32,000 nt of DNA from Ignavibacteriota bacterium (lineage in GTDB: Bacteria; Bacteroidota; Ignavibacteria; Palsa-1295). Made by a program: the position numbers and the translations under genes. The stretch lies in NCBI GenBank assembly GCA_963787835.1, contig CAWBEI010000002.1, positions 335,690 through 367,689 on the forward strand, given 5' to 3'. Of the stretch, positions 1 through 32,000 are shown in pieces. The notes under the pieces are model-generated. The model had not been told where the DNA came from. It searched no databases and saw only the letters and a list, made by a program, of their open reading frames with translations. Within the stretch, counting starts at the first letter, position 1, and each line of letters begins with the position of its first letter.

Positions 1-2
1 CA

Positions 3-593
3 GCCAGTGGAAAGATCTATTATGCTCCTCAAACGCGCGGCGGGGAAGACCAAGTTATCTGGTACGCCGGTTGCTATCGCAAGTGGCACATGGGTTATCA
101 TCATTATGGCGTTGAAGAGAAAGACACCGGGCAATTCGAGACACCGAAAGAGATTCCCTACGCATCCGGCTGCCTCATGCTGCTTCGCGGGAGCGTGATA
201 CAGGAAATTGGCGTTCTCTCACCCGAATACTTTATTTATTGGGAAGAAGCCGATTGGTGCCACCGCGCTCGCGATGCCGGATATATCTGTATGTATGAAC
301 CCAAGAGCGTGATCTACCATAATTTTACAAGCGCGGCACTTGGGTATGAAACGGCATTCCACATGTACATGCAATATAGGAACTGTTTCATCTATGCGAA
401 GAAACATTACCATGGGTTCGAATCCGTTCGCTTTTGGACGCTCTACCCATTATATATGGTCTATCGCTGGATCTTCGATCTTCGAGCAAAAAACCCCAAA
501 GCGGCTCGGGCGATCTGGTGGGGCATGCGGGATTATTTCAAAGGTTACCGGGGAAAACAAGGATTAGTAGAACGCGGATTTATGAAAGCTTAA
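3..593 (+). CDS. glycosyltransferase family 2 protein, C-terminal part (5' end lies outside the window)
   Basis: Frame 3 is open from base 3 to the stop at 591-593. The translation (...IPYASGCLMLLRGSVIQEIG...YFIYWEEADWCHRARDAGY...) has the GT2 acceptor-side region and the E-E/D-x-D-W/L-C-x-R motif typical of rhamnosyl-type GT2 enzymes. The listed ATG at 90 is internal. Confidence 0.75.
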   Translation, partial: ASGKIYYAPQTRGGEDQVIWYAGCYRKWHMGYHHYGVEEKDTGQFETPKEIPYASGCLMLLRGSVIQEIGVLSPEYFIYWEEADWCHRARDAGYICMYEPKSVIYHNFTSAALGYETAFHMYMQYRNCFIYAKKHYHGFESVRFWTLYPLYMVYRWIFDLRAKNPKAARAIWWGMRDYFKGYRGKQGLVERGFMKA

Positions 594-600
594 TTTACAC

Positions 601-1596
601 ATGCCACGATCACTCGTTACCGGCGCCGCCGGATTTATAGGTTCCCATGTTGTCGATGCGTTGATCGAACGCGGTCACGAGGTCGTGGCGCTTGACGATC
701 TTTCCGGCGGATTTGCCGATAACGTGAATCCAAGAGCCAAATTCGTTCAAGCAAGCTGCGTGGACCACGAGTATCTTGCCCGACTGTTCAACGAACATGC
801 TTTCGATTACGTCTTCCATTTGGCGGCCTACGCTGCAGAGGGGCTTTCACATTTTATCAAGCGGTTCAATTACACCAATAATGTGATCGGCTCGGTGAAC
901 CTCATCAATGAAGCAGTGAACCATAATGTGAAGCGGTTCATCTTCACAAGTTCGATCGCCGTCTACGGAAAAAACCAATTGCCGATGCGCGAAGACCTCA
1001 CGCCCGCGCCTGAAGATTCCTATGGTATTGCCAAATATGCTGTGGAACTCGATCTGAAAGCTTCCCACGAAATGTTCGGATTAGATTATGTGATCTTCCG
1101 CCCTCATAATGTGTATGGCGAGCGCCAGAACACCGGCGATAAATATCGAAACGTGATTGGAATTTTTATGAATCAAACCCTCGCGGGTGAGCCGTTCACC
1201 ATTTTTGGCGATGGCGAGCAAAAGCGCGCGTTCTCGTACATCGGTGATGTCGCTCCTATCATCGCCGAAAGCGCAATGCACGAAGGCGCGAAGAATGAAA
1301 TATTTAATGTCGGCGCTGATGCTGTTTACACGGTCAATCAACTTGCTACTGAGGTGATGAACGCAATGGGAACGCCAACAGAAGTGCGACATCTCCCAGC
1401 TCGTAACGAGGTAGTCGATGCATGGAGCGATCACACGAAAGTACAGCGTGTGTTCGGAAAACAACAAGAAACACCACTTTCTGAAGGTCTTAAACAAATG
1501 GCGGATTGGGTTCGAGTAAACGGACCGAGACAATCAAAACCATTCGAAGGCATCGAGATCGAAAAGAACCTTCCTCCAAGCTGGAAGATAAAATGA
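601..1596 (+). CDS. NAD-dependent epimerase/dehydratase (extended SDR, UDP-sugar 4-epimerase-like)
   Basis: 331-aa ORF with an N-terminal Rossmann motif (TGAAGFIGSH) and the catalytic YxxxK (YGIAKY). It starts 8 nt after the GT2 stop, on the same strand. Confidence 0.9.
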   Translation: MPRSLVTGAAGFIGSHVVDALIERGHEVVALDDLSGGFADNVNPRAKFVQASCVDHEYLARLFNEHAFDYVFHLAAYAAEGLSHFIKRFNYTNNVIGSVNLINEAVNHNVKRFIFTSSIAVYGKNQLPMREDLTPAPEDSYGIAKYAVELDLKASHEMFGLDYVIFRPHNVYGERQNTGDKYRNVIGIFMNQTLAGEPFTIFGDGEQKRAFSYIGDVAPIIAESAMHEGAKNEIFNVGADAVYTVNQLATEVMNAMGTPTEVRHLPARNEVVDAWSDHTKVQRVFGKQQETPLSEGLKQMADWVRVNGPRQSKPFEGIEIEKNLPPSWKIK

Positions 1597-1626
1597 GTTG
1601 ATGTTGTAACTTCGAAGTATGATTCG

Positions 1627-4600
1627 GTGTCAATGAAACCATTGGCACCCTTTGTGTCATACTTCAATATGGTCAATACATTTCTTCTCGTTCTGCATAA
1701 AGTTTTTGTCAACGGTTTTGTATCCTCCGGTTTTTCAAGGATTCGTAGAGGATCTCTTCTTTCACTTGCTCTTCTAGCCGGTATAGGCTGGTATGCCCTT
1801 CGTGAAACTAACGCTCACGAAAACGGGATAACGGGGCAGACGCAAAAATCGACGAATGCCGGGTGTTCCTGTCATTGTTCGAGTTCCTCCTCCAGCACGA
1901 CGGTCACGTTAACTGCTTCGAGTGGCTACTCTCCGCTTACCACTGAGCCAAATACAACGTATGATTTTACCATTACGGTCGCGAACAGCGACGAAAGCGA
2001 TGGCGGATGTGATATATCAACATACTCCGGTAATGGGCTGACGGCAGGAACTGGTCTATATGCGTCCAACGGAGAACTGACACACAGTAGCCCAAAAAGT
2101 TTTTCTGGAAACGGGTATTGCAGTTGGACTTTTACCTACACCACCGGTTCAACCGCAGGATGGGATACGATCTATGCTACCGGCAACGCGGTCAACGGGG
2201 ATGGCAGTGATGACAATGGCAATTGCGATGACAAGTGGAACTGGGCCCCGAAATTTATTATCCACATAATTGAACCGACAAAGCGAGCATCGCTAAGCCG
2301 AGAACTCGATCGCGCTTGGGCAACTTCGTGTCGGTCACCGTGTTGCAGATTCTCTCACGATCGCTTCTTATGGGGATACCACGATCACGATCAGCTCAAG
2401 CGCAATGAAGGGCGGCTCCCCCTTCTCGAGTTATCCGACAACAACGAACCGCACGATCGCAACAGGTTCCTTCGAGATCGATAGTGCAATTTTCGCTCCT
2501 ACTTCTCGCGGTACATTTCACGACTCGCTTATTTTCAATACCAATTCCGATACAGTTCCACAGCAACGTATGGGACTGGCTGTGAGCGGCCAAGGCATTC
2601 AGGCTATTTTTAACTCGACGAATGGAACAAGTCTCGCATTTGGGAATTTACATGCCGGAGACACCGCGACACAAACATTCTCTTTCTCGAATACAGGCGA
2701 CGATACACTCTTCCTGCAAACACCTTCTATCTCCGGTAGTGGATTTTCCATTGCTTCTGGGCTTTCAGCGTTTACCTATCCTCCGAACCAATCCGGAAGT
2801 GTTGTTGTGCAATTTGCACCGACCGCGAAACAATCGTACAGCGGAACCCTGAGCTTCTCGGCCTCGGATGGTGTATCGGCACCGACCGTGTCGCTCAGCG
2901 GGAATGGCATCCTGCCACAAATTCAAGTATCGAGTTCTGATAACCTCGGTACCATTCGCGTGGGACAGACCTTGGATGGCTCAGTTACGTTTCAAAATGT
3001 TGGGAATGATACGCTGCACATATCAAACGCTACGCTCAGCCAATCGTCCACATTCTTTAGCATTGGCTCGTACGATCAGTCCGTTATTCCAAATAGAAGC
3101 GACACGATGCAAATTTCTTATACACCGAACGCGGAAGAAACCGACGACGCAACGCTTCATTTCTCGACTGACGACCCCAACGATTCGGCAGTAACGATCT
3201 CAATCAGTGCTACCGGCGCCCTCCCCCACATGGTAGTCGAAGAGAAGAACGATACTGTAAATATGGGGCAAATAAAAATAAACTCCAGTACGACCGCTAC
3301 GATCGGCATCGCCAACAATGGAGGGGTTGACCTTACTGTTTCCAGTGTCAGCGTAAGCCCACGTCCCTTTGCGCTCGATGGAAGTATCCACATCGTGAGT
3401 GCCGGAACAACTTCGAGTGTAACGGTGGGGTTTTCGCCAACAGTAGCTGGAACCTTTACCGGGGAGCTCATCGTGCAAGGAGACGATCCGAATAATGCGT
3501 CGGATACGGTTTATCTCTCTGGCACTGGCATTACCACTGCGCTCTCCATCGATCCCAGCAGCGTCGATTTCGGACGAGTTCCCATCTTCGCGGATAAGCT
3601 GGATACGATTACCCTCAGTGATTCCGGGAAGGCAAATGTAACGATTTACAGTGCACAACTCTCTCCAGCAACAGGCGCGTTTAGCGTCGTCGGAGCGACG
3701 CCAACCCAGGTGCTTGCCGGAGGATCTGCCGTTATCGTTCTTAACTTCGATCCGGATTCGAATGTGATTTATTCTGGCATACTGACGCTAACGACCGATG
3801 ACGCCAACACGCCGATCAGGACGATCGCTCTCAGCGGGCTTGGCGTAAAGGATCCGTTCACGGCGACTCCCTCTCAAGTCGATTTTGGGCAGGTATCGGT
3901 TTTGACGACCGTTCAGGACACGATCACCATGAATAATGCCGGGACCTCGAGTGTAACGATCTCGAATGCTCAGCTTTTGCCGGCTTCCGGCTCATTTACT
4001 ATCGTTGGAACTGTTCCAGATCAAATCCCTGCAGGAGGCTCTGCAATAATGATCGTCAGTTTCCATCCCGATACCGCCGGCCAGCTACTCCGGAACGATC
4101 TCGCTGACCACAAACGACGCCAGCGTTCCGATCCGCAGCATTACGTTATCTGGAACCGGGATCAAGGGTGCCCTTTCTGTAAATCCATCCTCCATTAATT
4201 TTGGCACCGTGTTGATTGGCCATGATTCCAGTATCACTGCAACGCTCCACAATACCGGCCAGGCAAGTATTGATATTGATTCGATCATGCTCACTGGTTC
4301 GAATAATGCCGGATTCAGATATGGTGCATTTTCCATCCCTCTGACCATTTTGGCCGGGAATTCAACTACCATGAATATAAGCTTCTCGCCTACCATCGCG
4401 GGAAGTTATCCTGGCAACGTACAACTTATTTTGCAAGACGGCACCTCGATAAATATTTCGCTTCAGGGCGTTGCAACAGGTGCCGGAGTATCACAAAACG
4501 AATTCAAAGCATCCCAGTTTTCGCTATCGTTATCGCCGAACCCGGCCGGGAACTCTGTCCTTGCACATGCTTCCCTCGCGAGACCATCAGAGACCCTTCT

Positions 4601-4778
4601 GGAGATCTTCGATGCCACTGGGCACATGGTGCTTTCCCTGCCGATCGGAATGCTATCCGAAGGCAACTATGACATTTTCGTACCAACAGCAAGTTTGGCG
4701 AATGGCAGCTACTTCGTCCGTGTGAGTAACACGAATGGGGATGCTGCCGAAGCGCAATTGGTGATAGAAAAACAATAA
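1627..4778 (+). pseudogene. large repetitive cell-surface protein with a T9SS-type C-terminal sorting domain, interrupted by two +1 frameshifts (near 2296 and 4082)
   Basis: Three consecutive ORFs (1627-2484 frame 1, 2405-4198 frame 2, 4209-4778 frame 3) continue one protein. The roughly 100-aa repeat pattern (..FG.V.VG......T..N.G...L.I........F......P..I..G.S....V.F.P...G.Y.G.L.....D......I.LSG.G) runs straight across both junctions once the frame is shifted by +1. The last ~80 aa (SLSPNPAGNSV...GSYFVRVSNTNG...LVIEK) resemble a T9SS type A CTD. The N-terminus has a hydrophobic signal/anchor segment. Confidence 0.7.
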
Positions 4779-4785
4779 AGGAAAA

Positions 4786-4814
4786 GGGACACGCGGACTG
4801 CGTGTCCCTTTTTT
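4786..4814. terminator. bidirectional rho-independent terminator
   Basis: GGGACACGC-GGACT-GCGTGTCCC hairpin followed by TTTTTT and preceded by AAAA. It lies between convergent genes ending at 4778 (+) and 4839 (-). Confidence 0.8.
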
Positions 4815-4838
4815 ATTCTCGAAGAGAGAAATCGTTAC

Positions 4839-5435
4839 TTAGTGGGCTGTCTTTCTGACAGCACCGTGATGTTGCTCGGCTGCTGGCGCGGCTGCCGGTG
4901 CGGCTTTCTTAGCCGGTTCGGCCTTCTTTTCAGGTGCGGCTGCCTTCGTTGTGTCAGCGGCAGGAGCAGCAGCAGCAATTTGCTGAATGCGCTGCTGGAG
5001 GCTGGAGTGAGCGTCCTGCAAACTCTTCCACTTATCCGTAAGATCAGTGGTGGCAGTTCCTAAATGATCGTCCGCAGCCTTCAAGCTATCTTGCTGGTCG
5101 GGCGTGGCATTCATATACATCTTTGCATTATCGACAAGCGCGCTGAGAGCGGTCATGTCGGCCTCATGCTTCATGAGATCGGACTTGACCATGCCGATCA
5201 TCGTCGTATCGGCGCCTGGTTTTGCTGCAGCCGTCGCGAGCGTGGCCATCCATTGATCGTGATCGGTGTGCATGGTCGTCATGCCTTGATTGATCTGATC
5301 GATGAGTGTTTGAGCCGACGCTTTCTTCGTAGCATAATCGGTTGCAAGCTGTTCATCTTTCTTGCTGCATGCAGCCATCCCGATCGTAAAAGCTGCGAGC
5401 ATCGCTAACAATGATAATTTTCGTAAAGAGATCAT
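4839..5435 (-). CDS. hypothetical lipoprotein with an Ala/Lys-rich C-terminal tail
   Basis: The ORF runs 4839-5468. An internal Met at 5435 gives MISLRKLSLLAMLAAFTIGMAAC, a signal peptide plus lipobox Cys. I recognise no family. Confidence 0.6.
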   Translation of the reverse strand: MISLRKLSLLAMLAAFTIGMAACSKKDEQLATDYATKKASAQTLIDQINQGMTTMHTDHDQWMATLATAAAKPGADTTMIGMVKSDLMKHEADMTALSALVDNAKMYMNATPDQQDSLKAADDHLGTATTDLTDKWKSLQDAHSSLQQRIQQIAAAAPAADTTKAAAPEKKAEPAKKAAPAAAPAAEQHHGAVRKTAH

Positions 5436-5648
5436 ATCTAATGGTTTGTTTTTGAGTGAGCTGTTCACAAGCAGCGTTTGGAATGATGAGTCATTCGCAG
5501 AACGCGATCCTGTGGTTAGTTGAAAAAATCTATGCCGGATGGTTCATGATAGAACCGCCCATGCGTCGCGCGAAAACAAAGAAATTGCTGAAAAGTGCTA
5601 ATAGGAGTTCTGGGATAAGCAGATTATAACCTGATCAATAATTTGTAT

Positions 5649-5730
5649 TGTCATTCCCGCGAAAGCGGGAATCCGAACCCCGCCCTTGCCTTAAAGCCAA
5701 ACCTGGATTCCCGCTTTCGTGGGAATGACA
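5649..5730. repeat. 82-bp nested palindromic MITE/REP-like element (family 1, copy 1)
   Basis: Terminal inverted repeats TGTCATTCCCGCGAAAGCGGGAATCC ... GGATTCCCGCTTTCGTGGGAATGACA. Each arm contains its own CCCGC-GAAA-GCGGG hairpin. A second copy of the same length is at 25484-25565. Confidence 0.85.
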
Positions 5731-5741
5731 GAAAACCTTGA

Positions 5742-6410
5742 CTACCGCATCCGCTCCCTCGCCAATTCATAGACTCGCTCGACCTGAGCTTCGATCGTCA
5801 GACGGGTCGTATCGAGTTCAATGGCGTCCGGAGCCTTCCGAAGCGGCGAGATCGTGCGTTCCCTGTCGCGCTTATCCCGCTCCTCTATTTGTTGCCGGAG
5901 TTCTTCGAGTGGGATTTGCGTGCCAAGCCGCTCGAACTCGATTTCTCGCCGTTCCGCTCGAACGCTGGCATCTGCGATCAAAAATATTTTTAACTCCGCG
6001 TCAGGGAACACCACGGTTCCGATATCGCGGCCTTCGAGCACTACGCCACCATCGCTGCCAAGTTCGCGCTGTTTCTCCACCATCTTTGCCCGCACATCAG
6101 CAAGAGTTGAAAGCTCGCTTGCCAGAAGTGCAATATCCGGCTCCAGAATTTCGCGGGAAACATCCACGCCGTTCAACAGGATATTTCCTTTCTCGTCAAA
6201 TCCGATCTCTGCCTGAGAAAGCAGTTCGTGAACCCGCGCGGGATCGTGCCCGTGATGATCGCGGCGACGCACCATCAGAGCAAATGCGCGATACATCGCA
6301 CCCGTATTGAGATGCGTGTAGCCGAGCCGAGCCGCGACTTGCTTGGCAGTCGTGCTCTTACCGGAGGCCGTCGGGCCATCGATCGCTATGATTATTCCTT
6401 TAGGGCGCAA
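5742..6410 (-). CDS. cmk: cytidylate kinase
   Basis: 222-aa ORF with IAIDGPTASGKSTTAKQVAARLGYTHLNTGAMYRA, the P-loop plus the conserved Cmk N-terminus. It appears to start at TTG (6408-6410). Confidence 0.92.
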   Translation of the reverse strand: MRPKGIIIAIDGPTASGKSTTAKQVAARLGYTHLNTGAMYRAFALMVRRRDHHGHDPARVHELLSQAEIGFDEKGNILLNGVDVSREILEPDIALLASELSTLADVRAKMVEKQRELGSDGGVVLEGRDIGTVVFPDAELKIFLIADASVRAERREIEFERLGTQIPLEELRQQIEERDKRDRERTISPLRKAPDAIELDTTRLTIEAQVERVYELARERMR

Positions 6411-6525
6411 TGTTTTATAATAGATTCGCTAAGAAGAGGAAATGACATGAGTATGTTCCGAATCATCTAAGAATGATACCAGGTCTTGGCTCGAACAATG
6501 CATCTAATATTTTTTTTTACAAATT

Positions 6526-6657
6526 CATTTAATGAACTGTGGCGTTTCCGAGCCAATTTCGCCAATATGTCTTTTAGAAATAGGTGCCCTTTAAACGCAA
6601 TTGGGTACTGTCCTAATTAGACTTGGTTCCTAAAACGATATAGTTTTTGTTGTTAAG
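6526..6657. repeat. composite conserved non-coding module (W part 6526-6610, Z part 6620-6657)
   Basis: The W part shares CATTTAATGAACT ...(about 40 nt)... AGAAATAGGTGC with 16970-17035. The Z part (GACTTGGTTCCTAAAACGATATAGTTTTTGTTGTTAAG) matches 12788-12825 at 36/38 positions. Confidence 0.8.
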
Positions 6658-6659
6658 GC

Positions 6660-7004
6660 TTACATCCCAATGCTTCCCATAAGTTGACGCACGATGCTCT
6701 GAATTAAATTCGGAGTGACTTCATTGAGCGAAAACGGTTGACCGGCATCTTGTTCAACGATAATTTTACCTTTACGAATCGAGAGCGGGATCATCCTTGT
6801 GATAGTAGGAGACTCCGAATAGCCGGAAAAATGAATACGAAAACATCTCTCTTCCAGCCCATTTTTAGTTTCGGTAATAGTCAAGCTGCACCGATCTGAG
6901 TCGTGGATTATTTCTGCGACAATATCGGGGTTTTGTACTAACCTCATTTTAATAAGGTCGAAGGTTGGAAGCATTATCTGGTTCGCACATTCATCAAAGT
7001 TCAT
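6660..7004 (-). CDS. hypothetical protein (114 aa)
   Basis: It is the only long ORF in this interval and I recognise no motif. It is flanked by conserved modules Z (3' side) and X (5' side). Confidence 0.5.
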   Translation of the reverse strand: MNFDECANQIMLPTFDLIKMRLVQNPDIVAEIIHDSDRCSLTITETKNGLEERCFRIHFSGYSESPTITRMIPLSIRKGKIIVEQDAGQPFSLNEVTPNLIQSIVRQLMGSIGM

Positions 7005-7060
7005 ACTCTCGGAACGCCAGAGATTCGAGTGGCATTCCCATCCCCACGGGCAGGTTCGGT

Positions 7061-7092
7061 GCTTTCAGGTTTTCCGATTGAGGAAACGATAC
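7061..7092 (+). promoter_or_regulatory. conserved 32-nt leader/inverted-repeat module Y, copy 1
   Basis: GCTTTCAGGTTTTCCGATTGAGGAAACGATAC lies 26 nt upstream of the ATG at 7119. It is 31/32 identical to the reverse complement of 12703-12734 and contains a TTTCC-GATTGA-GGAAA hairpin. Confidence 0.8.
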
Positions 7093-7118
7093 GAGGAATA
7101 TTGCCGTAAGAAGAACTG

Positions 7119-7463
7119 ATGGATTATCGTGGTCAAGAAGCATATTATGATGAAAAAGGAACACTTCGCCGAAAAAGCGACGGCGTGAGGATTGTTCTCA
7201 CTCTAAAAGAAAGAGAGCAATATAAAAAAGAAGGCTATCTTTCTAACGGCGTAGAGACCGAGCCTCTTAGAGAAGAAAAATTGCAACGTCAGGGTTGTAT
7301 GCTTTTATTGCTGAAGGATAAGTCACTGAACGACAAAGAAACTGAGCGGCGCATCAGCGCATTCGCAAAACAACTTATTAGAGAGAACAAAGGCAATCCT
7401 GACTTCTGGGTCATTCGCGCCCCAGAGGACAATACACAACCCTCTCATTGGACGGTTTTATGA
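7119..7463 (+). CDS. hypothetical protein (114 aa)
   Basis: ATG-initiated ORF directly downstream of module Y. I recognise no family. Confidence 0.5.
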   Translation: MDYRGQEAYYDEKGTLRRKSDGVRIVLTLKEREQYKKEGYLSNGVETEPLREEKLQRQGCMLLLLKDKSLNDKETERRISAFAKQLIRENKGNPDFWVIRAPEDNTQPSHWTVL

Positions 7464-7684
7464 TCGTCGGATGGAGCGACATATTTGTCTAAAATCTTGG
7501 TAATCTCATCTTCTGCGGAGCATTCTAAGCAAATGGCATAGTAGGTAAGGGCGAACGACTCTTCGTTTTCATATTCTCCTTTAACCGATTTAACGACCTC
7601 AACGGTATGCTTATCGTTAGTTGTGCATTTCGTATTCGCAAATCGTTTTTTAATTTCAGGGGGAATGCGAGGGATTGTTTCCAT
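7445..7684 (-). CDS. hypothetical protein (79 aa)
   Basis: ORF convergent with 7119-7463, overlapping it by 19 nt. No recognisable motif. Confidence 0.35.
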   Translation of the reverse strand: METIPRIPPEIKKRFANTKCTTNDKHTVEVVKSVKGEYENEESFALTYYAICLECSAEDEITKILDKYVAPSDDHKTVQ

Positions 7685-7872
7685 ACAAATTCAACATTCG
7701 CTGGAGTTAAAGCATTCTTCAGGATCGAGCGCGCTTATTCGAAGCCGCTTTGCTCCATCGTGGCTTTCTTGCATAATACTCCGCACGGCGCGCCCGAAGC
7801 TCTTCGGTTCTTCGGAGGTCGTGTTTGTGTTTGGCGCGGAGTTCATTGGAACGGGTTGATCGAGGAGTCTTT

Positions 7873-8793
7873 TCATAAGGATGCTCCGGTCAATTCCTCA
7901 TACGTCAGCCGTTTGCCGAAGAGCATCGTGGCCGCCTTGATGAATCTGCCGGAGTCATTGTCCTTTCTGTTATCGTACCGGAAACCCTGTTCGTCAAGGT
8001 AGCGGTCAAGATGATAGGGTTCAACGTGGATGTACGTGCCTTTGAGGGCGCGCTTCACCAGCGACCAATAGTTCTCAATGGTATTCGAATGCGTGTTACC
8101 CTTGACGTATTCACCGCGTTTGTGATTGACAGTCGAGTGATCGTAAACGACACCGAGTGCCTTGTACGAATTCGCTTCGTCACTGTAAAGGGTTGAGCCG
8201 ACCTTCACGGTTGCAAGCACTTGATTCTGAAGCGTCCGTGCGTGAGTGTTCTCAATGACGCGCGCCTGTACTTTGCCACCCCGTTCAACGGCCCCGAACA
8301 CGATGGTCTTACCATCGCTTCCGCCACGGGATTTTACTTTGTTCGCGTGACGATTGCGCTCGGCACCGCCGAAGTAACTTTCATCTATCTCGACAGAACC
8401 CGTAAGTTTTTCCCCCGCATCCTTGGCAATACTTTCTCGGATCCTATGCCCGACATGCCATGCGCTCTTTTGTGTAATTTCTAAGGCCCGTGCTATTTCG
8501 TAGGAGCTAATTCCATTCTTACAATTAACGACCATCCACACCGCAGGAATCCATTTTGTAATGGGAATTGGCGAGTTGTGCATGACCGTCCCGGCCTTCA
8601 AGGAGAACTGCTTCTTGCAGTCCCGGCATTTGAAGGCCGGACGAGTACGCATTCCGTAGATTGCTGTGGAGCCGCACTTTATGCAGCATCGTTCACCGCC
8701 ATGCCAATAAAGCTCCGACAGGAATTCGACGCATACCACTTCCGAGGAGTAGTAGCGTACCGCTTCGAGTAGGCTTTTGGGTGTTTTGAGCAT
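7873..8793 (-). CDS. IS1595-family (ISXO2-like) DDE transposase
   Basis: 306 aa with an N-terminal zinc ribbon (CIKCGSTAIYGMRTRPAFKCRDCKKQFSLKAGTVMHNS). The catalytic region has VEIDESYFGG, LYSDEANSY and HSNTIENYWSLVKR, characteristic of IS1595 transposases. I could not identify the element ends. Confidence 0.85.
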   Translation of the reverse strand: MLKTPKSLLEAVRYYSSEVVCVEFLSELYWHGGERCCIKCGSTAIYGMRTRPAFKCRDCKKQFSLKAGTVMHNSPIPITKWIPAVWMVVNCKNGISSYEIARALEITQKSAWHVGHRIRESIAKDAGEKLTGSVEIDESYFGGAERNRHANKVKSRGGSDGKTIVFGAVERGGKVQARVIENTHARTLQNQVLATVKVGSTLYSDEANSYKALGVVYDHSTVNHKRGEYVKGNTHSNTIENYWSLVKRALKGTYIHVEPYHLDRYLDEQGFRYDNRKDNDSGRFIKAATMLFGKRLTYEELTGASL

Positions 8794-8961
8794 GATCGTG
8801 AGTTATTAGGAACGTTCCCGGTGGAAATTGGATTAAATAGAAATACCCGATCATTAATAATAATGATCGGGCAAGTTGTGGCCCAAGCCACACGATTAAA
8901 TTGTGCCAGAATTCGCGTTCTGGTAGTAGCATGATGAGTGCGCGGGGGCGTTCTCGTCATG

Positions 8962-8994
8962 TACCCGGAGTGTGATTACTCCGGGTTTTCTTTT
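8962..8994 (+). terminator. rho-independent terminator on the + strand
   Basis: ACCCGGAGT-GTGATT-ACTCCGGGT hairpin followed by TTTTCTTTTT. No annotated + strand gene lies upstream; only a hairpin-rich stretch (8800-8960). Confidence 0.6.
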
Positions 8995-9044
8995 TCCGAA
9001 TGAAGAAGCGTGGTCGATGCGGCTCATACGGAAAGAAAATCACA

Positions 9045-9126
9045 TAAAAAACCCCAAGATATTACCTGAAAAACTCGCTTGCTGGCGTTGAGTCCCGACC
9101 GAAGCCGGGTAGGTAAATCTTGGGGT
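9045..9126 (-). terminator. long compound hairpin terminator on the - strand
   Basis: On the - strand, ACCCCAAGATTTACCT pairs with AGGTAATATCTTGGGGT (one bulge). The stem encloses a CGGC-UUCG-GUCG tetraloop hairpin and is followed by TTTTTT. It lies about 165 nt downstream of the protease gene stop (9291). Confidence 0.6.
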
Positions 9127-9290
9127 CAAACCCAAAAAAGTTTCAGTTGTATCGCCAGCAAGACGATGTAGGCTTTCACCTGACTTGGTTGCTAACGTAT
9201 CATTACACTGTTCGTTTCAGTTCGCATGAAAAAAGTGGAAACTCTGAAAGCGGATTTGGGTTTCCATCGTGGCCTTTGGAACTAAATGGG

Positions 9291-10817
9291 TTATTTAGTA
9301 ATCGCCAGATTGATGTAGCTCACCATATCTCCCACCCTAACGCGGCATACATATTTTCCCGATGGGAGCGTCTCCGTGCCGAGCGAAATGGATTGTGGGC
9401 CTTCGTTTGAATAACCGTTCATAACCTCCATTATTTGTTTTCCCAGGGGATCATAAATAGCAATCTGCGTAAAGCTGGATTCTACTGTTGTAAATTTCAA
9501 GGTCATTCCACCGCTTGAAGGATTTGGGAAAACTTCGGGGTTAAACCAATCGGGCTGTTGAGGGGTGGAAACACCCAACGTCGTATCTGAATGAGTCGGG
9601 CAATAAAGTTTCGCGAACATGCAGGAATCATCGCTCCCAAGTCCGCGTGGAGCGATGTTAGGTTGCGCCTGCTTAGATCCCATCAACATCCAATATCCTG
9701 GTATGCTACTCTTACAATAATTATAGTTATTAACGCAGGTGTCTCCACGAACAATCGTATCTGGATGTAGTAACCCGAGCCAATGGCCGATCTCATGCTC
9801 GATTATTTCCTTAAAGCTGAAATCATAAAACCCTTGATTTGCCGCGCCGGGGTCTGGGGCAGGTCCCGTGTACCATCCCATCAATGGACTCTGGTGTAGC
9901 TTGTAACCAGGAATAGGCTGAAGGGCATCGTTTCCATTTTGGTAGAAGAAGCTATTTGTTGCATTGTAAGTAATAAACCGATAATTTGAGTTCGGACATG
10001 CGCCTCCATCGGGGCATCCCGGATGCCCATACGTCCATGCAACAGGATAGCCGGCTTTTTTCAATCCAGATGCTTGATAAGTTCCTTGAAAGTGAAGGAT
10101 ATTAGTGTCCGGAATTATGAGGATACAGCAGGTTGTGTCGCCAGTAAATCCGCAAATTCCAAGCCACGCATTTAGATCGGATTGAGCATCAGAACTTGCA
10201 CCACCCGTGTTCCAAACCTGATCGTAATGCACATCTGAGCCGTTGGCGTATGATATAGAGTCACTTATGTAAGTGTTGTATCTTTCTATATCGATTTCAA
10301 AGATTGAGTAATCTTCTCTATCGCAGTCATAAACCGATAATGCCTCTTCATATTCTTCGTCATAGTCATAATTATCACGATTAGGAGGAACATCTGGTTC
10401 ATGTCCATCATGCACTTGGTGGAAATCGGTATCCCATTCGTCTAACCCGGCATTATAGGTTCCGGTATCCAAGACCTCACCCGGATCGGGAATGCAGCCG
10501 GAGAAAACATCATAAGTATCTGGTAACGAAACAGGTTCTGGCGGCTCTGGAACAGGATCGGTCGGTTGATCGAATACACTCGTGTCAGGTGGAATTACAT
10601 TTACACAACCCGGTATTTTCGATTTGGAGGGTGTGTAGCTTGGTGGTGGGTCATTCGGGTTTGTCGAACATTGCACGCCTTGAGCACCTGTAACGAAACA
10701 AAATACGTAAGGGAAACTCTCATTCCCGCATGGAATAGGGCAATGTATCGCCTGTGCCAACCCAATAGACGAAACGAAAAGGGAAGCAGCGATTAGAAGA
10801 AGTGGAAAAGACTTCAT
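9291..10817 (-). CDS. secreted zinc metalloprotease (metzincin, M43-like) with a T9SS-type C-terminal sorting domain
   Basis: It has a signal peptide (MKSFPLLLIAASLFVSSIGLAQA) and the zinc site HEIGHWLGLLH (HExxHxxGxxH). The C-terminal ~85 aa (FPNPSSGGMTLKF...GKYVCRVRVGDMVSYINLAITK) resemble a T9SS CTD. Confidence 0.8.
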   Translation of the reverse strand: MKSFPLLLIAASLFVSSIGLAQAIHCPIPCGNESFPYVFCFVTGAQGVQCSTNPNDPPPSYTPSKSKIPGCVNVIPPDTSVFDQPTDPVPEPPEPVSLPDTYDVFSGCIPDPGEVLDTGTYNAGLDEWDTDFHQVHDGHEPDVPPNRDNYDYDEEYEEALSVYDCDREDYSIFEIDIERYNTYISDSISYANGSDVHYDQVWNTGGASSDAQSDLNAWLGICGFTGDTTCCILIIPDTNILHFQGTYQASGLKKAGYPVAWTYGHPGCPDGGACPNSNYRFITYNATNSFFYQNGNDALQPIPGYKLHQSPLMGWYTGPAPDPGAANQGFYDFSFKEIIEHEIGHWLGLLHPDTIVRGDTCVNNYNYCKSSIPGYWMLMGSKQAQPNIAPRGLGSDDSCMFAKLYCPTHSDTTLGVSTPQQPDWFNPEVFPNPSSGGMTLKFTTVESSFTQIAIYDPLGKQIMEVMNGYSNEGPQSISLGTETLPSGKYVCRVRVGDMVSYINLAITK

Positions 10818-10856
10818 TGTTTGCTCCTTGTGGTTTTGGGAAGTGAATATGAACGA

Positions 10857-11903
10857 TTATGGATGGAGAATATTATAGATTCTCGCGCGAAGTCTTGACT
10901 TCCAGACCGCAACCGTTAGACCACCAGAAATGGAGGCACCAAGTCCGAAATCGTCGTTAGGATCAACCACATGACCGCTTACGACTCTATACATCGCTCC
11001 TTGATTTCCAAAGACACCCCAATAAGGTTGAATGCTGAAATAGCCATTGGCGGTATCAATTCCAATTCCTGCGATTCGAAGGAACACGATGTATTCTCCT
11101 CCCGGCCTGATCCACCATCCGGTCGAATCAGACAAAGCAGGCGAAAAAGGCATTTCATCACCTGCAATTGCACTTGCCCATTCGGGTGAATATTCAAATT
11201 GAATACACGCACCACTATCAGCGCGAACTGCATACGTTGGCCAAGTTGAAGCATAGCTCATGGTTGTAATCTCATTGGATTTCCGGTGAGTGTGCATGTC
11301 TTCGCCGATACAGAGTGGAATTTTTTGTCCCTTGATTTCATCAAGGATTGTGGAATTAACCAATACTATGTGTGGGGTAATGTTATCTGACGAGTTATAC
11401 TTGACGATGGTATCCCCGATAGTCACGTCCGCGATAATATCGGAAGCAAGAATAAAACCTGTACGACCGGTATCGCCTATACCATTTCCAATTTGATTAG
11501 CTAATATTGGAATTGAGTTACCAGGGTTACCTTTATAGTGCCAAGAATAATCTGGGTGCCCTCCAAGAGGCCATGAACTGATCTCCCATTGATATAATGA
11601 TAACGGATTATCGTCACTAACTTTGTAAAGCATCTCGGCAAGGAACGTCATCGTGTCATCGTGCCCAAGATTCCCGATCCATTTGTTGATCAAGTTCCAT
11701 TGCGTTGAGCGCATAAGTTCATCGGCCCAAAGGTATGCGCTTGCCACGTCGGAAGGTTGACTATCATATAGTGGTGGGACGGTCGTGAGAAGTGGGAGGC
11801 TATACTTGATTAAACCTGGATAATTCGGCCCCGTTTGGCTTCTCACAGCAGGTGCGGCAAAAAAACCTGCCCAAAGAAAGAGGATGAACATGATTCGTTT
11901 CAT
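10857..11903 (-). CDS. hypothetical secreted protein (about 348 aa), upstream partner of the metalloprotease
   Basis: The ORF extends to 11945. The Met at 11903 gives MKRIMFILFLWAGFFAAPAVRSQ, a signal peptide. There is a 39-nt gap to the protease gene on the same strand. I recognise no family. Confidence 0.6.
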   Translation of the reverse strand: MKRIMFILFLWAGFFAAPAVRSQTGPNYPGLIKYSLPLLTTVPPLYDSQPSDVASAYLWADELMRSTQWNLINKWIGNLGHDDTMTFLAEMLYKVSDDNPLSLYQWEISSWPLGGHPDYSWHYKGNPGNSIPILANQIGNGIGDTGRTGFILASDIIADVTIGDTIVKYNSSDNITPHIVLVNSTILDEIKGQKIPLCIGEDMHTHRKSNEITTMSYASTWPTYAVRADSGACIQFEYSPEWASAIAGDEMPFSPALSDSTGWWIRPGGEYIVFLRIAGIGIDTANGYFSIQPYWGVFGNQGAMYRVVSGHVVDPNDDFGLGASISGGLTVAVWKSRLRARIYNILHP

Positions 11904-12248
11904 AAAAACCCTTCCAGAAATGAATATTTGAAGTATGAAATTCAACTAACAGCACAAAGATACAACACTTTTTCCATCAAGTTTTAGATTTGATTTTCCG
12001 AATTGCAGGAGAATAGTAGGGTATTTGCAGGTGCTTTTTTCAAATGAAATGGGCGTTATCGTGGCTCTTTTCAACGGTTCATCGTGCATGATCAATTATT
12101 ATGGAGGTTCTTATGATAATCGTGTTGCGAAGCATATTTTGTAAGAAAGCAACGATGGAGTAAGGAGGATAGAATCGGTGTTCGAAAGAAAGTCCGATGC
12201 TCACATGCCAATGAAAAGCAACGGACTTCACCTCAAACAAAAATCATA

Positions 12249-12455
12249 ATGCTGAATGTACCGAAAACACTACTAAAAGAATTCGACGATATTATGAAAG
12301 CAAGCAAATGTGGTAATGACCGCTCCCACGTTATTTACGGAGATATAAACTGGGTTGTACGCGATGCGGCTGGCCTAAATCGTTACGATTGGTATATTAG
12401 ATGTAGCGAGAATGGGTGTTCCTTCACGGATCATGGTACTATCTGGCGGCCTTGA
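12249..12455 (+). CDS. hypothetical protein (68 aa)
   Basis: ATG ORF whose 3' end overlaps the convergent 12375-12677 ORF by 81 nt. One of the two may be shorter or spurious. Confidence 0.3.
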   Translation: MLNVPKTLLKEFDDIMKASKCGNDRSHVIYGDINWVVRDAAGLNRYDWYIRCSENGCSFTDHGTIWRP

Positions 12456-12677
12456 ATCGAGGGGTAAATGAACTTCATTCCATTCTTCATTGGTTTGAGG
12501 CATAACATCGAAAAGCGGATCGTCTTTGAATTTTTCAACAATGTACTCGATAAATTCTTGATCTTTTGGACATTGCAATACCGCACCCGTGTGATAAGGA
12601 TTCCCTCGCTCGGTGAATCGTGTTTCCCTCAGACGAAAATAGATGGCAACGTATTCTTTTTGTTCATCAGAAATCAT
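12375..12677 (-). CDS. hypothetical protein (100 aa)
   Basis: The ATG lies 25 nt downstream (on the - strand) of Y module copy 2. This is the same spacing as for the ORF at 7119, which supports a real start. Confidence 0.5.
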   Translation of the reverse strand: MISDEQKEYVAIYFRLRETRFTERGNPYHTGAVLQCPKDQEFIEYIVEKFKDDPLFDVMPQTNEEWNEVHLPLDSRPPDSTMIREGTPILATSNIPIVTI

Positions 12678-12702
12678 AATTCTACTTAAGGTAACGCCGC
12701 TT

Positions 12703-12734
12703 GTATCGTTTCCTCAATCGGAAATCCTGAAAGC
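12703..12734 (-). promoter_or_regulatory. conserved 32-nt leader/inverted-repeat module Y, copy 2
   Basis: The reverse complement reads GCTTTCAGGATTTCCGATTGAGGAAACGATAC, 31/32 identical to 7061-7092. Weaker similarity continues to the start codon. Confidence 0.8.
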
Positions 12735-12787
12735 GGCGTAACTTTATTTGGAAACCTCTGGTTGATTCTAATATATTAGTGCCATTT

Positions 12788-12825
12788 GACTTAGTTCCTA
12801 AAACGATATAGTATTTGTTGTTAAG
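12788..12825. repeat. conserved non-coding module Z, copy 2
   Basis: GACTTAGTTCCTAAAACGATATAGTATTTGTTGTTAAG matches 6620-6657 at 36/38 positions, in the same orientation. As with copy 1, it abuts the 3' end of a small - strand ORF. Confidence 0.8.
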
Positions 12826-13069
12826 AGGTTTTCGCTTCAGCCATCACAAAAACTCGATGACGGTAATTACCTTGTTCGCCTTCTTGGAAAAGACAGTGAT
12901 TAACGCGGGAGATTATGTAGTCCATCTTGCTATGATTAAATTCTTCACCGACTGATGGAATGACCGGTGCATGGTTGAGTGGGTATTCGCACTCGAACTC
13001 ATACATAATCTGACCGCCTTCACGGAGAACGTATTGCACGGCGTATGTTACGCTTTTGATTGAATCCAT
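12821..13069 (-). CDS. hypothetical protein (82 aa)
   Basis: ORF flanked by module Z (3' side) and module X (CTCGGAACGCC at 13093-13103, 5' side). This is the same layout as 6660-7004, but the protein shows no obvious similarity to it. Confidence 0.45.
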   Translation of the reverse strand: MDSIKSVTYAVQYVLREGGQIMYEFECEYPLNHAPVIPSVGEEFNHSKMDYIISRVNHCLFQEGEQGNYRHRVFVMAEAKTS

Positions 13070-13198
13070 TGTGTTGTTGTTTCCTTTCGACCCTCGGAAC
13101 GCCTTAAATTCGTGGCTCGTTCATGTCTCCCGAATGCGTTATTATCATCGAATATGGCGTTGAGCCACACTCCTGAAATTATTCACAATTAAAACAAT

Positions 13199-13447
13199 AT
13201 GTCTATGCAAATTAAATTCAACCTTACGGGCAAATCGAACGGCATTAAAACTTACGATGTAAAGAGCGGAGAGGCTACTCTTACCACCGCAAGAAGATTG
13301 CCGGGTGTAACGGGCTATGAAATCATCAATCCCCAAAACAACGAAGCAAAACAGGGGTTGGCAGGGGAACTCTTACGTGAGTTCTTCCCAGACCTACGGG
13401 GCGCTGCTTTAGAGATTGAAGATCAGGACGGCATGGCCATTATGTAG
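13199..13447 (+). CDS. hypothetical protein (82 aa)
   Basis: ATG ORF divergent from 12821-13069, followed by a strong terminator. No recognisable motif. Confidence 0.45.
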   Translation: MSMQIKFNLTGKSNGIKTYDVKSGEATLTTARRLPGVTGYEIINPQNNEAKQGLAGELLREFFPDLRGAALEIEDQDGMAIM

Positions 13448-13458
13448 GGATGTTCAGA

Positions 13459-13484
13459 GAAGGGCGGCCCAATGGCCGCCCTTC
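13459..13484. terminator. bidirectional rho-independent terminator
   Basis: GAAGGGCGGCC-CAAT-GGCCGCCCTTC hairpin followed by ATTTATT. It lies between convergent genes ending at 13447 (+) and 13487 (-). Confidence 0.75.
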
Positions 13485-13486
13485 AT

Positions 13487-14179
13487 TTATTGTAACACAG
13501 TATCCCATCCCCACGCACTGTTCGCAATCCCTGCCATTTGAGCCGGAGTGCAACCGATCGAGGAATGAAAGCGCATGAAATTGTAATGATAGAAGTGAAG
13601 ATTCACTGCGGCTCGTAGGTTATCGAGCTTCTTGCTCCAAGCGTTTGTCAGCCTTGTCAGTCGCCTCAACCCCATACGCATCGTGAGGTTTTGCCTCTCG
13701 ATGTAGCTGGTGGAAATATCTTCTACCAGTGGTGCGCCGAATATGACTCGTAGCGTTACTCCGACCAGACGGGCGGGTGAGTAACGACGCTCCCCAATGT
13801 ACGCCTCGGAATACTTTTTGTGAACTTGTCCGTAATCAATGGCACTCTTTCCATAGACCTTGTAAATCGCACTCACATAAGCATTCCAGGCATCGGTGCT
13901 GAGTTGGTAGCGGGTTTCGATGCGATCTCGAAGCTGTTCGAGAAGCTTCATAGCACTCCACCCATCACGCTTGCCAACATAGAATGCTGGTACGAGCTTG
14001 CTATCTGCATCAATGGCAACGAAGGTGTAAGCGTCACCATATTCCGCTTTATCAGCTAACGGATCTACACGTTTCTGTTTCTTTCCCACGTATCCCCAGA
14101 CTTCATCGAGCTGTATCCTTGGTAGTGGCTCAGTTTGGGAACTTTCGATATTTTTATACTGAATTATGTTTATGAACAC
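13487..14179 (-). CDS. IS1-family DDE transposase, catalytic domain only (lacks the N-terminal HTH; probably a truncated copy)
   Basis: It has DEVWGYVGKK, FVAIDADSKL, LSTDAWNAY and ERQNLTMRMGLRRLTRLTNAWSKK, which match the IS1 InsB pattern (DEqWgYVG / TDgw..Y / ERhNLnLRq..aRL.R...sFSKS). It aligns with residues ~64-284 of the neighbouring 284-aa copy. Confidence 0.7.
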   Translation of the reverse strand: MFINIIQYKNIESSQTEPLPRIQLDEVWGYVGKKQKRVDPLADKAEYGDAYTFVAIDADSKLVPAFYVGKRDGWSAMKLLEQLRDRIETRYQLSTDAWNAYVSAIYKVYGKSAIDYGQVHKKYSEAYIGERRYSPARLVGVTLRVIFGAPLVEDISTSYIERQNLTMRMGLRRLTRLTNAWSKKLDNLRAAVNLHFYHYNFMRFHSSIGCTPAQMAGIANSAWGWDTVLQ

Positions 14180-14369
14180 ACAAAAGATCGAAGTCGGCGA
14201 TATGGTGAAATTGAAAAACGGCGCAACGGTATTAATGTCCGTTCACGAATTGAACGGACATGGGATAGAATGCGATTGGTTAGATAACGAGAATAGATCG
14301 CAAAGACAGACCTTTGCACCTGCCCAACTTATCCGTTTAACCGATTCCCAAAATAGTCAACGAGAATGA
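14166..14369 (+). CDS. DUF2158/YodC-like small protein
   Basis: IEVGDMVKLKNGATVLMSV...GIECDWLDNENRSQRQTFAPAQL fits the YodC pattern (V.vK.GGP.M.V....v.C.W.d......F....L). Confidence 0.6.
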   Translation: MFMNTQKIEVGDMVKLKNGATVLMSVHELNGHGIECDWLDNENRSQRQTFAPAQLIRLTDSQNSQRE

Positions 14370-14523
14370 GTTGCTCCGTTATGAAGGCACCTTCTTGGAG
14401 TTCCCCGTTTTTGCTGAACCATTGGCAAATCCAATGATCTCCTGAGCCTTTGCGATTAACGCTCATTATTGGAGTGCCCTGAATGAATCCAAGATGGACT
14501 AAAGAGCCGGGTTTTATTTCCAT
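14329..14523 (-). CDS. DUF2158/YodC-like small protein (paralog)
   Basis: IKPGSLVHLGFIQGTPIMSV...HWICQWFSKNGELQEGAFITEQL fits the same pattern. It is convergent with 14166-14369, and the two overlap by 41 nt at their 3' ends. Confidence 0.55.
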   Translation of the reverse strand: MEIKPGSLVHLGFIQGTPIMSVNRKGSGDHWICQWFSKNGELQEGAFITEQLILVDYFGNRLNG

Positions 14524-14553
14524 GATTGTAATAGAATTATGGTTATGAAATAG

Positions 14554-14582
14554 AACGGGCTGGGGTGAAGTCCCAGCCCGTT
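14554..14582 (-). terminator. hairpin terminator downstream of the IS1-type transposase gene
   Basis: AACGGGCTGGG-GTGAAGT-CCCAGCCCGTT hairpin, 14 nt after the stop at 14596, with a T-rich tract following on the - strand. Confidence 0.55.
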
Positions 14583-14595
14583 TGCGTTAACACGC

Positions 14596-15450
14596 TTAGT
14601 CAACCGTCAAATCCCGTGTGTCAAGCAGGTCAACCAAGTCACCAATACTCCAAAGGTGATTCGTGAGTCCCGCCTTCATTGCAGGGGTCATTCTAAGGGA
14701 CTGGTGAACCCTCACGAAATTGTAGTGCATGAAGTGCAAAGCGATTGATGCGATATGATGCTCAACGCTTTTCGAGAACCCATTCGTGAGCCGGGTAAAA
14801 CGGCGCATTGACATTCTCATTGTGAGGTTTTGACGCTCAACGATTGATGTAGAAATGTGATCGGCATTCGGATTTCCGAACTTCGGCTGTTTCTCAATGC
14901 TAATAACTTCACCGGGGCTGTATCGCACGTCTGGCGAGTTGCCAGCACCTTTGCCATATTTCTTTACAAGCATTGCATAATCTACACCGTTGACGCCGAA
15001 CGACTCACGAACGGCGGTAAAATAATTTGCATGTGCGTCCGTTGTCAACTGAACGCGGTTAGCGAGACGGCTCGCTACATCACTCATGAACATATAGGCG
15101 TACTCTCCGTCACGCCGTCCTACGAGCCATGAAATGATTAATTTGGAATCTGTATCAATGGCAGTCCAAGTCCACTGGGAACCAACATTGCCGGAAGCTC
15201 TCTCACCGTCCGTGCAATTAGCGTCTTTCTTTCCTACGAAGCTCCAAATCTCATCGGCCTCAACACGTTGCGCCGTGACACCCTTAACATTCTCATCGTG
15301 GAACTTCTCACACGCCGCACCTAAGTCAAGAAGGAGCTTAGAAATGGTATTCCGCGACACGTCAACCATGCGCGAAATCGCACGGATGGAATTGCCCTCG
15401 ACAAGTGCCGATACGATCTGAATTTGTTTGTCTCTGTTTAGCTTGTTCAT
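14596..15450 (-). CDS. IS1-family transposase (full length, HTH + DDE domain)
   Basis: 284 aa with an N-terminal HTH (IVSALVEGNSIRAISRMVDVSRNTISKLL). It also has DEIWSFVGKK, WTAIDTDSKL, LTTDAHANY and ERQNLTMRMSMRRFTRLTNGFSKS. Confidence 0.8.
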   Translation of the reverse strand: MNKLNRDKQIQIVSALVEGNSIRAISRMVDVSRNTISKLLLDLGAACEKFHDENVKGVTAQRVEADEIWSFVGKKDANCTDGERASGNVGSQWTWTAIDTDSKLIISWLVGRRDGEYAYMFMSDVASRLANRVQLTTDAHANYFTAVRESFGVNGVDYAMLVKKYGKGAGNSPDVRYSPGEVISIEKQPKFGNPNADHISTSIVERQNLTMRMSMRRFTRLTNGFSKSVEHHIASIALHFMHYNFVRVHQSLRMTPAMKAGLTNHLWSIGDLVDLLDTRDLTVD

Positions 15451-15781
15451 GATAACTTAAACGGGTTACCCTAAGCATAAGTTTCAGTTTGTTTATTATT
15501 CTTCAAACAAAATAGCATTCGTTAAGAAACCCGCGCCGGAACAATCCCGGCGCGGGTATGGTTAGTATAACCACGAGAGAAGCCGCCCGCCCGCAAAAGC
15601 AAACGGCTCCCCCTCCGTAACGCAAAAGCGTTACGCCTTTCACGGTAATCGTAAAAAGGGTGCTGGTGAAGCCACTAAAGGCTCTAACCGATTCCACGAA
15701 GTAGAAAGCGACAGGAATCAGGCCACCAGCAAAATCAATATTAGGGGCTAATTTCGCCGTAGGAAGCGATTTTAGCCCTTT

Positions 15782-16237
15782 TTATTCATCTTGTTTCGCT
15801 AAATTCCATTCTTTTAACCAGATTAAGTCGCCCTGACGCACGATTCTATCATCTTGTCCAACGCCGATAGCGAAGTTTCGGAATTCAAAAGTCTTGTTTC
15901 CGCTTCCCTTATAGCCGTTTTTAACGAGGTGGTCGTATGCTTTCCTGAGAGAGTATTTGGCTGTTTTCTGTATTTTTAATAGCGCATAGGTCGCATTCGA
16001 TGCCGTCATGCCAGTATAGAGTCCGGGCGACGGTAGATCGCCCTCATCCTCTTCATTCTCGGAAGCATCCTGTTCATCTTCATTTTCATCCGAAATCTCA
16101 ATAAATTGTAGGAGTTCATCCGCCACGCCGGGTTTTAAGAATGAGGCAAGCCGATCATTCTCTTCCTTCAAAATCTCAATTTTTCCATCATTTTCAGCGA
16201 TTTTAGCCCTAATTTTGCTCTCTGAAAAGGTTATCAT
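15782..16237 (-). CDS. hypothetical protein (coiled-coil N-terminus, acidic linker, C-terminal globular part)
   Basis: The ORF is open to 16303, which would abut the tRNA, so the Met at 16237 (MITFSESKIRAK...) is the more plausible start. I recognise no family. Confidence 0.5.
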   Translation of the reverse strand: MITFSESKIRAKIAENDGKIEILKEENDRLASFLKPGVADELLQFIEISDENEDEQDASENEEDEGDLPSPGLYTGMTASNATYALLKIQKTAKYSLRKAYDHLVKNGYKGSGNKTFEFRNFAIGVGQDDRIVRQGDLIWLKEWNLAKQDE

Positions 16238-16306
16238 GATTTTCTCTGAATTATTTTTTGATGTTCTCGGTTCTATGGTTGCTACAAAATGCAAAACAGC
16301 CATTAG

Positions 16307-16383
16307 TAGCGGGGCGGGGGATCGAACCCCGCTCCTCTGGATCGAAAGTCCAGTGACCTACTGCCAAGTTAGTCTATCCCGCT
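16307..16383 (-). tRNA. tRNA, anticodon UUC (Glu) by manual folding; atypical
   Basis: The - strand reads AGCGGGA-TA-GACT-AACTTGGCAGTA-GGTC-A-CTGGA-CTTTCGA-TCCAG-AGGAG-CGGGG-TTCGATC-CCCCG-CCCCGCT-A. That gives a full cloverleaf with a canonical T-loop and U33. Atypical features are an A1:U72 pair, an A7/C66 mismatch, a 12-nt D-loop, G37 and no encoded CCA. Confidence 0.7.
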
Positions 16384-16643
16384 GTTGAACTTAAAGGAAT
16401 TGACCGAGTAAGCCGCCAAGCTTTTACCCGGTCTTTTTCGTTTAAGTGCACCCAACTAACCTTAACGGGTTCGAAAAGATTCATTAGTTAAATGGAAATA
16501 ATGTAGTTAAAATTTTAACGCCTCATTTCAGCAACAACAACTCGAAGCGTAAGACGTAGCTCAATACAGTTTTCAGCGCGTCAGATAAGGACGGAATCGA
16601 CCCGAACGCGCCTGTATGACAATGAATAATTCCCACCACAGAT

Positions 16644-16877
16644 TCAATCTGTTTTCTTCTTCCACCGGGCTTTAGCCGCTTTTTTAGCAATCTCAGACCG
16701 CTTCTCGGCACTTAGACGGGTCGCCCGAAGCTTTCCGCCCTCAGAACCCTTTTTTACGAATACTTCGCGGGGAATGGCTGTTTCTTCCTCGGTAGGCTCT
16801 ATTTGACCCGTTGCATATTGCATGATCTTAAAAGCGCGTTGGTTTGGGTCACGGGGTAGTTTTTTGGGTTTTATCAT
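16644..16877 (-). CDS. hypothetical small basic protein (77 aa)
   Basis: ATG ORF. Its C-terminus (GGKLRATRLSAEKRSEIAKKAAKARWKKK) has a motif common in small proteins of mobile elements. A hairpin lies directly upstream of the start. Confidence 0.5.
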   Translation of the reverse strand: MIKPKKLPRDPNQRAFKIMQYATGQIEPTEEETAIPREVFVKKGSEGGKLRATRLSAEKRSEIAKKAAKARWKKKTD

Positions 16878-16969
16878 AACCCCTTAACGTTGCTTAGGGG
16901 GTAAGCATTGCTATAAAAAGTATAAAACACGAAACAATGGTTCCGAAAATGAGCCACTACCTGAATTGT

Positions 16970-17046
16970 CATTTAATGAACTCACCTCTTTCTTTCATGA
17001 ACTTATGCAATATTTGTTCTTCCAGAAATAGGTGCTCTTAATACCA
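16970..17046. repeat. conserved non-coding module W, copy 2
   Basis: CATTTAATGAACT (16970-16982) and AGAAATAGGTGC (17024-17035) occur in the same order, orientation and spacing as at 6526-6587 (54 vs 50 nt). Scattered matches lie between them and after them. Confidence 0.7.
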
Positions 17047-17102
17047 CTCTCTAATATACGACACTTTTCCCAGACGCCACGAAATTCGAAATTTTCTTTG
17101 AC

Positions 17103-17359
17103 CTCGGAGGCAGACGGCTCAAGCCATGCGGTGTAGCCTTGACCTTTAGGTCACAGTGTGATTTCTTTGTGCTCCGCGACCGTGGCCTGAAGGTCACGGC
17201 TATGCCGCTTCTTTCATTGGGGCGTGATTTGATCTGAGCCAATCATCGAAACCATCACACGAATCACATAAATCATAGTTCAGACTCGGAGGCGGACGAC
17301 GCAAGCCGAGCAGTGTAGACGTGACCTACAGGTCACGGTATAAATTCTTTGCGCTCCGG
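17103..17359. repeat. two direct copies of a ~76-nt REP-like unit (17103-17179 and 17285-17359)
   Basis: Both copies read CTCGGAGGC(A/G)GACG.C.CAAGCC...GTGTAG.C.TGACCT..AGGTCAC.GT...TTCTTTG.GCTCCG. Each contains a TGACCT-nn-AGGTCA palindrome. Confidence 0.8.
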
Positions 17360-17501
17360 TCATAAATCCCCGCACGGACTGCTCCGCTCCCATATCTTCC
17401 ACCACCGCGCGTTTAAATGTGGTTCGTCCGAGTGTTAGGATTGCCCTGAGCCTGTCGAACGGGTCTGGGAACCTGGGGCGTTCGGTGCCGTTCTTGAGTC
17501 C

Positions 17502-17585
17502 TCCAGCCTCCCGCTCCGTAGGAGCGCAATATTTGTAGCCCCCGGTTTCAACCGGGGGTTGAGGAGGGCACAGGAATCATAAGCT
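17502..17585. repeat. REP-type hairpin set on the 3' flank of the Y1 transposase gene
   Basis: The hairpins are CGCTCC-GTA-GGAGCG, CCCCCGG-TTTCAA-CCGGGGG and GCTCC-GGA-GGAGC. The stretch 17519-17560 is an inverted repeat of 18110-18150 (TTTGTAGCCCCCG...CGGGGGTTG.GGAG). Confidence 0.85.
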
Positions 17586-17601
17586 CCGGAGGAGCGGCAT
17601 A

Positions 17602-18069
17602 TCACCCCAGCGCGGTAAAATCGAACAAGTATCGTTCATCGTATGGAATACCAAACGCTTCGAGCAGCGCAATATACTCCTCACGGAATGTATGCTTTTT
17701 ATGATGCGCTTCCTGATTCTGAATGTACGCGATGACATGGTCTAATTGGGAACGCGAATAGGAGAATGCGCCAAAACCCTCCTGCCAACAAAAATGCCGC
17801 GTCATCCACGACTGCTCGTTCAGCCAGAGCGTTGAACTCGCCTTGATGTGCTTGACAAGATCCGAGATCGATTGATCGGGCTTCAAGCCAACCAGAATGT
17901 GGATATGATCCGGCTCGTTTTCAATTGCAATGAGTTTATGTTTGTGATTTTGAATGATACCCGTAATGTATTTTTGAAGTTCCTCTTTATGCTCGCGTGG
18001 GATGAGGTTTTCACGACCTTTGACAGCAAAAACAAGATGAATATAAAGTTGTGTGTAGGTATTGGCCAT
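17602..18069 (-). CDS. IS200/IS605-type Y1 (HUH) transposase, REP-associated (RAYT-like)
   Basis: 155 aa with YTQLYIHLVFAVKGRENLI, the HUH motif (PDHIHILV) and the tyrosine region (GFGAFSYSRSQ). No tnpB is present, and the gene is flanked on both sides by symmetric hairpin repeats. Confidence 0.85.
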   Translation of the reverse strand: MANTYTQLYIHLVFAVKGRENLIPREHKEELQKYITGIIQNHKHKLIAIENEPDHIHILVGLKPDQSISDLVKHIKASSTLWLNEQSWMTRHFCWQEGFGAFSYSRSQLDHVIAYIQNQEAHHKKHTFREEYIALLEAFGIPYDERYLFDFTALG

Positions 18070-18083
18070 TTGGGTGATATTAC

Positions 18084-18193
18084 GCTCCTACGGAGCTAAG
18101 GGGTATTATTCGTGCTCCGCAACCCCCGATTAAAATCGGGGGCTACAAAGATTAGGCTCCTAATGGAGCCATGTAATATTCCGCTCCTGGAGC
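18084..18193. repeat. REP-type hairpin set on the 5' flank of the Y1 transposase gene
   Basis: The hairpins are GCTCC-TAC-GGAGC, CCCCCGAT-TAAA-ATCGGGGG, GGCTCC-TAAT-GGAGCC and GCTCC-T-GGAGC. They mirror the order of hairpins on the other flank. Confidence 0.85.
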
Positions 18194-18320
18194 TTAAAAT
18201 CGCTCAAATTTTCTCCTGCACAATTCATAAAAATTTTCCAGTGCCATTTACGGCACCTTTGTGATTTGGTGCGGTGTTCCTGAATTCGGACTTATTTACG
18301 AAAACGGGTGTTCCACCCTG

Positions 18321-18356
18321 ACCACCCCCCAGCCCCCTCCTTGAAAAGGAGGGGGT
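18321..18356. repeat. G/C-tract palindromic repeat (family 2, intergenic copy)
   Basis: ACCACCCCCCAGCCCCCTCCTTGAAAAGGAGGGGGT contains a CCCCCTCCTT/AAGGAGGGGG hairpin. It lies 35 nt upstream of the recA start, and a near-identical copy is at 26432-26467. Confidence 0.8.
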
Positions 18357-18390
18357 AATAAAAATCTTTTAATCGGAAAGCACTTAAACT

Positions 18391-19479
18391 ATGCAAGACA
18401 CAGCAACGAGAGACGCGCGTAAGAAAGCACTCACGATCGCGATGGACGCGATCGAGAAAAATCACGGCAAGGGATCGGTCATGCGATTGGGCGATCAGCC
18501 GCATGTGAAAGTGGATGTGATCCCCACCGGCTCGCTTTCCATCGATGCTGCGATCGGCATTGGCGGCGTGCCGCGCGGCCGCGTGATCGAGATCTTCGGA
18601 CCGGAATCCTCCGGTAAAACCACGCTGTGCCTGCATATCATCGCGGAAGCGCAAAAGCGCGGCGGAAACGCTGCTTTTATCGATGCCGAGCATGCACTCG
18701 ATGTGAATTACTCGAAGCGTCTCGGCGTGAATGTGGATGAGCTTATTCTCTCGCAGCCTGAATTTGGCGAACAGGCGCTTGATATTCTTGAACAGCTTGT
18801 GCGTTCGGCTGCGCTCGATGTCATTGTTGTCGATTCCGTTGCCGCGCTTACGCCTCGCGCAGAAATTGAAGGCGAAATGGGCGATGCGCAGATGGGATCT
18901 CATGCGCGGCTTATGTCGCAGGCCATGCGGAAAATTACGGCCGTTATCGGCAAATCCGGTACGACGGTTATCTTCACCAATCAATTACGCTCAAAGATCG
19001 GCGTGATGTATGGCAATCCCGAAACAACGACGGGCGGCAATGCGCTGAAATTTTATGCCTCGGTGCGCCTGGATATTCGCCGCCGCGATGTCATTAAAGA
19101 AGGCACGGAAATTATTGGCAATCGCGTGCGCGTGAAAGTCGTGAAGAACAAACTTGCGCCGCCATTCCGCGAAGTGGAGTTCGATGTGCTCTACAACGAA
19201 GGCATCTCGAAAATGGGCGATATGATCGATGTTGGCATCGAGAACGACATCATTCAGAAATCAGGCTCGTGGTTCTCCTTCGAAGGCGAGCGCATCGGCC
19301 AGGGACGCGAATCTGTCAAGGCATTCCTGAAAGAAAATGCGGATTCCTTCGCAAAAGTTGAGAAAGCTGTGAGGAAAAAACTTGGTATCGAGATCGAAGG
19401 AATCGCCGGCAACCTTGCGACGAATGGTGCCGTCGCAGCGGGCGGGGTGATCGAGGAGAAGAAAAAGAGGGCCACCTGA
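18391..19479 (+). CDS. recA: recombinase RecA
   Basis: 362 aa with Walker A (GPESSGKTT), [18 protein letters not shown]-type segments and L2/[12 protein letters not shown]. It is unmistakably RecA. Confidence 0.97.
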
Positions 19480-19518
19480 ACCGGGATTTATGAGATGAAT
19501 GGGATGTTTGGGATGGGT

Positions 19519-20493
19519 ATGAAACGATATCTTTTCATAATAGCAATTTTCGCATCATCCTGCTCGTCGAGTTCGACCTCACCAGGATCGGCTCCAAGCT
19601 ATGGTTCGGGAGAGTTTGGTTTCACTGTGAACGGCCAGACCGTGGATCGTATCGGGGATGATAAAGGTACGGCCGCTTCGGCGACAATTGCAAGCAATTC
19701 TTGGCTAACAATATCACTCACATACCCCGGTGAGCTACGAGGTTATGCAATGAATGGTGTAAACATAAGCCTGAAAATGTGGCAATTACGCACGGGCACT
19801 CTTGAAGTGAAAGGCAAATATAATCCTGTAACGCCGCAAGATTCAAATTGCGCAATTCCTTCGCTGCAGTATGTCGGTGTGGACGAATCAGTAGTTAGTA
19901 CCTACCCGCAAGGGAGTGTGACTATAACGAAGATAGATACTTTGAATAACCTTGTCAGTGGTAGATTCCAATTCATTATAGACGATGCACCACTTCCTTA
20001 CGATACCGTTACCAATGGTTTCTTCAATGATGTTCCAATCATTACGGGTGGCGGAGGTTTTGCTGGATCTCTGTCTGGAATTCGGAACGATGACAATAAT
20101 GGGGTATATCGCGACGACTCATTTCATTCCCCTAAAAATGGGATTGCATCAATAACATGTTACAAAGATGCTGGAACGAAAAATTTAGAAATTCAGGCCA
20201 ATGTTTATTATCCTGACGCAAGCTCTACCTATTTTAACATCACGCTGTACAATGCACAAGACGGATATTTCCCGTTTACCGGATACAGCGGAGGCGCATT
20301 CGGACTTTTTTCAGACAGTAATGGGGCGGATGGTGGCTTTTTCTCTGGTGGCATAACCATCACTAAATTTGATACTGTAAATCACCGATTTTCTGGATCA
20401 TTTAGCATCAATGCATCAGGTGGTGCGGGAGGGGTCACCTTCAATTCAACGTTCCAAGGCACAATCGATAGCGTCCGTTGGTATGATCTTTAG
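19519..20493 (+). CDS. hypothetical lipoprotein with an internal two-domain duplication
   Basis: MKRYLFIIAIFASSC is a signal peptide plus Cys. Two halves end in related segments (GSVTITKIDTLNNLVSGRFQF and GGITITKFDTVNHRFSGSFSI). The ORF is open from 19495. Confidence 0.6.
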   Translation: MKRYLFIIAIFASSCSSSSTSPGSAPSYGSGEFGFTVNGQTVDRIGDDKGTAASATIASNSWLTISLTYPGELRGYAMNGVNISLKMWQLRTGTLEVKGKYNPVTPQDSNCAIPSLQYVGVDESVVSTYPQGSVTITKIDTLNNLVSGRFQFIIDDAPLPYDTVTNGFFNDVPIITGGGGFAGSLSGIRNDDNNGVYRDDSFHSPKNGIASITCYKDAGTKNLEIQANVYYPDASSTYFNITLYNAQDGYFPFTGYSGGAFGLFSDSNGADGGFFSGGITITKFDTVNHRFSGSFSINASGGAGGVTFNSTFQGTIDSVRWYDL

Positions 20494-20500
20494 GTTTTCA

Positions 20501-20581
20501 GACCATTACTCGACCGATAACCCATCGGCCTACAACGCAAAGTCCATGCTTGCTGTTATGGGATCGACCGTCAATAAGTAA
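20501..20581 (+). pseudogene. 3'-terminal remnant of a fourth copy of the tandem lipoprotein family
   Basis: Frame 2 reads ...TDNPSAYNAKSMLAVMGSTVNK*. This matches the conserved C-termini of the downstream paralogs (NPNAYDAKTLLGVMGPSIERGD*, PNAFDAKSMVTMMAPSIQRP*). No N-terminal part is present. Confidence 0.6.
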
Positions 20582-20607
20582 ATTTTCAAAAATTGGAGAA
20601 TATAAAA

Positions 20608-21012
20608 ATGCTTCGAAGATTACTTCTTATTTCAATTGCATTCACCCTTGTCGCGTGTGCAACGCCTTATGTTAAAAATGCCGGTGGGCTGTTCAGCGGG
20701 AGCGGTTATCAGGATATACCCATCGATTCCACCACCTACCGCATCGTCTTCTACGGAAGCCACGGCGCCACAAGCCTGGAGCAAGTGGATCGGTATGCGT
20801 TTTACCGTTCCGCAGAGCTAACAGAAGAAAAAGGCTACGATTATTTCATCATCCAGCAAAGTGGCGCGGATGAAAAGAATCGCATCGCGTGGAATACCGT
20901 ACGCATGTTCAAAGGCCAGCCTCCTGAAAACGATTTTGCCACGTTCGATGCGCGAACGGTCATAAGGGAAATGGCCCCGTACATTCAGCGAGGCGAGGAA
21001 GGAGCTAAATAG
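20608..21012 (+). CDS. small lipoprotein, tandem paralog 1 (resembles the CC0125/CC1285-type lipoprotein family)
   Basis: MLRRLLLISIAFTLVAC supplies the lipobox. The conserved core is GYQDIPIDSTTYRIVF...VDRYAFYRSAELTEEKGYDYF...RMFKG. The family name is from memory only. Confidence 0.7.
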   Translation: MLRRLLLISIAFTLVACATPYVKNAGGLFSGSGYQDIPIDSTTYRIVFYGSHGATSLEQVDRYAFYRSAELTEEKGYDYFIIQQSGADEKNRIAWNTVRMFKGQPPENDFATFDARTVIREMAPYIQRGEEGAK

Positions 21013-21094
21013 TCGGTATCCCATGTTTTGATTTTGTATTTGTGCTTTCTTTTCTTCCATTTTTTATTTCTTCAACCATTGCCGCTTTATCCTT

Positions 21095-21629
21095 ATGAAA
21101 AACAAACAGAGTGTCATCGCCGTGTTAGGGATCGGATTGTTGTTCTTAGCTTCCTGCGCTACAAAGTACGCACCAGCCACTGGCTCGTTTTGGGACGGCC
21201 ATACCGGTTATTCCGAGATCCCGCTCGATAGCACTATCTACCAAGTCACGTTCTGTGGTAATAATAATACCACAGATGAAGTTGTAAACCGGTATGCCCT
21301 TTACCGCTGTGCGGAACTTACCTCGCAGCGCGGGTTCGATTACTTCGAGGTACTCGATAATAACGATGTCGCCGCGATCACCTCGACCGTCAATCATAAT
21401 AATACGCAGAAGACGGAAGTGGAGCACAAGGTCGATCCGCAAACCGGCAGAGTTGTCCCGGTGACCGTTACCACCAATAATGGAAGTTCCACCGTAACCA
21501 CACAAGCTGCGCACACGGTAACGAAAACCATTCGGATGTTCCAGGGGGACCGTCCGGGCAGAAGACCCTAATGCCTTCGACGCCAAATCCATGGTTACAA
21601 TGATGGCGCCGAGCATTCAGCGTCCATAA
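21095..21629 (+). CDS. small lipoprotein, tandem paralog 2; the last 19 codons continue in the +1 frame after the stop at 21569-21571
   Basis: It has the LFLASC lipobox and the core GYSEIPLDSTIYQVTF...VNRYALYRCAELTSQRGFDYF...IRMFQG. The frame-2 ORF stops at RRP*. The conserved family C-terminus (NAFDAKSMVTMMAPSIQRP*) follows in frame 3. There is also a Thr/Asn/Val-rich insertion relative to the other paralogs. Confidence 0.65.
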
Positions 21630-21650
21630 GAACGCAATCCTATCCTTGCC

Positions 21651-22070
21651 ATGAAAGGACTAGCACTTTTTCTATTATTCTGTTGCGGGCTACTGTTTTC
21701 TGCATGCTCCTCGCCCACGAGATACGCTGCCAATCCCGATCCCGCGCTTGGCAATTACGGTTATAGCGAGGTGCAGGAAGACTCCACAAGGTTCCAGGTT
21801 ACCTTTGCTGCAAATTACCAGACACCGACGCAAACGGTAGATCAATACGCCCTTTACCGCTGTGCAGAGCTGACGGTACAACGCGGATTCGATTATTTTA
21901 TCGTACTTCACTCAAAGAATTCTACCTATCTGCTGGGCCGTCGCCGCGAACCTTCGACCACCAAGACCATCCGGATGTTCTTGGGCGAAAGTCCAAAAAG
22001 AAATCCGAACGCCTACGATGCAAAGACCCTGTTGGGCGTGATGGGCCCGAGCATCGAACGCGGAGATTGA
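21651..22070 (+). CDS. small lipoprotein, tandem paralog 3
   Basis: It has the LLFSAC lipobox and the core GYSEVQEDSTRFQVTF...VDQYALYRCAELTVQRGFDYF...IRMFLG...NPNAYDAKTLLGVMGPSIERGD. Confidence 0.7.
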   Translation: MKGLALFLLFCCGLLFSACSSPTRYAANPDPALGNYGYSEVQEDSTRFQVTFAANYQTPTQTVDQYALYRCAELTVQRGFDYFIVLHSKNSTYLLGRRREPSTTKTIRMFLGESPKRNPNAYDAKTLLGVMGPSIERGD

Positions 22071-22073
22071 GGT

Positions 22074-22742
22074 ATGGAAGGCCGCATCACGTCGATCGTC
22101 CGGCAAAAGAAGGATAAAGCTCGCGCCTCGATCTTCTTGGATGAGGAATTTGCATTTGGTGTTTGCGATCAGACCGTCGAACAGTTCCGTCTTCGAAAAG
22201 GCGATTACATCGATCGTGAGATATTCGAAAAGATCACGCAGTTCGATCTTTTTGTGGAATCCAAACGCATTGCCCTCGCCTATTTGAATTACCGCGCCCG
22301 CAGCGAGAAAGAGATCCGTGAGCGGCTTCAAAAAGAAGACATTCCGGAACCCATCCTTTTACAAGTCCTGGAATTCCTGAAGGAACATAACCTGATCGAC
22401 GATGAAGCGTGGTCCAAGTCCTTTGTGAACGATAAATTGATTCGGAAGCCGGTGTCTTCAAAACAATTAGCGTATGGCTTAGCCCAAAAGGGAGTATCGA
22501 AAGAAGTGATCGAAGAGACGATCACGGGTCTGAATGCGAACGAAAGCGACGAAAGCCGTGCGATGCGTGCCGCCGAAAAACGCTGGCCTCGCATTCTGAA
22601 AACTGAACCCGACCCTCGAAAACAAAAGCAGAAACTCTACACTTTTCTCGCCGGACGTGGGTTCTCGTTTGAGACAATCAATGAAGTATATAAAAAAATT
22701 GCCATGGACGCAAAGGATAGCATGGACGATGGAGATGTTTGA
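22074..22742 (+). CDS. recX: recombination regulator RecX
   Basis: 222 aa. A repeated three-helix pattern (ALAYLNYRARSEKEIRERLQK..., VLEFLKEHNLIDDEAWSKSFV..., LYTFLAGRGFSFETI) is typical of RecX. The start is 3 nt after the preceding stop. Confidence 0.85.
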   Translation: MEGRITSIVRQKKDKARASIFLDEEFAFGVCDQTVEQFRLRKGDYIDREIFEKITQFDLFVESKRIALAYLNYRARSEKEIRERLQKEDIPEPILLQVLEFLKEHNLIDDEAWSKSFVNDKLIRKPVSSKQLAYGLAQKGVSKEVIEETITGLNANESDESRAMRAAEKRWPRILKTEPDPRKQKQKLYTFLAGRGFSFETINEVYKKIAMDAKDSMDDGDV

Positions 22743-22781
22743 TCGCCCCATCATTCATCTTTCATCATTCAACATTGCCCC

Positions 22782-23735
22782 ATGACCCTCGCTCGCGGCA
22801 TATTTATTTTTCTCGGGGCGCTGATATTTTCTGCGCTGTTGTGGGCATACGTTCGGCTTTCAGCGGCTTACGAGGCGGATGTCGATCTGCCGATGAAACT
22901 CACCGCGCCGAAAGGATATGCGCTCGCCTCCGGATTACCGGAACGGCTGCACACCCGGGTGCGTGGTGCAGGCTGGCAGATCCTGCTCATGGGTTTTACC
23001 AAGAATGCGGATTTTCAGCTCGATCTTTCCGAACGCGCCCTTCCGCCGGAAAACATTGTCACGCTGCATTCCGATGAAATTTCGAATGCCGCCGTACTGC
23101 CAAGCGAACTGCGCGTGCTAAAGGTCGAGCCCGATTCACTCGGGCTGCAATTCAGCAAAGCCATCGAAAAACAAGTTCCGATCGAGTCCCGCCTGGAGAT
23201 CCATCCCGCCAGAGGTTATACGATCGTGGGTGAACCGGTGATAACCCCCCGAAGTGTTTCGGTACTCGGCGCCATGGAAGTACTCGATTCGCTGAGAACT
23301 TTCCCAACGCAATCTCTTCGCGTGAACGATGCGAAGGAAGATGTGGATCGTGCGGTACTTCTTTCTGATTCGCTGGATAATTTCATTACGGTAACGAACG
23401 CGCCAAAAATTACCGTTCATGTTTCCGTGCAAGCCATCGGAGAGCGAAAAGTAAAAGGAGTCCCGGTGACCATCGATGCACTGCCTCCGCAATTCGATCT
23501 GCTGCTCATACCCGGAACGATAGCTGTCACCGTTCGTGGCGGCGTCTCGGAACTTGCAAAGCTTACTCCCGCTTCCATCCATGCGCGGGTGCTGTATAAC
23601 CCGATGCTGCTCGACACCGCAAGCGTGGTAACCCCGCAAATAGACGTTCCCAAAGGACTGACGTATCTCTCCGCAGATCCTCCCAGTGTGAAGTTCATCC
23701 TAAGAAGAAAGAGCGTCGTTCATGCTGCTCCGTGA
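22782..23735 (+). CDS. YbbR-like domain-containing protein (CdaR-like)
   Basis: N-terminal TM (IFIFLGALIFSALLWAYV) followed by repeated YbbR-type beta modules (..V.V.G......L......I...VD). Confidence 0.7.
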   Translation: MTLARGIFIFLGALIFSALLWAYVRLSAAYEADVDLPMKLTAPKGYALASGLPERLHTRVRGAGWQILLMGFTKNADFQLDLSERALPPENIVTLHSDEISNAAVLPSELRVLKVEPDSLGLQFSKAIEKQVPIESRLEIHPARGYTIVGEPVITPRSVSVLGAMEVLDSLRTFPTQSLRVNDAKEDVDRAVLLSDSLDNFITVTNAPKITVHVSVQAIGERKVKGVPVTIDALPPQFDLLLIPGTIAVTVRGGVSELAKLTPASIHARVLYNPMLLDTASVVTPQIDVPKGLTYLSADPPSVKFILRRKSVVHAAP

Positions 23736-25482
23736 CGCTTCCTTCGTGGTCGTCGATGTGGAAACGACGGGATTAAATGCCGCACAGCACCGCATCACCG
23801 AGATAGGGCTGGTACGGATTGAATCGGGTTCCATCACGGAGTCCTTTCAATCGCTAATCAATCCGGAGCAATACATCTCGCCATTCATCACCCAGCACAC
23901 GGGAATCACGAATGCGATGGTCTATGATAAGCCGAAATTTCGGGAGATCGCGCCGGAGATCCTGAATTTTATTGCACGATCGAATGCACCGGTGCTGGTT
24001 GGACACAACGTAAAGTTCGATCACGGATTTCTTCTGGCATCCTTCGAACGCGCGGGAATTCTCTTCGAAACAATCCAAGGCCCCCTCTGCACATGCCGGC
24101 TTGCACGGCGTTTGCTGCCACAACTTGGAAGCAAATCGCTCAAGAGCGTGCAGGATCATTTCGGAATAAAGAATTCCAGGCAGCATCGCGCATTAGGGGA
24201 CGCCGAGGCTACCGCCAAGATCCTTGCGAATTTCATTGGAATGGTGGGTGACTTAGAGATCGAAACGGTCGAGGATCTTCTGCGCCTGCAATTTGCGAAA
24301 CCAAATTATGCACGCCGCAAAACCAAGCGGGAGCTTTCCTTGCGCGAGAAAGTACGTATGTTCCCGGACCGCCCCGGTGTGTATATGATGACGAGCCGAA
24401 CCGGCGATGTGCTCTACGTCGGTAAAGCGAAGAGCCTGCACGAACGCGTTGCTTCCTATTTTATGCAATCGCATACGGAAGGAACCAAGCTCACCCGAAT
24501 GATGCGCGCCGTGCAGGATATAACCTACGAAGAAACAGGCAGCGAGCTTTCTGCGCTGTTGTTGGAAAGCAAAAAGATAAAGGAGCTGAATCCGCGGTTC
24601 AATTCGCTCGATAGGCGGTACAAACCGCAAAGTTTTATCCGGCTGGATGTGCAGAACGAATTTCCGGAACTGACGTTCATTCGGGAACCCGCACCCGATG
24701 GCGCAGAATATTTCGGCCCATTTCGGTCGCGCGAGGCAGCGGAATCCCTGATGGAGATCCTGAACCATGCGTTCAAACTCCGTGAGTGCGGCGATAAATT
24801 TAAGATCGGCGCTGATGTTCGGCCCTGCTTGTACTACGAGATCGACCGGTGCAATGCACCATGCGCGCTTTTGCAAACAAAAGAATCCTATCGCGAGGAA
24901 GTAAAACGCCTGCAAGAATTCCTTGCCGCTGGAGACGAAGGAATTTTAGCGCACATCGAGGCGATGATGCGTGAGGCATCCGATAAGTTGGATTTCGAGG
25001 AAGCCCTATTCTATAAAGATCGGCTTTTTGAACTCCGCCGCGTGCTTGGCAATGGTGATAGACCCTCGGCCAGCCTTAGCGCAAATGATTTTGTCTTGAT
25101 GAACCCACTCAATGCCTCGGAATGCGAGATATATTTTGTCCGTTTCGGGCAATTGATGAAACAAATGGTTCTCGGCGCTGGGCATCTTGCCATTGCGGAG
25201 CAATGGTTCTCGCGTCAGCTTCGCATGTATTACGGTGCAACGTCCTCGTTGCCACCCTCGGCCGGCAAACCCGAGATCGACGAAATGCGCATCCTTTCCC
25301 GATGGGTAGAATCCAGCAAGAAAAAAGGTAGCCGCGTGGTGTATCTGAGCGAACCATGGGAACATTCCGTCAAGAAATTAGTCGAAGAGTTGAGATCGAT
25401 CCTTGTGGAATCACAGAAAGAATTATCACAATCACGATCGAGTCAGCGTAAGCTTCTGCTTAAGCCCATGAAAACAGCCTAA
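23722..25482 (+). CDS. DEDDh 3'-5' exonuclease (DnaQ-like) fused to a GIY-YIG / UvrC N-terminal-half nuclease (Cho-like)
   Basis: The exonuclease motifs are FVVVDVETTGL, LVGHNVKFDHGFL and HRALGDAEATAKIL. These are followed by PGVYMMTSRTGDVLYVGKAKSLHERVASYF, SELSALLLESKKIKELNPRFN and a Cys cluster (CLYYEIDRCNAPC), as in UvrC/Cho. It overlaps the upstream gene by 14 nt. Confidence 0.85.
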   Translation: MLLRDASFVVVDVETTGLNAAQHRITEIGLVRIESGSITESFQSLINPEQYISPFITQHTGITNAMVYDKPKFREIAPEILNFIARSNAPVLVGHNVKFDHGFLLASFERAGILFETIQGPLCTCRLARRLLPQLGSKSLKSVQDHFGIKNSRQHRALGDAEATAKILANFIGMVGDLEIETVEDLLRLQFAKPNYARRKTKRELSLREKVRMFPDRPGVYMMTSRTGDVLYVGKAKSLHERVASYFMQSHTEGTKLTRMMRAVQDITYEETGSELSALLLESKKIKELNPRFNSLDRRYKPQSFIRLDVQNEFPELTFIREPAPDGAEYFGPFRSREAAESLMEILNHAFKLRECGDKFKIGADVRPCLYYEIDRCNAPCALLQTKESYREEVKRLQEFLAAGDEGILAHIEAMMREASDKLDFEEALFYKDRLFELRRVLGNGDRPSASLSANDFVLMNPLNASECEIYFVRFGQLMKQMVLGAGHLAIAEQWFSRQLRMYYGATSSLPPSAGKPEIDEMRILSRWVESSKKKGSRVVYLSEPWEHSVKKLVEELRSILVESQKELSQSRSSQRKLLLKPMKTA

Positions 25483-25483
25483 T

Positions 25484-25565
25484 TGTCATTCCCGCGAAAG
25501 AGGGAATCCAGATCTTGAATGTCATCTCATTTCGGGTCTGGATTCCAGCTTTCGCGGGAATGACA
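25484..25565. repeat. 82-bp nested palindromic MITE/REP-like element (family 1, copy 2)
   Basis: TGTCATTCCCGCGAAAGAGGGAATCC ... GGATTCCAGCTTTCGCGGGAATGACA starts 2 nt after the stop codon at 25482. It has the same length and termini as 5649-5730 but a different central spacer. Confidence 0.85.
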
Positions 25566-25699
25566 TGATTGGCAAAATTTTCGTGCGACTTTAGGGCTGC
25601 TCATGTCTCTTATCTCCAAATCCGAAGAATGGTGACCGGTCATTATCCTCGGGCTAACACACACCATAGGTGCTACTTGACCATTGGTGCTAACACAGC

Positions 25700-26308
25700 A
25701 TGACACTACAGGCAGCGAGCATTTCGGCTCGCGATAGCGAGAAGCACACGCGATTCATGGCCCTATTGGAGCCGTGCCTTGCGAAGCTTTCCCGTTACTG
25801 CCATGCGATGACAAAGGATGTCGAGGATGGACGCGATCTGCTATCGGATGCGATCCTGCTGGCCTACGAGAACTTCGATAAACTTCGAGCGCCGGAAGCT
25901 TTCACGAGCTATATCTTCACCACGGCGCGCCGGTTATTTTACCGGCGCGAGCGAAGAAAAAAGTTCTGGGGAGTATTCGGAAGCGAAGCGGAAGCCATCG
26001 CAGACGAGCGGGAACCCACGCCCGAGGTGCGTATAGATCTCGAAGCGCTCGACCGCGCACTGACGCAATTACCCGAAAAACAACGCGAGGCCGTGATACT
26101 TTTCGAAATTTCCGGGCTTTCGCTCGCGGAAATTCGGAACGTGCAGGGCGGATCGCTTTCGGGTGTGAAATCGCGCATTGTACGCGGACGCGAAAAGCTG
26201 GCTGAACTGCTCGGCGAGCGACCGCTCAGGCAGACAAGGACGCCTGCTCCACGTGAGACATCTTTTGAAAGATCGCAAGTCGCTTATATGATGAGGGAGA
26301 AACTATGA
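25700..26308 (+). CDS. ECF-type RNA polymerase sigma factor (sigma-70 family, group 4)
   Basis: Region 2 reads DLLSDAILLAYENFDKLRAPEAFTSYIFTTARR. Region 4 reads LPEKQREAVILFEISGLSLAEIRNVQGGSLSGVKSRIVRGREKL. Confidence 0.85.
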   Translation: MTLQAASISARDSEKHTRFMALLEPCLAKLSRYCHAMTKDVEDGRDLLSDAILLAYENFDKLRAPEAFTSYIFTTARRLFYRRERRKKFWGVFGSEAEAIADEREPTPEVRIDLEALDRALTQLPEKQREAVILFEISGLSLAEIRNVQGGSLSGVKSRIVRGREKLAELLGERPLRQTRTPAPRETSFERSQVAYMMREKL

Positions 26309-28791
26309 AGAACGATACACTTCAACCATCCGAGAACTTAGCGAATCACTTCGCGCCTTACCGCGAGGAAGCGCCGCTGATCTCTCTTCCCGAAGTCGAA
26401 AAGCTCCTTACCGGTAGTGCCACGCTGAAAAACCACCCCCCAACCCCCTCCTTCTTTAGGAGGGGGAGTTTCTTCAACAATAGGAGAATTCTTATGACAC
26501 TCAGCGGAATCGCCGGACTTGCAACTTTCAGCTATTTTGCATTTTTTAGTAACCATTTTAATGGGACAATTGGGACTACTGCTACTAATGGGCCTAACAC
26601 AACCCAGAGGTCCTATTTGACCCAGCCGTCCCATGACCTTGCCACTGATACACGTTCGCAGCTTGCAACACCTGCAAGCACTACTGCGAAACACACTTCA
26701 CAGCTTCTCAAAACTGGCAACGTACATGGCCCCTGGAGCGCCGGCAACGACCAGTTCTACGCCGATCTCTCGCCGGAGGAATTAGCGAAGCTGGGGATTG
26801 TGGTGAATGCGGATACGGTTATAGCATATAAGTTACCACCAAATAAACCCCTCGAATCCATGCAGCTTACTGCCCATTCCATTGGAGGCGGTAACGCAAA
26901 AGCAACATTACCTGCGGGTGTCAATCCACCAAGCTTTTTCCCTGTCCTTATGACCCGTAACAACGGACACGGTGCAGCTTTCGTCATCGAAGAAAAAGGC
27001 CGAACACAGGAATGGGGAATGGTTTCAGATGATGAAGGGCAGAAAATGGTTCGGGATTGGCTACAATCACCCGGTACGCCAGGTTACTCCCCGATATGGT
27101 TCAAAACAAGTTCCTTTAAGATATCAGACACCTCCGTAGAAATCAATAAGTGGACACTCGAAGTTGGGAAAAATTTTGCTAAACCCCCAATGCCGTTCTG
27201 TGTGCCGAATATAGACGGTCTTTCGGAAAGCACAAAAGCCGCACTCATGCAACTGGCCAATTATTATTCCGGCAAAGCGGAAAAACCTGATTTCACAATG
27301 CCCAAAAATCTTTTTCTCAATGTGGATACTGTTACGCCACAAAATATGCTGGATGAAATCGACAGCGAAGAAAATGATGCTACCATGACGCATCTTCGTT
27401 CAACAATGGCGCGCTTAAATGAACTTGTTCCTGTCATTGTTCGGCCCAAAGGCGGTTCCGGTGCGCCTGACACAAACGATTTCATCTTTTGGTACGAGCC
27501 AAGCGAAGCACTATTCAATGCACTGCCGCCAGCACAAGCAGTAATATTCCGAGAGAAGTTGAATACACCCCCGCATTGCATGACATCACCAAATGCCGTA
27601 CTGACGAGCGCGGAGGTTACCTTTTGCGTAGATCATCCACAAACTGTTCATATCACCGTGCGCGACCTGACCGGAAAGGATCGTATCAGTTGGGACAAAG
27701 CCGCAATTACTGGGGACAACGTCGATACATTCAGCACGGCGACTTTGGCTTCCGGCATGTATCTCGTCACTGTAAAAGATGACGATGGGAACGAACGCAC
27801 CCGCCGCATGTGGATAGAGAATACACATCCGAAGGAGCCGGGATGGGAATATGAGAATATGAAACCCGACGCAGAGCATGCAATGGAAACATTCTCTACG
27901 TTTGGAGGAGATACCACAGATAATATTCAAAAAGCGATTCTTAATATCACCTGCATCGTTATGGATAACGAAAAGCTTGCAAGTATTGGCATCGAAAACA
28001 ATGATAGCCTTGCTGCATTCTACCATTCGACTACCAAAGCTGGAACTGTAGATTATGTCGGTGTTCTCCGGAATTCAAAAGTCAAATCATTATCAAAGGA
28101 CCCAATAATAGATGGAGTTAAGCCAAAATTTCTCCAGCTAAATGATATTACATCCGTGACCGTACCAACATTCCATCCATTGTTCGTTACAGATGGCCGT
28201 GGAGTTAAAAGACTTTTCATGACTGATTTTTCCAACATACCAACATTCGATGCCGCCGAAAATCTTCGAAAGATTCACGAAATGAATAAGAAGTTCGATG
28301 AAGCTGACCAACTCATCCCCATCCTACTTCGGGCCGATAATTCTTCCGATTCCGTCGGCTCTCGCGACCTCATCTTCTGGTACAAACCTACGCCGGAGTT
28401 CCTTGCGGCACTTCCGGATTCCGAGCGAGCGGTTGCGCAAATGATGTCAAGCGGTACGAACAATCCTCCGGCTTCGGCAACCGATGTACACGGTGCAATC
28501 CAGGAAGCTATTGCCTATCCAAATCCCTCGCATGGGAAGTTCAACGTCAACGTGACATTAAACGCCAAGCGCACGATCACGATCACACTTCGGAACTTGC
28601 TCGGCCAAGAGGCTGCCCCACCTGTTCAAACTTATCAAATGGGAATGTCCGCTACACCCAATAGCGTGACATATACCTACTCACCGTGGCCAACGCTCGA
28701 TTTCAGCTCTGTACCAGAGGGCGTGTATCTCCTCGATATTTCCTCCGATCAGGGCGAACGATATATCGAGCGGGTGGTGATTGCGCATTGA
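26305..28791 (+). CDS. 828-aa single-pass membrane protein coupled to the ECF sigma gene (putative anti-sigma/sensor partner), with an internally duplicated ectodomain and two T9SS-CTD-like beta-sandwich modules
   Basis: Its ATG overlaps the sigma stop (ATGA). A TM segment spans aa 62-81 (ILMTLSGIAGLATFSYFAFF). Two homologous modules cover about aa 150-505 and 545-828, e.g. LVPVIVRPKGGSGAPDTNDFIFWYEPSEALFNALP versus LIPILLRADNSSDSVGSRDLIFWYKPTPEFLAALP. Each module ends in a CTD-like segment (GMYLVTVKDDDGNERTRRMWIE; YPNPSHGKFNV...GVYLLDISSDQGERYIERVVI). Confidence 0.7.
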   Translation: MKNDTLQPSENLANHFAPYREEAPLISLPEVEKLLTGSATLKNHPPTPSFFRRGSFFNNRRILMTLSGIAGLATFSYFAFFSNHFNGTIGTTATNGPNTTQRSYLTQPSHDLATDTRSQLATPASTTAKHTSQLLKTGNVHGPWSAGNDQFYADLSPEELAKLGIVVNADTVIAYKLPPNKPLESMQLTAHSIGGGNAKATLPAGVNPPSFFPVLMTRNNGHGAAFVIEEKGRTQEWGMVSDDEGQKMVRDWLQSPGTPGYSPIWFKTSSFKISDTSVEINKWTLEVGKNFAKPPMPFCVPNIDGLSESTKAALMQLANYYSGKAEKPDFTMPKNLFLNVDTVTPQNMLDEIDSEENDATMTHLRSTMARLNELVPVIVRPKGGSGAPDTNDFIFWYEPSEALFNALPPAQAVIFREKLNTPPHCMTSPNAVLTSAEVTFCVDHPQTVHITVRDLTGKDRISWDKAAITGDNVDTFSTATLASGMYLVTVKDDDGNERTRRMWIENTHPKEPGWEYENMKPDAEHAMETFSTFGGDTTDNIQKAILNITCIVMDNEKLASIGIENNDSLAAFYHSTTKAGTVDYVGVLRNSKVKSLSKDPIIDGVKPKFLQLNDITSVTVPTFHPLFVTDGRGVKRLFMTDFSNIPTFDAAENLRKIHEMNKKFDEADQLIPILLRADNSSDSVGSRDLIFWYKPTPEFLAALPDSERAVAQMMSSGTNNPPASATDVHGAIQEAIAYPNPSHGKFNVNVTLNAKRTITITLRNLLGQEAAPPVQTYQMGMSATPNSVTYTYSPWPTLDFSSVPEGVYLLDISSDQGERYIERVVIAH
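26432..26467. repeat. G/C-tract palindromic repeat (family 2, copy inside a CDS)
   Basis: ACCACCCCCCAACCCCCTCCTTCTTTAGGAGGGGGA matches 18321-18356 apart from one flank base and the loop. Here it is translated in frame as NHPPTPSFFRRG, just before the TM segment. Confidence 0.8.
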
Positions 28792-28812
28792 GATTATCCG
28801 GCGTTTGATTAC

Positions 28813-28939
28813 GTCATTGCGAGGAGAATCAAACGACCGGAGGGAGTTTGATTCGACGAAGCAATCTCAAACTTGCAGCGAAGAGATTGCTTCGTCAGAA
28901 TCACTCCGCTATCGCTGCGTGATTCCTCCTCGCAATGAC
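28813..28939. repeat. 127-bp nested palindromic element (family 3)
   Basis: The outer arms are GTCATTGCGAGGAGAATCA and TGATTCCTCCTCGCAATGAC. The inner palindrome is CGACGAAGCAATCTC-(14 nt)-GAGATTGCTTCGTC. It starts 22 nt after the stop at 28791. Confidence 0.8.
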
Positions 28940-28955
28940 ATTAAAATAAACAAAA

Positions 28956-28987
28956 GCGCACCCGCCATTGCGGCGGGTGCGCTTTTT
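28956..28987. terminator. bidirectional rho-independent terminator
   Basis: GCGCACCCGCC-ATTGC-GGCGGGTGCGC hairpin flanked by AAAA and TTTTT. It lies between convergent genes ending at 28791 (+) and 29009 (-). Confidence 0.8.
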
Positions 28988-29008
28988 ATATCTCAACAAC
29001 GATGATTG

Positions 29009-29359
29009 TTAATGTGCCATCGGTGCGCGGCCACCACGCCCACGGCCGGGTGCTCCCCAATGTCCATCGACGAAGCCGTAACGTCCGCCCCGGCGCGGGT
29101 AGCGCGGCCCATACCAAACGTATCCGGGATGCGGCGGGCGTTCCCAGCGTCCGGGAACCCAGATATAAGCCCCGGCGGCATAGTCCCACCGGTGATACCC
29201 GGCGATCCATACCCCATCGGGATAGGGCGCGGCAACAACGACTTCGTGACGCGGCGGCGGCGGGCCGATGTGAATATCGAAACTGACCTGCGCGAACGCA
29301 GGCGCAGCGGGCGTCAACGCTGCCAACGCTAAGAGCCCGCAAAAACTGATGACTTTCAT
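29009..29359 (-). CDS. small secreted YXWGXW-repeat-type protein
   Basis: It has a signal peptide (MKVISFCGLLALAALTPAAPAFA) and Trp/Gly/Pro/Arg-rich repeats (GVWIAGYHRW, GAYIWVPGRWERPP, PGYVWYGPRY, GFVDGHWG). The ORF is open to 29371. Mirror ORFs on the + strand are artefacts of the high-GC composition. Confidence 0.7.
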   Translation of the reverse strand: MKVISFCGLLALAALTPAAPAFAQVSFDIHIGPPPPRHEVVVAAPYPDGVWIAGYHRWDYAAGAYIWVPGRWERPPHPGYVWYGPRYPRRGGRYGFVDGHWGAPGRGRGGRAPMAH

Positions 29360-29767
29360 TACATTACGCATGTGGTGTCTCCTTTTAAATTGTTTGTCTA
29401 ATGATTAGATGTCTATTCATACGCAAAACGTTTAAAGAGTTATGCAAAAACGAGGCCGAATTAGATTAATTGTTCTTAAGAAAACCGGGGTGATCTTCTT
29501 GACCCAAATTCCACCAAAAAAAATCATTTTCTCCCGCCGCTAATTAAAGTTCATAGAATTTGGTTTGCATTAATTCTATATTCCGCAGCCTGCTCCGGAA
29601 GCTCGCCAAAGGCAGCTTGCCAAAATGGGCTTCGGGAGATGCCAGGCGGATGTGCCCCAAGCGCACAATGGATTTGGATCATCGATGATAGATCATGGAT
29701 CATCCTCCGAGGCCCGCTATTCATACGGCATTATCCCATGCGGAGCACATTAGCACCTTAATACTAC

Positions 29768-31822
29768 ATGCAGGAAGAATTGCAATCAGAAGAACAACCG
29801 GTTAGTCCGGAAGAACAACCGATCACTCGGGAAGAACAACCGGTTACTCCGGAAGAACAGTCGGCCACTCCGGATACCATTCCACCTGGCGACCAAACAG
29901 CCGATCCAGCAGGCACACCATCCGATCCAGCCGCTACGCGAGCGCCAGCGGCTACCGCAAGCAGCTACCGTGATATTATAGCGGAACGTCTGGCCCGGCA
30001 AGCATCCTCCGCGATGCGCGGCGAACCCGAGACATCCCCGCACAGTCCAATGGCACATTCCTCGGACGTCGAGCCGACGCATAGGCCTACCTCAGCTTCG
30101 GAAGAAACGACGCCCGGGCTCCAGCAGCCTCTTGAACCAAGAGGCGGACAGATGGAGCTTCAAAACAATGAATCCAATGAGAGCGCCGTGAAGGAAGCCG
30201 GCGATGCAGGACTTTCAGGCCGCGAACGTGCGAGAATTCGGCAGCAGGAACGCGCTGCCCTTCGGAAACAAGGTGGGCGCCCGAGCGCACCACGCGAGGA
30301 AGCAACCGAAGATCAGGAACCAGTTTTATCGGAAGAAGCGCCTGTTGAATCTGCTGCAGAAGCACAAGCACGAAAAGATATTATCGCGGAACGCATGGCC
30401 CGCAGAGGCGGCGATCGGGAGAACAGGCGCCCAGAACGAAACCGCGAGGATCGTCCAGGTGGAGAGGAACGCCCACGTGAAGAAGGACGAAACCGCCGAG
30501 AGGAGCCTCGCCGGGAACCACAACCTCGTGAAGAAGCCCCACGCGAACGTTCGCGCGATGCCGCTGTAAAGCCCCGAACGGAATCGGTTCCCGAAGGACT
30601 TACGCTCCGCTCTGCACAGTCTGCCCCAAAGACCATAGAAGAACCCCGCCGCCGCGAACAGGGTGGCCCACGTCCCCCGATCGATCGTCCGGCGACCGAT
30701 CGGCAACCACGATCCGAAGCGCCTCGCACCGGTGAAAAGGGCTTGGATGCTGCACATGCGCTGGCAGGAAAATTAGGAATTTCCGTTGTGGTGCCACTCT
30801 TTAACGAGCAGGATTCCCTTCGTGAACTGACCGCTTCGCTCAAGCAACAACTGATGCGTCTGGCCGGACCGAAATACGAGATCCTCTATATCAACGATGG
30901 CTCGACCGACCGGTCGGGCGAGATCCTGCAGGACATCCTTGCTACAAGTTCCCGCATCAGCGTCATTACATTCCGGCGCAATCTCGGAAAATCAGCGGCG
31001 CTCGCGGCAGGATTTACCGAGGCCCAATATGGTATTGTTATCACGCTGGATGCTGACTTGCAGGACGACCCACAGGAATTCGTCAACTTGGTCGCAAAAC
31101 TTGCGGAGGGCTATGACCTCGTCAGTGGCTGGAAGAAACAGCGCCACGACCCGATGTCAAAAACAGGCCCAAGTAAATTCTTCAACTGGGTCACGGGAAT
31201 TTTTAGCGGCATCAAGCTTCACGATTTCAATTGCGGCCTCAAGGCTTACCGCAAAGAAGTGACCGAAAGCCTTCAGGTCTATGGCGAACTGCACCGGTAT
31301 CTGCCGGCGCTTGCGTATTGGCAGGGGTTCCGTGTTTCGGAGATCCCGGTCACGCATCATCCACGCAAGTTCGGGAAATCGAAGTTCGGTTCGAGCCGCT
31401 TCTTCAAGGGTTTTCTCGATCTGCTCAGCATCGTGTTCACGAATCGCTACGGCAAACGCCCGCTGCACCTGTTTGGCACCATAGGTACGCTCATGGCCAT
31501 TGCCGGATTTATTATTGACATCTGGCTAACCGTTGAATGGGCGCTTGGGCTTACATCGCTCTCGAATCGTCCGATCCTTCTGCTGGGCTTGCTGCTGATC
31601 TTAGTAGGCGTACAGCTTATTTCGATCGGGCTATTAGGCGAGATGATCGTAAAGAATGTGGCATCGAAGGCGCCGCTGAACTACCAGAAAGAAAAAGGCA
31701 AACCCTCCGCCGAAGCGCGCGAGCGCCGTGCCTCGCGAATGAATGCTCGCGGCCCAAGACCACCTCGTCCTGATGGACGCCCACCGCGACCGGAACAACG
31801 CTCGCCTCAACGCCGTCCTTAA
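29768..31822 (+). CDS. membrane GT2 glycosyltransferase (polyprenol-phosphate sugar transferase-like) with a long low-complexity N-terminal extension and a basic Pro/Arg tail
   Basis: The GT2 core starts near aa 337 (ISVVVPLFNEQDSL...YINDGSTDRS...ITLDADLQDDP...) and is followed by two C-terminal TM helices. The upstream 325 codons are Glu/Arg/Pro-rich. An alternative in-frame TTG at 30743 would give a conventional ~360-aa enzyme. Confidence 0.7.
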   Translation: MQEELQSEEQPVSPEEQPITREEQPVTPEEQSATPDTIPPGDQTADPAGTPSDPAATRAPAATASSYRDIIAERLARQASSAMRGEPETSPHSPMAHSSDVEPTHRPTSASEETTPGLQQPLEPRGGQMELQNNESNESAVKEAGDAGLSGRERARIRQQERAALRKQGGRPSAPREEATEDQEPVLSEEAPVESAAEAQARKDIIAERMARRGGDRENRRPERNREDRPGGEERPREEGRNRREEPRREPQPREEAPRERSRDAAVKPRTESVPEGLTLRSAQSAPKTIEEPRRREQGGPRPPIDRPATDRQPRSEAPRTGEKGLDAAHALAGKLGISVVVPLFNEQDSLRELTASLKQQLMRLAGPKYEILYINDGSTDRSGEILQDILATSSRISVITFRRNLGKSAALAAGFTEAQYGIVITLDADLQDDPQEFVNLVAKLAEGYDLVSGWKKQRHDPMSKTGPSKFFNWVTGIFSGIKLHDFNCGLKAYRKEVTESLQVYGELHRYLPALAYWQGFRVSEIPVTHHPRKFGKSKFGSSRFFKGFLDLLSIVFTNRYGKRPLHLFGTIGTLMAIAGFIIDIWLTVEWALGLTSLSNRPILLLGLLLILVGVQLISIGLLGEMIVKNVASKAPLNYQKEKGKPSAEARERRASRMNARGPRPPRPDGRPPRPEQRSPQRRP
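29789..29872 (+). repeat. four tandem 21-nt repeats (7-aa period EEQP-V/I-S/T-P/R)
   Basis: The four units are GAAGAACAACCGGTTAGTCCG, GAAGAACAACCGATCACTCGG, GAAGAACAACCGGTTACTCCG and GAAGAACAGTCGGCCACTCCG. They are in frame with the long ORF. Confidence 0.85.
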
Positions 31823-31886
31823 TTAAGAATTAATAAGTAAGAATTAAGAGTTGAGGGAATTGATTACATGCAATAGGCTTTTGGGA

Positions 31887-31920
31887 ACGAGGAGTTTTTT
31901 CCTCGTCTAATTCTTAATTC
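31887..31920 (+). terminator. rho-independent terminator after the GT2 gene
   Basis: ACGAGG-AGTTTTTT-CCTCGT hairpin followed by a T-rich tract. It is embedded in a longer AT-rich inverted repeat (AAGTAAGAATTAAGA at 31835-31849 and its complement at 31919-31933). Confidence 0.6.
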
Positions 31921-32000
31921 TTAATTCTTACTTGATCTATAAATCAGATTGTCGTCATTTCAGAGGGGATATTCCCTGCGCGCCGAACAAGCGCGAGGGC

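Follow-up and report, generated by a model that had tools for sequence, protein, structure and literature searches.

In T4-type phages, ORFans are flanked by promoter-early stem-loops (PeSLs), that is, stop-to-start intergenic promoter cassettes that mediate gene replacement (Arbiol et al. 2010, PMC2839356; Comeau et al. 2014, PMC4122927). ECF promoters follow the consensus GGAAC/GGAAt-N17-18-cGTT (group 4; e.g. sigma-H/sigma-E) and in some documented cases lie only 0-1 nt from the start codon (PMC10012870), and a review names AAC/CGT as their hallmark (PMC8103513). Traits of both recur in an islet of small genes, most of them orphans, that sits between cmk and tRNA-Glu/recA in the Ignavibacteriota genome studied here and is broken up by IS1595- and IS1-like elements. 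Module copies were counted within the window, i.e. the whole 32-kb stretch of this 1.9-Mb genome that was analysed. Judging from the sequence, we modestly favour the view that ORFs of this IS-ridden ORFan islet share ECF-type regulatory modules and that the mosaic arose by ordinary recombination.

Two divergent gene pairs carry these modules. The first unit comprises ORF1 (6660-7004, minus strand, 114 aa) and ORF2 (7119-7463, plus strand, 114 aa), and the second unit ORF4 (12821-13069, minus strand, 82 aa) and ORF5 (13199-13447, plus strand, 82 aa). All four ORFs reported in a first-pass annotation are present at these positions and lengths, and the codon usage of each is best in its own frame. 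ORF1 is a member of a small conserved protein family with the homologs P0011 (49%), P0012 (44%) and P0018 (alignment A1), has no match in Pfam, NCBIfam, PHROG, PADLOC or PDB folds, and is modelled by AF2 as a helix followed by three to four strands and a second helix (pLDDT 67, pTM 0.65). ORF2 is an ORFan, matching only itself among 5.8 billion clusters and no family in Pfam, NCBIfam, PHROG or PADLOC. ORF4, likewise an ORFan with a self match only in the database search, yields an all-beta AF2 model (pLDDT 66), and ORF5, without detectable relatives, is followed at its 3' side by a strong intrinsic plus-strand terminator (13459-13484). The suggested toxin/immunity identity of these genes finds no backing in Pfam, NCBIfam, PHROG or PADLOC. 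Two further ORFs belong to the picture: ORF3 (7445-7684, minus strand, 79 aa) runs convergent to ORF2, with which it overlaps, and ORF-B (12375-12677, minus strand, 100 aa), an ORFan that shares its strand with ORF4 and lies downstream of it, is called as a gene in L006.

The impression gained by eye that the paired proteins are dissimilar was borne out, as BLASTP at E<=100 returned nothing for ORF1/ORF4 and ORF2/ORF5; the same search was empty for ORF2/ORF-B. Whether paired proteins are diverged homologs, a point raised by the first-pass annotation, was examined for ORF1/ORF4 including remote homology, and homology was not found: hhalign of ORF4 against the ORF1 family gave a probability of 0.04%, the ORF1 HMM had no match in unit 2 in any of the six frames, and the folds and secondary structures predicted by AF2 for the two proteins differ. 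Judged by profile or predicted fold, the two proteins are unrelated. Conserved non-coding flanks do surround these unrelated coding sequences, with similarity ending at the stop codon and in the start region, and in both units module Z is found at the 3' end and module X near the start of the minus-strand ORF, as initially described.

Module X lies upstream of ORF1 and ORF4. The palindromic, promoter-like X1 (7005-7042, minus strand) reads GGAAT (7038-7034)-N17-CGTT (7016-7013), followed after 8 nt by the ATG (7004), and GGAAC-N17-CATT on the plus strand. X2 (13090-13127, minus strand) reads TGAAC (13123-13119)-N17-CGTT (13101-13098), followed by a 28-nt leader and the ATG of ORF4 (13069), and GGAAC-N17-CGTT on the plus strand, facing ORF5. 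This leader is 20 nt longer and holds the SD-like AAAGGAAAC, which would be expected if a different ORF had been fused to the module. Both units share X, as noticed before, with 19 of 23 positions identical between 7005-7027 and 13090-13112 and an exact core CTCGGAACGCC; the module is an imperfect palindrome of ~34-38 nt, which is more than first noted. By itself, X is marginally above chance (three one-mismatch matches were reached in 5 of 100 shuffles), and its validation comes from where it lies and from independent copies 5' of ORF1 homologs in other metagenomes. That is, X adjoins the starts of ORF1 homologs in two further metagenomic lineages, L007 (JGI 3300085342) and L009/L010 (ENA soil contigs), and the X model matches L009/L010, which were absent from model building (nhmmer E 2.4e-4). 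The four copies follow the pattern (G/T/C)GAA(C/T)-N17-CGTT, then ATG after 8-9 nt; the distance from X to the ATG is constant in three lineages, and CGTTCCGAGRGT, the end of X, stands immediately 5' of the ATG in ORF1, L007 and L009. In L007 the divergent intergenic space is just 55 nt long, of which X occupies about 40 nt, and this copy agrees with X2 at 29 of 34 positions, as compared to 24 of 34 between X2 and X1 (alignment A2). In L009 one palindrome arm is GTTGC and GAAC is retained. Such variation of the arms without compensation argues against a hairpin in RNA or DNA and in favour of -35 and -10 boxes that are constrained separately.

A third shared module, Y (7052-7118 and 12743-12678, with a 22-nt perfect core), had been missed. 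It lies directly 5' of the ATG of two unrelated ORFs, ORF2 and ORF-B, and the match extends over 7052-7144 (plus strand) and 12743-12652 (minus strand) with 73% identity over 93 nt (E 4e-10); the perfect 22-mer TTTCCGATTGAGGAAACGATAC occurs twice in the window and in none of the shuffles. Y1, upstream of ORF2 (7052-7118, plus strand, core TTTCAGGTTTTCCGATTGAGGAAACGATAC), reads GGAAAC (7082-7087)-N17-CGTA (7105-7108), followed after 10 nt by the ATG (7119), and has the inner palindrome TTTCC-N6-GGAAA. Y2, which serves ORF-B (12678-12743, minus strand), reads GGAAAC (12713-12708)-N17-CTTA (12690-12687), followed after 9 nt by the ATG (12677), its -10 element thus being CTTA and not CGT. A GC-rich stem of 9 bp surrounds the core of Y2 and has no counterpart in Y1 (fold z -3.96 versus +1.76).

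For the two copies of Z, the reported coordinates and identity (6620-6657 versus 12788-12825, 36/38) are correct, and the repeat extends further, to 39/42 between Z1 (6616-6657, minus strand, reading CTTAACAACAAAAACTATATCGTTTTAGGAACCAAGTCTAAT) and Z2 (12784-12825, minus strand; self-blastn E 5.8e-8). A 19-mer common to both is found exactly twice in the window and not at all in 100 shuffles. The similarity ends exactly at the stop codon: CTTAACAAC opens Z, and the TAA therein is the stop of ORF4 (12823-12821) and of the L007 ortholog. L007 carries a diverged orthologous stretch 3' of its ORF1 homolog; as Z1 and Z2 are 93% identical but this flank is far more diverged, Z2 appears to be a recent intragenomic copy rather than a sign of whole-unit shared ancestry. 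Z has a stable fold on neither strand, an attC-like folding z of about 0 and no terminator hairpin, and its antisense strand shows weak sigma-70-like matches only. The proposed search for both elements elsewhere succeeded for X, which was recovered at the ORF1 homologs of other metagenomes, but not for Z, for which GTDB species genomes, JGI metagenomes and IMG/VR gave chance coding matches and no real one. This 3' flank, which begins at the stop codon, may serve as a spacer or joint between genes, or possibly as an antisense promoter.

The arrangement of X suggests a palindromic ECF-sigma-type promoter with the -35 box (G/T)GAA(C/T), a 17-nt spacer and the -10 box CGTT, and Y may be a second promoter of the same geometry (GGAAAC-N17-C(G/T)TAAG, ATG after 9-10 nt). 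Because X is placed 8-9 nt from the ATG, the mRNA would be leaderless, and its palindromy may also let it fire in the direction of the divergent gene. The perfectly conserved segment 5' of the Y promoter, with the TTTCC-N6-GGAAA palindrome inside, is probably a regulator site. X matches the -35 box, spacer and -10 box of ECF promoters exactly in its four copies, and Y as well as the region upstream of the IS1-like gene match via GGAAAC/GAAAC. X differs from ECF promoters in that its palindromy places the motif on both strands, and conservation also spans the spacer and the upstream Y core, which is more than recognition by a sigma factor would call for. The exact geometry is shared by ORF2 and the IS1-like transposase gene, and a relaxed form by ORF-B, which fits by eye only (CTTA replacing CGT), and ORF3, where GAAT (7717-7714)-N17-TGTT and 8 nt precede the ATG (loose pattern only). 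The strict pattern GAAA?[CT]-N17-CGT[TA]-N7-11-ATG, a regex defined after viewing ORF1, ORF2 and the IS1-like gene, occurs six times in the window as compared to 0.33 +/- 0.55 in shuffles, and three of these six matches fall at real islet gene starts, namely ORF1, ORF2 and the IS1-like transposase at 15450. If the ATG requirement is dropped, the short motif shows no clear enrichment in the window (7 versus 3.9 +/- 1.8), and it does not occur 5' of the window's ECF sigma gene (25700-26308). Sequence and geometry of ECF promoters abutting start codons would explain why X and Y are retained whichever coding sequence they adjoin. Unrelated islet ORFs would be wired to identical short regulatory modules as a result of duplication and recombination of regulatory DNA, the ORFs being replaced between promoter and 3' flank. 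This shuffling, between modules present in two copies each, may have relied on general recombination without a dedicated cassette recombinase, as at PeSLs.

Indeed, the islet resembles PeSLs in having short conserved stop-to-start intergenic modules with a promoter, predicted in our case, that are common to unrelated ORFs, and recombination between copies would likewise explain gene replacement. In particular, the interval formed by Z2 and Y2 (12678-12825) is a stop-to-start cassette, in which Y2 has a stable stem-loop. However, the islet is part of a cellular chromosome and not of a phage, its promoters would be ECF-like instead of sigma-70-dependent, and there are two copies per module as compared to about 50. 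Moreover, the stem-loop is not kept in Y1, the modules X, Y and Z take the place of a single composite motif, and the islet is known from sequence, without observed mini-circles or exchange events.

Alternatively, X and the Y core could be operators of a dimeric transcription factor with the half-site GGAAC/GTTCC (X as GGAACG-N15/16-CGTTCC, Y as TTTCC-N6-GGAAA), which would define a one-regulator regulon rather than promoter boxes. Both modules are palindromic, the Y core is perfect over 22-30 nt and thus well beyond the needs of a -35 box, and X occupies divergent intergenic regions, which are common operator sites. Nevertheless, we consider this explanation unlikely, albeit by no means negligible, as the fixed 17-nt spacing and the 8-10 nt to the ATG are also seen at the non-palindromic IS1-like gene and ORF3, the ECF consensus is matched exactly, and no DNA-binding domain was found in the neighbouring ORFs. 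The operator and promoter readings are compatible, since an operator can overlap a promoter.

Excludons are long antisense transcripts across divergent genes, described in Listeria. By analogy, Z might contain an antisense promoter, whose transcript would run antisense to ORF1 or ORF4 and then become the mRNA of ORF2 or ORF5, resulting in reciprocal expression irrespective of what the ORFs encode. The likeness lies in the divergent gene pairs and in a possible promoter whose transcript would be antisense to one member of the pair and sense for its partner; the analogy is purely hypothetical, and the promoter features of Z, known from sequence alone, are weak. On the plus strand, Z is located upstream of the plus-strand ORF in both units, Z2 reads TTGACT-17-TAGTAT (9/12) and Z1 TTAGAC-16-TATAGT, a TATAGT/TATATT hexamer recurs in L009 and L007 on the strand opposite the 3' flank of their ORF1 homologs, and the strong terminator would end the ORF5 transcript. 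We nonetheless assign this scenario a small chance, given that the promoter scan fails Z1, L007 lacks a credible -35 box, and the distance from hexamer to stop is variable (about -1 to 17 nt), the hexamer carrying low information in AT-rich DNA.

X, Y and Z may also be viewed as dispersed repeats (MITE, REP or BIME-like) in intergenic DNA, whose association with ORFs is incidental, in keeping with the other palindromic repeats and the RAYT-like Y1 transposase of the window. The probability of this is low: random insertion would not give the distance from X to the ATG that is invariant in three lineages, Z begins precisely at stop codons, the copies are confined to the islet, two per module within the 32 kb, and inspection of X, Y, Z, X+Y and Y+Z revealed neither terminal inverted repeats nor target duplications.

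The first-pass annotation had proposed a cassette or hot-spot system, in which X and Z would be the recombination boundaries of a dedicated, uncatalogued mechanism. This found no support and appears very improbable, even though ORFs are precisely replaced between conserved 5' and 3' flanks and X accompanies more than one cargo (the ORF1 family and ORF4). The 32 kb hold only two units, in mixed orientation and without an array, IS transposases are the sole recombinases in the window, X and Z have no common core sequence, and Z, besides being unfolded, has only chance coding matches in public genomes, metagenomes and viral contigs, whereas a promoter role explains X adequately. No integrase, attC-like structure, array or additional X, Y or Z copy was found in the window and the databases covered, nor were viral relatives. 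Integron cassettes are similar in that small ORFs vary and a conserved element marks their 3' end; here, however, intI is missing, the 42-nt Z has no attC palindrome or R''/R' cores, and every ORF is preceded by a promoter-like module of its own.

Finally, a plain segmental duplication whose coding regions later diverged, to which the same X-ORF-Z order and a divergent partner gene in both units might point, is excluded by the non-homology of ORF1 and ORF4 and for this pair effectively refuted by BLASTP, six-frame HMM search, hhalign and predicted folds, all the more as the non-coding flanks are 71-93% identical, yet the ORFs are of unequal length and without similarity, the identity level differs among the three modules, and Y is rearranged relative to Z. 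As a separate observation, the window contains other dispersed palindromic repeats (5649-5730 / 25484-25565 and 18321-18355 / 26432-26466) and also encodes the RAYT-like Y1 transposase.

The two units share three short non-coding modules, designated X, Y and Z, with a copy number of two per module within 32 kb. Re-checking of the sequence showed the coordinates of the first-pass annotation to be accurate, including 36 of 38 identical positions between the two Z copies (6620-6657 and 12788-12825). A repeat family search extended this match to 39 of 42 positions (6616-6657 and 12784-12825), which reaches an E-value of 5.8e-8 in a blastn comparison of the window with itself, and the central 19-mer of Z occurs exactly twice in the window as compared to zero occurrences in 100 shuffles. 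The similarity described for X was likewise recovered, with 19 of 23 identical positions between 7005-7027 and 13090-13112 and the exact core CTCGGAACGCC, as were the four small ORFs, for each of which the own reading frame has the best score under a codon table trained on housekeeping genes of the window. A further 13-nt match (TCCCATCCCCACG, 7036-7048 and 13502-13514) is no more than chance would give when 32 kb are compared with themselves. The third module, Y, had been overlooked. The match pairs 7052-7144 on the plus strand with 12743-12652 on the minus strand (73% identity over 93 nt, E 4e-10) and contains a perfect 22-mer, TTTCCGATTGAGGAAACGATAC, occurring twice in the window and not at all in shuffles. 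Of the two copies, Y1 reaches up to the start codon of ORF2 (7119), and Y2 to that of ORF-B (12375-12677, minus strand), a fifth ORF. Thus, unit 1 has the order X1, ORF1 (6660-7004, minus strand), Z1, with Y1 and ORF2 running divergently from X1. Unit 2 reads, on the minus strand, X2, ORF4 (12821-13069), Z2, 40 nt, Y2 and ORF-B, with ORF5 (13199-13447, plus strand) divergent from X2.

The boundaries of X and Z coincide closely with coding ends. Z starts with CTTAACAAC, the TAA of which is the stop codon of ORF4 and also of the ORF1 ortholog on L007, a contig from another sample (JGI 3300085342); in ORF1 itself, a 1-nt difference places the stop two codons earlier. X ends with GGCGTTCCGAG(A/G)GT, followed directly by ATG in ORF1 and in the homologs on L007 and on the soil contig L009, and in unit 2 a 20-nt stretch with the SD-like sequence AAAGGAAAC separates X2 from the ATG of ORF4. 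As Z begins at the stop and X ends at the start, the difference between the two units amounts to little but the ORF, and Z clearly indicates where the replaced segment is joined at its 3' side.

The ORFs placed between these conserved flanks are not related to each other. BLASTP comparisons of ORF1 with ORF4, ORF2 with ORF5 and ORF2 with ORF-B yielded no alignment at E<=100; BLASTP was the comparison applied to ORF2 and ORF5. For ORF1 and ORF4, diverged homology had been named as the alternative to a cassette-like architecture, and further comparisons contradict it: an HMM of the ORF1 family, run with filters off, matches only ORF1 in a six-frame translation of the window; hhalign of the ORF1 family against ORF4 returns a probability of 0.04%; and the AlphaFold models differ in fold. 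The ORF1 model is alpha/beta, comprising a helix, three to four strands and a helix (pLDDT 67, pTM 0.65), and that of ORF4 is all-beta (pLDDT 66), both at moderate confidence. Foldseek searches with the two models against the PDB gave no match below E 0.1. Since ORF1 and ORF4 are not homologs by sequence, profile or predicted structure, a plain segmental duplication is ruled out for this pair. ORF1 belongs to a small but real family, with three members (P0011, 49% identity; P0012, 44%; P0018) found when 1.84 billion representatives were searched exhaustively with HMMER; large proteins with Ig/cadherin repeats also matched, probably for compositional reasons. ORF4 and ORF2 matched only themselves among 5.8 billion clusters, and relatives of ORF3 (7445-7684, minus strand), ORF-B and ORF5 were sought by cluster look-up and in family libraries. 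None of the small ORFs of the islet has a match in Pfam, NCBIfam, PHROGs or PADLOC. The suggestion of a toxin/immunity array found no backing, as PADLOC recognized no toxin/immunity or defence system at the locus.

What X and Y have in common is a candidate promoter of the ECF sigma factor class. All four X copies carry, on the gene strand of the ORF1 side, (G/T/C)GAA(C/T), 17 nt, CGTT, and 8 or 9 nt to the ATG: GGAAT-N17-CGTT in X1, TGAAC-N17-CGTT in X2 and in the L007 copy, and CGAAC-N17-CGTT in the L009 copy. Likewise, ORF2 is preceded within Y1 by GGAAAC-N17-CGTA at 10 nt from the ATG, ORF-B within Y2 by GGAAAC-N17-CTTA at 9 nt, the IS1-like transposase gene (15450) by GAAAC-N17-CGTT at 9 nt and, under a relaxed pattern, ORF3 by GAAT-N17-TGTT at 8 nt. 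ECF promoters are generally recognized by AAC at -35 and CGT at -10 (PMC8103513), and the sigma-H/sigma-E consensus is GGAAC or GGAAt-N17-18-cGTT, with some promoters located 0-1 nt from the start codon (PMC10012870). A -35 element (G)GAAC or AAC and a -10 element CGT(T), spaced by about 16-17 nt, are indeed present in X, in Y1 and upstream of the IS1-like gene. The strict pattern GAAA?[CT]-N17-CGT[TA]-N7-11-ATG, which was written after three of its sites had already been seen, matches six times in the window as compared to 0.33 +/- 0.55 times in shuffles, and half of these matches are real gene starts in the islet. When the ATG constraint is removed, the ECF-like motif shows no clear enrichment in the window. 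The other strict matches (25120-25158, 17895-17932 and 3055-3019) share a GAATG start. The first of them has its ATG at 25156, inside an exonuclease/GIY-YIG/UVR gene (23722-25482) and in frame with it; a start at this internal Met codon, if used, would yield a 108-aa C-terminal product.

If the C of CGTT is placed at about -12 or -13, the predicted transcription start coincides with the A of the start codon or adjoins it, and the mRNAs would be leaderless. X is moreover palindromic (GGAACG...CGTTCC) and therefore presents G(G/C)AAC-N17-C(G/A)TT on the opposite strand as well. In L007, where the whole intergenic space is 55 nt, this second motif faces the divergent gene at a distance of 23 nt, and X may thus be bidirectional. 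The arms of the palindrome vary without compensation (GTTGC in L009, with GAAC retained), which speaks against selection for a hairpin and in favour of two boxes under separate constraint. In Y, about 25 perfectly conserved bases lie upstream of the -35 box, including TTTCC-N6-GGAAA; this exceeds the need of a sigma factor and suggests an overlapping regulator site. A large stem around the core of Y2 (z -3.96) is missing in Y1 (z +1.76). Rfam searches at gathering and permissive thresholds returned no family at X, Y or Z. The window also encodes an ECF sigma factor (25700-26308; Sigma70_r2 and r4_2, 202 aa), the gene of which overlaps the start of a gene for an 828-aa T9SS-sorting-domain protein (together 25700-28791). 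There is no recognizable anti-sigma gene between the two and no GGAAC-N17-CGT motif upstream of the sigma gene.

Both copies of Z, folded on both strands (6600-6670 and 12770-12835), lack stable structure (z 0.0 to 0.3), and a terminator scan of Z found none. Z and Y both contain AAACGATA...TTAAG with different spacing. Z might act as an antisense promoter in an excludon-like arrangement, for which Z2 offers a weak promoter-like feature on the plus strand, antisense to ORF4 (TTGACT-17-TAGTAT, 9 of 12 positions), but the same scan fails on the plus strand of Z1, antisense to ORF1, and this role appears rather unlikely.

The expectation that the modules recur elsewhere was borne out for X and, in GTDB species genomes, JGI metagenomes and IMG/VR, not for Z. 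X-like sequences precede ORF1 homologs on L007 (aagTGAACGAGCCTTGAATCCTAGGCGTTCCGAGGGTATG) and on L009 and L010, two contigs from ENA soil assemblies (tgCGAACGAGGCTCGATTCTCAGGCGTTGCGGAGGGTATG); a nhmmer model built from X1, X2 and the L007 copy recovers the latter at E 2.4e-4 and detects no further copy in the window or the fetched loci. In both soil assemblies the ORF1 homolog (positions 73-424) is split by a frameshift into ORFs of 67 and 69 aa and may be a pseudogene; the X-like module upstream is nonetheless intact. A contig encoding a 44% homolog (L008) lacks both X and Z and has an ordinary terminator instead. The Z 19-mer gave one match in GTDB species genomes and three in JGI metagenomes, all unrelated sequences in which the similarity extends no further than 19-23 nt; the three JGI matches lie in a reading frame translating to GTYYYIVLGT. 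Two Logan contigs, L005 and L006, come from the same organism (99.98% identity) and add no independent copy. The sequence 3' of the L007 gene is orthologous to positions 6662-6480 of the window, though diverged, and therefore the succession X, ORF1, Z is the ancestral arrangement of the ORF1 locus. Judging from its 93% identity to Z1, Z2 must be a recent intragenomic copy. X2, in turn, is nearer to the L007 copy (29 of 34 positions) than to X1 (24 of 34), so that the modules differ in history and do not trace to one duplication event. Scans of IMG/VR with the Y core, X, Z and the ORF1 family and BLAST searches of phages and plasmids with ORF5, ORF-B and unit 1 DNA gave no match; the locus is not detectably phage-derived.

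Units 1 and 2 are part of an islet of small, mostly orphan genes located between cmk (5742-6410) and tRNA-Glu (16306-16383)/recA, which also contains three genes for transposases and two for proteins secreted by the T9SS; the Por_Secre_tail domains suggest a T9SS-bearing organism. We consider it somewhat better than an even bet that X, Y and Z are regulatory modules. Unrelated ORFs of the islet would then be wired to common promoter modules (X, Y) and to a common 3' module (Z), and the mosaic of same regulatory flanks, unrelated cargo and module-specific identity could have arisen by recombination at short regulatory sequences. If this reading is right, the locus would illustrate on a small scale how regulatory DNA is put to repeated use in nature, its modules being plug-in sockets for orphan genes; ORF replacement from promoter to stop codon would show how new genes gain ready-made regulation in a cellular genome, and a leaderless, possibly bidirectional ECF-type promoter would be predicted for an uncultured lineage. 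With two copies per module the evolutionary claim is anecdotal, and the locus does not reveal new recombination machinery.

The closest described case are the promoter-early stem-loop (PeSL) cassettes of T4-type phages, intergenic promoter cassettes running from stop to start beside ORFans and mediating gene replacement (PMC2839356). Z2 and Y2 together fill the interval between the stop codon of ORF4 and the start codon of ORF-B, with an ECF-like promoter motif inside, and the modules are associated with ORFans. Unit 1 differs from the Z2-Y2 arrangement in having no intact Y after Z1. The locus is not a member of the PeSL family, which has many copies in hyperplastic regions of the phage genome, preferentially upstream of ORFans: here, three separate modules of two copies each in 32 kb reside in a cellular chromosome, and the promoter motif is of the ECF type rather than sigma-70. 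The conserved stem-loop (terminator/attenuator) of PeSL has no counterpart either, given that Y2 folds and Y1 does not, the X arms are uncompensated and Z is unstructured. That X, Y and Z are joints of recurrent ORF shuffling in a cellular chromosome, a bacterial counterpart of PeSL cassettes, appears improbable. Under this reading, leaderless ECF-type promoters with palindromic sequence and a 3' module anchored at the stop codon would be portable sockets, and orphan genes unrelated to each other would have been swapped into them repeatedly in an uncultured T9SS-bearing lineage.

The first-pass annotation had read the architecture as cassette-like. Conserved flanks around unrelated small ORFs stand, as seen for Z, X and ORF1/ORF4, but a dedicated cassette mechanism is highly improbable, with just two units and no site-specific recombinase in the window: Pfam and NCBIfam searches of essentially all plausible ORFs in the 32 kb detected no Phage_integrase or recombinase domain, and the only recombination genes are IS1595, IS1-like and IS200-like (Y1) transposases. 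In integrons, the gene for a tyrosine recombinase of the IntI type lies next to the cassettes, along with attI and Pc, and the promoterless cassettes form a head-to-tail array in one orientation, each with an attC site at the 3' end, an imperfect palindrome of 57-141 nt with RYYYAAC and GTTRRRY cores that folds into a hairpin. In contrast, the conserved part of Z measures 42 nt, does not fold and has no complementary core pair on inspection, and the two units lie 6 kb apart, each with its own promoter-like module upstream and a divergent partner. An integron was therefore rejected, as the window lacks intI, an attC-like palindrome, an array and uniform orientation. MITEs have terminal inverted repeats and target-site duplications, and REP elements are palindromes with a cognate RAYT, both occurring in many genomic copies; inspection revealed no such terminal repeats or duplications around X, Y and Z, and neither the window nor the fetched loci contain additional copies of the modules. 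An invertible segment, considered for the X-like motif CTCGGAAACGCC (6540-6553, inverted relative to X1), was dropped, as unit 2 has no partner motif, there is no invertase and the alignment score is not significant.

Several other repeats occur around and within the islet. A weak direct repeat (6525-6596 and 16969-17044, 66% identity, with the exact blocks TCATTTAATGAACT and AGAAATAGGTGC) brackets it as a whole, from just past cmk to beyond tRNA-Glu, and the Logan contig L006 from a second sample (10,468 nt, corresponding to 6511-16979) has both ends at these repeats. They could be island boundaries, or the contig ends could reflect an assembly-graph branch from presence/absence polymorphism; there is no integrase, and the k-mer arithmetic is not exact for a simple deletion variant. 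The genes for the IS1595 transposase and the two T9SS proteins lie between the arms of an inverted repeat (7745-7785 and 12126-12168, 79% identity), which resembles a coding remnant: IMQESHDGAK in a 61-aa ORF (7691-7876, minus strand) compares with IL*ESNDGVRR, which has an in-frame stop. IS1595 and its cargo between the units may be one composite insertion, and it is speculation that units 1 and 2 were adjacent before it.

An 82-nt palindromic element, TGTCATTCCCGCGAAAGCGGGAATCC ... inverted copy, located downstream of genes at 5649-5730 and 25484-25565, looks like a dispersed REP/BIME-like repeat. The IS200-like Y1 transposase gene (17602-18069, RAYT-like) lies within 17513-18169 and has on either side an inverted repeat of about 95 nt (17513-17607 and 18072-18169) with a CCCCCGG...CCGGGGG hairpin inside, and a 74-nt direct repeat (17103-17176 and 17285-17358) is found just upstream. 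A G/C-rich hairpin element, ACCACCCCCCAGCCCCCTCCTT...AGGAGGGGG, is present just upstream of recA (18321-18355), with a second copy in the 5' part of the gene for the 828-aa protein (26432-26466). Between an unannotated 332-aa ORF downstream of recA (19495-20493) and recX, the region 20593-22070 is a local paralog array in which three genes lie in tandem, each encoding about 140-158 aa and lacking a Pfam match, with 60-73% DNA similarity (20703-20847 to 21205-21346; 21197-21354 to 21750-21907). Finally, a 684-aa family-2 glycosyltransferase has repeats of EEQPV(S/T)P in its N-terminal region, encoded by four consecutive units of a 21-nt tandem repeat, GAAGAACAACCGGTTAGTCCG (29789-29872, from three overlapping 42-nt copies).

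Follow-up and report, generated by a model that had tools for sequence, protein, structure and literature searches.

Inverted 32-nt repeats around a protease operon in a Kapabacteria genome: probable ends of an IS1595-family element and of its transposase-less remnant

Two inverted 32-nt repeats that bracket a protease operon in a genome of the class Kapabacteria are probably (at about 0.6) part of the terminal repeat region of an IS1595-family element carrying a short, variable passenger module. Most likely, one complete IS1595-type copy and one transposase-less remnant, lying in opposite orientations, enclose the operon, and such an arrangement of IS copies around an operon is ordinary mobile-DNA architecture. 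Positions below are those of the window, the whole 32-kb stretch of DNA that was analysed.

7061-7092, + strand: B-L, left copy of the 32-mer, whose first 15 nt (7061-7075) are the core GCTTTCAGGTTTTCC
12703-12734, - strand: B-R, right copy of the 32-mer, with the core GCTTTCAGGATTTCC at 12734-12720
9237-9283, - strand: IRL, left end of the IS1595-family element, inverted relative to B-L; homology to metagenome contig L014 begins at 9273
7034-9283, - strand: E1 (~2.2 kb), proposed complete passenger-carrying IS1595-family element; tips approximate and inferred
7746-9273, - strand: conserved IS core (1.5-kb unit), 83.7% identical over 1530 nt to L014 725-2220
7873-8793, - strand: IS1595-family DDE transposase, 306 aa, full length
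7745-7785, - strand: X, conserved junction just downstream of the transposase, within ORF61 (7691-7876)
7445-7684, - strand: proximal passenger ORF of E1, 79 aa, convergent with the 114-aa ORF
7119-7463, + strand: distal passenger ORF of E1 (ORF114'), 114 aa, with coding-like codon usage

The 32-mer reads GCTTTCAGG(T/A)TTTCCGATTGAGGAAACGATAC. The inverted pair reported in the preliminary description of this DNA is real and was reproduced at its coordinates with 31 of 32 matches, as were the spacers of 26 and 25 nt that separate the copies from inward-facing ORFs at 7119-7463 (+) and 12375-12677 (-). No further copy occurs in the window at up to three mismatches, and none of 100 shuffles gave any match. 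The weaker similarity said to continue inward to the ATG is borne out and runs past it: an ungapped alignment covers 64 nt at 78% (7052-7115 and 12680-12743), and BLAST extends the likeness to 93 nt at 73% (7052-7144 and 12743-12652), crossing the ATG and about nine codons of each ORF. The longest exact stretch common to both copies is 22 nt, and their outermost 20-30 nt are poorly alike. Overlooked earlier were a third occurrence of the 15-nt core, on the - strand at 9251-9237, and three additional pairs of repeats, labelled A, C, and X.

It is this third copy that ties the repeats to the transposase. Within the window the core GCTTTCAGNNTTTYC occurs exactly at three places (7061+, 9251-, 12734-), 0.13 being expected, and the copy at 9251 lies inverted, 447 nt from the transposase start and 22-32 nt inward of the point where homology to L014 begins (window 9273, L014 725). 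The end to which it belongs reads AGTTCC / GCCACGATGG / GCTTTCAGAGTTTCC, with GCTTTCAGAGTTTCC as the core at 9251-9237. Alignments of IRL with the 32-mers cover most of the repeat and were equalled by 7 of 1000 shuffles for B-R and, marginally, by 25 of 1000 for B-L (p about 0.025); between the inverted ends of E1, of which the exact tips are approximate, the core agrees at 13 of 15 positions (7061-7075 and 9251-9237). Because the core recurs inside the left tip of the IS1595 unit, the 32-mers are not a free-standing pair. The conserved repeat core sits subterminally, not at the tips. Classical terminal repeats hugging the transposase ORF were not found, the best candidate matching at 14 of 17 positions and having no duplication, and a 30-mer of IRL had no match in viral contigs.

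The best comparator is L014, an unrelated metagenome contig whose locus was also recovered from another sample (L098). L014 and L098 share the IS core and the B end with the window and differ in their flanks, and together they represent the one independent locus found to carry B/IRL ends. The layout of L014, transposase, X, about 480 nt, and then an inverted B copy (19/20 match), with variable two-ORF passengers between the ends, is that of window 7034-9283. Its two ends share three ordered, inverted blocks, namely GGTTCC, GCCACGATG, and GCTTTCAGrrTTTyC, and their local alignment scores 50, against 22.7 ± 4.6 for shuffled ends (0 of 1000 reached 50). Since a cmk-like gene of L014 is only ~35% identical to that of the window, over a 34-codon tblastx segment, the L014 host is probably distant and the element has presumably moved between lineages. 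Other transposase relatives, at 59-86% identity (L094, L097, L099, L100, and L015-L019), have only the coding region in common and no matching ends, and they therefore do not help in mapping the tips. The window-L014 homology breaks sharply at X (7746), and from this stop X could alternatively be the true right end, with the B-bearing modules merely favoured neighbours.

The preliminary description had offered, as one of three readings, that the 32-mers are terminal repeats of a cargo-carrying transposon. This came closest, in that their core is homologous to an IS1595 element end both in the window and in L014; its extent did not hold, since a partner end nearer to the transposase lies at 9237-9283, so that the demonstrable element is ~2.2 kb (7034-9283) and not 5.6 kb. 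Read along the minus strand, E1 would comprise the left end (core 9251-9237), a 480-nt structured leader, the transposase, the ORF61/X junction, two convergent small ORFs, and B-L as its right, distal end. The transposase, of the IS1595/ISXO2 type, aligns with annotated IS1595 transposases at 97% coverage and has, beside the DDE domain (DDE_Tnp_IS1595, PF12762, E=1.8e-41), an N-terminal zinc ribbon (PF12760, E=1.2e-08); it would be expected to bind the core common to both ends.

In the passenger modules of E1, the remnant E2, and L014 alike, X and B are conserved and the ORFs between them unrelated, and in all three the repeat precedes an inward ORF. Genes also follow the transposase directly in other relatives, for example a Panacea-domain toxin-antitoxin pair on contig L094. 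Because it reads inward, the end probably doubles as a 5' untranslated region for the distal ORF of the module, which would account for the fixed spacing of 25-26 nt to the ATG. Taken further, the 32-mer might play no part in transposition, being just a leader, operator, or promoter region duplicated in front of two small inward genes, with the IS merely a neighbour. The likeness that enters the first nine or so codons, the repeat likewise ahead of an inward ORF in L014, the coding-like codon usage of ORF114' and ORF100 (12375-12677), the 5-6-5 palindrome, which as read from the sequence is reminiscent of a dimer operator, and the presence of unrelated ORFs between conserved C and A flanks too (in this island and on L097) all speak for it. 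On the other side, both ORFs lack homologues and had no match in Pfam, NCBIfam, or PHROGs, and this reading leaves unexplained why the core recurs at the left end of the IS. The TTTCC-GATTGA-GGAAA hairpin proposed earlier is present (5 bp, 6-nt loop), if weak at -4.5 kcal/mol (z about -0.5; -0.4 to -0.6 for folds of the 32-mer), and is lost in L014, which keeps only the first 20 nt and not the 3' arm of the palindrome. A long stem appears in the fold of the right copy and none in that of the left, and a search for a structured RNA leader in Rfam gave no match. The Bacteroidota-type -7 box, TAnnTTTG, is missing near either copy, yet one lies upstream of the 362-aa ORF (11962-11955). A duplicated promoter or leader is thus compatible with the repeats as a secondary role of an element end, and is unlikely as their whole explanation.

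To the right of E1 lie the operon and the remnant, and outside the repeats there is a small cassette on each side:

9291-11945, - strand: enclosed cargo, a 362-aa ORF and a 508-aa T9SS-sorted metalloprotease
9291-10817, - strand: the 508-aa Por_Secre_tail/reprolysin-like protein
10857-11945, - strand: the 362-aa ORF
12126-12756, - strand: E2, transposase-less, inverted remnant, holding B-R, ORF100 (12375-12677), and X' (12126-12168)
6596-7027, - strand: left flanking cassette (C 7005-7027, ORF114 6660-7004, A 6596-6657)
12784-13112, - strand: right flanking cassette (C 13090-13112, ORF82 12821-13069, A 12784-12825)

The IS1595 transposase, the 362-aa ORF, and the metalloprotease that had been placed within the repeats were confirmed. 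B-R would be the same type of end as B-L, belonging to a second, inverted, and truncated copy, E2, which has lost all but X' (the final 40 nt of its IS core), a passenger module unlike that of E1, and this end. E2 is 83% identical to L014 over 12135-12242 (L014 2188-2295), and the L014 passenger module opens as that of E2 does (L014 2221-2295 matching window 12169-12242), which suggests that E2 descends from an element that formerly had a transposase. E1 and E2 would thus flank the operon with identical ends that face outward, an arrangement like that of a compound transposon whose arms are inverted, one of them being a remnant.

The whole of ~7034-12756 could be one functional cargo transposon, with B-L and B-R as the ends in use and the protease operon mobile along with it. 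B-L and B-R face outward and resemble each other (31/32) far more than they do the internal IRL (13/15); the operon is tightly packed between the ends, the protease stop codon lying 7-17 nt from the IRL tip; and excision of the segment would bring its two flanking C-ORF-A cassettes together as a tandem, both on one strand. Members of the IS1595 family, which have short terminal inverted repeats, are able to form pseudo-compound transposons, as in Tn7560, formed by ISApl4 (PMC12561309). Against these points, one arm lacks both a transposase and an inner end, and neither a target-site duplication nor a second occurrence nor an empty site supports movement of all 5.7 kb together. The reported lack of an 8-bp duplication outside the repeats was confirmed for all plausible tips: no 7-9 bp duplication was found at candidate tips of E1, of the IS core, or of the 5.7-kb unit, where near-matches were at chance level, direct repeats of 7/8 or better are lacking where E1 or the IS core would have its tips, and none could be read from the end alignment of L014. 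For the segment, the best candidate is an 8/9 match (7028-7036 and 12778-12786), of which ~0.4 are expected by chance and which does not fit the tips. An empty site was not seen among contigs holding the flanking ORFs, and look-ups with ORF82 and ORF114 returned only the same contigs. Nor did the suggested search for the 32-mer at the ends of IS1595 units in other genomes succeed beyond the B copy of L014: neither a 20-mer nor a 24-mer of the repeat was found in a relevant context among 185,579 species genomes, JGI metagenomes, and viral contigs, the exact 20-mer not occurring in any Kapabacteria species genome of that collection, with six matches elsewhere that are chance or coding, and the 24-mer giving nothing in the JGI metagenomes and viral contigs. 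Mobility of the whole segment is accordingly rather improbable, whereas an IS copy and an IS remnant framing the operon remain the preferred account.

The inverted orientation of B-L and B-R had also suggested crossover sites of an invertible segment, site-specific or homologous, in which case inversion would swap the small ORF downstream of ORF82, a gene that points toward B-R. The repeat has an 11-6-11-like layout, with a 5-bp inner palindrome and an asymmetric 6-nt spacer, which resembles, in form only, the core sites of tyrosine recombinases. Pfam scans of 30 of the larger ORFs of the window picked up DDE and Y1 transposases alone, and neither a tyrosine nor a serine recombinase; two Logan assemblies run colinear with the window across the segment; the palindrome is not conserved in L014; and 22 nt of exact identity is poor for RecA-mediated exchange. 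Inversion therefore finds no support and is extremely improbable. As in Hin/Gin-type systems, Bacteroides invertible promoters, and shufflons, short inverted repeats flank a segment and genes read across the repeat, but here an invertase or integrase is absent nearby, the orientation is uniform in the three assemblies compared, and homology links the repeats to an IS end. A dif/Xer-like site was likewise rejected, the 11-6-11 likeness being formal and the exact 20-mer absent as above, and so was a REP/REPIN moved by the nearby Y1 transposase, whose own GTAG-type flanking hairpins are unlike the 32-mer.

The unrelated small ORFs between conserved non-coding flanks (C-ORF-A and X-ORFs-B) recall the cassettes of integrons and attC arrays. 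These were considered and set aside: IntI is absent, paired R/L boxes or an R''-L''/L'-R' attC architecture were not evident by inspection of the A and B elements, and the conserved flanks, which are linked to a DDE transposase, lie 5' as well as 3' of the ORFs. A bolder proposal is that Kapabacteria IS1595 elements carry exchangeable mini-cassettes, in which small ORFs are swapped between X/B and C/A junctions marked by GCCACGATGG, and that the 32-mers are not plain transposon ends but boundary or recombination sites of an undescribed shuffling system dependent on a DDE transposase or on host recombination. Such cassette exchange, which is the one reading that would imply a new mechanism, is highly unlikely.

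Subgroups of IS1595 with passenger genes, including 'transporter ISs' of the ISPna2+/ISNwi1+/ISNha5 type, were reportedly described by Siguier, Gagnevin and Chandler in 2009. E1 is like these in its single DDE_Tnp_IS1595 transposase with an N-terminal zinc ribbon, its terminal inverted repeats, its extra non-transposition genes inside the ends, and its spread among distant hosts. It differs from them in lacking a detectable 8-bp duplication, in its subterminal repeat core, in the unusual length (480 nt) of the structured leader upstream of the transposase, and in its passengers, a hypervariable convergent ORF pair without homologues, bounded by X and B. With IS1595 compound and pseudo-compound transposons such as Tn7560 the segment shares two IS-derived arms around a cargo and outer ends of the same type; here, in contrast, the arms are inverted, one of them is a 0.63-kb transposase-less remnant, a T9SS protease operon takes the place of resistance genes as cargo, and a flanking duplication and signs of movement are absent.

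If the preferred reading is true, an IS1595-family element with a fast-changing, homologue-less pair of small genes would be newly documented in the uncultured class Kapabacteria, and E1 and a remnant copy would frame a secreted-protease operon that could become mobile. The main consequence is for annotation, in that the 5.6-kb segment would be divided into IS, cargo, and IS remnant, and the finding adds one more case of variable DNA to the cmk-recA interval, which in this lineage is viewed as a hotspot.

The claimed 32-mer inverted repeat, designated B, is indeed present as GCTTTCAGG[T/A]TTTCCGATTGAGGAAACGATAC at 7061-7092 on the plus strand (the left copy, B-L) and 12703-12734 on the minus strand (the right copy, B-R), and no further copy within three mismatches was found in the window or in 100 shuffles. 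The two copies are 78% identical over 64 nt without gaps, and the inward continuation of similarity noted in the preliminary description is borne out by BLAST (93 nt at 73%, 7052-7144 against 12743-12652). The extended similarity crosses the ATG and first ~9 codons of the inward ORFs at 7119-7463 (+; ORF114') and 12375-12677 (−; ORF100), from which the 32-mers are separated by the reported spacers of 26 and 25 nt. The enclosed genes, an IS1595 transposase and an operon of a 362-aa protein and a metalloprotease, are as described, and the protease operon possesses its own Bacteroidota-type −7 box (11962-11955). Three repeat pairs besides B occur in the window, each in two copies and no more.

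Genes enclosed by B, and additional repeat pairs
7873-8793, minus strand, full-length IS1595 transposase (306 aa)
9291-10817, minus strand, 508-aa T9SS-sorted reprolysin-like protein
10857-11945, minus strand, 362-aa ORF
6616-6657 and 12784-12825, direct, A pair, 93% identical
7005-7027 and 13090-13112, direct, C pair, 83% identical
7745-7785 and 12168-12126, inverted, X pair, 79% identical

The ORFs bracketed by A and C (6660-7004 and 12821-13069, both minus strand) are unrelated to each other, and X and B bracket two unrelated small-ORF modules.

Scanning of metagenome contigs with the transposase protein identified L014, a contig whose transposase shares 89% amino-acid identity with that of the window (the same locus was recovered from a different sample as L098). 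Window 9273-7746 aligned to L014 725-2220 with 83.7% identity over 1530 nt, starting and stopping abruptly, and, because of the extent of this alignment, the conserved IS unit takes in the "structured non-coding region," the transposase, the small overlapping ORF61, and X, the junction just downstream of the transposase. Past X, L014 2188-2295 matches the right-hand module of the window (12135-12242) at 83%, and 19 of the 20 positions of L014 2700-2719 agree with the reverse-complemented 32-mer. The order in L014 is therefore that of the window read from 8793 down to 7061, namely transposase, X, ~0.5 kb of variable ORFs, and inverted B. The hosts of the two elements are probably distant, and the element has probably moved between lineages, because their cmk-like genes are only ~35% identical, over a 34-codon tblastx segment only.

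The core of the 32-mer, its first 15 nt (pattern GCTTTCAGNNTTTYC), is matched exactly at three places in the window against 0.13 expected, namely 7061 (+), 12734 (−), and 9251-9237 (−), the third being inverted relative to B-L and lying within the conserved IS unit, 22-32 nt from its left boundary. The ends of the L014 element (717-761 and 2769-2705) have three ordered blocks in common, GGTTCC, GCCACGATG, and GCTTTCAGrrTTTyC, and their local alignment is better than those of 1000/1000 shuffles. Alignments of the left end in the window with B-R and B-L cover most of the 32-mer with one indel, and were equalled by 7/1000 and 25/1000 shuffles, respectively. B is homologous to an IS end, the ends are inverted, and the layout is common to an independent locus, L014 being the one independent comparator with core-type ends. 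The core is no more frequent in 80 other IS1595 loci than predicted by chance, so that core-bearing ends are specific to the sub-lineage of this element. Searches of 185,579 species genomes, JGI metagenomes, and viral contigs revealed B in no relevant context, and contigs with the flanking ORFs display the same arrangement only.

The simplest account of the repeats would be that a passenger-carrying IS1595-family element, complete and with B-L as its distal end (E1, ~7034-9283), is accompanied by an inverted remnant (E2, 12126-12756). This remnant would keep only 40 nt from the far end of the IS core (X'), together with a passenger module of its own and an end of the same type, B-R. Enclosed between the inner end of E1 and the truncated inner end of E2 would be the protease operon, and the overall geometry would match a compound transposon whose arms are inverted. 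The core is predicted to be bound by the transposase, the tips are approximate, and any mobility of the 5.7-kb unit would be hypothetical. E1 has three of four features of the IS1595 family, namely the transposase, inverted ends, and a counterpart in unrelated surroundings, and the fourth, a duplication, is lacking; no 7-9 bp duplication fits any tip pair, and near-matches are at chance level. Besides the missing duplication, the single independent comparator, the negative repeat searches, and the unvaried contigs with the flanking ORFs count against this account. X could itself be the true end of the element, with the B-bearing modules merely preferred neighbours, because the alignment of the window with L014 breaks off exactly there.

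IS1595 subgroups with passenger genes reportedly exist, and the complete element proposed here is like them. The arrangement with E2 also resembles IS1595-based pseudo-compound transposons such as Tn7560 (PMC12561309). Unlike both, the window element has a long structured leader, a subterminal core, and a hypervariable pair of passenger ORFs without homologues.

The 32-mer might instead be the leader of the inward small ORFs, given that an inward ORF follows B in all three modules and that codon usage is coding-like in ORF114', ORF79 (7445-7684, −), ORF100, and ORF82 (it is not in ORF68 and 8693-8932). However, ORF114' has no homologues in 5.8 billion proteins and ORF100 none in 1.84 billion, an Rfam search gave no match, no TAnnTTTG box lies near the repeats, and the long stem of the right copy does not form in the left copy. 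The small hairpin earlier attributed to the 32-mer is thermodynamically unremarkable and lacks its 3' arm in L014, conservation being limited to the first 20 nt. A leader is plausible as a by-product of an inward-reading end, and not as the reason for conservation. That B-L and B-R are crossover sites of an invertible segment is unsupported and improbable: a scan of 30 larger ORFs across the 32 kb detected neither a tyrosine nor a serine recombinase, the alternative orientation is not seen in three assemblies, and the palindrome is not conserved.

Between the IS left end and the start of the transposase lies a 480-nt non-coding leader (8794-9273, minus strand), which is also conserved in L014 and forms long hairpins, with compensatory changes in four pairs between two sequences only (e.g., CCCGGC..GTCGGG vs CCTAAC..GTTAGG) and two terminator-like hairpins (~9127-9045 and 8873-8844). 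It has no match in Rfam and may serve the element as a regulatory RNA. Immediately upstream of related transposases is a divergent XRE-type HTH gene (L094 4695-6922, L099 960-1163, and L100 410-619), and in L094 a Panacea-domain toxin-antitoxin pair directly downstream is what would be expected if passenger genes were common in this transposase clade.

Cassettes of the form C-ORF-A, in which a small ORF has a conserved 5' flank of 23 nt and a 3' flank of 42-60 nt, occur at 6596-7027 and 12784-13112 and at 207-548 of contig L097, where an IS1595 transposase of 84% identity follows immediately downstream. Their ORFs are mutually unrelated (114, 82, and 85 aa, the last being DUF2158). The motif AAGCCACGATGGA is located at module boundaries (IS tip, X junction, and X') at 9275-9263 (−), 7766-7754 (−), and 12147-12159 (+), and at L014 positions 457, 725, 2196, and 2756, with five matches at ≤2 mismatches against 0.9 expected. 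There is an outside chance that the conserved junctions, with motif GCCACGATGG at module boundaries, mark a system of cassette exchange.

The window was assigned to Candidatus Kapabacteria via cmk homologues. Three relatives have 78-80% identical cmk and 87-89% identical recA DNA, and their cmk-recA interval contains wholly different genes, leaving window 6470-18231 without a counterpart. The GC content of the interval is 41-46% vs 50-57% for core genes, and four transposase genes (IS1595, two IS1-like, and one Y1) and a tRNA-Glu lie within it. The 32-mer pair thus falls within a strain-specific island, at a hotspot of high variability.

In Kapabacteria the interval is hypervariable, holding toxin-antitoxin genes, a kinase, or Kelch/T9SS/ECF-sigma genes in L011, L012, and L013; the 11.8 kb of the window (6470-18231) are unique and low in GC. 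The tRNA-Glu(TTC) at 16306-16383, inside the strain-specific interval, is missing from that position in relatives, and a 173-aa ORF without homologues (15782-16303) begins 3 nt past its 3' end. A small DUF2158-like ORF (14329-14523) separates a pair of IS1-like transposase ORFs of 230 and 284 aa (13487-15450), which are paralogues. Inverted repeats of 48 nt (17519-17566 and 18115-18162) with GTAG-type hairpins border the Y1 (IS200-like) transposase gene (17602-18069, −), an arrangement like that of REP-associated tyrosine transposases, and three members of another palindrome family, CGTGACCTnnAGGTCACGG, lie at 17138-17338. The intergenic repeat GGGCACCTAT...GCATAAGTTCATGAA/AGTTCATTAAATGA lies on both island flanks (6520-6613 and 16945-17045, direct, roughly 70% identical), and it is also present between genes in relatives (L011 9380-10000 and L094 7250-7413). 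At window 1627-4778, three successive ORFs (285, 597, and 189 aa) with Ig-like repeats and a T9SS tail stand where L011 and L012 have one gene of ~1050 aa, and may represent a disrupted gene or frameshift errors.
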